From an archaeon (lineage in GTDB: Archaea; Micrarchaeota; Micrarchaeia; Anstonellales; Anstonellaceae), in assembly GCA_020056635.1 (NCBI GenBank), contig JAGVHI010000007.1:3078-67077 (forward strand): a DNA stretch of 64,000 nt, read 5' to 3'. The notes below the pieces were generated by a model. It made no database searches. It was given only the letters and a program-made list of their open reading frames with translations, and was not told the DNA's origin. The translations under genes were made by a program, and so were the position numbers. Shown here piece by piece: positions 1-64,000 of this stretch (position 1 is the stretch's first letter; each line of letters starts with the position of its first letter).

Positions 1-1311
1 GCTCTCAAGAGGATAAAGCCCACAAAAAAGGAGCAAGCGCGCGATTTGGAGCAGGCTGACAGGATTATCTCCAGCATACGCTCAAAAGTCCCAAAGCACA
101 TTGAAGTTGCGCTCATGGGCTCGGTCGCAAAGGGCACGAACCTGAAAGGGAACCGCGATTTTGACATTTTCATCCTGTTCCCGCGAAACTACACCCACCA
201 TGAGATGAGCTCGCTTGGCCTGCACTACGCAAAGCTTGCGGCGCACAAGCACGAGCTTGCATATGCAGAGCACCCGTACCTGAAGGCATGGATTGGCGGG
301 CAGCGCGTGGACATAGTCCCCTCATTCAAAATCGATAAAATTGAAGAAAAGGCCTCCTCTGTTGACCGCTCGCAGCTTCACACTGTATATGTGAACGGAA
401 AAATAACGGATAAGCAAAGGGATGAAGTGCGGCTTTTGAAAAAATTCATGCAAACACTCGGCGTGTACGGGGCAGAGCTGCGCGTTGAAGGGTTCTCAGG
501 CTACTTATGCGAACTTCTCATCCTGCACTACGGCTCACTTGAGAAACTGATGCGCTCAGCCTGCTCCTATCACCGCCCGGTCCTAGATTTGGCAAACACC
601 GGAAACCAGGATGTTGGGAAACTATTCGATTCCCCGATGGTTGTGACGGACCCTGTTGACCCAAGGCGCAACGTTGCCGCAGTGGTCTCCGCCACCTCAC
701 TCTACCGGTTCGTGCTTGCGTGCAGGCAGTTCCTCTCCTCCCCCGCAACCCAATTCTTCTTCAAAGAAAAGGAGGTGCACTCAAAGAAGAAGCTCTCAGT
801 GCTCATTTCCTCACGCAAAACAGCCTCGCTTGCAATTCTCTTCCCTGCCCCGCACCTTGTGGAGGACATACTCTGGCCCCAGCTGAAAAAAACTACTCTC
901 TCGCTTGTAAACGTGCTCTCCCAGAACGATTTCGAGGTGTTCGGGTACTACTACTGGTCTAATAGCAAGGAATGCGTTATTTTGCTCGAGCTCCAGTGTG
1001 AAACTCTCCCCGCTGTACGCAAGCTATACGGTCCCGCTGTTTGGATGCAAAAACCAACTGAGGATTTCATGCGTGCGCACAAGTCCGCATGCAACCTCCA
1101 TATTGAGCATGAGAGGGTCACTGCAATGGAAAAGCGGCAGTTTGCATCTGCACAGGCGCTCATTTTGCACTTTGCAAAAAACGGCCAAAAATTCGGGGTC
1201 CCGGGCAATTTTGTCCATAATTTCTCGCGCCTAAAAATACTCAGTGCAAACAGGCTGCTGGATAAGAAGCACATTGAGATACTTTCTGACTATTTCACTC
1301 GCACGGTGTGA
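1..1311 (+). CDS. cca: CCA-adding enzyme (archaeal class I tRNA nucleotidyltransferase), 5' end cut by window edge
   Basis: Frame 1 is open from base 1: ALKRIKPTKKEQARDLEQ precedes the listed TTG at 46. Nucleotidyltransferase motif GSVAKGTNLKGNRDFDIFILF is present. Length and layout fit archaeal CCA enzymes. Confidence 0.85.
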   Translation, partial: ALKRIKPTKKEQARDLEQADRIISSIRSKVPKHIEVALMGSVAKGTNLKGNRDFDIFILFPRNYTHHEMSSLGLHYAKLAAHKHELAYAEHPYLKAWIGGQRVDIVPSFKIDKIEEKASSVDRSQLHTVYVNGKITDKQRDEVRLLKKFMQTLGVYGAELRVEGFSGYLCELLILHYGSLEKLMRSACSYHRPVLDLANTGNQDVGKLFDSPMVVTDPVDPRRNVAAVVSATSLYRFVLACRQFLSSPATQFFFKEKEVHSKKKLSVLISSRKTASLAILFPAPHLVEDILWPQLKKTTLSLVNVLSQNDFEVFGYYYWSNSKECVILLELQCETLPAVRKLYGPAVWMQKPTEDFMRAHKSACNLHIEHERVTAMEKRQFASAQALILHFAKNGQKFGVPGNFVHNFSRLKILSANRLLDKKHIEILSDYFTRTV

Positions 1312-1348
1312 CATACCAGAAACACACGAGAATAGTCACACCGTGCGA
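1299..1348. repeat. 14-bp perfect inverted repeat (arms 1299-1312 and 1335-1348, 22-nt loop) spanning the cca stop codon
   Basis: TCGCACGGTGTGAC ... GTCACACCGTGCGA read directly. The TGA stop at 1309-1311 lies inside the left arm. Confidence 0.7.
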
Positions 1349-1420
1349 CAAGAAGCGTAATTTAGCGACCGGAAACCTACCCTCCCCCAATTTAAGAATT
1401 GAGCCCCAAAAGCACCTTGC

Positions 1421-2194
1421 ATGAAGCACATACTGAACTTTTACTTCTCAGGTGGCCCGCTCCTCACATTCCGTGAGCAGGAGGAAGTTACGGAAGAGCA
1501 CATCAAGGGCAATATCCATTTCCGCTTCTCGGACATGCGCGCATGCACGGGCTACCGCACAGAGGAAACATACCTGCCATGCCCGAATAATTGCATAAAC
1601 TGCCGCCAGTGCCCCTCCTGCTCCTACCGGGATGTTTCGCGCGTCTATACTGTGGGCGATTTCTCGCAGCACCCCAAAATGTACGAAAAATTGAAACAAG
1701 AGACCTATTGCATTTACCTAGCTGCATTCGGCGCGGATATCATAAAAGCCGGGCTCACGCGAAAGGAGCGGCTGCCCGACCGCTGGCTCGAGCAAGGCGC
1801 GGACATGGCGGTATCCATACTCGAGTTCGACGGGCCGGATAAGGCATATCCCGCAGAGCGGCTGCTCCATGACCATTTCGATTTTAGGAATGCGGTCCAA
1901 ACCCGCACGAAAATCAAAAAGCTTGCGGAAGATGCCCCAAAGGACGCTAAAAACAACCTTGAGGAGGCAATTTCGCAAATCAAATCATCGGGCTTCTTCT
2001 CAAATGCTTCGCTTGGAGCCCATATAGCCGACCTCTCTCCCCGCTACCCGAAATGGGACAATCCAAGCGAGGAGTTTGAGCTTGCGGAGGGGGAGATGGA
2101 AGGGTGCAAGGGGCAACTTTTGTTTTTCAGGGATGCGGATGGCAGGCAGAAGTTCGTGAACATGCGCTCGAAAATATCAAGCTTCATAATATGA
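1421..2194 (+). CDS. Cys-rich (zinc-ribbon-like) protein, possibly DUF2797/T5orf172-like; function unknown
   Basis: ATG start. TATA-like TTTAAGAA (1391-1398) is centred 26.5 nt upstream, which fits a leaderless mRNA. Cys cluster CPNNCINCRQCPSC, followed by YCIYLAAFGADIIKAGLTRKERLPDRWLEQGA. Confidence 0.6.
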   Translation: MKHILNFYFSGGPLLTFREQEEVTEEHIKGNIHFRFSDMRACTGYRTEETYLPCPNNCINCRQCPSCSYRDVSRVYTVGDFSQHPKMYEKLKQETYCIYLAAFGADIIKAGLTRKERLPDRWLEQGADMAVSILEFDGPDKAYPAERLLHDHFDFRNAVQTRTKIKKLAEDAPKDAKNNLEEAISQIKSSGFFSNASLGAHIADLSPRYPKWDNPSEEFELAEGEMEGCKGQLLFFRDADGRQKFVNMRSKISSFII

Positions 2195-2195
2195 T

Positions 2196-2906
2196 TTACC
2201 GCACTGGCTCATATTTTGTCGCGGGCTTCTCAAACAGCTCCGCCCTAAAGAAATTGATTATGTGGAAAAACAGGTATTTGAGGTAGCCCCACTTCTTTAT
2301 CCTCCTCATCGAAAAATAAACCACTGCCTTTGGCGCGTATGCCACGCGCCCATGCTTTTTCGCGCGGTTTATAATGTCCATATCCTCCGCGGTCACAAGC
2401 GAGGTGTTGAACCCCCCTATCTTCTCAAACACGTCCCTCCTTATCGCCACGTCCCCGCCATATACATACGGTATTTGGAAAAAGCACAGCACGCGCGCAA
2501 TCGGGTCCATCACAAAATCCGAGAACAGGTGCGACACCACGTCGTGCTCAAGTGGCAGCGGCTTCCCTGTCACTGCAATCACCTTGCTGTCCCTGAACGG
2601 CTCAGTCAGATGCTCAAGCCAGTCAGGGGGCGCAATTGTGTCCGCGTCCGTGTAAGCCACTATCTTCCCAAGCGCAATCCGCGTCCCGGTCTGCCTGCCA
2701 GCTGCAATTGTCCTTGTTGGCTCGATTATTATGTTGCTTGTGTATTTCCTCGCAATCTCAACTGTCTTGTCTTCGGAATTCCCGTCTGACACGATAAGCT
2801 CGAACGTTCCCGCGAACTTCTGGTCCACGATGCTCTGGAGCGTGCGCTCGATATATTTCTCCTCATTTAGCGCGGGCACCACCACGGAAACATCCGCCGT
2901 TTTCAT
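2196..2906 (-). CDS. Family 2 glycosyltransferase (dolichyl-phosphate sugar synthase-like)
   Basis: N-terminal GT2 signature VVVPALNEEKYIERTLQSIVDQ...ELIVSDGNSEDKT, and a DAD motif (YTDADT). Confidence 0.85.
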   Translation of the reverse strand: MKTADVSVVVPALNEEKYIERTLQSIVDQKFAGTFELIVSDGNSEDKTVEIARKYTSNIIIEPTRTIAAGRQTGTRIALGKIVAYTDADTIAPPDWLEHLTEPFRDSKVIAVTGKPLPLEHDVVSHLFSDFVMDPIARVLCFFQIPYVYGGDVAIRRDVFEKIGGFNTSLVTAEDMDIINRAKKHGRVAYAPKAVVYFSMRRIKKWGYLKYLFFHIINFFRAELFEKPATKYEPVR

Positions 2907-2946
2907 GGAAGAAATAGAATGCGCTTTGTTTTTAATTGAATAGCAG

Positions 2947-3144
2947 TGGGCCGGAGGAGATTTGAACTCCCGACCTTTCGATTTCTAAAAGCCCGATTTG
3001 CGCTTTGACCAGAATGGATAGCTGGCTTTTGCGTGCGTCGGAAAACGAAACATTTTCCGTGAACGCTTTTGCGAGCGTGCCCATCTGGAGCGAGCAAAAG
3101 GGTTCTATCAGTCGAACGCTCCAACCAGGCTAAGCTACCGGCCC
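2947..3144 (-). tRNA. tRNA-Ile (anticodon GAU) with a ~125-nt intron at the canonical 37/38 position
   Basis: Minus-strand read: GGGCCGG-TA-GCTT..GAGC-G-TTCGA-CTGATA[intron]A-TCGAA-AGGTC-GGGAG-TTCAAAT-CTCCT-CCGGCCC-A. The acceptor, D, anticodon and T stems all pair. The intron is about 2983-3107. No CCA is encoded. Confidence 0.85.
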
Positions 3145-3172
3145 AATGCATCCTCTTTTCCGCGCGCATCTT

Positions 3173-3180
3173 TTTATATA
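3173..3180 (+). promoter_or_regulatory. TATA box TTTATATA for the T2SS-F-like gene pair
   Basis: Centred 26.5 nt upstream of the ATG at 3203, which fits a leaderless transcript. Confidence 0.55.
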
Positions 3181-3202
3181 TAGCCTCCATTCGTTCTATC
3201 GT

Positions 3203-4087
3203 ATGCGCGTTCCCCTATTGCTGTTTTCGCTCGAGCAGGCGCAGACCCTGGGCACGAGGTTCCGCGGCCTCGGGGTGAAAGTGTATTCCCTCTACCCAGG
3301 CTTGCGCTACGACCTGGTAAACGCGGACCTGGATATTGCGCCTGAACGCTATTCCGCCACATCTTTTCTTTCTGCAGTAATATGGGGCCTCGTGTTTGGC
3401 TTCCTTGGACGGCTTGTTGCCACGCTGCGGGCAATGGAGGAGCCCCAAGGCTTCCTACTATCATTCGGGCTTTTTGTGGGAGGCACGCTTGTTTTCCTAG
3501 TGCTGCACATGATCTACCCGAAAATAATAGCAGGGAAGGTGGCAGCTGGCGTGGACCGGGAGCTTGTGTTCGCGGCGCGAGATCTCTTAATCCAGATAAG
3601 CTCCGGAATCCCGCTCTACACCGCAATCGCGAACGTTGCCGATGCGGATTACGGGCAGGTGAGCGAGGAGTTCCGGGTGCTTGTGCGCGAGGTGCGCTCA
3701 GGCAAGTCCATAGTCGAGGCGATTGAGAACATGGCGGTGCGCACGAAATCAATCTACTTAAAAAAGACCGCATGGCAGCTGGTCACGGCTATCCGCTCCG
3801 GCGCGAACCTTGAAGCCGCGCTAAAGGGCATTGTGAAGCTGCTCATGGACTACCAGTTCTCCCTGAACAAAAGCTACAGCGCTGAACTCAACTTCATCAT
3901 CTTGATTTACCTTCTCACCGCTGCGGTGCTGCCCACGGTCGGCGTGACCGTGCTGGTGATTTTCTCGGTGTTCGGCATGCTCTCGATAAACGAGGCTGTG
4001 TTCGCTGGAATAATCGGGATTTCCTTTGCTGTCCAGGCTGCAATAATCGGCTACCTGTACACCAAGCGGCCTGCAATCTACAGCTAG
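3203..4087 (+). CDS. Type II secretion system F-domain membrane protein (FlaJ/TadB-like), first of a split pair
   Basis: T2SSF-like segment LIQISSGIPLYTAIANVADADYGQVSEEFRVLVREVRSGKSIVEAIENM with flanking TM helices. The start was moved from 3146 to the ATG at 3203 because of the adjacent tRNA (ends 3144) and the TATA position. Confidence 0.7.
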   Translation: MRVPLLLFSLEQAQTLGTRFRGLGVKVYSLYPGLRYDLVNADLDIAPERYSATSFLSAVIWGLVFGFLGRLVATLRAMEEPQGFLLSFGLFVGGTLVFLVLHMIYPKIIAGKVAAGVDRELVFAARDLLIQISSGIPLYTAIANVADADYGQVSEEFRVLVREVRSGKSIVEAIENMAVRTKSIYLKKTAWQLVTAIRSGANLEAALKGIVKLLMDYQFSLNKSYSAELNFIILIYLLTAAVLPTVGVTVLVIFSVFGMLSINEAVFAGIIGISFAVQAAIIGYLYTKRPAIYS

Positions 4088-4097
4088 GGTGCTTGCT

Positions 4098-5135
4098 ATG
4101 AAGTATATAATTTACCGGAAATTCGCAACAGCCCTCCACGAGAGGGAGGCAAGCAAGATATCCCAGCTCCTCTCCTATGCGGGCATCACTGGCTCTCACG
4201 AGAGCTGGATTGGCTCAAGGCTGCTGCTCGCCCTTCTTGCAGGGCTGGTTGGGGGGATCATCCCCTTCTCGCTTTTCCGGCTGCTCGGGGTTGCCAACCT
4301 GGCGTTCGGTGTCGTAAGCGAGGGCGACCTGCCAATCATGCTCGGCCTTTCCTTCCTTCTCGCATTCGGCAGCTTCTCCGCAATCATCGTGCTTGTCTAT
4401 CTCCATGTTTACTACCTGATTTCGGACCGCTCAAAGCGGGTAGAGGAGGTGCTGCCTGATTTCCTGCTCATGGTCGCTGCAAACCTGCGCGCAGGGCTCA
4501 CTCCATATGCCGCATTCCAGGCTTCCGCCCGCCCTGAATTCGGCCCGCTTGAGACCGAAATCAAGGTTATAAGCTCCAAATCCCTTGGGACTGAATCTTT
4601 CACCGAGGCGCTCCACAGCCTAAATACCCGAATCGACAGCTCAATACTCAGGCGTACTGTGGCATTTTTTGAGAATGGCCTTCGCTCCGGAGGCAAGCTT
4701 GCTGCCCTGCTTGAAACCTCTGCAGAGGAGCTCCGCAAGGGGGACGAAATGAAGCGAGACATGGCTCTCAACACCAAGACATACGCAATTTTCCTAGTAT
4801 TCATCCTTGTGATGGGGCTTCCGCTCCTGCTGTCAATTTCCACGCAGTTCCTTGAGACTTTCGCAAGGATACAAACGCAGGTTACCCCTGGCTCGACGGC
4901 GGGCATCTCGCCAATAAGCTCCCCCAAGCTCTCAGTCTCGCCAGAAACTCTCCAAACCATGACCCACATAATCATAATCGGCACCTCGATTCTGGCAAGC
5001 GTGACCATCGGGGTGATTACTGAAGGAAAACTACTCTACGGGCTCAAATACTCAATACCCCTCATGCTCTCCTCAGGGCTCATGTTCTACCTATTCCGCG
5101 CGCTCTTGGGCAACTTCCTTGGGAGCCTGATTTAG
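4098..5135 (+). CDS. Type II secretion system F-domain membrane protein (FlaJ/TadC-like), second of a split pair
   Basis: T2SSF-like segment VAANLRAGLTPYAAFQASARPEFGPLETEIKVISSKSLGTESFTEALHSL plus TM helices. The ATG at 4098 is preceded by AGGGTG. It lies 10 nt after the upstream stop. Confidence 0.7.
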   Translation: MKYIIYRKFATALHEREASKISQLLSYAGITGSHESWIGSRLLLALLAGLVGGIIPFSLFRLLGVANLAFGVVSEGDLPIMLGLSFLLAFGSFSAIIVLVYLHVYYLISDRSKRVEEVLPDFLLMVAANLRAGLTPYAAFQASARPEFGPLETEIKVISSKSLGTESFTEALHSLNTRIDSSILRRTVAFFENGLRSGGKLAALLETSAEELRKGDEMKRDMALNTKTYAIFLVFILVMGLPLLLSISTQFLETFARIQTQVTPGSTAGISPISSPKLSVSPETLQTMTHIIIIGTSILASVTIGVITEGKLLYGLKYSIPLMLSSGLMFYLFRALLGNFLGSLI

Positions 5136-5154
5136 GGCAAACGGGGTGCATCAC

Positions 5155-5952
5155 ATGAAGCCGCTCAAGGCGATAATATTCGACATGGATGGCGTAATCT
5201 ACAGAGGAAACTCAGCTGTTGAAGGTGTGCCCGAGGCAATTGACAAATTGCGTAAGCGCGGTATCGCCTCTCTTTTCCTTACCAACAACGCAACAAGAAC
5301 AAGAGCGCAATATGCAAAGCGCCTTGCTTCGATAGGGATAGCCGCATCCGAAAATGACATTATGACTTCCTCGCACGGGGTTGCTTCATACATACTGGAA
5401 AAATACGGTGCTGGAAAAAGCGCCTGCATTATTGGCGAGGGCGGCATGCTAAAAGAAGCCAAAAAATCAGGCATTGAAATTTTAGCCCTCTCTTCAACCT
5501 CGGTTCCTGATTTCACAATAGTTTCGCTCGACCGCTCGCTCACATACGAGAAAGCTGCTGCGGCTCACCGCTTCATATTGCAAGGCTCTCATTTCATTGC
5601 TGCAAACAGCGACCCCACTCTTCCGCTCGAGCATCTCTCGGCACCGGGCTCAGGCTCAATAGTTGCGATGCTTGAAAAATCAACTGGAAAGAAGGCTGAA
5701 GTAGTTGGAAAACCAAACCTGTTCATGCTAAACGAACTATTGCGCGAGCACAAGCTTGCCCCAAAGGATGCCGCGTTTGTTGGCGACAGGCTCGAAATAG
5801 ACATTTTGATGGCAAACAAAGCAGGGCTGTACTCAATACTTGTGCTCTCAGGGGTTGCAAATGCAGCTGATGCAAAAAAGACGAAAGGCGCGCTTAAGCC
5901 AAAAGCAATTCTCGATTCAGCTGCAGAGCTTCCAAAATTCCTCGGGCTATAA
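5155..5952 (+). CDS. HAD-IIA family sugar phosphatase (NagD-like)
   Basis: Motif I FDMDGVIY, then LTNN and the GDRLEIDI motif. The ATG at 5155 is preceded by GGGGTG. Confidence 0.8.
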   Translation: MKPLKAIIFDMDGVIYRGNSAVEGVPEAIDKLRKRGIASLFLTNNATRTRAQYAKRLASIGIAASENDIMTSSHGVASYILEKYGAGKSACIIGEGGMLKEAKKSGIEILALSSTSVPDFTIVSLDRSLTYEKAAAAHRFILQGSHFIAANSDPTLPLEHLSAPGSGSIVAMLEKSTGKKAEVVGKPNLFMLNELLREHKLAPKDAAFVGDRLEIDILMANKAGLYSILVLSGVANAADAKKTKGALKPKAILDSAAELPKFLGL

Positions 5953-5954
5953 AG

Positions 5955-6515
5955 CTACTGTTTGCACATGCGGGCAAAATTCCTAAAAATAGCTCTTCCC
6001 ACTTCGCCGGATTTTTCTGGGTGGAACTGAACCCCGTAAATGTCCTTCTGCCCGTGCTTCATCGCTTCGTTGCCGCAGCTGGCTGATTTTGCAAGCAGCG
6101 TGAAACCATCTGGCAGGCTGACGAATTCCTTGTGCGATTCACGGAAAAGCGATCTGTTTTCCACGCCGGCGAACAATGCGTCTTTTTCTAGGATTTCTAT
6201 TTTTTCTTTTTGGTCTATCTTGGTACCTGATGAGATGCTGGAACCATGCAGCAGGCCGATTATCTGGTGGCCAAGGCAGACTCCAAGAACTGGGATGCAA
6301 CCGTCTTTAACAAACTCGAACGGCTTGGCATATCGTTTCCAGTCTATTTCTGAAAGCAGGATAGGGCCGCCTGAAATGACTATTCCCGAATATTTAGCGA
6401 AATCATGTCCTTCAAGCTTCTCGATACCGACAATCTCGTACGCTTGCTCCAATACGCCAATGCTTTCTTTTAATTCAGCAAGAAAAGAAGTGCCGCAATT
6501 GATTATGCAGAGCAT
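5955..6515 (-). CDS. guaA: Class I glutamine amidotransferase, GMP synthase subunit A-like
   Basis: GVCLGHQ nucleophile elbow and GVQFHPE motif. At 186 aa it is the size of a stand-alone GATase subunit. Confidence 0.7.
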   Translation of the reverse strand: MLCIINCGTSFLAELKESIGVLEQAYEIVGIEKLEGHDFAKYSGIVISGGPILLSEIDWKRYAKPFEFVKDGCIPVLGVCLGHQIIGLLHGSSISSGTKIDQKEKIEILEKDALFAGVENRSLFRESHKEFVSLPDGFTLLAKSASCGNEAMKHGQKDIYGVQFHPEKSGEVGRAIFRNFARMCKQ

Positions 6516-6522
6516 AGATGAA

Positions 6523-6810
6523 CTACCCGAACAGATTCTTTACTGCCGCCTCGACATTCTCGTCCCCGACGCTTGCATATTCCGCCTGCTCAATCCCATG
6601 GTCTTCAACTGGCTCGATTGCACTCTCCGCGCCGCCTGCGGAAGATGGCACCGCAGAACCGCCCATCATGGCGCTCATGGTGATGTGCATTGCCATTCCG
6701 CACGATGTGCAGTTTCCTGAAACTGTCACGTCCTCCAAATTAAGCTCCGAGCTTATTTCAAAAGCGTGCGCTTTGCCGCACTTGCACGAAAAGAGCTTCT
6801 TTAAGTTCAT
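6523..6810 (-). CDS. Small 4-Cys zinc-ribbon-like protein with acidic tail
   Basis: CKCG...CTSCG pairs. It lies 8 nt upstream of the GATase gene on the same strand. Confidence 0.45.
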   Translation of the reverse strand: MNLKKLFSCKCGKAHAFEISSELNLEDVTVSGNCTSCGMAMHITMSAMMGGSAVPSSAGGAESAIEPVEDHGIEQAEYASVGDENVEAAVKNLFG

Positions 6811-6844
6811 ATTGGTCGCCCCCTATTCCAGTGATAGGATCCAT

Positions 6845-8602
6845 TCACTCGACCGTGACTGATTTTGCAAGGTTCCTCGGCTTGTCCGGGTCCTTGCCAA
6901 GTTTCACGGCCATGTAATACGCAAGAAGTTGCAGCGGGAGAATATAAATGATTGGGGCGAACAGGCCAGGCACGGCTGGCATTGCGAATTTCCAGTCAGC
7001 CTCCGCAAGCAATCCTAAATGGTCGCTCACCGCAAGCACTCTTGCTTTCCTTGCCTTGCATTCCTTCACATTCGTAACCAGTTTCACCATGTTCTCATCA
7101 AAATTCCCGATTGCAATAATCGGCACCCCGTCCTCAAGCATTGAGAGCGGGCCGTGCTTCAATTCGCCCGCAGCATACGCCTCAGCGTGCAAATACGCAA
7201 TCTCCTTGAGTTTCAATGCACCTTCCAGCGCAATCGGGAAATACACCCCCCTTCCAATGAAAAAGAAATCCTTCTTTTTTGCAAGCTCGCCCACCAGCTT
7301 CTCAACATCGCCGCTCTTGGAAAGGACTGCTTCTGCAACCCCTGACAGGTCATGGAGCTGCAAAAGCTCCTTTTTCTTTCCAGCAAGCGTTAGCGCAATC
7401 TTGTAGAGCACCACAAGCTGGCTTGTGAAGCTCTTGGTCGCAACAACCGCAATTTCGGGCCCTGCCCCTATATACACAGTCGCATCAGCCTCCCTTGTAA
7501 GCGAGCTCCCGAACACATTGGTTATCCCGATTATTCTTGCGCCCTTCCCCTTCGCAAACCGCACTGCAGAAAGTGTATCCGCAGTCTCGCCAGACTGGCT
7601 TATCGCAATCGCGCAAGTGCCCTTGTCAAACACCCCTGATCTGAACTCCGAGCCAATCACCGCATCCGCCCTAATCCCGCACTCGGATGCAAGCAGGTGC
7701 TTGAACACAAGCGCGGCATAATAAGAGGTCCCGCACGCTATTATTGAGATGTTTTTAGCTCGTTTAAGCTCATTTACGGCCCAGTTCACATCCACTGCAG
7801 ACGATTGCCTGATTGTTGCCTGCTGCTCGAATATTTCCTTTAGCATGAAATGCGGATACCCTTCCTTCTGCGCCATCTGCGGGGTCCAATCCACATGCTT
7901 TGAGGGTCGGCTGGTTTTCTTTCCAGCCGCATCATAAACATCATACCCGCCATCGCTCAGGATTGCGGCTTCCGCTTCCCCCAGGAATACGAACTCCCTT
8001 GTCCTATCCAGCACAGCAGGCATATCCGATGCAAAGAACATCTCCCCTTTTCCTATGCCTATTACAAGCGGGCAGCTCTTCCTTGCGCCATAAATTTTCC
8101 TTTCTCCCTGCCTGAAAATGACGAACGAATACGAACCCTCCACGTCCTTTAGCATATCAAAAAAAGCCTTCTTAAAATCCCCTTTAGCCGTTTTCAAATT
8201 CTCCTCAAGCAAATGTGCAACCAATTCAGTATCCGTTTCTGATTTGAACTTGTGCCCCAGCTTCCCCAGCCTTTCCCTCAATTCCGCGAAATTTTCAATT
8301 ATCCCATTGTGCACAAGGCAGATTGTGCCTGTGCAGTCTGTGTGCGGGTGCGCATTCTGCTTGTTTACCTCCCCGTGCGTAGCCCAGCGCGTGTGCCCAA
8401 TCCCTACAGTCCCCTGCAATGAGGAAAAGTCGTTCCTTTTCTCAATTTCCGCAATCTTGCCCGCATCCTTCATTATCTCAATTTTGGAATTGCTCACCGC
8501 AATGCCTGCCGAATCATAGCCCCTGTATTCCACTTTCCTTAGTGCTTCCAGTATCACTTCAGACGCTTTTTTCGGGCCTATGTAGCCGACTATCCCGCAC
8601 AT
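6845..8602 (-). CDS. glmS: Glutamine--fructose-6-phosphate aminotransferase
   Basis: MCGIVGY N-terminal nucleophile, two SIS domains, and the C-terminal KSVTVE. Confidence 0.95.
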   Translation of the reverse strand: MCGIVGYIGPKKASEVILEALRKVEYRGYDSAGIAVSNSKIEIMKDAGKIAEIEKRNDFSSLQGTVGIGHTRWATHGEVNKQNAHPHTDCTGTICLVHNGIIENFAELRERLGKLGHKFKSETDTELVAHLLEENLKTAKGDFKKAFFDMLKDVEGSYSFVIFRQGERKIYGARKSCPLVIGIGKGEMFFASDMPAVLDRTREFVFLGEAEAAILSDGGYDVYDAAGKKTSRPSKHVDWTPQMAQKEGYPHFMLKEIFEQQATIRQSSAVDVNWAVNELKRAKNISIIACGTSYYAALVFKHLLASECGIRADAVIGSEFRSGVFDKGTCAIAISQSGETADTLSAVRFAKGKGARIIGITNVFGSSLTREADATVYIGAGPEIAVVATKSFTSQLVVLYKIALTLAGKKKELLQLHDLSGVAEAVLSKSGDVEKLVGELAKKKDFFFIGRGVYFPIALEGALKLKEIAYLHAEAYAAGELKHGPLSMLEDGVPIIAIGNFDENMVKLVTNVKECKARKARVLAVSDHLGLLAEADWKFAMPAVPGLFAPIIYILPLQLLAYYMAVKLGKDPDKPRNLAKSVTVE

Positions 8603-8672
8603 GGATTAGGAATCGGAGTTTGAAATAATAAATGCATGGGGTTTTAGGAAGAAAAAGAAGGAGCCGAATCGC

Positions 8673-9233
8673 CTAAGGCCCGTTCCCAACGCCTCCAAGA
8701 TATACTTGAACCCTACCGATATCTTCAGCTTTCCTTTTCGCTATTTCGCTGGCATGGCTCATTGCCACATAGGCGCTATTCTTATTCAAGAACTTTTCCG
8801 TGCTTTTGCCGACAACGAAATTTAATACTCCAACGGCGACAAGGGATACTCCAAAAATCACACCCGGGCCTATTCCTGCCGCCCAAGCCGAAAGCGATGC
8901 AATTACTGCCCCAGCCAAACCCCAGATGCGGCCCCATTTAATTCCTCGCCTGTCAATCTCCTTTTGTACTGTCTGCAGCGATTCCACTTGGGGGTTGACG
9001 GTATTCAAGTATTTTTCGGCCTCTGCACATAGCAATTTGGCATGTTCTGTCTCATCGACAGTTTGGCTCTTGATACGTCTTTTGGTTGTTCCAAAAGCTT
9101 CCATAAACTCAAAGGAAGAACGCGCAATAACCCCGCGATGTTCATTTCTTACGCGCCTCAGCTCTCTTGTTTTCAAACCGCGCATTTGGACAAGCTGTTG
9201 AACAGATGCTGGAACTGCATTGGCCATAGTCAT
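8673..9233 (-). CDS. Hypothetical membrane protein (two predicted TM helices)
   Basis: Balanced composition and hydrophobic stretches (WGLAGAVIASLSAWAAGIGPGVIFGVSLVAVGVLNFVV). The opposite-strand ORF is compositionally implausible. Confidence 0.55.
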   Translation of the reverse strand: MTMANAVPASVQQLVQMRGLKTRELRRVRNEHRGVIARSSFEFMEAFGTTKRRIKSQTVDETEHAKLLCAEAEKYLNTVNPQVESLQTVQKEIDRRGIKWGRIWGLAGAVIASLSAWAAGIGPGVIFGVSLVAVGVLNFVVGKSTEKFLNKNSAYVAMSHASEIAKRKAEDIGRVQVYLGGVGNGP

Positions 9234-9366
9234 TGAACCTCACCGCAGTTATTGCTCATCCATCCTTTTTAACCCTTTCCCACGCAAACGAGGAAGAACT
9301 GGGAAGCCCGAACATAGGTATACCTATATATACTTTTTGCAGGGAAAGTAGGCGCAGGTGAACTAC

Positions 9367-9444
9367 ATGACTGAGGAAGAGGACGTGGACGAGGACGAGG
9401 ATTTCGACGAGGACTGGGAGGACGAGGAAGAGGACGAAGAGTAG
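9367..9444 (+). CDS. 25-aa hyper-acidic micro-ORF (MTEEEDVDEDEDFDEDWEDEEEDEE)
   Basis: An ATG preceded by GGTGA five nt upstream. A TATA-like CTATATATAC lies at about 9323-9333. T-tracts follow directly after the TAG stop. Coding status is unproven. Confidence 0.35.
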   Translation: MTEEEDVDEDEDFDEDWEDEEEDEE

Positions 9445-9495
9445 CCCCCTACATTGGTTTTTTCCATATTTTTCAGGCTGATTCTGGTGTTTTCC

Positions 9496-10035
9496 ATGCG
9501 TGCGGAAATCGAATTGTACCTACTTTCCCTGCGCCACAACGGGATTCCAGAGGGCATCTACTCCAAGCTCCCAGAGGGGCAGAAGCGGATGCTGGAGCAG
9601 AGGGGAGGGGGATTCCACTTAAAACCCGAATTGCGGAAAAAATTCAAGGTGGCGCTCACAGGCGGGGCGTTTGACATAGTCCACATAGGCCACCTCCACA
9701 CGCTAGAGCGATCGCGCGAGCTTGCGGACGTGCTTGTGGTCGCTGTCGCTACGGATGAGACCATAGAGCGCATAAAGGGCCGAAAGCCCGTGCACAACGT
9801 CTTGTACCGCACCGCCATGGTTGGGGCGCTAAAGCCCGTGGATTTGGCGCTATCTGGCGGAAAGGACAGGGAAGAAACGCTAAGGCGGGTATCGCCCGAT
9901 CTGGTGGTCTTCGGGCCTGACCAGACGCCTTTTGTGAAGGAAGGGGCGTACAAGATTGTGAAGCTTGGGAAGCTGCTCTCCGATGAGAAGGGGCTTTACA
10001 AAACCTCAAGGATAATTGAGGAGCTTGAGCTCTAG
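9496..10035 (+). CDS. ribL: Cytidylyltransferase-fold protein, FAD synthase RibL-like, with ~45-aa N-terminal extension
   Basis: LTGGAFDIVHIGHLHTLERS (GxFDxxHxGH) nucleotidyltransferase motif. The ATG at 9496 has ATATTTTT centred 26.5 nt upstream. Confidence 0.65.
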   Translation: MRAEIELYLLSLRHNGIPEGIYSKLPEGQKRMLEQRGGGFHLKPELRKKFKVALTGGAFDIVHIGHLHTLERSRELADVLVVAVATDETIERIKGRKPVHNVLYRTAMVGALKPVDLALSGGKDREETLRRVSPDLVVFGPDQTPFVKEGAYKIVKLGKLLSDEKGLYKTSRIIEELEL

Positions 10036-10084
10036 GCAAAGGGAAAAGAACGAAAAAAAGAAAGGAAGCGCCGAAAAAGGAGGG

Positions 10085-10774
10085 CTACTTAAGCAGCAGC
10101 GCGTACTTCGGCTCAATGTTCAAGGCTTTCCTTGCAATCTCTATCCTATAAAGTGCCGAGTTTAGCGCAATGTACGATGCCGCTATGCCTCCTGCAAACA
10201 GCAATCTCTCAAATGCCACAACCGGAATTAGCGCAAGCCAGAACCCAGGCGTGGCCGCAATTGGAGTCGGGGGGAAGTACAGCCAGAGTATCCCCCCTAT
10301 TGCATGGGCAGTGAATGTAGCCCCAAGGCTCCTTGCAATCAGGTTATTCCCAAAGAACGCAGCCCCGATTGGAATGAGCCAATAGAGCGCGTAAACCCAT
10401 GCCTGTCCCCCTACTGGGTGGATTACGAAGAGCACGAAGCAAACGCCTGCAATCGCGGCTGGAAATTTGTTCTTTGCAACCATCCCGAAATAAACTACCG
10501 CCCCCACCATGGTAAACAGCCTGAGCACATCCAAGAGGACGATGTTGCTCCCAAAGAGCGCCATATTCAGGACCTGCGCGCCAAGGACTGCAACAGCCCC
10601 GAAACCCGCGCCTAAGAAGCCCCCTGCAATAGGCCCGAAGAACTGGAAAACAGTGAATTGCTGGTTTGGAGCCCCGAGAACTTGCGAGAAATTCACTCGC
10701 ATGCTAAGCAACGCGGCAATCCCGAATATGAGGACGAAAGCGGCAGCCCTGATGCTATCCTTCTTTCCAAACAT
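10085..10774 (-). CDS. Polytopic membrane protein, possibly ECF-transporter S-component-like
   Basis: About 6 hydrophobic helices. The family assignment is only a weak impression. Confidence 0.55.
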   Translation of the reverse strand: MFGKKDSIRAAAFVLIFGIAALLSMRVNFSQVLGAPNQQFTVFQFFGPIAGGFLGAGFGAVAVLGAQVLNMALFGSNIVLLDVLRLFTMVGAVVYFGMVAKNKFPAAIAGVCFVLFVIHPVGGQAWVYALYWLIPIGAAFFGNNLIARSLGATFTAHAIGGILWLYFPPTPIAATPGFWLALIPVVAFERLLFAGGIAASYIALNSALYRIEIARKALNIEPKYALLLK

Positions 10775-10832
10775 GAATGCACCCCGTAAAACTAATTGCC
10801 ATTGCAGGATTAATAACCTTTCTCCAAACCCC

Positions 10833-11213
10833 TCACATCCTCTTTTTCACAGCCCCGTCCAGCGCGTCTGCAATCTCTTCATATTCCTGCCTCTTTTCCC
10901 CCAAATAGTAACCCTGCACCCTCATCTTGTTCGCCAGCCCTCTCACTTGCCGCAGCGTTCCCATGATGAGCACATCCGTTTTCTCCCTTGCGCAATTGAC
11001 CGTGTATTGCGAAACCGTCGCATCCCCGCCATCCGAGAGCATCTCCTGCTTTATAATGTTCGCAACAGCGTTCCGTACCCTGGTAAGCCTGAGCACCATG
11101 AACACCGCCTTGGGCGCCATGATTTTCGCGCATTCATCCGAAACGTCGATTGCCAAAATCCCCCCCTCCGCCTCCTTTGCGCTCTCAAACCGGAACTCTT
11201 TTGCTTCCATCAA
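10833..11213 (-). CDS. Conserved-looking hypothetical protein (126 aa)
   Basis: Protein-like composition. The overlapping plus-strand ORFs are Ser/Pro/Cys/His-rich shadows. Confidence 0.55.
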   Translation of the reverse strand: MMEAKEFRFESAKEAEGGILAIDVSDECAKIMAPKAVFMVLRLTRVRNAVANIIKQEMLSDGGDATVSQYTVNCAREKTDVLIMGTLRQVRGLANKMRVQGYYLGEKRQEYEEIADALDGAVKKRM

Positions 11214-11223
11214 AACACCAACT

Positions 11224-11538
11224 TTATGCTTTCGGGCACATCTTCTTCAGCATGTCAAAATGGTTGTCAGCCATGTTAAGCGCCATATTGAATTTTGTGC
11301 CCATCTGGTCGTAAATTTCCGCCTCAACAGCCACTTTCCCGAGCGGCAGCTCCCCAACTTTCACAAGCATCCGCACGTAATCGAAAGGAGCCTTAATCGT
11401 TTCTCCCTTGTCCTTCACCACCAGCCCTTCCTCGCACACGTATATCTTGCCGCTTTCGTCCATGCTGTTCTCCCCGTACAGCATTATTGTCTCCTTGACA
11501 AACCCCATTTGTGAATCCTTCTGGCGCATGAACATCAC
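11224..11538 (-). CDS. Hypothetical protein (104 aa)
   Basis: Protein-like composition. It lies 10 nt upstream of the previous gene on the same strand. Confidence 0.5.
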   Translation of the reverse strand: MMFMRQKDSQMGFVKETIMLYGENSMDESGKIYVCEEGLVVKDKGETIKAPFDYVRMLVKVGELPLGKVAVEAEIYDQMGTKFNMALNMADNHFDMLKKMCPKA

Positions 11539-11591
11539 CGACCGACTTTCGCGGGATAGGTTAATAAGATTTCAAGCCCAACCTCTCCTCG

Positions 11592-13499
11592 ATGGAAATA
11601 ACCATTACTCTCCCTGATGGGAAGCAAATCAAGGCGGAAAAGGGCGCCAGCGCGCTCGATGCGATTTCCCTAATCTCAAAAAGGCTTGCAAAGGACTCAA
11701 TCGCTGCGAAGGTGGATGGGAAAGCAGTAGACCTCTCGCACACGCTCGAATCCGACTGCTCGCTCACTGCTCTAACTTTCGATTCAGCAGAAGGGAAAGA
11801 GGTTTTCTGGCATTCCTCAGCGCATATTCTTGCACAGGCAGTGATGCGGCTCTACCCGGATGCAAGGCCCACAATCGGCCCTGCGGTTGAGAACGGGTTT
11901 TACTACGATTTTGCGGATGTCCCGGCATTCACCCCCTCGGACCTTGCGAAAATAGAGGCCGAGATGAAAAAAATCGCGCAGGAGGACCAGAAATTTTCAA
12001 GGAAAAAAGTTTCCCGCGCAGATGCAGAAAAACTATACCTCAATAACCCTTTCAAGCTCGAGATGATTGCAGGGCTGCAGGACGATGAAATAACAATTTA
12101 TGAGAACGCTGGGGGCTGGTCAGACCTGTGCAGGGGGCCCCACATCCCAACTTCAGGAGTTCTCAAGGGAATAAAGCTCACAAAACTCTCCTCTGCATAC
12201 TGGAAAGCGGATGCCAAGAATGCGCCGCTCCAGAGGATTTACGGCATAACATATCCTTCGCAGAAGCAGCTTGATGAATACCTCAATATGCTTGCTGAGG
12301 CTGAGAAGCGCGACCACCGCAAGCTGGGTGTGCAGCTCGGGCTATTCGCATTCCACGAGTGGTCCCCCGGAAGCGCATTCTTCCTGCCCCATGGGACAAT
12401 CATATACAACGAGCTTCTTGCGCTGCTGCGCGAGGAATACATCAAGCGGGGATATCATGAAGTGGTCACCCCCCAGCTTTACAACAAGGCACTGTGGGAA
12501 TCCTCCGGGCACTGGCAGCACTACCAGGAGAACATGTTCATCCTCGATATCGACGGGGAGCAGCACTCGCTCAAGCCCATGAACTGCCCCTCGCACGTGC
12601 TCATGTACAAAATGAATTCCCATTCCTACCGCGAGCTCCCGCTTCGGATTGCGGATTTCTGCGCCCTGCACCGGAACGAGCTAAAAGGGGTGCTCGGGGG
12701 AATGACGCGGGTGCGCAAATTCGAGCAGGACGATGCGCACATTTTCTGCACAAGCGAGCAAATCGGGCAGGAGATCGACGGGATGCTCGATTTGGTGGAT
12801 TTCATCTACTCGAAAACTTTCAAGTTCAAGTATTCTATAAAGCTCTCAACCAGGCCTGACAATTTCATGGGGGAAGAAGCCCTTTGGGAAGAGGCGACTG
12901 GCAAGCTTCGGGCAGCGCTTGATTCCCACAAGCTCCCTTACGTGATAAAAGAAGGCGAGGGCGCGTTCTACGGCCCGAAAATCGATATCGATGTCACAGA
13001 TGCGCTTGGCAGGCAGTGGCAATTGGCAACAATCCAGCTCGATTTCCAGATGCCGCTTAGGATGGGCGCGGAGTACGAGGGGCAGGACGGAAGGAAGCAC
13101 ACTCCTGTTATGATGCACAGGGCCATACTTGGCTCCATGGAGCGCTTCATCGCAATCCTCGTTGAGCACTACGCTGGCGCGTTCCCAGTCTGGCTCTCCC
13201 CGGTTCAGGTCGCAATACTCCCGCTTGCAGATGAGTACAACTTGTTTGCTAAGGAATTGCAGGCAAAGTTTGCCGGTGCAAACATACGCTGCTCAATAAA
13301 TGACAAGGCGGAAACTATCGGCTCGAAAATACGGGATGCGCAGCTTGCGAAAATCCCGTACATGCTCGTGGTTGGGAAAAAGGAGAAGGAATCAGGGAAC
13401 CTTGCAATCCGCACAAGGAAAGGCGAAATATTAAATGACGTGCCAGCAGCTCAATTCATCTCTACGGTTTCAAGAGAAATCGCCGAGCGAATTTCCTAA
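11592..13499 (+). CDS. thrS: Threonyl-tRNA synthetase (full-length TGS + editing + class II core + anticodon-binding layout)
   Basis: TGS-like N-terminus, HSSAH editing-domain motif and class II motifs. TTAATAAG is centred 27.5 nt upstream of the ATG. Confidence 0.95.
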   Translation: MEITITLPDGKQIKAEKGASALDAISLISKRLAKDSIAAKVDGKAVDLSHTLESDCSLTALTFDSAEGKEVFWHSSAHILAQAVMRLYPDARPTIGPAVENGFYYDFADVPAFTPSDLAKIEAEMKKIAQEDQKFSRKKVSRADAEKLYLNNPFKLEMIAGLQDDEITIYENAGGWSDLCRGPHIPTSGVLKGIKLTKLSSAYWKADAKNAPLQRIYGITYPSQKQLDEYLNMLAEAEKRDHRKLGVQLGLFAFHEWSPGSAFFLPHGTIIYNELLALLREEYIKRGYHEVVTPQLYNKALWESSGHWQHYQENMFILDIDGEQHSLKPMNCPSHVLMYKMNSHSYRELPLRIADFCALHRNELKGVLGGMTRVRKFEQDDAHIFCTSEQIGQEIDGMLDLVDFIYSKTFKFKYSIKLSTRPDNFMGEEALWEEATGKLRAALDSHKLPYVIKEGEGAFYGPKIDIDVTDALGRQWQLATIQLDFQMPLRMGAEYEGQDGRKHTPVMMHRAILGSMERFIAILVEHYAGAFPVWLSPVQVAILPLADEYNLFAKELQAKFAGANIRCSINDKAETIGSKIRDAQLAKIPYMLVVGKKEKESGNLAIRTRKGEILNDVPAAQFISTVSREIAERIS

Positions 13500-14374
13500 A
13501 TCACTGCTGCTGCAAGATAGCCAAGCAACCCAATCCCTACAGCAGCCAGGCTCAATTTCCTTATTTTTGCAATCTCCTTTTCCCCAGGCCCATCTGCAGA
13601 GAGATACGCAAAATAAAGGAATCCCAAATCTGTCAATGCTACGAGAGTAAGTGCAATCAAATTGGCTTTCAGCCCGAAAACAAAGGGAACGGCTGACAGG
13701 GGGACTGCAAGCGCGAACAGAATTGCGGAAAGCAACAGCGCATTCTTCCTTCCAATTACAAACGGTATGGTCCTGCTCCCCCTGGCTTTCCTGTCCCCCT
13801 TCATATCCTCAACTGTTTTTGCAACCTCCCTCCCCAGCCCAGCCACGAACGCAACTGCAGTGATTGCAAGGGCCGCAGCGCCAGCGCCCCCTGCGCTCAC
13901 AATGCTGCCGAACGCAAACGGGATTGCCATGCTTGCCGCAATGCAGGCGTTCCCTGCAAGCGCAATATCCTTGAGCTTGAAATTGTACGCAATCGATACT
14001 GCGGTGAAAAATACCGCAATCGCAAACGGGTAGTTCCCAAGGGAATAGGCTATTGCGCACCCAACTCCATAAGCGGCCCACGCAACAATATTGGCCTCCG
14101 CTGCTGAAATTTCACCAGAAACAATCGGCCGTTCCTTCCTCCTATTCTCCCTGTCCGCCTTCTCATCCGCAACATCGTTCTGCGCAAACGCGCCCATTTC
14201 TACCAGAATGGATACGAGGGCAGCTAGTGCGATAGTTTGCAATCCAGGGGCAGCCACTCCAGCCTCCTTTGCCCCAATTGCTATTCCAATCACTACCGCA
14301 ATCCCGAGCATGAGCGCGTGCTCAAAGCGGGTGAGCTTCCATATCGCCCTCAGTTTCGCAAGCATGCTCTCCAA
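13496..14374 (-). CDS. UbiA-family prenyltransferase, digeranylgeranylglyceryl-phosphate synthase-like
   Basis: NDVADEKADRENRRKERPIVSG (NDxxDxxxD...RP..SG) motif and about 8 TM helices. Confidence 0.8.
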   Translation of the reverse strand: MESMLAKLRAIWKLTRFEHALMLGIAVVIGIAIGAKEAGVAAPGLQTIALAALVSILVEMGAFAQNDVADEKADRENRRKERPIVSGEISAAEANIVAWAAYGVGCAIAYSLGNYPFAIAVFFTAVSIAYNFKLKDIALAGNACIAASMAIPFAFGSIVSAGGAGAAALAITAVAFVAGLGREVAKTVEDMKGDRKARGSRTIPFVIGRKNALLLSAILFALAVPLSAVPFVFGLKANLIALTLVALTDLGFLYFAYLSADGPGEKEIAKIRKLSLAAVGIGLLGYLAAAVI

Positions 14375-14419
14375 TGGGCATGCAAAAGGTAAAAAACATC
14401 CTGCTTCCCAACCACTCTT

Positions 14420-15286
14420 ATGAAATTATTACACTCCAGGCCGCCTTTCAATTTCTGCGGGGTTGAGCGCAAATTCGAGCAGTGTAAATTCGCTGTGCTC
14501 CCTGTTCCCTATGACTCAACCACCTCGTACAACCCAGGCGCGCGCAACGGGCCGCACGCAATAATACAGGCTTCGCGCAACATGGAAACCTATGACATTG
14601 AGCTGGGTTGCGACGTCTCGCAGTCTTCGGGCTTCTGGACATTCGATGAGCTTGAGCCGGACATGAGCGGCCCAAAAGAAACAATCGCAAGAGTGAAAGA
14701 GGCAGTAACTCAAATCCTTGCTGCAAAAAAATTCCCCATAGTGCTCGGCGGCGAGCACTCAATCACTCTCGGAACAGTCCAGGCAATGAAAGAAACTTAT
14801 TCTGACCTCTCAATACTCCAGATTGATGCGCACACCGACCTTCGCAATGAATACGAGGGCACGAAATACAACCACGCGTGCGTCATGAGGCGTATTCACG
14901 AGCTTGGGGTTCCGCACGCTGCGGTTGGCATACGCTCCATGAGCGAAGAGGAAGCGGAATATATCAAAAAAGAGAAGCTTGAGAAAAGCATTTTTTACGG
15001 CACAAAATTTGATGTTTCAAAAATAATTCCGCTTCTCTCGAAAAATGTTTTCATAACAGTTGATTTGGACGGGTTCGACCCTGCGTTCGTTCCAGCAACA
15101 GGCACCCCTGAGCCCGGAGGCTTGGATTGGAATTCAGGCATTTCCCTCCTTTCGGAAATTTTCAAGAAAAAGAGCGTGGTGGGATTTGACCTAGTCGAGC
15201 TTTCCCCAATCCCTGGAAACGTCTCCTCGGACTTCTTCTGCGCAAAGCTCGCTTACAAAATGGCAGGGATGGCTGGAAAAAGATAA
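14420..15286 (+). CDS. speB: Agmatinase (ureohydrolase family)
   Basis: GGEHSITLG, DAHTDL and DLDGFDP metal-binding motifs. TAAAAAAC is centred 26.5 nt upstream of the ATG. Confidence 0.9.
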   Translation: MKLLHSRPPFNFCGVERKFEQCKFAVLPVPYDSTTSYNPGARNGPHAIIQASRNMETYDIELGCDVSQSSGFWTFDELEPDMSGPKETIARVKEAVTQILAAKKFPIVLGGEHSITLGTVQAMKETYSDLSILQIDAHTDLRNEYEGTKYNHACVMRRIHELGVPHAAVGIRSMSEEEAEYIKKEKLEKSIFYGTKFDVSKIIPLLSKNVFITVDLDGFDPAFVPATGTPEPGGLDWNSGISLLSEIFKKKSVVGFDLVELSPIPGNVSSDFFCAKLAYKMAGMAGKR

Positions 15287-15293
15287 ATTAGCG

Positions 15294-18200
15294 CTAGGGC
15301 TTGTACCTAAGCGGGAACCTTGCATTGAACCTGATACTCCGATTGTCGCCTGTCCTGTAAACCCCGAGCGTCATGTCGCTTGCACCATAGCCTATTCCAA
15401 GCTCGGCATACTCGCCCCTGTAATGGTGCCTGAAACTGAAGTTCTTGATGCCAAGCTGCCCCACCTCAATGTGCCATTTGCTAGAGCCCCACCGCGTGTA
15501 TATCCTGTCAATGTAAGTCTGCTCCTCTTTCCCTTCCCTCTGCGAATCCCTATCCCGCGTAAGGTCGGTCCCGAACGTGACTTTTGCCGGGTTCCGCAAA
15601 GGCGCAGCCTGCCCTGGAACATCGTGCTCATACCTGAAATTCAGCCTCTGCCTGTCAAAATACCTGCCTGCCCCCTCGTACCTTCTGCCCCACCTGCTTG
15701 TAAGGTCTATTGTGACTGCATCCCTGGGAGTGAATTTCCACCTTGTGTTCGTGCCAAGCTCGGTGCTCCTCTCAATCCTATCAATTGGCACTGAGCGCAA
15801 TGACTGCGGCCTTCCTTCAAACTCCCTGCCTTCCTCGAACTGCGCCACCCGCCTGTACCTGTCCTGCTCTATCCTGCGTGCGCGAAGCCCGATGTCAAAC
15901 CTCAATTTCTTGTCCTGCCCGTAGTTTGCCCCGTATGCAGCCGAACCGTAATACTCCTGCCTTATGCTCCCGAACCCTGCCCCGCCATCCTGCTGCCCTT
16001 CTTCTAAACTGATGCTCCTCTCCCCTACCCTTATCCCGGAATGCCTCTCCCACGGCTCGACGTTCCTCCTGTACCTCTCACCTACCATCCACTGTATCGT
16101 GTCGCGGTACTGCACCTCAGCCTCGTGCCTTGTGATTATGCTCTTATCCAGCGTGCTTCCCTCGGGCGCATAGTTGCTCGAATATGTTTTGAGGAGCAGG
16201 CTGTTCACATTGAACCCCCGCTTTCCCCTGTTATCGCTCCTGAAAGACACCATCTGGCTTGTGCTCTTTATGAGCTCCTCATTATTTGCAGGGTCGTTGC
16301 GGTAGGTTGTGCCCCACATGCCTGTCATCACCCCGGAGCCGGACAGCCACGGCGCAACATTCACGAAGAACTTGAGGTTCCCGGAGCGTATCTTGTCAAT
16401 GATAAAGTCACCGCCAGCAGTAGTCTGCCCTCTCTCGAGCTGGTTATTCCCATATGTAGTGACTGCATTTGATACGTGGAATCCAGCTGCATCCAGGCTT
16501 ACTGAATATTGCATCCCGTTTTTGTCGAACACAATCACACTGCCGCCGTTCTGCAACTGCTGCATCCGGTTTAATTCAGGGTCAGCAAATATATCTGCAA
16601 ATGTAATATCTCTCTCTATAACAATCTGCTTTAGCGCATTGAAGCTTGCAGCACTGTAAAGCTCGCCCGGGTTCTCCACCCAGTAGCTCCCGCCGCGGTA
16701 GAAGTTCGCGCCGGATGCGCCTGCCCCGTATGGAACAATCGGGACATTTTCATACTTGTTCTTGTCAAATTTAAGCCACACATCCCCTGATGTTGCGGTG
16801 AGCGTTGGCACATTGATATGGCTTGAGACCATGCCGAACTGCGGCCTTTCATACGCCATGTACTCCGCAATCACTTTTTCGCGCACATCATTCTCCTTAT
16901 TCTGCACACGCAACCCTATGGTTTCGGACTGGAAGAACACGGGCTTCCCATACGGGTCTTCCCACCTCTTCTGCACATAGAGGTTCACAACACCCGGTCT
17001 GTAGCGAGTCTGCTCTTCCCTCTGCCCTGGCTCGCCCTCCACGCGCGATAGCCCCTGCTGGTAAAGGTTCCTCCATTTCACAACCGTAGTTTCATCTATG
17101 AAACGCTGCTCTGCAGGCACATCCACTGTGAGCGGCCGAACTGTAATAGTGTACTCCCCGCCTCCAACTGCAATGCTCTGGGGCACTCCAACCGAGATCG
17201 AATCTTCAGATTCGGGTGTACCGCTATCCACCTGCGCCTGGTCCCGATAAACCTGCAACCTTGCAAATGGCGTCCCATTTTCACTCACCACTTCCACAAG
17301 CTTGAGGAAATACGGCCCGACCTGTTTTGCCTCATCCATTTTCAGATCAAAAAGCTCCCCATTGTACTCGATGTTCACTCCGGACACGCGGGATGCAATT
17401 TCCCTCGGGGCTTCAAGCTTAAGCTTCAGGCTGACATCCTTCTCCCCATCTTTGAAAGAATAAATGCCCTCCTGCCCGACAAGCGAAACGCCTTCAATCC
17501 TTGCAACAGGCGCATCCACTCCTTTCCTATAAACTGTCACATCCGCAACGTTCTCAATCCCCTGCTGCCTTATGTTAGTAATCTCGAACAGGTAATCCCC
17601 AAGCTCCATCTTCCCCTTGTCAGCATTCACCATTGCCTGCCGTGACTGCCCGGTCCCAAGCGCTGCGGACATCGTAACAAAGCCCCGCACCTGTCCTGAT
17701 TCGGTGATTTGCGAAATCGCACTGCTTGTCTCCTGGAACACCTTTACCGGAATTCCGCTGTCCTGCAACGTTAGATAAGTGCTCTCAAGCTTCCTTCCAG
17801 TCTCTTGCGAAAAGTACCCAAGGTGCTTTCTGAAATCCCTAAACCACGTGTTTGACACTCTCGGGTCGCCGAACACCCAGAGCGACTGCCCCACATTCTC
17901 ATCCTTGCGCTCCATCAGGTACGAATAGTGCTTCGTATCAAAATTGTGGTAGAACGCCTCCCTAATCTCCCCATAGTTTTCGGTCCTCTGCTTCATGTTC
18001 AGCCTGTAGTACGCGACTGTAGGCCTGTTCATTGTTGGCCAGCGCGCCATGCTCTCCGCATAATTCACTTCAAACTTGCGGTCCGGGCTTCCAGGGTCAG
18101 AGAACACGCCCCTTACCCTCTGTGGCCTGTGCGCATCAGGTTTTACGTCAACCGGCCTGTCCCAGTAAAGCGAAAGCTTCTTCCCGTCATAGAACTCGAA

Positions 18201-19337
18201 ATGGAAAACCTGCGTCATGTTCCTCTGGTCATATGTGGTGTAGGAGGAAATCGCCTTGATGTGCGCCTTTTGAAGCTCGTATTTTGCATAGCCAAGCGGC
18301 GTTGACATAAGGTCAACCTGCTCGGAGCTCAAAAATTCATACAGCCCCTGCTTTGCAGCCAAATCGTTCTGCTCCTGCCAGAGCCTGTTGCGCTCCTTCA
18401 CAAGCGCGCTTCCGCCGCTTCCCCCAGAAAGCACGGTTTCTATCCTCCGGTTGAACGCATCCACATCCCGGTTGTACCTCTCCACTTCCGAAACGAAATC
18501 TGAAGGGTACTCAAACTTCCCTTTGTTAGTCCGCGAGTCATAGGGATTCAGGCTTATCCTGCCGATGGGAGTTGCCTCAACCACCTCATCCCCATTTCCC
18601 GCAACGCTGGACAAGTCCCTTGAAACCACATAATCGCGCAGAGCCCCTGACTCATACACCGATTTGGTCGCATTGTATGCCGCATTTGCTGCATCCTTCC
18701 CATTCTCCATATATGTGAGCACGGCATTTAGTTCGCTTTTCTGGTCTGCAAGGAACATCTGATGCCTGATTGCAAACCCCTGGTCATTGTTCCTGTTCTG
18801 GAGCTCAGCAAGGAAAATCTCCTCTTTTGCAAGCAAGAACCTCCTTGCTGAAAGCTCGTACTCCTTTGCTTTACGCGTATCTCCTGCAGGCATTTTTGCA
18901 ATCTCTTCCTCGAGCTTTTTTGCCTCATCCACGTGCCCGCTATACGTTCGGTACTCCGCGGCAGCGGTGTTCAAGTCCACCCGCTCCCCATCAACAGTGA
19001 CCGTTTTCCTCATAGTGGTGATGCCTGGCTGCGGCTTTAGAGGCTCCTGCGTGCTGGGGGCTACTGGTGGTGCCTTCCACCCGCCTTCGCGGATGAGCTT
19101 ATCAACCTGCGCCCTCACGCCCGATAAAATCTTCGGGTAATCCTCCAGTTTGACATTCCTTTTCTTGACTGCATCATCAAGCGCCGCGTTCTTCACCCCA
19201 ATCTCACTAAGCCTGGCTTGCAGAGTGCAAAGCTTGGTGAAGAGCGCAAACTGGTTCTTCTCGCCTGAAATCTCGTCAATGTAACTTCTGACTCCCTGCG
19301 GAGTGCCAGCCTGTTGCCCTTGGAATGTTGAAACCAT
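15294..19337 (-). CDS. Giant orphan protein E (1347 aa), last gene of the five-gene operon
   Basis: The ATG at 19337 is preceded by AGGAGGAG and lies 23 nt after the upstream stop. No recognised family. Small beta-sandwich-like modules in the middle. The C-terminal ~330 aa are dominated by alternating-polarity beta-strand patterns. Confidence 0.85.
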   Translation of the reverse strand: MVSTFQGQQAGTPQGVRSYIDEISGEKNQFALFTKLCTLQARLSEIGVKNAALDDAVKKRNVKLEDYPKILSGVRAQVDKLIREGGWKAPPVAPSTQEPLKPQPGITTMRKTVTVDGERVDLNTAAAEYRTYSGHVDEAKKLEEEIAKMPAGDTRKAKEYELSARRFLLAKEEIFLAELQNRNNDQGFAIRHQMFLADQKSELNAVLTYMENGKDAANAAYNATKSVYESGALRDYVVSRDLSSVAGNGDEVVEATPIGRISLNPYDSRTNKGKFEYPSDFVSEVERYNRDVDAFNRRIETVLSGGSGGSALVKERNRLWQEQNDLAAKQGLYEFLSSEQVDLMSTPLGYAKYELQKAHIKAISSYTTYDQRNMTQVFHFEFYDGKKLSLYWDRPVDVKPDAHRPQRVRGVFSDPGSPDRKFEVNYAESMARWPTMNRPTVAYYRLNMKQRTENYGEIREAFYHNFDTKHYSYLMERKDENVGQSLWVFGDPRVSNTWFRDFRKHLGYFSQETGRKLESTYLTLQDSGIPVKVFQETSSAISQITESGQVRGFVTMSAALGTGQSRQAMVNADKGKMELGDYLFEITNIRQQGIENVADVTVYRKGVDAPVARIEGVSLVGQEGIYSFKDGEKDVSLKLKLEAPREIASRVSGVNIEYNGELFDLKMDEAKQVGPYFLKLVEVVSENGTPFARLQVYRDQAQVDSGTPESEDSISVGVPQSIAVGGGEYTITVRPLTVDVPAEQRFIDETTVVKWRNLYQQGLSRVEGEPGQREEQTRYRPGVVNLYVQKRWEDPYGKPVFFQSETIGLRVQNKENDVREKVIAEYMAYERPQFGMVSSHINVPTLTATSGDVWLKFDKNKYENVPIVPYGAGASGANFYRGGSYWVENPGELYSAASFNALKQIVIERDITFADIFADPELNRMQQLQNGGSVIVFDKNGMQYSVSLDAAGFHVSNAVTTYGNNQLERGQTTAGGDFIIDKIRSGNLKFFVNVAPWLSGSGVMTGMWGTTYRNDPANNEELIKSTSQMVSFRSDNRGKRGFNVNSLLLKTYSSNYAPEGSTLDKSIITRHEAEVQYRDTIQWMVGERYRRNVEPWERHSGIRVGERSISLEEGQQDGGAGFGSIRQEYYGSAAYGANYGQDKKLRFDIGLRARRIEQDRYRRVAQFEEGREFEGRPQSLRSVPIDRIERSTELGTNTRWKFTPRDAVTIDLTSRWGRRYEGAGRYFDRQRLNFRYEHDVPGQAAPLRNPAKVTFGTDLTRDRDSQREGKEEQTYIDRIYTRWGSSKWHIEVGQLGIKNFSFRHHYRGEYAELGIGYGASDMTLGVYRTGDNRSIRFNARFPLRYKP

Positions 19338-19360
19338 GCCAACTCCTCCTTTCGTTTTGC

Positions 19361-21736
19361 TTATTGTATTTGGTCAGTGGTGGTTCTGACTGCCTTTATC
19401 TCAACTTGGGCAAATTCCCTCGTGATTCTCTCGATTTCGCTATCCACCGAAAGGTTCGGGTTAGTGCCGCCTAGCATTGTCTCAATCTCGACTTTGCCTA
19501 TTGCCCCAACCCAGCTGAACAGCACCGGGAACACCTTTGCCTTATCCGCATCCGGCAGGCTGTTTAGCGCAATTACTATCTCCTCGCTTGCGCCAATATT
19601 CATCAGCGTATCAAGCTTGATCTGGTTGATTGTGTTCTGCATCCCTTCGAATGAAATCTGCCTGCGCTGGTCTTCTGGGGCGTTGGCTATCGCATCAGCA
19701 AGGTTGGCAAGCACATGCTCGCGCATATTGGTTTGTATAGTGCTTCCATCATCCATCGGTATGGTTATCGGGACAGTTTCAGGAATGTGCTCTGCATCAA
19801 GGCTTGCTTCGATTTCTGCCGCTTTCGCCTGAAGGTTCGGGTTGCCTCTCACAAACTCCATCACCGCCTGCTGGGCCGTAGCTGCCACATCGACCTGCTG
19901 GGTGCCTTGCGGCTGCCCAGTTGCTGGCGTTTCAGTTTGGGTCGCTGCAGTGCCCCCTGCGGTTGTGCTGGTTTGCGCAGTGGTTGCAGGCGCCTTTGCA
20001 GCCTCAAATTGCTTTGCAGTTTCGATAAGCGCGGTTATCCCTTTTGCGCCCTCGACCTTCCCTTCCGTGAAAAGCCGGTTGTGGTTCACCATCTTGTTAA
20101 GCCGCTTTGCCTTCTTTTTGGTCCCAGCCGCATCCTTCACTTCCTGGGCAAGCCTGTACCTGGTGTGGTGCCCGTCGGTTGTGGGCTCAGTTAGCATTTC
20201 CTTTGGCAGGAGGTCAATCGCGACCCTGCTCAGGAACTCTTCCCCAAGCGAGCCAATCTCGCCGCGCGACAATTTCTTCGCAATCTCAGGAGCCTGTATG
20301 CTATCTGCGTACCCCTCTCCTTTCTTTGTGAGCTTCCAATCCGCATCAATTACCCCAAGCGACACGAGCACTTCCTTGAGCTTTTCCACATCGTTCCCCT
20401 TTCCGCGGTGGAACTCAGCAAGCGACTCAAGCTGCGTTATGTACTGCGGCTTTGGGGCTTCTGCAGGGGAAGCTACCTGCCCGTGCAATTCCTCTGCCTT
20501 TGCAACAAGCTTTATGAACTCTTCATGCTCCTTCTTGAAATCCGCAATTGGCGACTCGAGCTTGAGCGCCTCCACCCTGCGCCCAAGCGCAAAAAGGTCA
20601 TCAGCCACTTTCTGCAATTCAGCTTCGTTTGCCGGGCTTTGGCCAACCCAGTCCGCAATCAAGTCAATCTTCATATCAATTGAATCTATGAACCCCTTCT
20701 TTGCCTTTTCAAAAAGCGGCTCGTACTCCTTCTCAAACCCAAGCAGGGTCGCAACCGCCCCTTCTGCGTCCTTGTTCAGAGGTTCCACTTTCCCCTTGAG
20801 CGCCTCAAGCGCTTTCTTGGTCTCCTCATCCACAATCGGCACCAGTACGTTTATTTTCTCAAGGAGCGCAGTCTTCCTCTCATCAAACGAAACTGCTGCA
20901 ACAGGCTCGCCCCAGTTCTCCCCTGCCCACCCCTGTATCACCCTCTGTATGTATCCGCCGCTCGTGGTCTTCGCGCTGCCAACGAAATGGAACGCCTCCA
21001 CATCATCCAGGAAATGGTACCAGCTTTTTACATCAGCGCCCTCCGCCTCTGCCTTCTGGCACGCTTTTGTGAACATCTCGAGCCCGACCCTCGGTCCAAG
21101 CCACTGCATCACGTATGCGAATGAGGTGTATGAAACAGAGCTTTCTTCTGGCACCTGCCCGTCAAACACCCTGTTTATGTATGGCATCGAGTCTGCAAGC
21201 TTGAACTCAGTCTTGGTGTTCTCCATTGCAAACACGTCATAAACCCGCTCCGCCTTGGCAGTCCTAATCGCCCAGGCCGCAATTCTATAGTCTGGTGATG
21301 GTGTTTTTGCCTGTGCCACTTGGGCATGCTCTTCTGGCGCTGGTTCTGCTGGAGTGACTGCAGGTTTCTGCCTTGCCTCAATCTCCGCCATCCAAATTGT
21401 GCAATATTTTGCGTAATCCGCGCAAGATTTGGGCTTCACCACATCCCCTGAGGGGTCAATCAGGGAAAGGGCCTTGACGTATTTGTCGCCTTCCTTGCCA
21501 GCCTTTTCGAAATGCTCCTTCGCGCTTGCCAAATTATGGTATATCCTGCCTGCCTGGGTGGAGGTAGTCAGCATTTCCGAGGCCTTCCCGACCATGGCCA
21601 TCGCGACCTGCACGTGCCCCTCTGCAGAGAGCGCGGGCACGGTTTTTTTGGATTTGTCACTTGCGTTATCTGATTTTGGCTGCGGAATCATTTGTGAAGG
21701 ACTGTATCTCATCGCGAGTTGTTCATCCGTTGCCAT
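19361..21736 (-). CDS. Orphan protein D (~791 aa; start uncertain, ORF open to 21859)
   Basis: The best SD (GAGGGGTGG, 5-nt spacer) precedes the ATG at 21736. The ATGs at 21859 and 21841 overlap the upstream gene and lack an SD; 21769 is an alternative. N-terminal core is paralogous to protein B. Contains a Thr/Ala/Gln-rich linker. Confidence 0.8.
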   Translation of the reverse strand: MATDEQLAMRYSPSQMIPQPKSDNASDKSKKTVPALSAEGHVQVAMAMVGKASEMLTTSTQAGRIYHNLASAKEHFEKAGKEGDKYVKALSLIDPSGDVVKPKSCADYAKYCTIWMAEIEARQKPAVTPAEPAPEEHAQVAQAKTPSPDYRIAAWAIRTAKAERVYDVFAMENTKTEFKLADSMPYINRVFDGQVPEESSVSYTSFAYVMQWLGPRVGLEMFTKACQKAEAEGADVKSWYHFLDDVEAFHFVGSAKTTSGGYIQRVIQGWAGENWGEPVAAVSFDERKTALLEKINVLVPIVDEETKKALEALKGKVEPLNKDAEGAVATLLGFEKEYEPLFEKAKKGFIDSIDMKIDLIADWVGQSPANEAELQKVADDLFALGRRVEALKLESPIADFKKEHEEFIKLVAKAEELHGQVASPAEAPKPQYITQLESLAEFHRGKGNDVEKLKEVLVSLGVIDADWKLTKKGEGYADSIQAPEIAKKLSRGEIGSLGEEFLSRVAIDLLPKEMLTEPTTDGHHTRYRLAQEVKDAAGTKKKAKRLNKMVNHNRLFTEGKVEGAKGITALIETAKQFEAAKAPATTAQTSTTAGGTAATQTETPATGQPQGTQQVDVAATAQQAVMEFVRGNPNLQAKAAEIEASLDAEHIPETVPITIPMDDGSTIQTNMREHVLANLADAIANAPEDQRRQISFEGMQNTINQIKLDTLMNIGASEEIVIALNSLPDADKAKVFPVLFSWVGAIGKVEIETMLGGTNPNLSVDSEIERITREFAQVEIKAVRTTTDQIQ

Positions 21737-21818
21737 ATCGCCACCCCTCTTATCCTGCTTTTTTCCCATCCGCTCCCTTTTTGTACGCTTGTAATTTGCC
21801 CAATCCTTAGCTTTATAA

Positions 21819-23564
21819 CTATTGGTTTTGCTCTCCCGCATTAGTGTTCTTTGCCGCATATTGTCGGTGCTGCTGTGAATTCAGAGCTGTTTGCAGGTGC
21901 GCATCCACCCTTGCGGCCAGCGCATCAGGCATCCCGCTTTCCGCAGGCCGCGCATTGCTGATGTAATTCTTATTGTCCGAATACCTGCTCTCATCGAAAG
22001 CCACTTTCCCCCTGTCCATCTGCCTGTTCTCCTCCTTCCTCCTCTCCTTTTCTCCAGGGAGCATCCCATTTAGCTGCTTGGTCTGCGAATAATAGCCAAG
22101 CCTGGCTTGCAGGTAGCTCAGGTTCATCTCAAACCTATTCTCATCAAATTTCCGCTTCCCAGACAGCATCTCCCCATTCTCCCTAAGCTTTTTTTCAGTG
22201 TTCACCTCAATCCCGCGCTTCACAAACTCCCTTTTCCGCGCAAACCTCGGGATTACTCCCCGAAACCCGAACTGGTACGCATATGCCGCTTCCTCTGACA
22301 CGCGCAATGCCATGTCCTCAGACGCTGCCGAAAGCCTGCCGCGAAGCTCGGGCGAAAGGTTCCGGTAGTTTGCAAGCCTGCCGAAATTCCCGTACTCGCG
22401 CATGTCCGAAATGAGCATCTCGCGCTCCTTTTTCGCCTCTTTCATCTTAACCTTAATTGCATCCCTATCTCCATGCGCTGCAAGTATCGCATCCCTTCTC
22501 CCCTCAAGCGACTTTTTATCATCCTCAAGCTTTTGCTTCTCCTCCCCTTGCGCTTTCTTGAGCTTTTTCTCAGCCTTTCTAAGGTCCTTTGAAATATCAG
22601 CCAACTCCGAATTTGCTTTTTTCAGCTCCTTTATCCTTTCCCCCGCCTGCCAAATCCGCTCCCCAGTCCTTCCAGAGAGCGCATCCTCAATCTTGCCAAC
22701 CTCATCCGTGCTAAACTCCCGCTTTCTGTTCGCCCTTGCCTCAAAATATTTCTTGAACGGGTAGAGCGCAAACGAGAACTGGCTGTCAATCAGGTTGAGC
22801 ATGGCCTTGTGCGGCCTTGAAAACCACTCTGTTTTCGCTCCGGACAGCGCCCCTACAGTATCGCCAATCATCCCCTGCCCTGCAGCAAACGCAAGCCCAA
22901 GCCAGCTCCACCCAATCCCGACCCCTGGCATGTACGAGACCGGGCCGGCAGAAATGCTCACTCCCGCATCATATCCCACATTCAGCCCGAGAATGTTCAC
23001 AGATGCGGATGGCATGATGTGCCTATTTCTCAAAAACAGCATGGCAGAAGCGTTAGTTCCGGAAACCCCAAGCCCGTAACCCTCCTTGCCCTTGGGCCCC
23101 CCAATCCCGCTCACTGATGCGTTATAAGGGGAAACCGAAACATCAGCTTGCGCCCCAAACCTCGGGTTGTGCGAAATCCCGCCTCCCACATCGCGGTAGG
23201 GAATTACGCCTGCCAGGGACGCAAGCCTAGGGTCCACTGCAGGCGTATTTGCGGCAAATGATTGCGCAGGTGCAATTTTCTCAAGCTCGGAATGCAACCT
23301 TCCCACAAATTCCTGGTATGCGCGAAAATCAACTGGCTTTGAGAGCAGCTCCCCAAGCTCCTGCCTGTATTTTGCAAACCTCGCATCCTGCGAAAGTTCG
23401 GGCGATGCAAGCACCCCCTGCATTATCCTTAACCTTGTCCCAATCCCTGCTGGGGACACTTCCCTCTCATCGGACTTGCTTTTAACATAAGAAGAAAATG
23501 CTGCAAGCTTAGCGGATGGCTCATGCTGTGCTGCGGCGGGCTGTGCAACGGTCGCCTCGGTCAT
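21819..23564 (-). CDS. Orphan protein C (581 aa): Gly-rich hydrophobic/beta-like region + Lys/Glu coiled coil
   Basis: The ATG at 23564 is preceded by GAGGTGGGGG. Residues ~120-245 are Gly/Ser/Val-rich and include GVGIGWSWLGLAFAAGQGMIGDTVGAL. Residues ~305-390 form a heptad-like K/E-rich stretch. Confidence 0.85.
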   Translation of the reverse strand: MTEATVAQPAAAQHEPSAKLAAFSSYVKSKSDEREVSPAGIGTRLRIMQGVLASPELSQDARFAKYRQELGELLSKPVDFRAYQEFVGRLHSELEKIAPAQSFAANTPAVDPRLASLAGVIPYRDVGGGISHNPRFGAQADVSVSPYNASVSGIGGPKGKEGYGLGVSGTNASAMLFLRNRHIMPSASVNILGLNVGYDAGVSISAGPVSYMPGVGIGWSWLGLAFAAGQGMIGDTVGALSGAKTEWFSRPHKAMLNLIDSQFSFALYPFKKYFEARANRKREFSTDEVGKIEDALSGRTGERIWQAGERIKELKKANSELADISKDLRKAEKKLKKAQGEEKQKLEDDKKSLEGRRDAILAAHGDRDAIKVKMKEAKKEREMLISDMREYGNFGRLANYRNLSPELRGRLSAASEDMALRVSEEAAYAYQFGFRGVIPRFARKREFVKRGIEVNTEKKLRENGEMLSGKRKFDENRFEMNLSYLQARLGYYSQTKQLNGMLPGEKERRKEENRQMDRGKVAFDESRYSDNKNYISNARPAESGMPDALAARVDAHLQTALNSQQHRQYAAKNTNAGEQNQ

Positions 23565-23640
23565 TCCCCCACCTCAAGAAGCGCCATATGTGATTTGCGC
23601 CGTTCCCTGCTTAAAATGCTTCTTATTTTCCTATTCGGCA

Positions 23641-25893
23641 CTACATATCTGCGGGCTCCAGGTAATCAGCGCTTGTCCTAGGCTGCCTCCCTGGTCTGCT
23701 CGCCGTTTCCGCTTCTTTTGTTGGAGAGGGCGCTACTTTTGCAGGCGCCTCTGGGGCAGGTTTCCTCACCGCAGCCTCTTTTTCCATTTCTGCAAGTATT
23801 TGCATTGCAGTTTTTCCATTCGCAATGGTGCGGTACAGCCTCCCCTCATCCAGCGCATCCTCAAGCTCGCTTTTCTGCCCCTTGCTCAATTTGCCCCAAA
23901 CCCCTTCCTCATTTTTTGCATCTTTGCTAAGCAGCCAGTGCGTAGGCCCGTACATCCCAACTGTTCCGCTCCTTGGCTCCACCACTCCTGCCTGCTGCAA
24001 AAGCACGCACGCCGCAGTGCTGCAATACCGCTCCACTCTCCCATTCATCCTGTTCGCTTTTATGTCATATGAAAGAAGCTCGCTTTGGTTGTCCTGCCCT
24101 GCCTCCGAAAGCATCCTTGCGTCAAACTGCATCCCCTTCTCATTCGATGCGATTGCCCCTGCCCCTTCCAATGCGCTCAAAACAGCCCCCTCTCCCCGTT
24201 TCCCTCTTCCAAGTGCTAGCAGCCCGCCCAGCCTGCTTTGGAATTCCGGCTCCTTTGGCGCTTCGACCGGCGTTCCAGCTTTCGCATTCATAAAGAAGGA
24301 ATACAGCTTCTCCGCCTCTGCATACAGGTCCTCAAGCTTTGATTGCTCGCGCGCATTAAGCCCGCGCATCTCATTTGCAATAGCTGATAGCCTGTCCGCA
24401 TCCGCCTTGCCCCTTGCATAGCCAAATCCGGCTTTCATTATCTGCTCCCTGTAGGATTCAACCTGCGAAACCATGTGCCCCCTATCCTCGAAGAATTGCT
24501 TTGCCGCCTCCTCAGTGATTTTGAGCGGAATCTCCTTGCCCCCCGCTTTCATGCGTGCGAATATTTCGCCCTGCGCAAACCTCCCCCCTGTGCTTTTGCT
24601 GATTCCATCAAAATCGCGGAACCTAAACGACACCTCATCCAGGTACAGGTAGAAGTTCTGCGCGCTATCCCCGCGTGCAGCTGCAATTCCTGCAGCCCGC
24701 CCCACAATCTCAATCCCAATCCTCGGCCCTGCGCGAGCAAGCACGGTTTCGTATGCCTCGTACGCAGTGCTCCCCTTCTCAAAACCGGCAATCACTCCCC
24801 TTGCATCGCTTCGCTTGTATCCGCTGACCGGGTTCACGGTATCAAGGTTAGAGTTTGCGGTCCCCTCAACTGCCGATTTCCAGATTGCGCGCGCAATAAG
24901 CCGGTTATTATCCAGCCTCTGCCCCTCGGTGAGTGTGGGGGTGCGCTTTGCAGCCTCCTTGTTCAGCTCATCCGCAGTCCTTACTCTCATTGTGCATTTG
25001 ACATCCTGCCCTACCTTGATGTAATAAAGCCCCCCTTCTGTCGCCCGTATGTATGCATCCCCATGCGAATCAGTCCGTATTTCAGTATGTTGCCCGTTCG
25101 GGACCGTAAGCACAAACTCCTCGCTTGCAACAGGCTTTCCATTCCTCTCAAAATGCGCCTGCACTATCGTGCCCCCTTCGGTTACTCTTGCAACCGGTGG
25201 CAGCGTAATCGTTATCATTTTCTCGCCCTGCGCAGCAACCGGCGAAATCCCGGACAGGCCTTGGGGCATATCCCTCACTGTGGCAGATGCGCCTGTAGGC
25301 GCCGCAACCTGGGCAGGGGGCGCTACGTAGTACCTAACCACTCTCTCAGTGTTGCCAGTGTATCCCTTCACAACAAAATGATATATGCCAGGTCTCTGTG
25401 CCTCAATCCTTGCAATGCCATCCGAATCTGCTTTGAGCGGGATTACTGCTTTCATCGGATCCACGACCGTGACATTTGTGCCAATTGCGCTAAGCATATC
25501 GCCAGGCTTTGCAACATAATCAAGCCATCTGTTGCAGTAGCCCAAATATTCGCTGCAATACTCAAGCCGGCTGGGGGAAGACGGGCCAACCGAGTTCTGG
25601 AATGGGGGGGCTTTCAAAGTGACTGGCAGGAGGAGCTTCCCATCCAGGCGTGAAAATATGCCGCGCGCAGCTTGCAGCTGTATAAACGCATTTTCTATTT
25701 CGATATTGGCATAGCCTGCCGGCCTTGAGACGACCTTTATCGCCTGCTGGAACATCTTTACTGCCTGCTCGCCCTCTGCACGTGGAGTATTCTGGGGAGT
25801 TACGCCCCGAAGTTTTAATGTTTGAGCGTCAGCCGCTTTCTGCTGCCAGAGCACATCCTTCGCCCCCAACACCTCATCTTTGTAAGCTCCCAT
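23641..25893 (-). CDS. Orphan protein B (750 aa): D-like core + two beta-sandwich modules + C-terminal Cys/His (transglutaminase-like?) region
   Basis: The ATG at 25893 is preceded by GGAGGGGG. Motifs CSEYLGYCNRW, DSDGIARIEAQRPGIYHFVV, DSHGDAYIRATEGGLYYIKV and RYCSTAACVLLQQAGVVEPRSGTVGMYGPTHW. Confidence 0.85.
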   Translation of the reverse strand: MGAYKDEVLGAKDVLWQQKAADAQTLKLRGVTPQNTPRAEGEQAVKMFQQAIKVVSRPAGYANIEIENAFIQLQAARGIFSRLDGKLLLPVTLKAPPFQNSVGPSSPSRLEYCSEYLGYCNRWLDYVAKPGDMLSAIGTNVTVVDPMKAVIPLKADSDGIARIEAQRPGIYHFVVKGYTGNTERVVRYYVAPPAQVAAPTGASATVRDMPQGLSGISPVAAQGEKMITITLPPVARVTEGGTIVQAHFERNGKPVASEEFVLTVPNGQHTEIRTDSHGDAYIRATEGGLYYIKVGQDVKCTMRVRTADELNKEAAKRTPTLTEGQRLDNNRLIARAIWKSAVEGTANSNLDTVNPVSGYKRSDARGVIAGFEKGSTAYEAYETVLARAGPRIGIEIVGRAAGIAAARGDSAQNFYLYLDEVSFRFRDFDGISKSTGGRFAQGEIFARMKAGGKEIPLKITEEAAKQFFEDRGHMVSQVESYREQIMKAGFGYARGKADADRLSAIANEMRGLNAREQSKLEDLYAEAEKLYSFFMNAKAGTPVEAPKEPEFQSRLGGLLALGRGKRGEGAVLSALEGAGAIASNEKGMQFDARMLSEAGQDNQSELLSYDIKANRMNGRVERYCSTAACVLLQQAGVVEPRSGTVGMYGPTHWLLSKDAKNEEGVWGKLSKGQKSELEDALDEGRLYRTIANGKTAMQILAEMEKEAAVRKPAPEAPAKVAPSPTKEAETASRPGRQPRTSADYLEPADM

Positions 25894-26036
25894 TCAAACC
25901 CCCTCCGCTAAGCATAATCATTTTTTTTCCAAAAAGAACGCTCTGGGGCAGTGCATTGCTGCTCTGCATTCCGCCCAGGAAAACCGCATGCACTATTCTC
26001 GTCTTCCGCACTTTTTAATACATGCGCCCTCTAGGC

Positions 26037-27917
26037 TCACTGGATTGGCATCTCATCAAGTTCCCTGTCGGATTTAAGCGGGTTGATTTGCGCCGCGCTT
26101 GGCTCTGCAGCTGATGCGGGTTCCCTAAGCTCGAACCCAAGCGTGCCTGCCACTGCCTTCATGTCCTCTTGCACCTGGCTTTTCGAGAGCTTCGATACAT
26201 CTTCTGCAGACATGTTCCTCTGCGCCCAGGCCTCGTAGAGCAGCTGGAAAAACACGCTTGGCTGGACCTGCTGCGCCCCCAAATTCCCCTCATTTTTCTG
26301 CTTTATCTGGCTTTCAGCCTCAGTTCCAAGCTCTGGTGCAACCGCGCCCACCACTGTCCTCGCAGCAAACTCATGCGCCATGTTGGTGATTGCATTCTGC
26401 CTGTCAGCCTCAACCACTCCCTCTATCGCCTGCCTGACTTCGCTCTTTGCAAACTCGGAGCCTGCCTTCCCTTTCCATTCCTCAGGCAGCCTAAGCTCCC
26501 TTACCGCATTGTCTGCCATCTGCTCAATAGTTAGCACTGATGCCGCAGCATCCGTTTGGCTTTGCGCCGCAACATTCTCACTTGCAGCCACAGTTTCTGC
26601 AGCCACTCGTGCTGCAGGGGCTGGCATCGCAAGCTTCACATTGGCAGGCTCAAGCGTTTCCGGCTTCTGCACCAGCAACCCAGTTGTGATTACCGTATTG
26701 TTGGATGTGTACTCAAGCCCTTTGCTCACCCCAAGGCTATCCAAAAATGATTTCATCTGCTCCTTTATCCCCTCTCCCTTCTCCTTGTTGCCCAGGTATT
26801 CGGTTGCGAATTTCTGCGCGTTCCCGTAATATCCGAGTATCGTTGCTGCAAAGTAGATTGCAGCTTCCTCCTCGTGGCTGACTGACCCTCCCTCGCCCCT
26901 TGCCTGCCGCAGCGACTCGATGATCCCCTTCGCCTGCTCCATCGCGTCCCTAACATGATTCTCATCGCTCTTCCCCGTGTTGTTCTTATAGCCCGTGAGC
27001 TTCGGATTCTTTATGCCTCCATTGAACTCCCCATCCGGGCTAGTGTAAAACAGCCGGAGCAGCACCTCGGTAATCTGGTCCTCCCCAACCAGCGTCGCTT
27101 CTCCTTGCTTCACTAAATATGCCCCTTGCGCCAATTCCGCATATGCGCCAGCTCTTGCGCCATCATCCTGCGCATTCTGGTATGCCTCTAGCTTCGCCTT
27201 CTCAACATAATACGAAGCGCCCTCGGCAGCAATGGGCACCATCTCAACTTCCTGCCCACTAACCATGAACTTTTTTGGCTCGGCCGCAAGCGCAGCATCC
27301 ACCATCTCCTGTGTAACCTGCACTTCCTGCATTGCTGGTACCTGCTGCACTGCAGATGTCGCATCCCCGCCCCTCTCCACCAGCACATGCATCTGCTGCT
27401 CGCGCCCCTCCACATCAATAAAAATCACTGTGTATATCCCGTTTTTAGCCCCGCTCTCCTCAAGCAATCCATCGGAGGTAAGCGTGCATCCCTGCTCTTC
27501 TCCTGCAGGGTCAATCAGCCTGATTTGCGCGTTTTGCGGGGCATTTGCAACCCTATATTCAAACCCGCCGCTTGCATTTTGCTCCACACTTTCGAATCCC
27601 GCCGGTTTCTCCTGCGGAGACCTTACTTCAGCCTCAAGCTCCTTGCATTTTTCCATCGCATCTTTCTTGGTGCTAACCTCGAATGTTCCGGAACGCAAAA
27701 CGAACGTGATGGCGGATATGCTGCCCTCCGGCAGCTCTGCAATCATTTTCTTAAGGTCTCTTAGGTCGTCAAGCGCCTGGCGCACATTATTGTTTGCGAT
27801 GTTGTTCCTCACCGCTTCCGGCAATGCGGCAATGGGCTTGCCTTCAAGAGGCTGGATCTTAGTGATTTCAGAGGGCGCCTGCACAGGCGCAACCATTGCC
27901 CCATCCGCGCTTCCCAT
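26037..27917 (-). CDS. Orphan protein A (626 aa), first gene of the five-gene operon
   Basis: The listed ORF starts at a TTG (27932). The ATG at 27917 has GGAGGCGG 5-8 nt upstream. One beta-sandwich-like module (LTSDGLLEESGAKNGIYTVIFIDV). No recognised family. Confidence 0.85.
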   Translation of the reverse strand: MGSADGAMVAPVQAPSEITKIQPLEGKPIAALPEAVRNNIANNNVRQALDDLRDLKKMIAELPEGSISAITFVLRSGTFEVSTKKDAMEKCKELEAEVRSPQEKPAGFESVEQNASGGFEYRVANAPQNAQIRLIDPAGEEQGCTLTSDGLLEESGAKNGIYTVIFIDVEGREQQMHVLVERGGDATSAVQQVPAMQEVQVTQEMVDAALAAEPKKFMVSGQEVEMVPIAAEGASYYVEKAKLEAYQNAQDDGARAGAYAELAQGAYLVKQGEATLVGEDQITEVLLRLFYTSPDGEFNGGIKNPKLTGYKNNTGKSDENHVRDAMEQAKGIIESLRQARGEGGSVSHEEEAAIYFAATILGYYGNAQKFATEYLGNKEKGEGIKEQMKSFLDSLGVSKGLEYTSNNTVITTGLLVQKPETLEPANVKLAMPAPAARVAAETVAASENVAAQSQTDAAASVLTIEQMADNAVRELRLPEEWKGKAGSEFAKSEVRQAIEGVVEADRQNAITNMAHEFAARTVVGAVAPELGTEAESQIKQKNEGNLGAQQVQPSVFFQLLYEAWAQRNMSAEDVSKLSKSQVQEDMKAVAGTLGFELREPASAAEPSAAQINPLKSDRELDEMPIQ

Positions 27918-27963
27918 CAATACCGCCTCCAATCGCTCCGCTAGCTTTTCTTCTCGTATTCTC

Positions 27964-27971
27964 TATTTAAA
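27964..27971 (-). promoter_or_regulatory. TATA box TTTAAATA (minus strand) for the five-gene operon
   Basis: A consensus-like archaeal TATA that abuts the purF stop codon (27972-27974). It lies ~50 nt upstream of the ATG at 27917, leaving room for a short SD-containing leader. Confidence 0.5.
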
Positions 27972-29507
27972 TCACGCAGTTTCCCAAACCCTGCCCTTGC
28001 CACCATCTTCTTTTTTCAGCTGCACGCAAAGCTTCTTCCCAAGCGGGGTCGGGTATTTCTCTGTCAGGCACCCGAGGCAGAGCTCCTCTTTTGGCATCCC
28101 GATTGCAGCAACAAGCTCCTCGATTTTCTGGTACGCAAGCGAGTCCGCCCCGATAAGCTTGCAAATCTCGTCAACCGAATGCTCAACCGCAACCAGCTCC
28201 TTGTAAGTGGGCAAGTCAATCCCATAGAAGCACGGGCCGACAATCGGGGGGCACGTAATCCTCACATGTATCTCCTTTGCTCCCGCATCCCTAAGCAGCT
28301 TCACAATCGGGCCCGATGTGGTGCCGCGCACTATGCTATCATCCACAAGCACGACCTTTTTCCCTTCCACAAGCGGCACCACTGCATTCAGCTTGAGCCG
28401 CACCGCATCCTCTCGCTTGCTCTGGCTCCCCATGATGAATGTCCTTCCCACGTAGCGGTTCTTGATAAGCCCCTCCACAAGCTCTATTCCGCTTGCCTGC
28501 GAATAGCCAAGCGCAGCAGGCCGCGCAGTATCCGGTACAGGGATTACAATATCCGCCTGCACAGGCGCGGTTTTTGCAAGCCTTCTTCCCAGCTCCACCC
28601 TTGCTTCATACACCAATTTCCCATCAAGGTTCGAATCTGGCCTTGCGAAATAGACATATTCGAACATGCAGTGCGCCTGCCTCACCCGCTTTAGCACTCT
28701 TCTCTCCACCCTCCCCGCTTCAGAAACAACCATCACTTCCCCTGGTTCAAGGAATCCCGAAAGCGGGAGCCTATCTATATCGAATGCGACCGATTCGGAA
28801 GCCACTGCAAAGCACTCTTTTGTCTGCGAATAGCATATGGGCTTTATGGCGTACGGGTCGCGCATAGCAACCAATTTCCCATCCACAATCATAACCACCG
28901 AATATGCGCCATCGATTGTTTCCATGCAAGCTTTCGCAGCCTCGAATATATCCTTCTTTTCCCGGTATGCAGATGCAAACTCCTTTAGTATCCCTTCCGC
29001 ATCGCAGGTGGAATCGAACTTCCATTTCCTTTCCTCAAGCGAGCGGCGCAATGACCCGAAATTCGCAACGTTCCCATTATGCGCAAGCGCAATCCCCTCC
29101 CCTGCCTTAAGGCACATGGGCTGCGCATCCGCAACAGTGCACTCCCCAACCGTGGGGTACCGCACATGCCCGATTCCAATTGCCCCAGGCATTTTTTCCA
29201 GGCTCCCTTTGCGGAAAACGTCATCTACCTGCCCGATTCCCTTGTGCGAGCGGACCTTTTTCCCGTCAAAAACAGCCATGCCTGCGGAATCCTGCCCCCT
29301 GTGCTGGAGCGCAATAAGCCCCTTGTACACATATGGGGCAACCTGCTCTCCGCTAAAGGAATAGATGCCGAAAATCCCGCATGACTCCTTCAAAGAGTAA
29401 TCCTTATCGCTTCGTGATTCCGCTTGCGCGGAATACGCCCCCGAACCTTCGGTTCCCGGTCGCGATAGGTCCCTCAAGCCTTCAGCTTGCTGGTCGTTAG
29501 TGCTCAT
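27972..29507 (-). CDS. purF: Amidophosphoribosyltransferase
   Basis: Propeptide followed by the CGIFGI nucleophile. Ntn-GATase and PRTase domains (VLVDDSIVRGTT). Confidence 0.95.
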   Translation of the reverse strand: MSTNDQQAEGLRDLSRPGTEGSGAYSAQAESRSDKDYSLKESCGIFGIYSFSGEQVAPYVYKGLIALQHRGQDSAGMAVFDGKKVRSHKGIGQVDDVFRKGSLEKMPGAIGIGHVRYPTVGECTVADAQPMCLKAGEGIALAHNGNVANFGSLRRSLEERKWKFDSTCDAEGILKEFASAYREKKDIFEAAKACMETIDGAYSVVMIVDGKLVAMRDPYAIKPICYSQTKECFAVASESVAFDIDRLPLSGFLEPGEVMVVSEAGRVERRVLKRVRQAHCMFEYVYFARPDSNLDGKLVYEARVELGRRLAKTAPVQADIVIPVPDTARPAALGYSQASGIELVEGLIKNRYVGRTFIMGSQSKREDAVRLKLNAVVPLVEGKKVVLVDDSIVRGTTSGPIVKLLRDAGAKEIHVRITCPPIVGPCFYGIDLPTYKELVAVEHSVDEICKLIGADSLAYQKIEELVAAIGMPKEELCLGCLTEKYPTPLGKKLCVQLKKEDGGKGRVWETA

Positions 29508-29549
29508 ACAATATTAGCTCCTCATCCTGCTTTTAAATCATGCTCCAAA

Positions 29550-30350
29550 TCAAATAAATTTCTGGGCATATTTGACAAATCCCGAATAAATCTGCAGCCC
29601 GCTCCCTTCCTCTGTCCTCTCTCCCCTAGTCCACCTCGGGTGCTGCGTATGCCTCACATTGCACTCCGGGTGCGGCATGAAGCAAAGCACATTCCCCTCC
29701 TTGTTGCAAACCCCTGCAATATCATCAACAGCCCCGTTCGGGTTGTAAGGATACCCTGCCCCGCTCTCCAGCTTCTCATTCACGTACCGAAGCGCAATCA
29801 ATCCCTCTTTTTTCATGGCCCCAAGCGTCTCCTCATCTTTCGGAATGAACTGCCCCTCCCCGTGCCTGACTGGCGCATAAACCCATTTCACTCCTGTTAG
29901 GAATTTGCACGGGCTCTTTTCCACTCTCAAATAAACCCACCTGTTCTCAAACCTGCCAAGCGTGTTTGCAGACAGGTTCGCCTCCCCTGAGAGCTTGCCT
30001 GCCAAATCAGGCACGAGCCCCAGTTTTGTGAGCACCTGGAACCCGTTGCATATTCCCATAATAGGCTTTTTCGCAATCCGAAACTCATCAAGCTGCTCCC
30101 GAAGCGAATGCCTCATCTTGTTCGCAAGCACGCTTCCTGCCGCAATATTGTCCCCAAAAGACCAGCCGCCCGGCACAATAAACCCATGTGCATCCCCAAG
30201 CTTCACAGCCCCGCTCTCAATTCTCGCAAGGTGCACTATCCTTCCCTCCCCGCCCGCAAGCTCCACTGCATTTGCAGTCTCATGCTCGCAATTGAGCCCG
30301 AACCCGGAAAGGACATATACAATCGGTTTTTTTGCCATGAACATTATCAA
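29550..30350 (-). CDS. purQ: Phosphoribosylformylglycinamidine synthase, glutaminase subunit
   Basis: GICNGFQ nucleophile motif and MPHPE-type His region. The start could instead be the ATG at 30338. Confidence 0.85.
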   Translation of the reverse strand: MIMFMAKKPIVYVLSGFGLNCEHETANAVELAGGEGRIVHLARIESGAVKLGDAHGFIVPGGWSFGDNIAAGSVLANKMRHSLREQLDEFRIAKKPIMGICNGFQVLTKLGLVPDLAGKLSGEANLSANTLGRFENRWVYLRVEKSPCKFLTGVKWVYAPVRHGEGQFIPKDEETLGAMKKEGLIALRYVNEKLESGAGYPYNPNGAVDDIAGVCNKEGNVLCFMPHPECNVRHTQHPRWTRGERTEEGSGLQIYSGFVKYAQKFI

Positions 30351-30387
30351 TCCATTCTTTTCATGCCAGCCTCGCGCACACTCTCCA

Positions 30388-33336
30388 TTACCATCTCATG
30401 CTTTTTTGCCAAGCTTCTTTGAGCTCGCTTAATTTCCTGCGCACAAGCTCCTGCCCGTTTCGTACAATTACCAACTCACCGCCTGCATCCGTTTCCCCGA
30501 TTTTTGCGCAAGCGCAGCCTGAAAAGATTTTTTCAAACTCCGCCTCGCTCCCCTTTTTCACGCTTGCAACAAACCTTCCAGCCGATTCGGAAAACAGCAG
30601 CTTTTCATCAGCCAGCCTACCATCACACAGAACCTTTTCCAAATCAACCCTGCATCCAACTTCCCCTGCAAACGCGCTTTCCGCAAGCGCAACCCCCAGC
30701 CCGCCATCCGAGCAGTCATGGCACGAGCTTACAATCCCTCTTTCCATAGCCCGATTCAGAGCAGAATACAGTTTCCTGTTCCTCTCGAAATCAACTTTTG
30801 GGACATTCGCCCCAATCTCTCCAGCTTGTGCGTAATATTCGCTTCCCCCGCACTCATCCGTCGTAATCCCAAGTGCATACACCGATTCCCCAGCTCGCTT
30901 GAAATCCATAGTGACAGCCTTCCCTATGTCCTTTATTTTCGCAACAGCGCTCACAAGCAGTGTGGGCGGAACCGAAATCCCAACCCCCCCGTGCCTATAA
31001 TCATTCTTCATCGAATCCTTGCCTGAAATAAGCGGAACCCCGTACGCAACGCACCCGTCATATAACGCCTGATTCGCCCTGACCAGTTGCGCAAGCTTGT
31101 GCTTCCCCCGAGGGTTCTCTTTCGAATAAATCGGGTCGGTCCAGCAGAAATTGTCAAGCGCAGAGAGTTCCCCAACATCCCCCCCAGTCGCAACAATGTT
31201 GCGCACAGCCTCATCCAATGCGTTTGCAGCCATCCAATACGCATCAATATCCGAATATTTCGGGCAAATCCCGTTTGAAATCACAAGCCCCTCATTGCTC
31301 CCGAACACTGGCGCAATCACTGCGGCATCGGACGGCCCGTCATTTTTTGCGCCAGTGAGCGGTTTCACCACGCTTGCCCCCTGCACCTCATGGTCATACT
31401 GCCTTACCACATATTCCTTTGAGCAAACGTTCCAGCGCGAGAGAATCTGCAGCAGGATTTCCCCAAGCCCGCTTTTGGGTTTCACTGCCGGCTCCGATAA
31501 TGCAGGCTCCTTCCACTCAGCTTCCAATTCCATTTTCGGAACCCCTGAATGGAAGAATTCCATTTCCAAATAAGTGACCGGCTTTCCCTTGTATTTCACA
31601 ATGAAATGCCCGGAATTTGTGAACTCCCCCAAATCCGTTGCTTCCACGCTGTGAATTTTTGCAAGGTCGCAGAATTCCTTCGCATTCTCCTTTGGCACTG
31701 CAAATGTCATCCTTTCCTGCGATTCGGAAACCAGGATTTCCCAAGGCTGCAATCCAGGGTACTTGAGAGGCGCAAGCGCCAAATCCATGTCACAGCCCCC
31801 ACTCTCCCTTGCCATCTCCCCAACTGAGGATGACAATCCCCCCGCCCCGTCATCAGTGACCGCATTATACAGCAGCCTGTCCCTTGCCTCAAGCAGGAAG
31901 TCCGTTACTTTTTTCTGGGTGTACGGGTCCCCAAGCTGCACAGCGCTTGTTGGCGAATCCTCATTTAGCGATTCTGAAGAGAATGTTGCACCATGTATCC
32001 CATCCGCGCCCACTCTCCCGCCAACCATGAATATCCTGTCGCCAATCCTAGCTGCTTTCCTGTGCGTTTCCCTTCCCTTTATTTTCGCAGGCATCAGCCC
32101 GCCAGTTCCGCAGTACACAAGCGGCTTTCCCAAATACCGCTTGTCACAAACAATGGAACCATTCACAGTTGGAATGCCGCTGGCATTCCCTCCCCTTTCA
32201 ACCCCGCTTCGTACTCCCTCAAAAACCCTTTTTGGGTGGAATAATTTCGGCGGAATCTCCCCCGGATAATCAGGAGGCGCAAAGCAGAACACATCTGTGT
32301 TGAATATAGGTTTGGCTCCCAACCCGGCCCCAAGCACATCCCTGTTCACTCCCAATATCCCTGTGAGCGCCCCTCCGTAAGGGTCAAGTGCTGAGGGCGA
32401 ATTGTGCGTTTCCACTTTGAACGCAAAGTTCCAGTTTGAGTCGAATTTCACAATCCCCGCATTGTCGGAAAACACTGAAACAATCCAATTCTTCCCTTTT
32501 GATGCCTTTTCAGTCGCCGCAACAATGTATGTTTTGAAAAGTGAATCAATTACCTTTGCCTTCCCGCCCTCGCTGTATTTTATTCTTGCATTGAAAATTT
32601 TGTGCTTGCAGTGCTCGCTCCAAGTTTGCGCAATCGCTTCCAATTCCGCATCAGTCGGCCATTTCGGCAAACCGATTTTTTTCCGCTTTGAAGCAACCTC
32701 GGGTTTCAAAAAGTGCGCCCTTACTGCTTCCATTTCTGTTTGCGTTAGCGCAAGCAGCCTTTGCTTGCTTATATCTAGAAGCGCCCCTTCCTCCTCAAGT
32801 GAAACCTCCCCAACCCTAATTCCCGCAGCAAGCCTCATTCTTGGGATTGCAGGCTCAATCGCGCTGTTTGAAATTTTCGAGAACACCCGAAACTCCTGTA
32901 TTAGCGGGTTTGCGAGCAAATCGCACGCAATCCTCTCAGCATCAGGCTGTGAGATAGCTCCTGAAATGTGATAAAGCTTTGATGAATATACCCCGCCTGC
33001 CAATTTTTTCCCCAGCATTTCCTCAATCGCCCCGCGCGCAGCTTCCCCCACATCATCCTTCACTCCAGCACGGAACGATACTCTGATGCACCAGTCAAAC
33101 TTCGCTGAAGACGGCTTGTTCACTGAAAAGTTCTGCGTTATCTGGTCCGAGAGCAGCTCAAGCCCGATTTTTCTTAGTTCAGCCTCGCCAAGGCTGGTGT
33201 CAATCGCATAGATATCCACCACGCGCACGGAGCGCACCCCAACAATTCCCAGCTCGCTTACAATTCTATTTTGCAGGGAATTGCCGGCAGGATCCGCAAA
33301 AGAAGGCTTGAGCGCAACCTCTAACCAACAGGTCAT
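30388..33336 (-). CDS. purL: Phosphoribosylformylglycinamidine synthase II fused to two N-terminal PurS-like repeats
   Basis: Residues ~1-80 and ~83-165 each resemble PurS (LEVALKPSFADPAGNSL...LLSDQITQNFSV; IRVSFRAGVKDDVGEAA...DLLANPLIQEFRVF). These are followed by PurL motifs (AQTWSEHCKHKIF, two AIR-synthase-like repeats). Confidence 0.9.
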   Translation of the reverse strand: MTCWLEVALKPSFADPAGNSLQNRIVSELGIVGVRSVRVVDIYAIDTSLGEAELRKIGLELLSDQITQNFSVNKPSSAKFDWCIRVSFRAGVKDDVGEAARGAIEEMLGKKLAGGVYSSKLYHISGAISQPDAERIACDLLANPLIQEFRVFSKISNSAIEPAIPRMRLAAGIRVGEVSLEEEGALLDISKQRLLALTQTEMEAVRAHFLKPEVASKRKKIGLPKWPTDAELEAIAQTWSEHCKHKIFNARIKYSEGGKAKVIDSLFKTYIVAATEKASKGKNWIVSVFSDNAGIVKFDSNWNFAFKVETHNSPSALDPYGGALTGILGVNRDVLGAGLGAKPIFNTDVFCFAPPDYPGEIPPKLFHPKRVFEGVRSGVERGGNASGIPTVNGSIVCDKRYLGKPLVYCGTGGLMPAKIKGRETHRKAARIGDRIFMVGGRVGADGIHGATFSSESLNEDSPTSAVQLGDPYTQKKVTDFLLEARDRLLYNAVTDDGAGGLSSSVGEMARESGGCDMDLALAPLKYPGLQPWEILVSESQERMTFAVPKENAKEFCDLAKIHSVEATDLGEFTNSGHFIVKYKGKPVTYLEMEFFHSGVPKMELEAEWKEPALSEPAVKPKSGLGEILLQILSRWNVCSKEYVVRQYDHEVQGASVVKPLTGAKNDGPSDAAVIAPVFGSNEGLVISNGICPKYSDIDAYWMAANALDEAVRNIVATGGDVGELSALDNFCWTDPIYSKENPRGKHKLAQLVRANQALYDGCVAYGVPLISGKDSMKNDYRHGGVGISVPPTLLVSAVAKIKDIGKAVTMDFKRAGESVYALGITTDECGGSEYYAQAGEIGANVPKVDFERNRKLYSALNRAMERGIVSSCHDCSDGGLGVALAESAFAGEVGCRVDLEKVLCDGRLADEKLLFSESAGRFVASVKKGSEAEFEKIFSGCACAKIGETDAGGELVIVRNGQELVRRKLSELKEAWQKSMRW

Positions 33337-33386
33337 ATTCCCACAATTACTATTAGCGAATAAAGTTTATGAACCCATTCCCAACT

Positions 33387-34001
33387 CTACGCGCTAACTT
33401 TCAAAATGCTCCCAATAATGAATCCTGCAACCGCCGCAAGCGCTCCGACCCCTACCATCTCCAGCCCTGCAATTTTCCAGCTTCCAAGAGTGAATTTGGC
33501 TTTCACTACCCCGGTTGCAAACAGCACCAAAACCGAGAGCGCAAGCGAAACGGCTGCAGCCTGCATCACTGGCAGGAGGAAATACGGCGCAAGCGGCACA
33601 GCAGAGCCTATCATTGTTGAGAACCAGACCCTCGCCCCCCGCTTTAGCGGCCCAGCGCTTCCCTCATCCTCTATGTTCGCAAGCAGCTTCCTTTTCGCAA
33701 ACTCCAGCCTCACGCCAGTTAGCCCGCTCTTCGCAAGCATTGCATCCACTTCCTTCCTGCCAAAATCCGCCTCTCTTGCATTCTTCACCTCATAATGCAT
33801 CGCAGCCTTCGCCGAAGTGTATGCGCACGCGCCCATGGAAATCGATTCCGCAAACATCGCAGCAAGCCCGGAAACTATTACAAGGTGCGGGTCTGTGGTT
33901 GATGCGAACACTCCAAGCGAGAGCCCCAGCACATTGACCAGCCCGTCCTGCCCTCCGAGTATCGCGTCCTGCAAGTAAGCCGCGTTCCTTTGCAAAACCA
34001 T
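33387..34001 (-). CDS. VIT1/CCC1-family membrane protein (iron/manganese transporter-like)
   Basis: ILGGQDGLVNVLGLSLG motif and C-terminal TM helices. Confidence 0.75.
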   Translation of the reverse strand: MVLQRNAAYLQDAILGGQDGLVNVLGLSLGVFASTTDPHLVIVSGLAAMFAESISMGACAYTSAKAAMHYEVKNAREADFGRKEVDAMLAKSGLTGVRLEFAKRKLLANIEDEGSAGPLKRGARVWFSTMIGSAVPLAPYFLLPVMQAAAVSLALSVLVLFATGVVKAKFTLGSWKIAGLEMVGVGALAAVAGFIIGSILKVSA

Positions 34002-34013
34002 TCAATAATCCCC

Positions 34014-35324
34014 TTACGGATAAGCCCGGTTAATCGTCCTCGGGAACGGAATCGCATCCCGGATATGCTCAAGGTTAAGCATCCATTTCACCAGCCTTTC
34101 AATTCCCAATCCAAACCCTGAGTGCTGGACGCTCCCATATTTCCTCAAGTCAATATACCACTGGTAATCCTTCACATCCAATTTCTGCTCATCCACCCTT
34201 TGCATAAGCTCATCCAGTTCCCAAATCCTCTCGCTCCCGCCGATTATCTCCCCATGCCCCTGTGGCGCAAGCAAATCGTTTGAGAGCACTGTATCCGGCT
34301 TATCCGGGTCCTCTCGCATATAGAATGCTTTGAAAGCTTTGGGGTGGTTGTGCACAAATATCGGAATTTTCGCATCTTTTGTGAGCTCCGCTTCCTCATC
34401 CGCTCCCATATCCTGCCCGTATTCTATTTTCAATCCCTTTGCCTGCAATTTCTCAATCGCCTTGGAGTAGTCAATTCTCGGGAACGGCCCCTTCACCAAA
34501 AGCAAATCCTTTGGGTCCCTGCCCACCGCTTCCAGTATTTCAGGGTGCTCCTTTGCCATCTTGTGGCATACGAACTCAATCATCTCCTCCTGCAATTCCA
34601 TATTCATTTTCTGCGAATAGAACGCCATCTCCGGCTCAAGGTGCCAATACTCAGCCAAGTGCCTAATCGTTCGCGAGGGTTCCGCGCGGAATGAGGGCGC
34701 CAATATGAAAATATTTTCCAATGAGAACGAAAACACTTCCCCATACATTTGCCCGCTCTGCGAAAGGTATGCAGCCTCCCCGAAATAATCCACCTCAAAT
34801 AGGGTTGCCCCTCCCTCGCACGCGCTCCGGGTAATTATTGGGGGTGTGCACTCAAAGAAATCATGCTCGAAAAAGAACTGCCTCAAATACCTGGTGATAT
34901 AGTCCCTCCCTTTCATCACGTTCGTAAGCTTTTGCGACCGCAGCCACAAATGCCGTGTATCAAGCAAAAATTCCACAGATTGGTCCTTTGCAATCGGGAA
35001 CGCTTCCCCCACAAATATTGCATGGAATCCATCCACCCCAAGCTCGAATCCGCCCGGAGCTCTCTTATCCTCTTTCACTGTTCCTGAGCATTCCACTGCA
35101 GATTCAACAAAAACAGAGGTTGCATCCTTCCAGCCCTTCTCATCCACTCCATCCTTTTTCACTGCGCACTGGAGCACCCCGGCCGCATCCCGAATCACTA
35201 CAAACACAAGCCCACCAGAACTCCTCATCCTGTGTACCCAGCCCCTTATTTTCACCTTCTTGCCAGTGAACTTTCCTGCAAGTATTTCGCCTATTTTCAC
35301 ATATTCGGAACCTTTCTCTTTCAT
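34014..35324 (-). CDS. asnS: Asparaginyl-tRNA synthetase
   Basis: OB-fold N-terminus, FRAEPSRTIRHLAEYWHLEPEMAF, KAFKAFYM, GFGLGIERL, and a C-terminal ...RTINRAYP. Confidence 0.9.
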   Translation of the reverse strand: MKEKGSEYVKIGEILAGKFTGKKVKIRGWVHRMRSSGGLVFVVIRDAAGVLQCAVKKDGVDEKGWKDATSVFVESAVECSGTVKEDKRAPGGFELGVDGFHAIFVGEAFPIAKDQSVEFLLDTRHLWLRSQKLTNVMKGRDYITRYLRQFFFEHDFFECTPPIITRSACEGGATLFEVDYFGEAAYLSQSGQMYGEVFSFSLENIFILAPSFRAEPSRTIRHLAEYWHLEPEMAFYSQKMNMELQEEMIEFVCHKMAKEHPEILEAVGRDPKDLLLVKGPFPRIDYSKAIEKLQAKGLKIEYGQDMGADEEAELTKDAKIPIFVHNHPKAFKAFYMREDPDKPDTVLSNDLLAPQGHGEIIGGSERIWELDELMQRVDEQKLDVKDYQWYIDLRKYGSVQHSGFGLGIERLVKWMLNLEHIRDAIPFPRTINRAYP

Positions 35325-35343
35325 ACTCGCACCTTTCGAATGG

Positions 35344-35397
35344 AAACAATAAAAAACGGAGCATCACGGAGCCGCGGAGGGGGGTTGCACCCCCTCC
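35344..35397 (-). terminator. GC-rich hairpin (8-bp stem GGAGGGGG/CCCCCTCC, 6-nt loop) followed by a T-tract on the transcribed strand
   Basis: The stem pairs 35376-35383 with 35390-35397. On the minus strand TTTTTTATTGTTT (35344-35356) lies ~20 nt downstream. It sits between the asnA-like stop and the asnS SD (AGGTG). Confidence 0.45.
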
Positions 35398-35427
35398 CCA
35401 GTTTGGCGTTCCTCCTGACCCCCCCAA

Positions 35428-36372
35428 TCAAACAACTACTGCCTCTCCAGGCACCCTCCTAAACATCTGCACATCCCCAACATGCGTTGCTCCTGAGAGA
35501 TACCTCACCAATCTTTCGATCCCGAACCCCCCTCCTGCCGAAGGCACCAGCCCCTCTTTTGCAAGCTCAAGGTAAGCCTCATATCTGCCAGCATCCAGCA
35601 TGTCCTTCCCAATCCTTCCAACTATCCTTGAATATTCATGCTCCCTTTCCGCTCCGCTCAACGCTTCCCCAAACCCCTCAGGGTAAACCAAATCGTAGTT
35701 CAGGTAGTGCCCTTCCTCTTCTGGGTCCTCCTTGTCATAAAACTCGCGCTTATGGCAAACAGCCCAGAATGGGGATTTGTGCGCAAGTGAAGCGACAGTT
35801 TCCCAATCCTCCCCGAATTTTTCTTTCAGTTCATGTGTCGTATATATCGGAAAAGCCCCATCAAATTCTAGCAGTTCCCTACCGAGCGCAGCAAACTCTT
35901 CCCTGCACGCAACCCTCGTATGTTCCACCACGCCCCGCACGAATTCATCCATCAATGCAAACACATCTTCCTTTTTCGCATGAGCAATCTCGAAATCCAA
36001 TTGGGAGAACTCGAACAGGTGCTTTCCGCTCTTCCCCCTTTTCGGATGCTCAAGCCTCACGTTCGGCGAAATTATGAACAGCTTTTCCACCCCCTCTTTC
36101 ACAGCTAATTGCTTGTGCAGTATCATTGATTGCGTAAGCGACAGCCTTTGCCCCAGATATTCTATCTCTCCAGTTTTGATTACGCTGCTTCCCGGATCAG
36201 GCCCGAGCGGGTCTGTAATAGGGGACAGGATTACGGGCATCAATTGCACAAACCCTTTCCTATGGAAAAAGTCTGTTGAATAGCGCAGCACTTCAGAAGT
36301 TATTTTTGCATAAGCCTTTCGTTTTCCCGCATCTTCCACCAATATCACCTGGAATCCTTGCGCTTTTTCCAT
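35428..36372 (-). CDS. asnA: Archaeal-type asparagine synthetase A (AsnRS catalytic-core paralog lacking the anticodon-binding domain)
   Basis: Class II aaRS core motifs (FEFSQLDFE, GGGFGIERL) in a 314-aa protein that has no OB-fold N-domain. Confidence 0.75.
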   Translation of the reverse strand: MEKAQGFQVILVEDAGKRKAYAKITSEVLRYSTDFFHRKGFVQLMPVILSPITDPLGPDPGSSVIKTGEIEYLGQRLSLTQSMILHKQLAVKEGVEKLFIISPNVRLEHPKRGKSGKHLFEFSQLDFEIAHAKKEDVFALMDEFVRGVVEHTRVACREEFAALGRELLEFDGAFPIYTTHELKEKFGEDWETVASLAHKSPFWAVCHKREFYDKEDPEEEGHYLNYDLVYPEGFGEALSGAEREHEYSRIVGRIGKDMLDAGRYEAYLELAKEGLVPSAGGGFGIERLVRYLSGATHVGDVQMFRRVPGEAVVV

Positions 36373-36396
36373 TACTTATATTTTCTCCAATAAAAT

Positions 36397-36411
36397 TTGG
36401 AATTACTCCAA
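36397..36411. promoter_or_regulatory. Palindromic box 1, TTGGAATTACTCCAA (candidate Lrp/AsnC operator)
   Basis: TTGGA-N5-TCCAA inverted repeat in the 82-bp divergent intergenic region. An extra TCCAA half-site lies at 36386-36390. Confidence 0.5.
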
Positions 36412-36437
36412 TTAATCGCAACTATTTTAAGCATTTA

Positions 36438-36452
36438 TTGGAAATTATCCAA
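36438..36452. promoter_or_regulatory. Palindromic box 2, TTGGAAATTATCCAA (candidate Lrp/AsnC operator)
   Basis: Identical to box 1 at 15 of 18 positions when both are extended to ...CCAATTA. Lies between the TATA-like TATTTTAA (36423-36430) and the regulator ATG (36455). Centres are 41 bp apart. Confidence 0.5.
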
Positions 36453-36454
36453 TT

Positions 36455-36907
36455 ATGGAAACAAAAGTTGACGAAAAAGACCTGGAAATACTCTCAATAC
36501 TCGAAAAGAACGCGAAAACAAGGATACACCTTATTGCAAAAAAGCTCCATCTCCCGCCTTCTACTGTGCATCATCGCATAAAACGAATGGAGGAAGCGGG
36601 AATAATTTCCGGCTGGGGCGTGCGGAAAAATTATTCTAAGCTCGGGCTTAAGGTGAAAGCATACGTGATGGTATTTGTAGACGTGACCGCACTCAAGCAC
36701 ATGAAAAAAACGCAGAAAGATATCGCCGGAGCTATTCGGAAAATCGAAAATGTTGAATGCGCAGACATTATTACTGGCGATTCCGACTTGCTCGTTTGCG
36801 TGAGGTGCAAGGATATTGAAGATTTCCAGAAAGTATTACTTGGAAAGCTCCAATCAATTGAAGGGATTACAAAAACAAAAACATTGATGGTGATAGGTGA
36901 GAGTTGA
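36455..36907 (+). CDS. Lrp/AsnC-family transcriptional regulator
   Basis: N-terminal HTH (LDEKDLEILSILEKNAKTRIHLIAKKLHLPPSTVHHRIKRMEEAGII) plus a RAM-type C-terminal domain. Confidence 0.9.
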   Translation: METKVDEKDLEILSILEKNAKTRIHLIAKKLHLPPSTVHHRIKRMEEAGIISGWGVRKNYSKLGLKVKAYVMVFVDVTALKHMKKTQKDIAGAIRKIENVECADIITGDSDLLVCVRCKDIEDFQKVLLGKLQSIEGITKTKTLMVIGES

Positions 36908-36913
36908 ATTTCC

Positions 36914-39805
36914 CTATATCGCCGCCTGCAAATAACCCCTGCCATACAGGAATGAAAGCAACCCTTGGAACGCTTCAGAGGAATTCTGCGCCTCCCTTAA
37001 GAAAGCGTCATCAAATGTCCACCTGCCTCCATTATTTTTGAAAACTTGGTTTATCGCATTCTGTTCAGTAGGCGAAATTCTCCCCCAATACTCTTTCATG
37101 GCATTCTGGGCTTCGGGCCTGATTTCCATGCGCCCCCCGGCATGTCTTCTAATCCCCATGGTCACATAATCATATATATGGATCTCTGTGTCCCTGTTCA
37201 ATTCTAGCGGGCCGTATGGCTGCTCTCCAATCCTCCTGTTCAGGTACTGCCGCTCGCCGCCTCCACCCAGTTTCTTCATGTATTCGCTGATTTCCCTCAA
37301 ATAAGGTAGTGCCGCGTTATATGACTCTGCATTGTTGAAGTATATCGTAATATCCTTCCCAGTCTGGTCCCCCCTATAGAAATTCCTGTTCCTCCCTATC
37401 TTAAATGTCGGGGGGTTCAATCCCATCGATTCCAGGTCACTGTTCATCCTCGCAAGAACATCAACGACCCTGGCGCCTGCGGTATAATATCCGGCACCAT
37501 TATACGAAGGCACTGCTATGTGCACTTTCGGCCCAATATCCGTCACACTCATCCTTCCGTAATCAAACTGTATGAAATCAAACGAGCTGTTGTGGCCTGC
37601 TTTGCGCGCTGTTTTGCCGTATCGCTTTTGAAAATGTCTGAGGAAATCCACATCATCCGCCGGATTGACTGTAAACTCCCTCGCTGCGCTAACCGCCGCC
37701 TTCGCCTTTACAATTTCCGGGCTATGGTCTGCGTTAACTGCAACTGGCTCGGCTGCCCGGTTATGCTGCACTGGTTGGGCTTGGATTCTTGGCAGTGCAA
37801 TGGTTTCACCCATCCAAGCCCACTGGTTTGTACTGCGGTTCAAAAGGCCCAGCTTCAGGGCGCCATTGGAAAAATAGTAGCATGCATTGTCGCTGAGCAA
37901 TATCCCATCCCCTTCAGACAGATAATGGCTTTGGCCGCTGCCCAATTTGTATCTTTGGCCCTGTGCCGTAAGGATAGTTGTCCCATTCCTCGAGCTGTCC
38001 ATATATATCAGCCTTCCATTCACAACTGACACACTCCCATGCTCCCTTGAAATTGCCATATCTCCCAGGCGCTCATCATACAACCTGCCAAGCTTCACAA
38101 CCTTGGGTCGTGCAGCGGTCGTTCCAAAGCCTGGCGCCACAACCCCCAGAGGCCTGTTCCAAATGTCATCCCACCATTTCACCACGCTCTCACTAAAGCC
38201 CATGCGAGGCGCTTCCACTACGGCTCCTGCCACGCCAGTTTCCACTGCAAGCGCAGCCCCCCCAAACCCCATGTTCCTGCGCATTGCGCTAAGCTCTGAA
38301 AAAGCAGGCGCGAGCTGGAGCGCAAACACCGTGGCAAGCGCCCCTCCCTTCTCAAGCCAGAATTCCTTAAACGCCTTGCTTTTCTGTTCTTGACTCATGC
38401 CCCCTGTCGCCTGCTCAAGCTCGTGGTACTGCTTGACCATATCGGCAATATCCACTCCAGTCAGCCCTATCAGGCTTAGCGCGCGCGTAACCATCGCAGT
38501 ATTGCCCTTCCCTTTTAGCGCAACTGTGAGCGCAAGCGTGAATGCCTCCCTCCAGTCCTGCAGGCTTGTCGGGTCGAAATCGCGCCCATGCTCGCTACTG
38601 TTCCAAAAATAGCGGGCAGCCATTGCACCGAACCATGTCATCGAAATGTTCCCCATGGTTACCCCAGCCACTACTACTTCGGGCTGGCCACTTGCCGCAC
38701 CAGTAGCCATCGTTGCAAGCGCAATGTAACCCATTGTTCCCGCGGTTTTGTTCCCAACACCCACCCAAGCGGGGGGCGAAGTGCTGACAGATGAGAAATC
38801 TTTATCCGCCACAAGCCCGCCAGTAAAATCGTTCGTCCTCCCTCCCCTGTAATAAATCACCCCGTCAGGGTAAAACTCGCTCTTCCCAAGGTCCTTGATT
38901 GCCGCATCGATTGTTTCTCCCTTCCCGAAAAGCCCGCGAAGCGGGTCAGCCACAAGATACTCATTGGAATCATTTTTCAAAACATAGAGCTTCATGGCTC
39001 CAGGCTCGCCGTTCCCATGGCTTACGAAAATGGCATTGATCACCCCAAGTTCGTGATTGTAGCCCTCAGTGGATGCAAACCCTCCGACGCATGCCGCAAC
39101 CACTCCTCCCTCCCACTGTTTCATCCACTGCCTGTCAAATCCGCTGGTCGGCTCAAGGTGCATAAGCGCGGCGGTGGCAAGCGAGGAGCTCTCCTCTGCC
39201 CGGTAAAGCCAGTCCAAGCGCTTCTCCACTCCCTTCATGAATAGGCCTGCAAGCGCACCATCAGCCTTGGTTTCAACGTCCCAATCCTTAAGAAGGCTAA
39301 AAAGGCCAGGTTCCTGCTTCGCCTGCGCAACGAAAAGCAGCGTTTCGCCCTCCTTTACTTTTCCCTCGGCACTGGTGCGCGCAAATGCCTTCCCGTCCGC
39401 ATCAAGGCCGGCATAAATGACCGTTCCTGTCATTTTTGCGCCAAATGGGACGTGATCCTGGTATAAAGAGTTGATCTCATTCATCCTAGTGATCAATGCG
39501 CTGTACGCCTCCTCGACCTTCGAATGCACAAGCTCGTCAATGCTCTTGCGCTCCTCCCGCACGTACTGGTAAGTCGGTTTCGGCACGTCCCCTTCCGAAT
39601 AGAAATTATGAACCCCGAGCCGCGATACAAGCTCGTCCCCGCAATGAATCGGAATTCCCTTCTTTACTGATTGCCGCTCTTGCATGCCGCGCTCCTGTTG
39701 CCTGGCTATTTCAGAATGAGAATCAGATGACATCGTGTTGGGTGCCAGAATCTTCTGCGTGTCCGGACCCACCTGTGCTGGGTTGAACTGCACATATTCG
39801 CCCAT
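36914..39805 (-). CDS. Large FHA-domain protein (~963 aa; ORF open to 40114 but the upstream part overlaps rpiA)
   Basis: Canonical FHA signature GRLYDERLGDMAISREHGSVSVVNGRLIYMDSSRNGT (about 37880-38101). The start at 39805 is chosen from the TATA position. The ATGs at 39829, 39844 and 39859 remain possible. Confidence 0.75.
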   Translation of the reverse strand: MGEYVQFNPAQVGPDTQKILAPNTMSSDSHSEIARQQERGMQERQSVKKGIPIHCGDELVSRLGVHNFYSEGDVPKPTYQYVREERKSIDELVHSKVEEAYSALITRMNEINSLYQDHVPFGAKMTGTVIYAGLDADGKAFARTSAEGKVKEGETLLFVAQAKQEPGLFSLLKDWDVETKADGALAGLFMKGVEKRLDWLYRAEESSSLATAALMHLEPTSGFDRQWMKQWEGGVVAACVGGFASTEGYNHELGVINAIFVSHGNGEPGAMKLYVLKNDSNEYLVADPLRGLFGKGETIDAAIKDLGKSEFYPDGVIYYRGGRTNDFTGGLVADKDFSSVSTSPPAWVGVGNKTAGTMGYIALATMATGAASGQPEVVVAGVTMGNISMTWFGAMAARYFWNSSEHGRDFDPTSLQDWREAFTLALTVALKGKGNTAMVTRALSLIGLTGVDIADMVKQYHELEQATGGMSQEQKSKAFKEFWLEKGGALATVFALQLAPAFSELSAMRRNMGFGGAALAVETGVAGAVVEAPRMGFSESVVKWWDDIWNRPLGVVAPGFGTTAARPKVVKLGRLYDERLGDMAISREHGSVSVVNGRLIYMDSSRNGTTILTAQGQRYKLGSGQSHYLSEGDGILLSDNACYYFSNGALKLGLLNRSTNQWAWMGETIALPRIQAQPVQHNRAAEPVAVNADHSPEIVKAKAAVSAAREFTVNPADDVDFLRHFQKRYGKTARKAGHNSSFDFIQFDYGRMSVTDIGPKVHIAVPSYNGAGYYTAGARVVDVLARMNSDLESMGLNPPTFKIGRNRNFYRGDQTGKDITIYFNNAESYNAALPYLREISEYMKKLGGGGERQYLNRRIGEQPYGPLELNRDTEIHIYDYVTMGIRRHAGGRMEIRPEAQNAMKEYWGRISPTEQNAINQVFKNNGGRWTFDDAFLREAQNSSEAFQGLLSFLYGRGYLQAAI

Positions 39806-39827
39806 ATTATTGTTCTGCCCGAGGGGC

Positions 39828-39835
39828 ATTTTTAA
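39828..39835. promoter_or_regulatory. Single shared TATA element ATTTTTAA between divergent leaderless genes
   Basis: Its centre (39831.5) is exactly 26.5 nt from the rpiA ATG (39858, + strand) and 26.5 nt from the ATG at 39805 (- strand). Confidence 0.5.
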
Positions 39836-39857
39836 CCCTTTCATGAGAACTTCTCTC

Positions 39858-40535
39858 ATGGCATCCGCAAAGGAAAACGCAGCGCAAGAGGCGCTCAAGC
39901 TTGTGCAGAACAAGATGGTAATCGGGCTGGGCTCGGGTTCCACTGCGAATATATTCATACAGAAATTGGCAGAAGCAGCCAAAGCGAATAACTGGAAATT
40001 GAAATGCGTTCCAACCTCAGTTGCAAGCGAAAAGCTAGCTCGCGAAAATGGCCTTGAAATAATTTCACTTGCGGATGCGAAAAAAATCCACCTTGCAATT
40101 GATGGCGCGGACAAAGTGGATGAAAAACTGAACTTGATTAAGGGATACGGGGGCGCGCTTGCAAGGGAAAAAGTTGTTGGTTACCTCGCGAAAAAGTTCG
40201 TAGTGGTTGCGGACGAGAGCAAAATTGCAAAAGCTCTCTCGGGTGATGTTCCGGTCGAAGTATTGCCATTTGCAGTTGCAACAGTTGAGCGGAAATTGAT
40301 GAAACTAAAGGCAAAATCTGTTGCTCAAAGGAAGAACGCAGACGGCACTCCCTATATCACTGACAATTCCAATTTCATTCTTCACGCGGATTTTGGCGAG
40401 ATTGCAAAACCTGCACCCCTTGAGAAGAAAATAAAGCTCATTCCCGGAGTTGTGGAATGCGGGATTTTCTCAAGGAACATCTCCTGCGTGATAGTTGGGA
40501 ATGAAACTGGGGCACGCACTATCAACGCGCCCTAA
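39858..40535 (+). CDS. rpiA: Ribose-5-phosphate isomerase A
   Basis: GLGSGSTA phosphate-binding motif, DGADKVD and KGYGGAL motifs. The start is set at the ATG at 39858 (MASAKEN...). Confidence 0.9.
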   Translation: MASAKENAAQEALKLVQNKMVIGLGSGSTANIFIQKLAEAAKANNWKLKCVPTSVASEKLARENGLEIISLADAKKIHLAIDGADKVDEKLNLIKGYGGALAREKVVGYLAKKFVVVADESKIAKALSGDVPVEVLPFAVATVERKLMKLKAKSVAQRKNADGTPYITDNSNFILHADFGEIAKPAPLEKKIKLIPGVVECGIFSRNISCVIVGNETGARTINAP

Positions 40536-40561
40536 ATTCTGCCGATTCCATCTGCCAGCCT

Positions 40562-41719
40562 TCAAATCCCAGCTTCTTTTTTTAGAACTGCTGCCTTATC
40601 GGTTTTCTCCCAGGTGAATTCCGGCTCCTCCCTTCCAAAATGCCCGTAAGCCGCTGTTTTCCTGTAAATAGGCCGCAGCAGGTTCAGCGTGTCTATTATT
40701 TCCTTAGGCTTTAGCCCGAATTGCGCTTCAGCAAGAGCGGCAATTTTCTCATCCGCTATTTTCCCTGTCCCAAATGTGTTCACATACACGGACACTGGCT
40801 TTGCGACCCCAATAGAGTACGAGATTTGCACCTCGCACCTTTTCGCAAGCCCGCCAGCCACGATGTTTTTTGCAACATACCTTGCCATATACGCGCCTGA
40901 CCTGTCCACTTTTGACGGGTCCTTCCCTGAAAATGCGCCCCCCCCATGCCTTCCCATCCCTCCATACGTGTCTACTATGATTTTCCTCCCAGTAACCCCC
41001 GTGTCCGCTTCAGGCCCGCCCACTACGAAAATTCCGGTCTCATTCACAAACAGCCTTGTTTTCTCATCCATCCATTTCCCGCATATGGGTTTTACCACAT
41101 GCTCCATTATTTCGCTCTTTATCTGAGCCTGGTTCACTTCCGGGCTGTGGTGCACCGCAATCACCACTGCATCCACCCTTTTCGGAACGTCATCCTCGTA
41201 CTCAACCGTAACCTGCGATTTCCCGTCAGGCCGTACCCATCTGAGCACCCCTTTTTTCCTCACTTCGGAAAGCTTTTTTGTGAGCCCGTGCGCAAGCATT
41301 ATCGGCAATGGCATGAGCTGCGGGGTCTCATCGCACGCATACCCAAACATCATCCCCTGGTCTCCAGCCCCCTGCTCGTGGTTACCGCCCTCATCCACCC
41401 CTACCGCGATGTTTCTGCTCTGTTCGTGTATTGCAGTGAGCACCCCGCAGTCGTTGCAGTCAAGCCCGAATTCCGGGTTCGTATATCCAATATCCTTCAA
41501 AGTGTTGCGCACGACCTTCGGGATGTCAACATAGCAGTCTGTGGTCACCTCCCCTGCCACAATCATCATCCCCGTGGTAGTGAGGCATTCGATTGCCACC
41601 CTGCTTTTAGGGTCCTTCTCAAATATCGCATCCAGCACCGCGTCCGAGACCTGGTCGCAAATCTTGTCCGGGTGCCCCTCGGTTACCGATTCTGAAGTGA
41701 ACATGTGCCTGCTTGCCAT
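40562..41719 (-). CDS. metK: S-adenosylmethionine synthetase, bacterial/eukaryotic MetK type
   Basis: [37 protein letters not shown] and [16 protein letters not shown] motifs. SD GAGGT lies upstream. Confidence 0.95.
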
Positions 41720-41777
41720 AATATCGACCTCGCATACGCTCGCGCATCCTTTGCTTTAATAATTAGCTGATTAAATT

Positions 41778-41791
41778 ATTCCTATAGGAAT
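41778..41791. promoter_or_regulatory. Perfect 14-bp palindrome ATTCCTATAGGAAT upstream of the metK promoter
   Basis: Centred ~25 bp upstream of the TATA-like TTATTAAAG (about 41754-41764, minus strand) and ~65 bp from the metK ATG. Its last base overlaps the stop codon of the neighbouring gene. Confidence 0.4.
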
Positions 41792-43257
41792 TAGCATTCC
41801 CTTCTTGCGAAAAACGCACCAATAAGCGCGAATGCGAATATCGCGAAGGGAAGCGTGCATTTCACTTCCTTTGGCACCTTCACCTCTGTCCCTGTTATAT
41901 TCACGCTTGTGGTGGGAACTGCTCCTGGGCTTGACTGGTTTGCAAGTATCGCACCCAATATGGCATCATTGGCCTCCTTGTCAAGCTGCGAAATCTGGCT
42001 TGAAATTTCGCCAAGCTTGCTGCTTTGCAGCCGCTCAGACAGCTTCTGCTCAAGCCGCGTGTGGGTGAAATTCAGCCCGCGAAGAACAGATGCGTTTGCC
42101 CCAACGCCTGCAGCCTTCCCTATTTTCCCCTTGGCTGCCTCCAAGTCGGATTCGAGCTTTTTTTTCTGCGCAAGCAGCGTTTCCGCGCGTTCCGCGACCT
42201 CCTCGGAAAGCCTGCCTATGTTCCCTGCGGTTGCAAACTCCAGCCGAAACCTCCCTGCCTTTTCATACTGTTCGCTAATGTTTATTGCATCCATCAGCTC
42301 GGAGAGCGTATCCCATGCCTGCCCATCCTGGATGGTTCTATTCAGCCCCTCAAACGCCCTTGTTGCATTGAATTGCGCCTCAACCACAAAAAGCCTGTGC
42401 CTTGCAAGCATTGCACCGCGCCCGTTTATGTATTCGATTTGCGCTGCCCCGCGCTCAGCAATTTTTTTTGCGCGCTCGCCCTGGAGCCCGAGCGCAGAGA
42501 GCTGGGTTTTGAGCACCACGAGGGTTGAGCGGGCGGAGAGCAGGCTGCTTATGCTATAATCAACAACAGGGCAGAAATCGTAGCAGTGAACCCCTTCGGG
42601 CCCCACGCACTCGGGGTTCTGCTGGCCCTTAAAAAGCCCGTTTTCCTGGTTCTCCCTTGCAATCGAAACAATCGAATCCAGCCTGGCAATCTGCGATTCA
42701 ATCGCGCTTCCGCCCATCTCCATGCCATTTATCCCAGATTCAAATTCGCCAGAGAGCCTGTCAATCTCATAAGTGTTCTCGCTCCAGCTGTAAATCGACT
42801 GCCAGAACCCGTCCGCATTTATGAGTGCGGTGCAAACCGGCACTGCGAAGCATGCAACTATGCAGCTCTCCCTATCCTTGCACTGGTGCGTGCCAGTCCC
42901 TGTATACTGCCTGCACTTCGCCTCCTCCGGCGCCCGAGTGGAATTGAAATCCGCAACCTTTTCCCTCATCAGCGCGGTTTTGTTCGCAAAACCCGCCCTA
43001 ATATAAACATCCTCGCGAAGCAGCCTCTCTATCCCCCCCAGTTCATCTACTTGCTTGCCAGTCACATTGTCAACCAGGAATGTCTCCTGCCCGTCAAGCC
43101 TGATGATGAAATAATCCCCGCCCTCAGTGTTGAGCTTTGAGATTGCAAGCTGCTGGTCCGCCTCAGTGTATTTTTTCACAAACTCGTCCGATAGAACCAC
43201 TGCGTGCAGGCTGAGCATTAGAAGCAAAAATATCATAAGCGTCGATCGTTCCCCCAT
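41791..43257 (-). CDS. Secreted/surface protein with N-terminal signal-like helix, Cys-rich region, coiled coil and C-terminal TM anchor
   Basis: The start at 43257 (MGERSTLMIFLLLMLSLHAVVLS) has an ATTTTTATTA TATA ~28 nt upstream. There are many NxS/T sequons. The C-terminal TLPFAIFAFALIGAFFARREC is hydrophobic. Confidence 0.65.
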   Translation of the reverse strand: MGERSTLMIFLLLMLSLHAVVLSDEFVKKYTEADQQLAISKLNTEGGDYFIIRLDGQETFLVDNVTGKQVDELGGIERLLREDVYIRAGFANKTALMREKVADFNSTRAPEEAKCRQYTGTGTHQCKDRESCIVACFAVPVCTALINADGFWQSIYSWSENTYEIDRLSGEFESGINGMEMGGSAIESQIARLDSIVSIARENQENGLFKGQQNPECVGPEGVHCYDFCPVVDYSISSLLSARSTLVVLKTQLSALGLQGERAKKIAERGAAQIEYINGRGAMLARHRLFVVEAQFNATRAFEGLNRTIQDGQAWDTLSELMDAINISEQYEKAGRFRLEFATAGNIGRLSEEVAERAETLLAQKKKLESDLEAAKGKIGKAAGVGANASVLRGLNFTHTRLEQKLSERLQSSKLGEISSQISQLDKEANDAILGAILANQSSPGAVPTTSVNITGTEVKVPKEVKCTLPFAIFAFALIGAFFARREC

Positions 43258-43338
43258 ACGTGTTCCTCTGCCTCTCAAAGTAATAAAAATCTGTTTGTTA
43301 AAAATGCATCCAGCAACAACAACGGGAGGTGCTAATTC

Positions 43339-44424
43339 ATGCATGCAACAGACGAATTCGGGCCAGAGCGGATAGTCCAGGTCTACGACCGCAAGTCAGG
43401 CGCGCGCGGCGTGCTCGTGGTTGACAATACGGCAATCGGGCCTGGGAAGGGCGGAATCCGGATGGTCCCGGATGTCACAACGCAGGAAGTGATGGGGCTT
43501 GCGCGCGCGATGACTTGGAAGAATGCGCTTGCAGGAATCCCATTCGGAGGCGCAAAGAGCGGAATAGCTGCCGACCCTCGCAAGGTGGACAAGGCCCAGA
43601 TTATAGCCGGATTTGCGCGCGCGATTGCGCCGTACATTCCAGGCATGTACATAGCCGGGCCGGACATGAACACCACTGAAAAAGAGATGGCTGATTTTGC
43701 AAACGCGTTGAACAACCCCAAAGCATGCACCGGAAAGCCCGCCTCAATGGGCGGCCTGCCGCACGAGCTAGGCTCAACCGGCTTTGGAGTTGCGCACAGC
43801 ACGAAAGTTGCAACCGAATTTGCAAAGCTTAATATTTCGGGCGCAACTGTTGCAATCGAGGGGTTCGGGAACGTCGGCACTTTCACCATGAAGCACCTGG
43901 CGCAAATGGGCGCGAAAATTGTCGCAATCTCAGACTCGAAAGGCACAGCGTACCTGCAAACCGGGCTCGATTACCAAAAAGCGATGGACACAAAGGCGCA
44001 AAACGGCACAATCACTGCATACCCTGGCGCAAATGGGCTAAAAAGTGAAGAGCTCTTCTCGCTCCCGGTGGACATAGTGATTCCCGGCGCGCGCCCGAAC
44101 GTGATACACGAGGGGAATGTGGGCTCGATACGCGCAAAGCTCGTAATAGAAGCAGCAAACATCCCGATGAAGCCGGAGCTTGAGGAGCAGCTTGCAAAGC
44201 GCGGGATTTTGGTGGTGCCTGATTTTGTCGCAAACGCGGGCGGCGTGATCTCCTCATACGTGGAGCACATTGGCGGTACAAAGGAGCAGATGTTCAAAAT
44301 GGTGGAGGAGAAGGTCACAAGCAACACAAAGCAGGTGCTCTCCGCAACCACGGCTGCAAAGAACCCACGGCAGGCTGCGCTTGAAATTGCACGGCAGCGC
44401 GTGCTTGATGCGATGAAAAAGTGA
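43339..44424 (+). CDS. Glu/Leu/Phe/Val dehydrogenase-family enzyme (short, 361 aa)
   Basis: GPGKGGIRM and FGGAKSGI motifs plus a Rossmann GFGNVG. SD GGGAGGTG. Substrate (Glu versus branched-chain) cannot be decided by eye. Confidence 0.85.
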   Translation: MHATDEFGPERIVQVYDRKSGARGVLVVDNTAIGPGKGGIRMVPDVTTQEVMGLARAMTWKNALAGIPFGGAKSGIAADPRKVDKAQIIAGFARAIAPYIPGMYIAGPDMNTTEKEMADFANALNNPKACTGKPASMGGLPHELGSTGFGVAHSTKVATEFAKLNISGATVAIEGFGNVGTFTMKHLAQMGAKIVAISDSKGTAYLQTGLDYQKAMDTKAQNGTITAYPGANGLKSEELFSLPVDIVIPGARPNVIHEGNVGSIRAKLVIEAANIPMKPELEEQLAKRGILVVPDFVANAGGVISSYVEHIGGTKEQMFKMVEEKVTSNTKQVLSATTAAKNPRQAALEIARQRVLDAMKK

Positions 44425-44437
44425 GGAGGCGGTTTTT

Positions 44438-45535
44438 ATGCCCCAGCCACAAGGAGAAAACGTAAAGGAGCTCCAGATGTTCCTTAATTCGCTCCAGGTG
44501 GAGGATGCTATTGGGAATCCCATTTTTGCGCTTGGGGAGCGCTCAAAGCTTCCGGAGAATGGGGTTTACGGCCCGCGCACCAAGGAGGCTGTGCGAAAGC
44601 TGCAGCATGCCCTAAACTCGATTGGATTTGCATGCGGCGCGCAAGACGGGCTCTATGGCAACAAAACACGCTCTGCAGTATCTGAACTGCTCAAGGCAGC
44701 CCCACGGCAGCATGGCCGCTTCTCAATCAAATCAGGCGCAAGGCTTTCAGCTCCAGATGCAGTCTACGTCCCAAGGGTTTTGCTTCCCGCGAAAAAGGGC
44801 AGCGCTATTTCAACTGGCTCATCCCATGCAATTCCCTCGTTCCGGGCACCTGCCCCTCCCCCAACTTACTACACTCTGCGCAGGGAGACTGAATTTTTTG
44901 GCATTATTCACAGCCAGGCTGCCTGGGTCGCAAACGAACGATCAGAGGCAATGCTCAAGAGCGTAACCGGGCAGACAAAGCAGCTTTCTTCTGGCGATAA
45001 GGCAGCCCTGCGCGATTTTCTCACAAGCATGCTCTTTGAAACGTTCGTGGCGGAAAACACAGGCTTTCGCTCGGTTGCAAGCGACTTTCACCATATTCTA
45101 GCAGAGGCTGTGCGCAACCCAAACCTCCGCTCGCGCGCTGACGACCCGAAAAGCACTTCCATGGGCGCGTTCCAGATTTCTAAGGGCGCGCACAGCTCAG
45201 TGAAGCGGCATTCCAGGGTGGAGGGCGGTTCTGCCATAATTGCACAGCACTCCATGCTTTTTACCGGACCGCATGCATCCGCCCATTCAGCCCAAATAGC
45301 GGCTCTCTACCATCTCCAGAACCTCTTCTCCCTATTCGGTTCGGATGCGGTGTCAGACATACGCAGGGAGCCGGAGCGCGTGAGGCGCGCCCTTCACCGC
45401 GCTTACAACGCAGGGCCTGCAAAGGCTTTCAAGAACGTGTCAAACTCCTATATCGCAAAGGCGGATTTCGCGCGCGAGAACATGCCTGCGCAGCTTGCGT
45501 ACTCAGGCCAGCCCCAGAGGCTTGCAATCTCCTAA
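44438..45535 (+). CDS. Peptidoglycan-binding-domain protein with SLT-like (lytic transglycosylase/lysozyme-like) C-terminal region
   Basis: PG_binding_1-like repeats (NGVYGPRTKEAVRKLQHAL; DGLYGNKTRSAVSELL). SLT-like motifs VAENTGF ... STSMGAFQIS ... LHRAYNAGP. SD GAGGAGG lies 13 nt after the upstream stop. Confidence 0.65.
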   Translation: MPQPQGENVKELQMFLNSLQVEDAIGNPIFALGERSKLPENGVYGPRTKEAVRKLQHALNSIGFACGAQDGLYGNKTRSAVSELLKAAPRQHGRFSIKSGARLSAPDAVYVPRVLLPAKKGSAISTGSSHAIPSFRAPAPPPTYYTLRRETEFFGIIHSQAAWVANERSEAMLKSVTGQTKQLSSGDKAALRDFLTSMLFETFVAENTGFRSVASDFHHILAEAVRNPNLRSRADDPKSTSMGAFQISKGAHSSVKRHSRVEGGSAIIAQHSMLFTGPHASAHSAQIAALYHLQNLFSLFGSDAVSDIRREPERVRRALHRAYNAGPAKAFKNVSNSYIAKADFARENMPAQLAYSGQPQRLAIS

Positions 45536-46560
45536 TCCACTTCTTTTCCAATCCTTTTTTCAAACTCGAAAATTTCCCCAATGTTCTTGCTTTTTGCAAA
45601 TTCCAATATGGCAGGGAGCCCTAGCAGGTCCGCAAATAGCATTCCGCCTCTTGTGAGGAACATGAACGCAACCCCCGCCTCAATTGGTATTCCGAATGCT
45701 GCCAATACGGCTGCAGCTGCAGCTTCAGAAGTGCCAGCGCCTGCAACAGTGGGCAGCGGGATGAACTGCAGGAACGTGATTAGCGCGTGGAATATCAAAA
45801 AGAACCCGAAATCCGCAACCATGTCCCCGCTGCTCACGCTTAGCCCCAATGCCCAGAAGTAAAGCGACCATTCAAGTGTCTTTAGCAGCCAGGTGACCAC
45901 TTCGAGCCCTAGCAGGAATTTGATTTCCCGGAGCAATATGGGCGACTCGTTCTGCATCAGCCCGAAGAAGTAGAACGCTTTTGCGCCAAATGGCAAGCCC
46001 TTTGCAAAAGAAAACAGCCCCAAAAACCTCCTTGAGAACATGAGCAGCCCGAAAAAAGCAATTCCTGCAACCACTGCAAGCACGAAAAGGGCGGCAAAAA
46101 GCGAATTGCTGCCAATCACAGACACCTTCCCGATTGCAAGATAGAGCACCGCGGCCCCTGCAACAATTTTGAGGAAAAACTCAAGCAATTGCGGGCCGAA
46201 TATCACAGTCATCGTTTTTTCAAGCCCAATCCTGTGCTTTGCGGAAATTGAGAATGCGGTGAAAAAATAGCCGGAGCGCGCAGGGGTCACATCGGACGCT
46301 AGCATCCCGCCGAACTGGGTCTTTAGCACTTCCGCATACCCTACTTTTGCCCCAAGCCCGTGCAGCAATTTCCAAATCCTCGCAGCCATGAGCGCATTAA
46401 TCAGCAGATAGACTGCAAGCGCAAGTGCAATGAACTCCAGTTTTGCGCCCATGAGTATGCGCACCAGCTTTGAAAAGTCGATGAAATAGAGGATGGCTGC
46501 CATAATGGCCAGCGTGAGCAGGATGTTTATCCCGATTTTTGCAAGTGTGCTGTTTTTCAT
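45532..46560 (-). CDS. Polytopic membrane protein, LPG-synthase-TM / flippase-like (UPF0104-like)
   Basis: About 8 TM helices. The N-terminal pattern ...FIDFSKLVRIL...ARIWKLL... and TPARSGYF resemble that family. Confidence 0.6.
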   Translation of the reverse strand: MKNSTLAKIGINILLTLAIMAAILYFIDFSKLVRILMGAKLEFIALALAVYLLINALMAARIWKLLHGLGAKVGYAEVLKTQFGGMLASDVTPARSGYFFTAFSISAKHRIGLEKTMTVIFGPQLLEFFLKIVAGAAVLYLAIGKVSVIGSNSLFAALFVLAVVAGIAFFGLLMFSRRFLGLFSFAKGLPFGAKAFYFFGLMQNESPILLREIKFLLGLEVVTWLLKTLEWSLYFWALGLSVSSGDMVADFGFFLIFHALITFLQFIPLPTVAGAGTSEAAAAAVLAAFGIPIEAGVAFMFLTRGGMLFADLLGLPAILEFAKSKNIGEIFEFEKRIGKEVD

Positions 46561-46642
46561 TCAGATTCCCGTTGCTGGTGATAGGCTAAGGGGTTGAAGA
46601 CCTTAAGGGGATTGGTGGATTGCGGATATCCTCCTTATGGTA

Positions 46643-46737
46643 TGGGATCGAAGGGATTTGAACCCTTACATGCAGGTTTCTTTATTTCCTTTCGGAATTC
46701 TGGAGCCTGCCGCGCTGCCAGATTACGCCACGACCCC
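46643..46737 (-). tRNA. tRNA-Trp (anticodon CCA) with a ~23-nt intron at 37/38
   Basis: Minus-strand read: GGGGTCG-TG-GCGT..GCGC-G-GCAGG-CTCCAG[AATTCCGAAAGGAAATAAAGAA]A-CCTGC-ATGT-AAGGG-TTCAAAT-CCCTT-CGATCCC-A. All four stems pair. Confidence 0.8.
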
Positions 46738-46832
46738 TAATTTTAACACTTTTTCACGTCGTAAAAGCAAACTGCCCCAAAATCCTTAACCTGGCAGCGC
46801 CAATACGGCAGCAAGGTTATGCCCGACAGCTT

Positions 46833-47012
46833 TTATATGGATTTGGAAGATTTTGCACTTTTCTTCCACCTGTGCCTTCTGATTGGTTCAATTATTTTGG
46901 AACCGTCCCGCACTCGCACAACTAGCGTATCGTTGGCTTCCTTTGCCTCAAGCTCAAACCAGTCCTCATTTATGGCAATTCTCAAGCAGTCCAAACGGAT
47001 ATCAAGCACCAT
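46833..47012 (-). CDS. Small hypothetical protein (59 aa; ORF open to 47036)
   Basis: The ATG at 47012 is preceded by GGAGGT. Its composition is more protein-like than the overlapping plus-strand ORF. It lies directly downstream of the 583-aa secreted-protein gene. Confidence 0.35.
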   Translation of the reverse strand: MVLDIRLDCLRIAINEDWFELEAKEANDTLVVRVRDGSKIIEPIRRHRWKKSAKSSKSI

Positions 47013-47046
47013 TGGAATCGACCTCCAATTCTGCATGGTGAGGTAG

Positions 47047-48798
47047 CTAATTGCAGGCGCTGAACCACAGTTCGGCCAATTTCATATAGCGTCCTACGCC
47101 CGAAGAATCAACCTCGAACGGACGGCCGCTTCCGTTCAACGTCTGATAAACACGTATATTGTATTCTGTCCCGTTTATGGTTTCAGTATCAGTTTCGCCC
47201 GGTCCGAGCCAGAATTGCTTAATTGGTATGCGATTATGATACTGATACAGGGTGATTTTGACCGAACCATCCCCCCGAACCTCCCCTAAATGAACTCCCA
47301 CGCCCTCGGATGAGCTCTCCCAAACCCAATTCAACCTAGTTTGATTTTCGCATGTAGTTTGAACCAGTTTGCTGATAGACACATTTACCCAGTCGCATCC
47401 AAGGGTAATACATTTCTGCACATGATAGATTTTTACCATATACTCCTCGCCCATATATCGAATCGTTGCATTTCCTCCATCTGCGATAGCGAATGTATAT
47501 GTTCTAAGCCAATCTACATAGGGGGTGGGAAATAGATACGTCTCGTTTGCATCCATCAGGGTGAAATCAGCTACCCACTTGCTTTGCAGGCCGCGCGGCG
47601 GCACAGCAGCGTCAAAACGGAGAAAAATATCGTCGCCAAACTGGAGCCGTTCACCCTGCATAAGGATTTTTACGTCCCGCGGGGCGATTTCGTCAGTTGG
47701 CGGCACTGGCGGCAACTCACCTCCGCCGAATGACAACGTGCAATCTCTACTTACCTTAAACCAATATCCGCGGCCCGATTTCATGCCATCAGGTGAGCCA
47801 ATTGCATACACGCGTTTTTTTGTATCGTAGAGCCATGGGCCATTTGTTACCGTGCATGTGGAGGCTGCCGCATTGTACGCATAGTTCTCGTTTGGGGTGC
47901 CAATCTGGTTCCAGCCAGTATGCAGCGATATCTCATGTATGTCGAACGGCTGGCCCTCGTTTTTCACCTCGCAATCCGAAGAAACACGAACCCAGAATGC
48001 ATGACCTGGATTGCTCCCGAAATATTCCTGATATTTTTTGCCATCGTATTCCCAAGCCTTGCCAACCACACTGCAATACTGGGAGATTAACGAAAGGCTA
48101 AATCCAGTATCGCTCGGGGAAACCATGTTCCAGCCGCGGTAGAGCATAAGGTTCGCCCTGTTTGGAGGGGTATACGGCTCTGGGGGTTGGGCTTGAGGAG
48201 TTTGGGACGGCTCCGAGTTTGGACTTGAGTAGTTTGGATTCTGGGGGTTCGGACTCGGGGAATTTGGGTTTTGTGGATTTTGCGGTAAAGTTTGCGGAAG
48301 CCCATAGGATCCCCGAATGACTGTAATATTTGTAAGACTTGTATTGATGAACGCGTACTTGGCTGCAAGCGTGAAGCCCCCATCCACCTCGCAGGTGCTT
48401 ATTGAAAAGCTGTCCCCATTAGGTGCAGTGTAATCATAGGTGCTATTGCGGGGGTTTATCTGCAAGTACCCATATGGCTGGTCCCAGCTTTGGGGGCTAT
48501 AAATGCCAAAAATGCCCGGATGCATGTTGGTTGGCCCGGTTGCAGTGCCTATGTCTGAAAATTGAATTCTATACTGGGAACCTGAAACTTCCCCCTGTAT
48601 CGAATCGCCAATGCGCAATTCATAATAACCAAGGCTGTGGCAGATGGAATTGTCCGGCCACTGGATTGGGTTCGCTTCGAAGCTTGGTTGCACTGTAAAT
48701 ACATTGGCGAAATTATCCGAATCTATTCCGCTGGAAGCGTAGGCGAGAGCAGCCAGCAAAAACATTGTAGCCAATGCAAATGTGAAGTCATTTTTCAT
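47047..48798 (-). CDS. Secreted protein (583 aa) with signal peptide, PQNPN-type linker and two GWN...C...C modules
   Basis: Signal-like MKNDFTFALATMFLLAALAYASSG. SD AGGTGAT. Low-complexity PQNPQNPNSPSPNPQNPNYSSPNSEPSQTPQAQPPEPYTPP. Confidence 0.7.
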   Translation of the reverse strand: MKNDFTFALATMFLLAALAYASSGIDSDNFANVFTVQPSFEANPIQWPDNSICHSLGYYELRIGDSIQGEVSGSQYRIQFSDIGTATGPTNMHPGIFGIYSPQSWDQPYGYLQINPRNSTYDYTAPNGDSFSISTCEVDGGFTLAAKYAFINTSLTNITVIRGSYGLPQTLPQNPQNPNSPSPNPQNPNYSSPNSEPSQTPQAQPPEPYTPPNRANLMLYRGWNMVSPSDTGFSLSLISQYCSVVGKAWEYDGKKYQEYFGSNPGHAFWVRVSSDCEVKNEGQPFDIHEISLHTGWNQIGTPNENYAYNAAASTCTVTNGPWLYDTKKRVYAIGSPDGMKSGRGYWFKVSRDCTLSFGGGELPPVPPTDEIAPRDVKILMQGERLQFGDDIFLRFDAAVPPRGLQSKWVADFTLMDANETYLFPTPYVDWLRTYTFAIADGGNATIRYMGEEYMVKIYHVQKCITLGCDWVNVSISKLVQTTCENQTRLNWVWESSSEGVGVHLGEVRGDGSVKITLYQYHNRIPIKQFWLGPGETDTETINGTEYNIRVYQTLNGSGRPFEVDSSGVGRYMKLAELWFSACN

Positions 48799-48843
48799 TC
48801 AAATCACCTGTTCAATGCTGCCAAAACAGGCTATTTAAGAACT

Positions 48844-48871
48844 GGGTGGACCGTTTTGGACCGTTCGGTCC
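48844..48871. promoter_or_regulatory. Operator-like motif GGGTGGACCGTTTTGGACCGTTCGGTCC next to the TATA (48831-48840) of the 583-aa gene
   Basis: 10-bp-phased GGACCGT direct repeats and the palindrome GGACCGnnCGGTCC. A near-identical motif lies at 50991-51015. Confidence 0.55.
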
Positions 48872-48873
48872 AG

Positions 48874-49887
48874 TCAGTTTTTCCTGAAGAAATCATGCAA
48901 TTGGACGCAGAGGCGCGAGCCGTCCTTCTTTAGCTGGAGGAATTGCTTCCTCTCAAGCGCCTGCAGCGTGCGCGTGAGGCTGGTTTTAGGGATAAGAAGT
49001 TCCCGCCTGATCTTGGATACGCGGACTGCCGAAGGAGCCTGCTTCATCACGAACTCCATTATGAGCTTCTCCTTGTCATTAAGGGTTGCAATCAAATCTG
49101 CCTGCCGTTGCGTTGGAATGGAATGCTGCTGTTCTGGTTTGGCTTTATTCTTAGGTTTCTTGCTCAAATGGCTTGCAGTCACTGGGGAATGCTTGTGTTT
49201 TCTGAATGTTAGCCAAATTCCTATCAGGAGAATAGCAATTACCGCTCCAGCCAACAGCAGTGTTCCTACCGGAAATGGCTTCTTGAGCTGCAGGTCAAGG
49301 CGCTTGAACTCGCCAGCTGACAGGTTCAAATTTTCAGCGATTGCCTGCCCGTTTGCCTGAGCAGCGATAAGACATTCCCCTGCCCTCGCATGCGTAAAGG
49401 AAAACGCCCCGCTAGAGCTGGTTGTAGCGTTCATATTTGCGCCATCTGGGCAGGTAAGCTCAACTACTGCGTTGCTTGCTGGCATGCCATCGGAATCAGT
49501 CAATATGCCGGCTATATCTGCGATGGGCTGGAGTTTTATCAAGATAGGAGTTGCAGATTTGCCATCTACCTTTCCATTCCAAAGTCCGTCTGGTGCCGGA
49601 GTTGCAGGGTCATCATAAAGCAGGGAGATGCTTGAAATTTCGCTGCTCGAATACAGGGTTGCCTCTCCTTTCTCTTTCACTACCAGCATCGTTTCGTAAT
49701 CGCTGCCTTCCGCGGTTTTGTAATTGACCTGCAAAAAGGTATCTTGGGCTACAGGGCCATTTTGCAGCGATATGGAAAGCGTAAGCTCGTTAGCCGATGG
49801 CCCTATTGAGGGTGGCAGGATATCGGCTTGGGCTGCGGCAAATGGAAACGCAAACAATGCCAGGAGTATTGCAACTCGTAAATTCAT
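48874..49887 (-). CDS. Single-pass membrane protein: signal peptide + extracytoplasmic beta-sandwich domain + TM + C-terminal winged-HTH
   Basis: MNLRVAILLALFAFPFAAAQA; GILTDSDGMPASNAVVELTCPDG...SGAFSFTHARAGECLI; TM segment VGTLLLAGAVIAILLIGIWLTF; wHTH-like LNDKEKLIMEFVMKQAPSAVRVSKIRRELLIPKTSLTRTLQALERKQFLQL. ATGA start/stop overlap with the upstream gene. Confidence 0.7.
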   Translation of the reverse strand: MNLRVAILLALFAFPFAAAQADILPPSIGPSANELTLSISLQNGPVAQDTFLQVNYKTAEGSDYETMLVVKEKGEATLYSSSEISSISLLYDDPATPAPDGLWNGKVDGKSATPILIKLQPIADIAGILTDSDGMPASNAVVELTCPDGANMNATTSSSGAFSFTHARAGECLIAAQANGQAIAENLNLSAGEFKRLDLQLKKPFPVGTLLLAGAVIAILLIGIWLTFRKHKHSPVTASHLSKKPKNKAKPEQQHSIPTQRQADLIATLNDKEKLIMEFVMKQAPSAVRVSKIRRELLIPKTSLTRTLQALERKQFLQLKKDGSRLCVQLHDFFRKN

Positions 49888-50921
49888 TGAATATTCCCTC
49901 GCTGGGTTTCAAGAGGCTGCCCCAAATCCAGGGTGCATTTTGCAGAAGAGGTTATTTGCCAGACCTGGCCTGTTTTGAGAATGTCTACAGAAGAGGCGCT
50001 GGTCCATTTCTGCGAACCTGCGTTCCAATATTTCATCTCAACAGTGGCGGTAACGTTTGAGTTCGCAGTGCATGCTTCCCCAAGGATTTTCGTAGGTTCA
50101 TTGTTCCATGCAGGCGGGATTGTCAAGAGTTGCGAGCCCGAAAGCGCCAATTTTTCTTCACTGAAGCGCTCGTTTGGCACAATGCTCTCAACAGTGCAGC
50201 GCTCCCTGCTAAAGACAAAAAGCCCGCCAAACTGTTCGTTTTTGAGGACCGTTTCGTTCCTCGCGGGAACCAGAAGCGGGCCGTACCTGTTCATTGTGAT
50301 ATAGTCATTTTTTGAAGGTGAAAATCGGTATGCGCTGGTGATGTTCGGGCAACCATAAAGTGAGATGCCCTCTACATAAGGCACATTATTCCATCCTATT
50401 GTCAAGTCAGTTTTCCAGTATGTGTAGTTGTTTATCGGCTTTGCTTCGATCTTGATGTTGCGGCTCACCTGCTTCCAGTGGTCATCCTCAGAGTAAGCGG
50501 TTACCTGAACCGTGTAATTGCCGGGCAGCGTGTATGGCGGGATGCCTATGACCCCGCCGAAAGTCCTGCTCTGACCTGCCCCAAGTGTGAAGAGGTTTCG
50601 TTCCTGCTTGCCCATTATGGCTAGGTTGAAAGCATCGCCTGCATAGGCATTCGTGAAATCTACTCCATAGGTTTCCGGGCCGCAAGCGACATCGTGCATT
50701 GCAGTCACTGTTATAGTAATCGTTTTTGCGCTCCCAATTGAAATTGGAACGTTTTCCTGCTCGATAAAGAGCTGCGGTGTCACGGTGCATTTGGCTGCCG
50801 TGTTTGCATCTGACCCTGCAAGCGAGGTCACACCTGCGCTGAACGCAAAAGCCGCGACTAGCAATAGCCCCAATGCCGCCAACAGCGGCAATTTCCGTAT
50901 AATGTTGCTTCCTTTTTCCAT
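49884..50921 (-). CDS. Secreted/membrane-anchored protein (~345 aa) with two GWN...C...C modules
   Basis: The ATG at 50921 is preceded by AAGGTGGGA (the ORF is open to 50942). N-terminal hydrophobic segment LPLLAALGLLLVAAFAF. Its modules are paralogous to those of the 583-aa protein. Confidence 0.65.
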   Translation of the reverse strand: MEKGSNIIRKLPLLAALGLLLVAAFAFSAGVTSLAGSDANTAAKCTVTPQLFIEQENVPISIGSAKTITITVTAMHDVACGPETYGVDFTNAYAGDAFNLAIMGKQERNLFTLGAGQSRTFGGVIGIPPYTLPGNYTVQVTAYSEDDHWKQVSRNIKIEAKPINNYTYWKTDLTIGWNNVPYVEGISLYGCPNITSAYRFSPSKNDYITMNRYGPLLVPARNETVLKNEQFGGLFVFSRERCTVESIVPNERFSEEKLALSGSQLLTIPPAWNNEPTKILGEACTANSNVTATVEMKYWNAGSQKWTSASSVDILKTGQVWQITSSAKCTLDLGQPLETQRGNIQ

Positions 50922-50990
50922 ATTCCCACCTTCTTTTCTCATCCTGCTTTTATTTGCTTGGTTGTCGGCAGGTCTGTTTATTTAAAAAGT

Positions 50991-51015
50991 GGGCGGACCG
51001 GTTTGAGCCGTGGAC
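50991..51015. promoter_or_regulatory. Operator-like motif GGGCGGACCGGTTTGAGCCGTGGAC next to the TATA (50977-50988) of the secreted-protein/regulator operon
   Basis: The motif plus its adjoining TATA matches the corresponding 48831-48871 region at about 24 of 32 aligned positions, with the same orientation relative to the TATA. Confidence 0.55.
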
Positions 51016-51210
51016 TTGAAAAACCGGAGAAGATTAATCATCGTGCTTAATTCAGCATCCATTTTCGTGTAGAATCCTACGCCGTAATGCAGAAAAAAAG
51101 TTCACCTGGCATCGTCGTTAAAACTTACGCCACGATCCCCTGTGCAACAAACATGTTGTGTGCACAAAACGCTTTTAACCGTGCCCTGAGAACTGGATAG
51201 CCGGGGTGGT

Positions 51211-51936
51211 TTGGTGAAGAGGACAGCCTTTGTGCCTATTTCGGTTTTTGCATTTCTCATAATTGCATTTTTGATTGCAGGATGCGCGCAGCAAGGGGGC
51301 ACGGCGCCAAATGCCGCAAATGCTCCTGTGCCCGCGGCTCCTGAACCCCAATCTCAGCCGCAGAATCCAGCTTCAACTCCGCCCACTACGCCGCCAGTTC
51401 CACCAACAGAGCCGGCTAATCAGCCTGCAGTTCCACCATCTTCCCCAGCAGAACCTGCTGCTCCCCCAGCTGCGCCTGCAAATAATACTACTGTAGCTGC
51501 TCCCCCACAACCAGCTCCGCCTGCAGCGCCAGTGTGCGGAAACGGGGCGCTTGAAGGAGATGAGCAGTGCGATGTTGGCACAAGAGACAATCCAGGCTCG
51601 CATTCCTGCCAGTCCGGGCAGTACTGCAGCTCGTGCAAGTGCTACACGCCTGCGCAGACAATAAGCTGCAAGGCCAACCACCAGTTCGCGCAGGCTAGCG
51701 GCATAAACCAGTTCATATACACCACGCTCCCCATATGCGGCGACGACTGCAACGACCTGTTCGGGGTGGATTACAAATGCGACCTGACGAAATGCGTCTG
51801 CATCCCAAAGAGCGTCACCTCGCACACCTGCGGGAACAACGTGAAGGAGAGCGTTGAGATATGCGACGGCTCCGATGCCTCCTATTGCGACCTAGATGAG
51901 GTCTGCGGGCCAAATTGCACCTGCATTAAGAAATAA
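51211..51936 (+). CDS. Putative lipoprotein with Pro-rich linker and Cys-rich CGNGxxExxExCD repeats
   Basis: Lipobox-like FLIAGC after a hydrophobic N-terminus. VCGNGALEGDEQCDVG and TCGNNVKESVEICDGSD resemble the Myxococcus-type cysteine-rich repeat. The start is TTG 51211 or GTG 51214. Confidence 0.65.
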   Translation: MVKRTAFVPISVFAFLIIAFLIAGCAQQGGTAPNAANAPVPAAPEPQSQPQNPASTPPTTPPVPPTEPANQPAVPPSSPAEPAAPPAAPANNTTVAAPPQPAPPAAPVCGNGALEGDEQCDVGTRDNPGSHSCQSGQYCSSCKCYTPAQTISCKANHQFAQASGINQFIYTTLPICGDDCNDLFGVDYKCDLTKCVCIPKSVTSHTCGNNVKESVEICDGSDASYCDLDEVCGPNCTCIKK

Positions 51937-52061
51937 GGCGCGCTTGCAGCGGCGGGGCAGGTCAACGAGCAGTGCCGCGGCAATGGCACTCTTTGCAGTG
52001 TCGGGCTGATTTGCTCATCAACACGCAGCTGCATTCGGTCTGCTGTATCCAGACTTTCTTC

Positions 52062-52592
52062 CTATCCGCCCAGCCAATTCCACAGAGCCAGCAATATGGT
52101 AAACTTGGCGCAGAACACTACTGCCGCAAGCTTGTACAGGTTAATATCCGTCATTTCCATGAGTGCAAGCCCTATCTCATCTGGTATCGGCAGCCCGAAC
52201 ACAATGAACCCTGCAAACGGGAAAGCAAAGCGAAACCTATCGAACCTCTTATGCATATATCCCATGAGCTTTCTGCTATTTTTTATCAATGTTTCGCGCA
52301 CTGCGTAATAAAGGCAGCAATCAACTGCGGTTGCAGCTCCGCACGCGAAAATGGCAACCATAAACGCATTTCCCGATTTCATAAGCTCAAGCACCACTAC
52401 CATGGCAAACGGGGTGGTGGCGCCCAATGTATAGAACGCGCCTGCAATCACGGCTCCAAGCATCCCAAGCCCGGAAAGGTAGCCAGACACTGCCCTATCA
52501 AGCCCGAGGAGAACAAGTACATAGCTCAAAATGAGGAACGCAGATGCCAGCCAGAGCCGCTTGCCTATTGTGAAATGTTTTGAAAATAGCAT
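52062..52592 (-). CDS. Hypothetical membrane protein (4-5 TM helices)
   Basis: Hydrophobic profile; no recognised family. Confidence 0.5.
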   Translation of the reverse strand: MLFSKHFTIGKRLWLASAFLILSYVLVLLGLDRAVSGYLSGLGMLGAVIAGAFYTLGATTPFAMVVVLELMKSGNAFMVAIFACGAATAVDCCLYYAVRETLIKNSRKLMGYMHKRFDRFRFAFPFAGFIVFGLPIPDEIGLALMEMTDINLYKLAAVVFCAKFTILLALWNWLGG

Positions 52593-52613
52593 GGCAGATC
52601 CACCAAAGCAAGC

Positions 52614-54611
52614 TTATTTTTTCTTCTTCCCAACCAGCTCTTTTGCTTTTTTCGCAATGTGCTCAGCGCTCAATCCGAATTTCTTAATAAGCTCCCAAGG
52701 GGCTCCGGATTCCCCGAACTGGTCTTCCACCCCAATCATCCCAAATTCAACGGGCGCACCTGCCTCAAGTATTGCTGCTGCGACCATGTTCCCAAGCCCG
52801 CCTTTCTGGTGCTCCTCAACAGTGAGCACTGCGCCGGTTTCACTCGCGGCAGCAACAATTGCTTTTTTATCCAATGGCTTTAGCGTTGAGACATTGACTA
52901 CTCTCGCCTTGAACCCAAATTCCTCTTTTAAAATCCATGCTGCGCGCATAGCCTCGGGCACTTCGGGCCCGCATGCAATAATCGCAATGTCCTCTTTCTC
53001 ATTTTTTGCATTCGCGTCTGTTGAAAGTACTGTTTCAAACGCGTCAATAAATTTCTCCTTCTCGCCTACATACCTAATCACTGTCGCCATTCCAAATTTG
53101 TAAGGGGTTTTTTCATTTGTAACTATTGGGGTAGCTTCCCTTGCTGTTCTAATATAGCACGGTCCTTCAATTTCATCAATCATCGCCTTGGTAGCCCTTT
53201 TTGTTTCAAGCGAATCGCAAGGCACAAGCAAATTCATATTCGGCAGCCCTGCTATTTGGAATATTTCCTCCAATGCCTGGTGCGTCGCGCCGTCCGGCCC
53301 GACGGAAACCCCCCCATGCGCCCCAACTATTTTCACATTCCAGTTCCCGTATGCAACGGTGGTCCTCACCTGGTCAAGCGCCCTTCCAGCTGCAAATACT
53401 CCATAAGTCCCAAAGAACGGTATTTTCCCTTCTTTTGCCATACCTGCAGCTACGCAGGTGCCTGACTGCTCAGCAATTCCCATTGAGAAAAACCTATTTT
53501 TCCTTTCAGGTTTCTTATCATAGAACATGTTTATGCAAATCGAGCCTGAAATGTCAGCCCCAAGCGCAACAATGTTCGGGTTGTTGTTCTGCTCGAGCTC
53601 TTCCCCAAACCCGATTCTTGTGGGCTTCATATCAACTTTCATTTTCTCCTCTGCGTTCCACCAGTATTTTTTCGAGAATTTTGGCATTGATGCCTCAATT
53701 TCCCTATCTACTTTTTCTTGCCATTCATTCGAAATTTTTATCATCTCATCTTTCGGGAGATACTCGAGCTTCAATTCCGCTAACGCCTGCTCAAGCTGCT
53801 CTTTATTCGGGGCTCTCCCATGCCAGCCCGCCTGGTTCTCCATAAAAGTTACTCCCTTTCCCTTCACTGTTTTTGCAATAAGCACAGTGGGCTTTCCTTT
53901 TGTTCCAAGGGCTTTCTCAAACGCCTCAATCAGCCCCTCAATCGAATGCCCGTCGCACTCAATCACGTTCCAGCCAAATGCCCTATACTTATCCGCAATA
54001 GGGTCGATCTCCATCACATCCCTGACCCATCCATCTATCTGCAGCTGGTTCTTATCCACAATCCCAATCAAATTGTCAAGCTTGTAATGCCCAGCCTCCA
54101 TTGCAGCCTCCCAAATCTGCCCCTCCTGCTGCTCTCCATCTCCCATAAGACAGAAGCACCGATAATCCTTCTTATCCAATTTCGCGGCAAGCGCATCCCC
54201 TACTGCAATAGACAACCCCTGCCCAAGGGAACCGCACGAAATCTCAATTCCCTTGCACTTTTTCCTATCTGGATGCCCCTGGAATGGGCTTCCAAGCTTT
54301 CGCAGCGTTGCAGTCTGCAACACATCAAAGTACCCGGCATACCCAAGCGGAATGTACCAGGCAGGGGCTTTGTGCCCAACCGAAAAGAACAGCCTGTCCC
54401 GCTCTTTCCATTCTGGCTCAGCTGGCTTGTGCTTCATCACCCGCAGCATGAGCACAGAAAGAATATCCATTGATGAAAGCACTCCGCCCGCATGCCCGCT
54501 CCCTGCGCAGTAAAGCGAAATTAGCGAATACCCCCTCATTTCATTCGCGGCTTTCCCAATCTCCTCAACTGAATATTGCTTTTCCTTCCCATCCGCTTCA
54601 ATTATTCCCAT
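52614..54611 (-). CDS. tkt: Transketolase (N- and C-terminal halves in one polypeptide)
   Basis: Thiamine-diphosphate motif SGHAGGVLS...GDGEQQEGQIWEA plus pyrimidine-binding and C-terminal domains. The ATG at 54611 is preferred over the TTG at 54620. Confidence 0.95.
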   Translation of the reverse strand: MGIIEADGKEKQYSVEEIGKAANEMRGYSLISLYCAGSGHAGGVLSSMDILSVLMLRVMKHKPAEPEWKERDRLFFSVGHKAPAWYIPLGYAGYFDVLQTATLRKLGSPFQGHPDRKKCKGIEISCGSLGQGLSIAVGDALAAKLDKKDYRCFCLMGDGEQQEGQIWEAAMEAGHYKLDNLIGIVDKNQLQIDGWVRDVMEIDPIADKYRAFGWNVIECDGHSIEGLIEAFEKALGTKGKPTVLIAKTVKGKGVTFMENQAGWHGRAPNKEQLEQALAELKLEYLPKDEMIKISNEWQEKVDREIEASMPKFSKKYWWNAEEKMKVDMKPTRIGFGEELEQNNNPNIVALGADISGSICINMFYDKKPERKNRFFSMGIAEQSGTCVAAGMAKEGKIPFFGTYGVFAAGRALDQVRTTVAYGNWNVKIVGAHGGVSVGPDGATHQALEEIFQIAGLPNMNLLVPCDSLETKRATKAMIDEIEGPCYIRTAREATPIVTNEKTPYKFGMATVIRYVGEKEKFIDAFETVLSTDANAKNEKEDIAIIACGPEVPEAMRAAWILKEEFGFKARVVNVSTLKPLDKKAIVAAASETGAVLTVEEHQKGGLGNMVAAAILEAGAPVEFGMIGVEDQFGESGAPWELIKKFGLSAEHIAKKAKELVGKKKK

Positions 54612-54625
54612 CAATACCAACCCTG

Positions 54626-55111
54626 CTATTGCTCGAATTTCCCCATATCCCTAAGCTTGTTTAGGTAATTTTCGCAAGAATCGGAAATCAATTTCCTGTC
54701 CAACTCACTCGTTTGCCTAAGCACTTTCGCAGGCACTCCAGCAACCAGGCTGTTTGCAGGTATTTTCATGTTCTCGGTCACCACTGCCCCTGCCGCAATT
54801 ATGCTCCACTCCCCAATTTCGCAGCCTGAAAGCAGTGTTGCATTCATCCCAACTAAGACGTTATCCCCTACTCTGCATCCATGCACGATTGCACCATGCC
54901 CTACTGTCACATGCTTCCCAATAGAAACATCCTTCCCGTGCAGCACGCAGCATTCCTGAATGCTGGTTTCATCCCCTACAACAATAGCCCCTTCATCGGC
55001 CCTAATCGCAGCAAACGCGGCAATATATACATTCTTGCCAATGGCAGCTTTCGCATCCACTTCCGATTTCGGATGTATGAAACCCATTTGAAAAAACCTG
55101 CCCGCACTCAC
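54626..55111 (-). CDS. Gamma-carbonic-anhydrase-like / hexapeptide-repeat protein (YrdA/PaaY family)
   Basis: Left-handed beta-helix hexapeptide repeats with a His-containing motif (CVLHG...VGHGAIVHG). The GTG at 55111 overlaps the upstream TGA (GTGA coupling). The ATG at 55087 is an alternative. Confidence 0.8.
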   Translation of the reverse strand: MSAGRFFQMGFIHPKSEVDAKAAIGKNVYIAAFAAIRADEGAIVVGDETSIQECCVLHGKDVSIGKHVTVGHGAIVHGCRVGDNVLVGMNATLLSGCEIGEWSIIAAGAVVTENMKIPANSLVAGVPAKVLRQTSELDRKLISDSCENYLNKLRDMGKFEQ

Positions 55112-56310
55112 GCGCCGCCCTCAACCACTCTCTTAATCCTTGCAACCCCCTCGATAATTTTGTCTTTTGCAGTTGCATAACTGAGCCTGATGTGCTGCTC
55201 ATTGTCCCCTGGGTTCCTCCTGCCAAAGTGCTTGTCCGCAAGCACCGCAACCCCGTTCTCCAAAAGCAGCTTCCGCAATTCCTCAGAGTCCGCAACCCCG
55301 AGCTTTTTGCACGCTGCAGTGACATTCGGGAAAACGTAGAACGCTCCGCCTGGCATTAGGCATTTCACCCCTTCAATCTCATTTAGCAGTTTGACAGTCA
55401 AATCCCTCCTCTCATGGAAACTATCGACCATTTTCCGGCTTTCCTCCTGCGGCCCGTCCAGCGCTTCCATCAGCGCGTATTGGGACATGTGGTTTGCGCA
55501 GCTCTCGGTATTTGTGATCCAGCGCGCAAAGTACGGCCCGAGCGTCGGGTTTGCAGCATACCCGAGCCTCCAGCCGGTCATCGCATACCCCTTGGACGCC
55601 CCATCGCAAATTATTGTGCGCTCATACATTCCAGGAAGCGATGCGATGCTTGCAAACTCCCTGTCATAAGTAAGCGGCCTGTACACCTCGTCAGAATACA
55701 CCCAAAAATCGTGCGTTTTCGCAAGCTTTGCAACCTCTTCCAAATCCTCCAATCTGATTATCCCACCTGTCGGGTTGTGCGGCGAGTTTATTATCAGCAT
55801 TTTCGTGCGCTTGCTTATCCGCGCGCGAAGCTCATCTATTTCAAATGAGAACCCCTTCTTTTCCGAAAGAGGGAGCGGCACAGGGGCCGCGCCGTTTGCT
55901 ATTATCTGGGATTCATAAATCGGGAATCCCGGGTTAGGGTAAATCACCTCATCCCCCACTCCCGGGTCAGTGGTGCACGCAATCGCATATGCGATAAACG
56001 GTTTTGCTCCGTTTGCAATCGCCACGTGCTCAGGCTTCACATCTATTTTTCTTGTGAGCGAGAAATGGCGCGCAACAGACTCGCGCACAGCGAACACCCC
56101 TGCTGAATCCGTATACCCTGTTTTCCCCTCATTTATCGCGCGGATTGCAGCCTCCTTGATGTTCCTTGGCGTGTCAAAATCCGGCTGACCTATGCAAAAG
56201 CTTATCACGTCCTTCCCTTCCCTAACTCGCTTGTTCACTTCAGCAAGCGCCTCAAAAGCAGTCTCTGTACCCAACCCCTTTGTCCGTTTGGAAATTTCCA
56301 TTAAACCCAC
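55108..56310 (-). CDS. Class I/II pyridoxal-phosphate aminotransferase (aspartate aminotransferase-like)
   Basis: SPHNPTGG, the SKGYAMTGWRLGY lysine motif, and a 400-aa length. Confidence 0.9.
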   Translation of the reverse strand: MGLMEISKRTKGLGTETAFEALAEVNKRVREGKDVISFCIGQPDFDTPRNIKEAAIRAINEGKTGYTDSAGVFAVRESVARHFSLTRKIDVKPEHVAIANGAKPFIAYAIACTTDPGVGDEVIYPNPGFPIYESQIIANGAAPVPLPLSEKKGFSFEIDELRARISKRTKMLIINSPHNPTGGIIRLEDLEEVAKLAKTHDFWVYSDEVYRPLTYDREFASIASLPGMYERTIICDGASKGYAMTGWRLGYAANPTLGPYFARWITNTESCANHMSQYALMEALDGPQEESRKMVDSFHERRDLTVKLLNEIEGVKCLMPGGAFYVFPNVTAACKKLGVADSEELRKLLLENGVAVLADKHFGRRNPGDNEQHIRLSYATAKDKIIEGVARIKRVVEGGA

Positions 56311-56453
56311 CTTTGCCTAATCTTGCGCAGCTAATGCTGGCGCAATTGCCCACCTTTGCTTCCTTTTCCCCTGAAAATTAAAGAACGTTACTGCCCGCCC
56401 CTCCAATTTCCAAAAGGAATAAATACGATGACTGAATAAGGCGCTTGGGGAGC

Positions 56454-57194
56454 ATGGCAAGGGAACGAGAAGTCTATCTGGACAAGGAGGGCAGCTGTCG
56501 GTTCCGAGACAACAACCGGCTGGTCCACCACGAGGTTGCTGAGCTCAAGCTTGGAAGGAAGCTCAAATCCGGCGAGGAAGTGCATCACATAGACGGCGAC
56601 CGGAAGAACAACAACCCATTCAACCTCCAGATAGTAAAGAAAGAGGAGCACAAGCAGATACACAGCATGCACGAGATGCTCCACCACTACCAGCGCTCGA
56701 CAGAGGCGCAAAACTCGAGGCGCGAGATTGGGGAGGAGATGCGTTCACGGCGCAGAAGAGCCCTATCAGGCGCTGCATCCGCCCTCCCGAACTCCCTGCT
56801 CTTTATCGCAAAGGAGGCAATCTGCATCCTCACTGCGGCTTTTTTCATAATCGGCTGCACGCATGCGCTTGATTTTATCTGGGCCAGGCTGCCGCAATCA
56901 GGGGCACTTGGAATAATCAAGGGCGGGCTATTTGCCCTATCCTACCTTTTCGGGCTGGTGATTTTCATTCTAGCAAACAAATTCGCAAAGCCGCTTAATT
57001 TCACGCTAAAAGGCGCAATCGAGGCCGTGGCAGGCCTTGCAGGGCTACTCGTTCCGGCATTGCTCCTTTACGCGCTCTCAGTGCTTCTTGAGCGGGGCGG
57101 ATTCGGGCTGCTGGAAAGCCCGCTTGCATTGCTCCTTGCCCCATGCGGCATAATCTCGGTGCTCGCAATACGCAAGCTGGTTAAGGAAAGTTAA
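56454..57194 (+). CDS. HNH endonuclease domain fused to a four-helix membrane domain
   Basis: LVHHEVAELKLGRKLKSGEEVHHIDGDRKNNNPFNLQIVKKEEHKQIH (an HNH signature), followed by four hydrophobic helices. Confidence 0.7.
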   Translation: MAREREVYLDKEGSCRFRDNNRLVHHEVAELKLGRKLKSGEEVHHIDGDRKNNNPFNLQIVKKEEHKQIHSMHEMLHHYQRSTEAQNSRREIGEEMRSRRRRALSGAASALPNSLLFIAKEAICILTAAFFIIGCTHALDFIWARLPQSGALGIIKGGLFALSYLFGLVIFILANKFAKPLNFTLKGAIEAVAGLAGLLVPALLLYALSVLLERGGFGLLESPLALLLAPCGIISVLAIRKLVKES

Positions 57195-57219
57195 ATAATT
57201 CACTCAAGGATAACGGTGC

Positions 57220-59208
57220 GTGGACCCCAGCTACCTAATCATCCTGCTGCTCTCCCTAATCCCATTCATCGAGGCCCGCGGAGCCATGTTTGTCGGGTTC
57301 TCAATGGGCATCACTTCCCCGTGGGTTTATGCAGCATGCTTCCTGCTAAATACAGCCCAGGCGCTCCTCTACCCGCAAATATTCCGAAGGACTCGCATTT
57401 CAGAAGGCGGCTTTTCCAAGAAAATAATCCAAAGGGCGAAAAAAGCATTCCCATACGGGTACCAGTCCGCATTTTTCCTAATCGGGATACCCGCTCCAGG
57501 GAACGGTATAAATGTGTTCAGCTCAAGCCTTCTCTCCCACGTGCTTGACCTGAAAAACTCGGTCCGCTGGATAGTGCTTGGGGCAGCCTTGCGGGATGTG
57601 CTTACCTTCGTGCTGCTCTCCGGTGCATATTTCACTGCCAGCGCCTTCTCGCTCCAAAGCCTGCTGCAGGTATTGTTCCTTGGGTTCCTGGGCCTCATAC
57701 TCTACCACAACCGCCAGGAATATTTGGATTTTTTCGGGTTGAAAATAAGGAAAGGGTACTCGCTTCGGTGGGCTGCGATAGGAGCAGGCTCACTCGCGCT
57801 AATCGCAATCATATTGCTTAGCCAGGATGCTGCGCTTGTTGCAAAGCATGCATTTTCCATTGTAATGTACGGCAAATCTGATGGGAAGATGCTCTTATTG
57901 TTCGGGCTCTTCGCCCTCCTCCCCCTGATACGGTCAAAAGTGGAGCAAAAGCCGGCATCTACGGAAACCGACCATCGCATCTACTTTTTGTTTTTCGTGC
58001 TTATCGCAATCCTTGCGTTAGGCTCCATCCTGATTGCTTCCTGGCTGATTTTAGGCGCCGGCGCAAAGTCAGAGGCAGCAGGGATTGCGGAAATTCCGCT
58101 CCAGAACGCAACAGCCCGGTTTTTCCTGCTCGATGGGAGATTCTATACAGGCTACATTGATTCGCCGGTCCGCCTGTCCCACAACCATGTGCTCAAGCCT
58201 GCCGCTTTCCTTCCACTCTCCTACCTTGATGGCTGGCCAGGCATATCCCGGTTTGACATCGGGCTCCCCATCGCCCCATGGGTCCCCTCTGCCGCCCTCC
58301 TGCTACTCTTTGTCACGTTCTGCATGCTCGCGCTTGCGGCAATCGGCGCATTTTGCCGGCTCGGTGCGCTGCGCGGGCTGCTGTTCATCCTGATATTCTT
58401 TGCAGCTGCAGGCGCAGTAGTGGATGCAGGCCCGCTCTCCGAAATCTTCAAATCATCGTTTGTTGCACTCGCAATTCTGCTTCCGTTTGGGAAGAATGAC
58501 GGGCGGCTCAAGATGGTGTTGGCATTTGTCGCAATCGCAATCCTTGCATCCGACCTGCTTTCGCTATATATGCAGGGTGCAATAGAGCAAGAGGGCTACC
58601 TGCAATCCGCATTCCTGCTTTCAATCGCGCTTGCAGCTGCAAGGCCATCTCCAGAAAAGCTTCTCTACCTCGCAGCGCTTCTGATCGTGCTTTTCCATTT
58701 CGCAAGCTTCGGGGAATTGGTTCCTGCTGACAATTTTCAGGAGGCAATCCATGGAAAGGACGTGCTAGTTTTCCTGGATGATAAGCAGGCTTCGGCATAC
58801 AAGTTTGCAATCGAGCCTAAGCTGCGCCAAATTGGCGGTTTGACCACTGCCGCATTTTTCACGAATTTCTCAGGCGAGAAAATAACTGATGCATTTTCCG
58901 GCCCGGCCCCAAAGGAGCTCCAGGCTGAATACATGTGCGTTGCAAACTATTCCGAAGTTCCGCCCACATTGGCAATAGTCCAATCCAGCTGCAATTCTCT
59001 TGGGCTTGAAAAGCCTGTGCTCCTAAACTACTCCGAATATGATACACGCGCAACTCTTACTCCAATGCAAAACGATGGCTCCTGCCTTGTGCTGATTGAA
59101 ATTTCAGGGAAATTTGCTTCGTGCAGGCTGCTTGCGCTCTCCTACCTTCACGCCAATTGGGGCAACAGGAGCGTAAAAGGAGTGCTGCTCTCTCCGGCCT
59201 ACCGCTAG
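57220..59208 (+). CDS. Large polytopic membrane protein (662 aa), N-terminus resembling the small multidrug-export (COG2426-like) family
   Basis: GTG start. LSLIPFIEARGAMFVGFSMGI ... FLIGIPAPGNGINV, then >10 further TM helices and a ~150-aa soluble C-terminus. Confidence 0.7.
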   Translation: MDPSYLIILLLSLIPFIEARGAMFVGFSMGITSPWVYAACFLLNTAQALLYPQIFRRTRISEGGFSKKIIQRAKKAFPYGYQSAFFLIGIPAPGNGINVFSSSLLSHVLDLKNSVRWIVLGAALRDVLTFVLLSGAYFTASAFSLQSLLQVLFLGFLGLILYHNRQEYLDFFGLKIRKGYSLRWAAIGAGSLALIAIILLSQDAALVAKHAFSIVMYGKSDGKMLLLFGLFALLPLIRSKVEQKPASTETDHRIYFLFFVLIAILALGSILIASWLILGAGAKSEAAGIAEIPLQNATARFFLLDGRFYTGYIDSPVRLSHNHVLKPAAFLPLSYLDGWPGISRFDIGLPIAPWVPSAALLLLFVTFCMLALAAIGAFCRLGALRGLLFILIFFAAAGAVVDAGPLSEIFKSSFVALAILLPFGKNDGRLKMVLAFVAIAILASDLLSLYMQGAIEQEGYLQSAFLLSIALAAARPSPEKLLYLAALLIVLFHFASFGELVPADNFQEAIHGKDVLVFLDDKQASAYKFAIEPKLRQIGGLTTAAFFTNFSGEKITDAFSGPAPKELQAEYMCVANYSEVPPTLAIVQSSCNSLGLEKPVLLNYSEYDTRATLTPMQNDGSCLVLIEISGKFASCRLLALSYLHANWGNRSVKGVLLSPAYR

Positions 59209-59213
59209 CTTTT

Positions 59214-59552
59214 CTAAGGAGAGGAGGCGCCGCTTGGGATGCAGGTTATGTCGGGCCCATAAATCGTCTTTAGCACAGGCGGCGCCACTGCTGCAATCAG
59301 TATTGCAATCATCGCGCCTGTAAGCGCGGCAGTGGCCCAGACATTTGCGCGCGCCCTTGTTTCAGCGCCCATCATCTGCCCGCCAGCGTAAATGACTGCA
59401 GCAACCACCACCATCAGCATCCCGGCAACCGGGAGCAGGCCCTGGAGGCCGATGCACAGGTCTGAAATGGCACGAAGCACCGAATCCGTGGGGGCAGCGC
59501 TGGAAATGGACAGAAAAGCAAAGGAAAGCAGCAGCGATAGCCTAAACCACAT
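59214..59552 (-). CDS. Small secreted two-helix membrane protein with VirB2/TrbC-pilin-like topology
   Basis: Signal-like MWFRLSLLLSFAFLSISSAAP, then two long hydrophobic helices separated by a short basic loop (GAETRARAN). The start at 59552 is chosen to avoid the divergent gene. Confidence 0.45.
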   Translation of the reverse strand: MWFRLSLLLSFAFLSISSAAPTDSVLRAISDLCIGLQGLLPVAGMLMVVVAAVIYAGGQMMGAETRARANVWATAALTGAMIAILIAAVAPPVLKTIYGPDITCIPSGASSP

Positions 59553-59631
59553 AGCCCCAATCTTGAAGGAAAAGGAATATAAGCGATGCGCGTTCCCAAT
59601 CTGCGCGCAACAGCTTAGCATAGGTGATACA

Positions 59632-60123
59632 ATGGCAATCAGAATATTCCTCACAGGCGGCACATTTGACAAGGAGTACAACGAGCTAAACGGCACTCTC
59701 TATTTCAAGGACAGCCACGTGCCTGAGATGCTGAGGCTTGCACGGTGCGAAACCGAGTTCGAGGTCCGCACGCTCATGATGATGGACAGCCTGCAGATGG
59801 CAGAAACAGAGCGCAAAATAATCCTGGACAACTGCAGATCGTGCCCTGATGACAAGATAATAATCACGCACGGGACCGATACGATGGTCGAAACGGCAAA
59901 ATATCTCGCCGCAACCAAGCTTGCCAAAACCATCGTTCTCACTGGGGCGATGCGCCCGTACACTTTCGGGAGCTCAGACGGTCTGTTCAACCTGGGGGTT
60001 TCAATAGGCTTTGTGAAAGCATTGCCCCATGGTGTTTACATCGCGATGAACGGGCACTGCTTTAGGCCTGACAACTGCCAAAAGAACAAGAAGCTCGGGA
60101 AATTTGAAAAGCTGCGAAAATAA
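59632..60123 (+). CDS. Stand-alone asparaginase N-terminal-domain protein (163 aa)
   Basis: FLTGGTFDKEY, ITHGTDTMVETA and VLTGAMRP motifs. The ATG at 59632 is preceded by AGGTGAT. Confidence 0.75.
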   Translation: MAIRIFLTGGTFDKEYNELNGTLYFKDSHVPEMLRLARCETEFEVRTLMMMDSLQMAETERKIILDNCRSCPDDKIIITHGTDTMVETAKYLAATKLAKTIVLTGAMRPYTFGSSDGLFNLGVSIGFVKALPHGVYIAMNGHCFRPDNCQKNKKLGKFEKLRK

Positions 60124-60125
60124 AC

Positions 60126-60983
60126 TCACAGCGCAGCGGCAACTCCCAAATTCAGGAGCACAACTGCCATGGCAACTATAAACCCAGCATACGCCAGCGC
60201 AGCTACGCCCCTTGCAAGCCTCTCATCTGGAACTGCCGCAACAGACAGGCATCCCGCCCCAAACCCTGCAAGCAGCAAGCTTAGTGCTGCTGAAAATCCA
60301 CCGAAAAACAGCGCGCAAAGTGCGCAGCATGCCGCAAACAGGGCAGCCGTCCTTTTCCCGAATGCAACTGCAATGGTCCGGTGCCTGGCTTTCAAGTCAG
60401 GCCCGTAATCTGCGATGGAGCTAAATCCATGCATCCCTGCAACCGCAAGCGCTGCAAATGCTATTTTTGCCGGAATGGATGGCACTTCACCCCCGAAGCT
60501 AAAGCCCGCCGCAAACAGCAAATACGCCCCAAGCCCGTTTGAAAGCGAATCAAGCGGGGGCCTCTCCTTGAGCCTTATCGGTGGCGCAGAATATGCGTAA
60601 CCCAGAAGAAGGGCTGCTACAACCAATGCAAAATTCCACGCATTCCTTGAAAAAATGGAAACAATGGCCATGAGCGCGGCGCACAAGATGCCTGCAAAAA
60701 ATGCAACCTCCCTCGCATCCTTCCCGGCTATCGCGCCGCCAACCAATCCTTTTCTCGCATTCCTCTTGTCCGATGCATAATCATACGCGTCATTTACCCC
60801 AAAAATGAAAAGGCACAGCGGCACGGAAAGCATTAGTGCCTGCACAATTGTGCCAGCCCCCGGTTCCGCATGCGAGTAGAGCAGCCCTGCAACGAACAAA
60901 ATCGGCCCAACTGGCCAGAAAGCCGGCCTGCTTGCCCTCAGGAGGAAAACAAGCTTCCCAAATGCCCCTGGTGCCACTGCCAT
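60126..60983 (-). CDS. UbiA-family prenyltransferase (substrate unknown)
   Basis: VNDAYDYASDKRN (NDxxDxxxD) motif and multiple TM helices. A TTG at 61040 is the alternative start but overlaps msrA by 20 nt. Confidence 0.75.
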   Translation of the reverse strand: MAVAPGAFGKLVFLLRASRPAFWPVGPILFVAGLLYSHAEPGAGTIVQALMLSVPLCLFIFGVNDAYDYASDKRNARKGLVGGAIAGKDAREVAFFAGILCAALMAIVSIFSRNAWNFALVVAALLLGYAYSAPPIRLKERPPLDSLSNGLGAYLLFAAGFSFGGEVPSIPAKIAFAALAVAGMHGFSSIADYGPDLKARHRTIAVAFGKRTAALFAACCALCALFFGGFSAALSLLLAGFGAGCLSVAAVPDERLARGVAALAYAGFIVAMAVVLLNLGVAAAL

Positions 60984-61020
60984 GGTACCCAGATTCCCGC
61001 GCAAGGCTTTTACAAATTCC

Positions 61021-61500
61021 CTAGAAATGGCAGGACGCAATATTGCGCTTTTTTAAATACCCCTGGTGGTATTCTTCCGCAGGGTAAAACTCGCTTGCAG
61101 GAACGATTTCGGTCACAACCGGCTTTTGGAACTTCTTCGATTTTTCAAGCTCGGCTTTTGCTTTTTCCGCCTCTTCTTCCTGCTTTTTCGAATGGAAAAA
61201 AATGGCAGAGCGGTACTGGCTTCCCACATCCGGCCCCTGCCTATTCTTCTGCGTCGGGTCATGGTTTTTGAAAAATATGGAAAGCAGCTTTGCATAAGAA
61301 ATCTCATTGAGGTCAAACTCAATCTCAACAGCTTCAGCATGCCCTGTCCTGCCAGTGCACACCTGCTCATAAGTGGGGTTCTTCACATTCCCGCCGGTAT
61401 AACCGACCGTTGTTTTCTTCACTCCAGGCAGAGTGCGGAAGGTTTCCTGCACCCCCCAGAAGCAGCCAGCTGCAAATATTGCTTTATCAAGCTTTGCCAT
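61021..61500 (-). CDS. msrA: Peptide methionine sulfoxide reductase A
   Basis: The AAGCFWGV catalytic motif and YHQGYL near the C-terminus. Confidence 0.9.
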   Translation of the reverse strand: MAKLDKAIFAAGCFWGVQETFRTLPGVKKTTVGYTGGNVKNPTYEQVCTGRTGHAEAVEIEFDLNEISYAKLLSIFFKNHDPTQKNRQGPDVGSQYRSAIFFHSKKQEEEAEKAKAELEKSKKFQKPVVTEIVPASEFYPAEEYHQGYLKKRNIASCHF

Positions 61501-61523
61501 GCGTAAAGCAGGATTCTCCCGAT

Positions 61524-63095
61524 TTAAGTTCCTTTTCCCGATTTTTTCCCTTTTGGGATTGAGAAAATGTCGAACCCAAGCTTCCCCCTAGCCTCCAATT
61601 CGCTTGCCATGTGCCCGCAAAGCATTTTTTTTATCCTTTCATACTCCTCTTTCCCAACTTCGGTATTCCCGACCGCATACCTCATTGCTTTCACATTGAA
61701 GCACAGTATCGCATTTTCTACATTCTCGCAATTGTGGCACAGGTACGAGTCCTTGCAGGTGTAAGAGCTGTCCACCTCAAAGCAGCGCGCCAGCCCGGTG
61801 GAATCGAAGCAGTTGATGCAGAACTGCGAATTAAGTATGCGAAGGTACCCTCCGAATATGTACTCCGAGTTGATGGAAGAAGTCCCGAAGCCAGAATATT
61901 TCCCGTTTGTGCAGTCCACAAGCCTGTAATTGTGCGCCCCCCCGAACTTCTCTGCAACGTCCACGCAATCCTCGTTCGCCCCGTCCTCAAATTCAAAGCA
62001 CAGCAGCGCTTTTTTGGAAACGCGGCTGAAAATCTCGTCAAGCCCGGGCGACTCGCCCTCCCCTATTTCTATCCTGCTCTCGGCCGATTTGGCCTGTTCT
62101 GACAGCGGCACAAGCCTGTCCGCCGGTATCTGCGCAACTTGTGGCAGGCCTTCAAGCTTGTATGCGGGGCCACCGAGTGCGCCCCTTACTTTCCTGACCT
62201 TCACCGCCCGCTCAAGCAGCCATTGGGCATATTTTTCTGAGGGGTGCAATTCCTTCCCGAGCAGAAGACGCGTGGTTTTGCCGAACGCCTCCTCCACCTT
62301 GGGCGGTACCCGGTTCTCTTGCGCAATCCATTGCGGGTTTTTTCCATCGCTTCCCGCAAGCGCAATGTCGACTATCGAAAAAAGGCGCTTATCCGCGCGC
62401 AGCTTATCTCCCATCTCCCGCGTCAGCTTGTCCTTGAGGGCAAGATACCTGCCCTTCTCAAGCTCGAGGTTTCCGATGCAGAACCGCTTCCCCCTCAAAT
62501 TGAAGGCGAACATGCAGCTTTGGCATCCGATGCAGTTGAACCCGTAATACACTTCGCTCAATTTGGTGGAAAAATAGCACTCGAAGCAGCGGTTGAGGCC
62601 AACCCCCCAAAAGGAGCGCATCGTGTTTCTCGACTGGGGGAAGCCGCTCACTCCGAAAACATTCTCCGAATCGCGCAGGAAGGAGAGATATGCCCCGAAT
62701 TTCACATTGTATACATTATTGGAATGGAATATGCCGACCGAATCAACGCAATTGTCGACCTCTGTGACATTCTGGTTCCTGCCGAACAGCTTGTTCCCGC
62801 AATAAACAACCCGCTCGCCCACAGCCTCAAAAAGCGAATCAATGTCCTTTATCTCATTCACACTCAGCGGTGCAAATTTGAGCTTCCCAATCTCATCCTG
62901 CGATATGAATCTGGCATCCGCTGGATACAGGGAAAGCGAGACCATCACGGTCTTTCCTGACAGGCAGGACTTCTTGACTTGGTACGGCTGCATCATCTCA
63001 GATAGGTACGGCGCGAACTCCTCAAGCTTTCCAATCTCCTGCCCGAACAGCACCCTCGCAGTGGAATCAAAAGCCTGCTGCAGGTCCATGCGCAT
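61524..63095 (-). CDS. Cys-rich hypothetical protein (523 aa) with an internal duplication
   Basis: Two related halves, each ending in a CxxC-rich block: NRCFECYFS...FNCIGCQSCMFAFNLRGKRFCIGN and SQFCINCFDS...YLCHNCENVENAILCFNVKAMRYAVGN. Confidence 0.6.
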   Translation of the reverse strand: MRMDLQQAFDSTARVLFGQEIGKLEEFAPYLSEMMQPYQVKKSCLSGKTVMVSLSLYPADARFISQDEIGKLKFAPLSVNEIKDIDSLFEAVGERVVYCGNKLFGRNQNVTEVDNCVDSVGIFHSNNVYNVKFGAYLSFLRDSENVFGVSGFPQSRNTMRSFWGVGLNRCFECYFSTKLSEVYYGFNCIGCQSCMFAFNLRGKRFCIGNLELEKGRYLALKDKLTREMGDKLRADKRLFSIVDIALAGSDGKNPQWIAQENRVPPKVEEAFGKTTRLLLGKELHPSEKYAQWLLERAVKVRKVRGALGGPAYKLEGLPQVAQIPADRLVPLSEQAKSAESRIEIGEGESPGLDEIFSRVSKKALLCFEFEDGANEDCVDVAEKFGGAHNYRLVDCTNGKYSGFGTSSINSEYIFGGYLRILNSQFCINCFDSTGLARCFEVDSSYTCKDSYLCHNCENVENAILCFNVKAMRYAVGNTEVGKEEYERIKKMLCGHMASELEARGKLGFDIFSIPKGKKSGKGT

Positions 63096-63153
63096 ACTCC
63101 GCAGCCAAGGGTTAAAAATTCGGCTTCCGAATTAACCAGCGCAAGGTGGGATT

Positions 63154-63309
63154 ATGGGAATGAGCAAAAAGGACCTTTCTCGGAAAAAAGCTAACATAAA
63201 GGCAAGGATTGCGGAGCTTGAGCCCAAAGTGCGCATGGACCCTCTCAAGCGGCACCCTGAGTGGCATGACGAGCTTGCTAAGCTGAAAAAGGATTTGGAA
63301 GAGGAATAA
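63154..63309 (+). CDS. Possible small basic/coiled protein (51 aa)
   Basis: An ATG preceded by AAGGTGGGA. MGMSKKDLSRKKANIKARIAELEPKVRMDPLKRHPEWHDELAKLKKDLEEE. Not in the supplied track because it is under 60 aa. Coding status is unproven. Confidence 0.3.
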   Translation: MGMSKKDLSRKKANIKARIAELEPKVRMDPLKRHPEWHDELAKLKKDLEEE

Positions 63310-63340
63310 CCGCTCCTCCAAGCCTCTCCTTAAATTATTT

Positions 63341-64000
63341 TCACAGCACCGGCAGGTACCTCTCAATCTCCCATCCGCTCACCGACAGGCGGTATCCGTC
63401 CCACTGCTCCTGCTGCGCCTCAGTAAGCTTCTCATAAATGTGCTTGCCTAGAGCCCCTCTTACAACTTCATCATTCTCGAGCTCGCCCATAGCCTCCTTA
63501 AGCGAGCCGGGCAGCGTCTTTATGTACAGTTCCTTTAGTTTCCTGTCATCGAAATGGTACAGGTTCTCCTCAATCGGCTTTGGCGGCTCCATCTTCTTTT
63601 CAATCCCGTCCAATCCAGCCGCAAGCATCGCGGAAAATGCGAGGTAGGGGTTGCATGAGGGATCCGGGAACCGCACCTCCGCACGCGTTGCAGCTGTTTT
63701 CCCCTCAAGGCTCCTGGGAATCCTCACAAGCGCGCTCCTATTTGTCCTGCCCCAGCACACATACACGGGCGCCTCGTAGCCAGGCACCAGCCTCTTGTAC
63801 GAATTCACGGTGGGCGCAACCACTGCCGCAAGCGCCCTTGCATGGTGCAATATCCCCGCAATGTAATGCTTTGCGGTTTGCGAAAGCCAATATTGGTCAG
63901 CCCCGTCATAGAAAGCGTTCTTATTATCCTTCCACAGCGACTGGTGCACGTGCATCCCGGAGCCGTTTATCCCAAACACAGGCTTTGGCATGAATGAAGC
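63341..64000 (-). CDS. glnA: Glutamine synthetase type I, C-terminal part (5' end beyond window)
   Basis: FMPKPVFGINGSGMHVHQSLW and NSYKRLVPGYEAP motifs. The reading frame stays open to base 64000. Confidence 0.9.
   Translation of the reverse strand, partial: ASFMPKPVFGINGSGMHVHQSLWKDNKNAFYDGADQYWLSQTAKHYIAGILHHARALAAVVAPTVNSYKRLVPGYEAPVYVCWGRTNRSALVRIPRSLEGKTAATRAEVRFPDPSCNPYLAFSAMLAAGLDGIEKKMEPPKPIEENLYHFDDRKLKELYIKTLPGSLKEAMGELENDEVVRGALGKHIYEKLTEAQQEQWDGYRLSVSGWEIERYLPVL

Follow-up and report, generated by a model that had tools for sequence, protein, structure and literature searches.

Five native genes between agmatinase and purF

Between the genes for agmatinase and PurF of an archaeon of the Anstonellaceae (Micrarchaeota; assembly GCA_020056635.1) lie five large genes that an original prediction, made from the sequence alone, singled out as the best candidate for an undescribed system, and the question that they raise is what they encode. 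As argued below, the genes are indeed real, packed, native and without a family, but their orphan status, on which that ranking leans, comes in part from how sparsely the lineage has been sampled. The cluster covers positions 15294–27971 of the window (the whole 64 000-nucleotide stretch of contig JAGVHI010000007.1 that was analysed), is 97% coding and comprises five co-directional genes on the minus strand, here called g5 to g1 from 5′ to 3′; all features given for the cluster lie on that strand. The five packed reading frames reported originally were recovered (626, 750, 581, 791 and 1347 amino acids for g5, g4, g3, g2 and g1 respectively), and the gaps between them, stated as 23–143 nt, measured 143, 76, 82 and 23 nt in g5 to g1 order. 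The longest open reading frame of the region reaches 1359 codons versus at most 337 across 200 shuffles of the region. A strong Shine–Dalgarno (SD) sequence had been reported at every start, and a GGAG/GAGG core was indeed present at positions −17 to −4 of all five, versus 10.4% among all ATGs of the window.

The flanks are as described earlier, with agmatinase at 14420–15286 on the plus strand and purF, purQ and a purS–purL fusion at 27972–33336 on the minus strand; agmatinase and g1 converge, with 7 nt between their stops. The cluster had also been taken to be resident and not mobile, in agreement with the lack of an integrase, a flanking tRNA, an att-like repeat or a GC break around it and with its native codon usage. 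The only tRNA found in the window is at 46643–46737, none flanking the cluster; flanking repeats did not exceed the background of short matches and no tandem repeats were found. GC content is 0.52–0.545 all along, and the relative synonymous codon usage (RSCU) of the five genes correlates with that of housekeeping genes at r = 0.80–0.93 (about 0 for antisense frames). The five are genuine genes that belong to this chromosome.

A TATA-box-like TTTAAATA (27964–27971), 47–54 nt upstream of the g5 ATG, directly follows the purF stop as originally noted. Its position fits an archaeal promoter and makes it the candidate promoter of the cluster; the motif occurs four times in the window versus 2.4 expected, i.e. 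with no enrichment. Among the sequences between the genes are AT-rich boxes that look TATA-like and a T5 run, which could divide the five genes into separate transcription units and leave the single operon of the original prediction a putative one. The g5–g4 gap (143 nt, 25894–26036) is a possible internal terminator plus promoter: besides the g4 SD (GGAGGGGG) it has the AT-rich box TATTAAAAA and a T5 run with an A8 run after it.

Modular architecture of the five proteins

Protein g5 (26037–27917; 67 kDa, pI 4.7), whose gene is preceded by the SD TGGAGGCGG, contains a small beta module at about residues 105–190 (27348–27605) and is otherwise rich in Ala, Glu and Gln. An alternative TTG start would give 631 amino acids (26037–27932), and the ATG at 27917 gives the 626-residue form, which is the one recorded at NCBI. 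Protein g4 (23641–25893; 81 kDa, pI 8.6) combines a helical N-terminal part bearing a CxxYxxYCxxW motif, two small beta modules (residues 125–195, 25309–25521; and residues 220–310, 24964–25236) that are alike (z 3.6), and a mostly helical core at about residues 309–745 that it has in common with g2. Protein g3 (21819–23564; 64 kDa, pI 9.6, no Cys) has a low-charge Gly-rich segment (16.8% Gly) with GxxxG motifs at residues 106–260 (22785–23249), a heptad coiled coil at residues 304–345 (22530–22655) and a basic, highly charged C-terminal half.

The gene for g2 (19361–21736; 86 kDa, pI 5.2) is listed as 19361–21859 (832 amino acids), but the ATG at 21859 has no SD and overlaps g3; we placed the start at the ATG at 21736 because the SD GAGGGGTGG is found there. 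Its core (19817–21331) and its N-terminal module are both g4-like, and the two beta modules of g4 are missing. Protein g1 (15294–19337; 153 kDa, pI 8.0, one Cys) has a helical N-terminus, two small beta modules (residues 575–650, 17388–17615; and residues 655–745, 17103–17375) and an Arg/Tyr/Gly-rich C-terminal region of alternating-polarity strands (residues 1140–1347, 15297–15920), in which 16 amphipathic beta windows were counted versus 5.6 ± 4.1 in shuffles, a weak signal (z about 2.5).

The original prediction had read several folds from these sequences. The coiled coil (g3 having the only clear one) and the Gly-rich hydrophobic segment of g3 were borne out, the small beta modules were weakly supported and the ‘beta-strand array’ of g1 proved weak. 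The structure modelling proposed with it was run with AlphaFold2 and gave two poor models (pLDDT 32 and 44), for which Foldseek returned no hit at E ≤ 0.001. A g1 module at about residues 578–642 was modelled at pLDDT 63–73, and the C-terminal part of this protein at 25–34. Since both models are unreliable and found no Foldseek hit, the fold statements made here rest on weak signals.

The second beta module of g4 resembles transthyretin-like modules in its D-x-x-G ... G-x-Y-x-h-x-V signature, but its scores for DUF4198 (PF10670; E 8.5e-5, 23 bits versus a cut-off of 34) and CarboxypepD_reg (PF13620; E 0.015, 16 versus 32 bits) fall under the curated cut-offs, whereas a genuine CarboxypepD_reg domain of the window (48874–49887) scores E 3.7e-11. 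A transthyretin-like module in g4 carries no functional information. The name biotin carboxyl carrier protein, under which g4 appears at JGI, found no support (Biotin_lipoyl E 0.23, 11.7 bits versus a cut-off of 22.1; no [AEV]MK[MLAV] biotinylation motif in the protein).

Relationships among the proteins and the possibility of no system

Proteins g4 and g2 share 22.6% identity over 381 amino acids (blastp, E 1.6e-9) and have similar N-terminal modules (z 3.3); by this comparison we consider them paralogues. The beta modules of g4 and g5 are also similar (z 3.05), and g1 and g3 are tied to the other three by position and composition alone. All five are depleted in Cys, which makes up 0.27% of their residues versus 1.7% for a set of 11 housekeeping proteins from the window (p 5.5e-13) and about 2% for the window's two signal-peptide proteins. 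The paralogy, the beta module common to g4 and g5 and the Cys depletion appear to be signs of a shared origin or function.

These relationships bear on the possibility that there is no system at all, the five being lineage-specific genes that happen to adjoin, whose functions are minor or have nothing to do with one another, and that look like orphans for want of sampled relatives. The host lineage is almost unsampled, and this accounts in part for the orphan status: the closest PurF is 60% identical among 185 579 species-representative genomes and 57–64% identical in JGI metagenomes, where it comes from Micrarchaeota MAGs (the source contig is in neither set), and at least four further large reading frames of the window (1066, 583, 523 and 517 amino acids) have no Pfam match. 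The neighbourhood of purF is, moreover, not syntenic in the nearest relatives. Set against this are the g2/g4 paralogy and the g4/g5 module, a strong Cys depletion that marks all five proteins but not the others of the window, the strong SDs and the tight co-directional packing, and a 1200-amino-acid query that is matchless (E ≤ 0.001) among 1.84 billion representatives, which is extreme even at about 60% PurF identity. We regard the absence of any system as rather unlikely, though a serious contender.

Orphan status and a viral or mobile origin

No enzyme, ATPase, nuclease, capsid, pilin or S-layer family had been recognised at first inspection, and the profile and sequence searches likewise assigned none. 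Assignment to a well-known family, the result that the original prediction had named as speaking against it, was looked for widely and did not occur. Pfam, NCBIfam, PHROGs (nothing under E 0.028) and PADLOC (none of the five reached a defence model of PADLOC-DB at E ≤ 0.1) gave no family for the proteins, whether searched whole or as 21 domain-sized segments, and they were matchless among PDB sequences. When g1, g3 and g4 were compared with 5.8 billion proteins through a word index, each query returned itself only, as did g1 in an exhaustive HMMER search against the 1.84 billion representatives (E ≤ 0.001). No match was obtained by tblastn against 50 697 phage records (g1, g2, g3 and g5) or plasmids (g1), and scans of IMG/VR (g1, g3, g5 and a g2/g4 alignment) gave no relatives. 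Walker A, HExxH, CxxC and similar motifs are absent from the five proteins. Across the collections searched they would thus appear to be true orphans.

Virion-type proteins are typically orphans without signal peptides that mix beta modules, coiled coils and hydrophobic Gly-rich segments. The five genes could then be the remnant or domesticated structural module of a novel archaeal virus or mobile element, in keeping with their orphan status, low Cys, motif types and lack of export signals; the only Foldseek alignments of probability above 0.5, neither of them significant, were to the shaft domain of a pilin and the receptor-binding domain of a phage tailspike. We consider this origin very unlikely, given that PHROGs, the phage records, plasmids and IMG/VR were all matchless, that integrase, terminase, portal and capsid genes, outstanding repeats and a tRNA are lacking, that codon usage is fully native, and that such an element would have no more than five genes, all giant, where the known viruses of archaea carry numerous small ones.

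Export signals and comparison with surface proteins

The original prediction found no signal peptide or transmembrane helix, and indeed none of the five proteins contains a 19-residue window reaching 1.4 on the Kyte–Doolittle scale, while two other proteins of the window have classical signal peptides. PGF and LPXTG motifs are absent from the five. Their N-glycosylation sequons number 0.25–0.69 per 100 amino acids, compared with a cytoplasmic baseline of 0–0.48 and with 1.7–1.9 in the signal-peptide proteins. The missing export signals and this cytoplasmic-level sequon density oppose the earlier hint of fold types usual in surface or secreted proteins. The missing signals argue for a cytoplasmic location, and non-classical export would look alike.

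Like the micrarchaeal S-layer protein SLP_Mh and the archaeal S-layer families TIGR01564 and TIGR01567 (bioRxiv 10.1101/2021.04.28.441871), the five are large, Cys-poor and non-enzymatic. In contrast to them, SLP_Mh has an N-terminal signal peptide or transmembrane segment, many glycosylation sites and recognisable S-layer domains, and 38 out of 49 genomes of Micrarchaeota encode a homologue of it. An S-layer identity was rejected: none of the five matched an S-layer family of NCBIfam even at E ≤ 1, or of Pfam, none has a hydrophobic segment and the sequons are as few as given above. The last ~200 amino acids of g1 resemble outer-membrane beta-barrels (PagL, PF09411) in their short alternating-polarity strands and Arg/Tyr/Gly-rich composition, and the end of the protein (...IRFNARFPLRYKP) recalls the beta-signal of such barrels. 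An outer-membrane barrel nevertheless seems unlikely, the protein having no signal peptide, a PagL score that is noise (E 0.22), a weak amphipathic excess and a chain that ends in ...RYKP and not in an aromatic residue; the Micrarchaeota envelope is now thought, according to the same preprint, to be an S-layer and not an outer membrane.

The proteins might also be fast-evolving mediators of interaction with a partner or host, exported non-classically and acting in cell–cell contact or pore formation, in which case an arms race would explain the missing homologues. The PurF of this genome is nearest to that of Micrarchaeota, which belong to the DPANN and of which many depend on a host, and other DPANN archaea use very large proteins for host contact, e.g. 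the SPEARE proteins of Nanohaloarchaeota (PMC6642349). As with SPEARE, about 1% or more of a small DPANN genome is spent on very large lineage-restricted proteins with adhesion-type beta modules (PMC6642349). SPEARE proteins, however, are single polypeptides of up to 8553 amino acids with a transmembrane anchor and with serine protease, laminin-G/adhesion and type III restriction enzyme domains (PMC6642349), none of which is found in the five. The small beta-sandwich-like modules, the Gly-rich GxxxG segment of g3 and the excess of amphipathic beta windows at the C-terminus of g1 would suit host contact, yet the latter signal is weak, adhesion domains were not significant in any protein, signal peptide, transmembrane helix and C-terminal anchor are all lacking, and sequons are no denser than in cytoplasmic proteins, at 3–5 times under the density of the window's signal-peptide proteins. 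The genome also has purine synthesis de novo, a trait that accompanies lower host dependence among Micrarchaeota (PMC12892359). A role in host interaction therefore seems unlikely to us.

A putative structural complex

Our preferred reading, plausible though tentative, is that the cluster encodes a lineage-specific, non-enzymatic structural complex, i.e. the subunits of one self-assembling structure on the cytoplasmic side of the membrane. Five large, soluble, modular proteins would co-assemble into a scaffold, a cage or an envelope-associated apparatus, with g2, g4 and g5 as related scaffold subunits that may have arisen by duplication and module shuffling, g3 as a putative coiled-coil rod whose Gly-rich hydrophobic segment would pack on the membrane or on other subunits, and g1 as a probable large beta-rich subunit. 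Counted in support of such a complex are the strong ribosome-binding sites, the absence of both catalytic motifs and export signals, the unusual common composition, the coiled coil of g3 and the small beta modules.

Large protein assemblies of unidentified make-up occur in Micrarchaeota cells (PMC11329633), and cryo-ET has revealed protein cages or ‘tubular organelles’ inside ARMAN cells and Microcaldus ARM-1 (PMC11329633, PMC6098224). In those accounts the cages occur in distantly related Micrarchaeota, so that their subunits would be expected to be conserved, whereas the five proteins have no detectable homologue, Micrarchaeota included. The likeness, which is purely circumstantial, is to a large intracellular assembly in the same phylum, the five proteins seeming to be cytoplasmic, structural and built for high expression.

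A packed cluster of five large genes

Between the agmatinase gene and purF, the interval 15294–27971 holds five minus-strand open reading frames and hardly anything besides. In order of transcription these are g5 (26037–27917; 626 aa), g4 (23641–25893; 750 aa), g3 (21819–23564; 581 aa), g2 (19361–21736; 791 aa) and g1 (15294–19337; 1347 aa), which together cover 97% of the interval and are separated, from g5 to g1, by only 143, 76, 82 and 23 nt. The longest open reading frame of the region spans 1359 codons, and none above 337 arose when the same region was shuffled 200 times. The 626-aa form of g5 starts at an ATG and is the form of the NCBI record (631 aa if translation began at a TTG lying five codons further upstream), and the mechanically listed 832-aa version of g2 begins at an ATG lacking a ribosome-binding site and overlaps g3. 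A GGAG/GAGG core lies at −17 to −4 before all five cluster starts (Shine–Dalgarno stretches AGGAGGAG, GAGGGGTGG, GAGGTGGGGG, GGAGGGGG and TGGAGGCGG) and before just 10.4% of ATGs across the window as a whole. Both the packed, co-directional arrangement and the strong Shine–Dalgarno sequence at every start, as put forward in the original prediction, were thus confirmed, as were the flanking genes that it had named, i.e. agmatinase on one side and pur genes on the other. The low-coordinate flank encodes threonyl-tRNA synthetase, a UbiA prenyltransferase and agmatinase, the last being convergent with g1 and with 7 nt separating the two stops. The high-coordinate flank runs in the same direction as the cluster (minus strand) and comprises a purS–purL fusion (30388–33336; 982 aa with PurS, linker and AIRS domains) followed downstream by purQ (29550–30350) and purF (27972–29507) as separate genes.

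The TATA-like box expected after purF was present (TTTAAATA, 27964–27971), directly following the purF stop codon and 47–54 nt before the ATG of g5. This position suits an archaeal promoter, making the box a candidate, in a window where the motif is not enriched (four matches vs 2.4 expected). Other AT-rich TATA-like boxes can be read on the minus strand in the gaps between g5 and g4 (25894–26036; TATTAAAAA), g4 and g3 (23565–23640; CATTTTAAG) and g3 and g2 (21737–21818; GTTATAAAG, directly after the g3 stop), and the first of these gaps also contains an A8 run preceded by a T5 run. These are candidate elements for internal promoters or a partial terminator within the cluster, and the single operon of the original prediction is accordingly putative.

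Native genes of a sparsely sampled host

Codon usage (RSCU) of the five genes correlated at r = 0.80–0.93 with a pool of the window's housekeeping genes, no worse than these correlated among themselves (r = 0.50–0.87), and the antisense frames gave approximately 0. GC content was 0.52–0.545 over the cluster and its flanks. Mobile-element boundaries were searched for and none was found: the nearest tRNA lies 19 kb from the cluster, no direct or inverted repeats bracket it above the background of short matches, tandem repeats are absent, and domain and family searches revealed no integrase or transposase. This evidence points to g1–g5 being resident chromosomal genes and agrees with the earlier view of a resident module as opposed to a recent insertion.

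The window codes for a CCA-adding enzyme of class I, the archaeal class, and for an intron-containing tRNA-Trp with a CCA anticodon (46643–46737, minus strand; 95 nt), its only tRNA, which identifies the host as an archaeon. The best purF matches among 185,579 species-representative genomes came from Micrarchaeota/Anstonellaceae metagenome-assembled genomes (MAGs) at only 58–60% identity, followed by an Iainarchaeota-like MAG (50%) and bacteria (45–48%), while the best full-length matches in JGI metagenomes were 57–59% identical and a single partial match reached 64%; the source contig itself, 77,266 nt long and recorded by NCBI and JGI, is absent from both sets. The host probably belongs to a DPANN lineage that is related to Micrarchaeota and of which no close relative has been sequenced, a placement made on this single marker. 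Among Micrarchaeota, de novo purine synthesis characterises the orders with the richer metabolism (PMC12892359).

Searches for relatives

None of the five whole proteins had a match at curated thresholds in Pfam, NCBIfam, PHROGs or PADLOC, and cutting them into 21 domain-sized segments still yielded nothing at the curated Pfam cut-off. The sole suggestive signal was for the second beta module of g4, i.e. DUF4198 (E 8.5e-5; 23 bits against a cut-off of 34), the same module giving CarboxypepD_reg at E 0.015. Nothing below E 0.04 was obtained against PDB sequences with each protein and a g2/g4 profile. A word-indexed search of 5.8 billion proteins with g1, g4 and g3 returned only the queries themselves, an exhaustive HMMER search of 1.84 billion cluster representatives with g1 (aa 148–1347) recovered only g1, and the 90% clusters of g1–g5 contain just the gene calls of their own contig. 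Exact look-ups of encoding contigs likewise yielded no entry. Using purF as a synteny anchor, we also searched 160 loci by tblastn, 80 each from species-representative genomes and metagenomes, and found no relative of g1–g5 in them; the neighbours of purF differ in the nearest Micrarchaeota.

Viral and plasmid data were equally negative: tblastn of g1, g2, g3 and g5 gave no match in 50,697 phage records, nor did g1 in 72,556 plasmids, and IMG/VR scans with g1, g3, g5 and the g2/g4 alignment revealed no relatives. An origin of the cluster as the decayed structural module of a virus or mobile element is improbable, as every viral search came back empty, codon usage is native and boundaries are lacking.

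The prediction of native orphan genes without any recognised family or hallmark was borne out by codon usage and by the profile, sequence and viral searches. No known sequence family comes close to g1–g5, which on this basis would be new families, the newness covering sequence and not mechanism. Their orphan status is partly a sampling effect of the lineage. The five genes could even be no system at all, only lineage-specific neighbours that seem special owing to missing sampling of the lineage, a reading that we consider unlikely; no Pfam match was obtained for four other large open reading frames of the window either.

Protein features and predicted structure

Paralogy links g2 to g4, which align across 381 aa at 22.6% identity (E 1.6e-9) and have similar N-terminal modules (z 3.3) with a CxxYxxYCxxW motif. 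Two beta modules inserted in g4 are absent from g2; these resemble each other (z 3.6) and one of them resembles a module of g5 (z 3.05), while the two beta modules of g1 show a weak mutual resemblance (z 2.9). An N-terminal 'docking' motif seen by eye in all five proteins was backed by shuffle tests for g2 and g4 only and was rejected as a common feature. In g3, a clean heptad coiled coil occupies aa 304–345 (15 windows vs 0.16 in shuffles) and aa 106–260 are rich in Gly (16.8%) and low in charge, with GxxxG motifs. Of the fold types originally proposed, a coiled coil and a Gly-rich segment were thus seen in g3 and small beta modules are predicted in g1, g4 and g5; as to the long amphipathic strand array, the g1 C-terminus shows a modest excess of alternating-polarity nine-residue windows (16 vs 5.6 ± 4.1 in shuffles). 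The idea that this C-terminus forms an outer-membrane-type barrel was unsupported given the lack of an export signal, the modest strand excess and the family search, and the JGI name 'biotin carboxyl carrier protein' for g4 was supported neither by the Pfam segment search nor by the motif scan.

AlphaFold2 was run on g1 by itself and on g4 together with an alignment of the g2 core, reaching a mean pLDDT of 32 and 44 respectively. These models are poor because no alignments could be built and the runs were essentially single-sequence; the only pieces at pLDDT 63–84 were a g1 beta module (approximately aa 578–642) and a few long g4 helices (aa 461–539). Foldseek searches of both models against PDB gave no match at E ≤ 0.001, and the top matches, generic Ig-like beta sandwiches, were given no weight.

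No signal peptide, transmembrane helix, PGF or LPXTG anchor was detected in g1–g5, upholding the claim that all five lack an N-terminal signal peptide and transmembrane helices. The missing export signals are informative because two other proteins of the window (47047–48798 and 41791–43344) have textbook signal peptides. Density of N-X-S/T sequons was 0.25–0.69 per 100 aa in g1–g5, 0–0.48 in 11 housekeeping proteins and 1.7–1.9 in the two signal-peptide proteins. Cysteine is jointly depleted in g1–g5 (11 of 4095 residues vs 95 of 5577 in housekeeping proteins; p 5.5e-13), and no Walker A, HExxH, CxxC or similar catalytic motif was found in them. Fast-evolving contact or effector proteins exported via an undescribed route would fit the DPANN context and the types of module present, but the missing export signals and the low sequon density make this a rather unlikely explanation.

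A possible lineage-specific structure

The data fit related, non-enzymatic proteins that look abundant and are kept on the cytoplasmic side, and for this reason we tentatively favour, while holding it to be far from assured, a lineage-specific self-assembling structure. Such proteins would suit, in kind, a role in the cages (large protein assemblies seen inside Micrarchaeota cells; PMC11329633) or tubular organelles of Micrarchaeota. However, cages occur in distant Micrarchaeota whereas g1–g5 have no homologue anywhere searched, so that they are unlikely to be cage subunits directly. SPEARE proteins of Nanohaloarchaeota (PMC6642349) differ in having transmembrane anchors together with protease, adhesion and restriction domains, none of which occurs in g1–g5. 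The micrarchaeal S-layer protein (bioRxiv 10.1101/2021.04.28.441871) has a signal peptide and S-layer domains, neither being present in g1–g5, and homologues in 38 of 49 genomes, in contrast to the absence of homologues here.

A bolder and quite improbable proposal is that the self-assembling structure is a new archaeal supramolecular structure built from relative-less families. It might be a lineage-specific version of the Micrarchaeota intracellular assemblies (cage or tubular organelle); another possibility is a cell–cell contact apparatus in which membrane-active parts, a beta array in g1 and a Gly-rich segment in g3, would be delivered without Sec signals.

The cluster is a genuine and substantial set of orphan genes within an archaeal group of interest. 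Its approximately 4,100 codons (12.3 kb), none linkable to a known protein family, structure or system, would be a large investment if the genome is small, as is typical of DPANN. Should g1–g5 build one structure, archaeal cells would gain a component of a new kind, which could bear on the make-up of Micrarchaeota intracellular assemblies and on DPANN partner contact; practical value is limited because the host is uncultured and there is one contig and no relatives for comparative analysis.

Other genes of the window

A separate cluster at 47047–50986 (minus strand) likely encodes surface proteins. It comprises a 583-aa protein without a Pfam match (47047–48798), which carries a classical signal peptide and a linker of the PQNPN type and has a sequon density of 1.7 per 100 aa, a protein with a genuine CarboxypepD_reg domain (48874–49887; E 3.7e-11) and another with no Pfam match (49884–50942); TTTAAATA recurs just upstream of it at 50979–50986. 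The product of 41791–43344 (minus strand; 517 aa, no Pfam match) is probably an anchored surface protein, as predicted from its N-terminal signal peptide, C-terminal transmembrane anchor and 1.9 sequons per 100 aa. Two further minus-strand reading frames, 36914–40114 (up to 1066 aa) and the Cys-rich 61524–63095 (523 aa), belong to no Pfam family, and unassigned large genes are therefore common in the host genome.

The product of the plus-strand gene at 44438–45535 (365 aa) contains PG_binding_1 repeats (E 2.6e-10), which bind peptidoglycan; this is unexpected in an archaeon and suggests bacterial origin or interaction with bacterial walls. The S-adenosylmethionine synthetase at 40562–41719 (minus strand) is of the bacterial/eukaryotic MetK type and contains each of the three S-AdoMet_synt domains (E as low as 5e-68); this is not the archaeal enzyme type, consistent with gene transfer into the lineage. 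A tandem pair of class II synthetase genes of the Asp/Asn/Lys type occupies 34014–36372 (minus strand), one complete (436 aa) with an OB anticodon-binding domain and the other comprising only a 314-aa catalytic core, which may be an AsnA-like paralogue.
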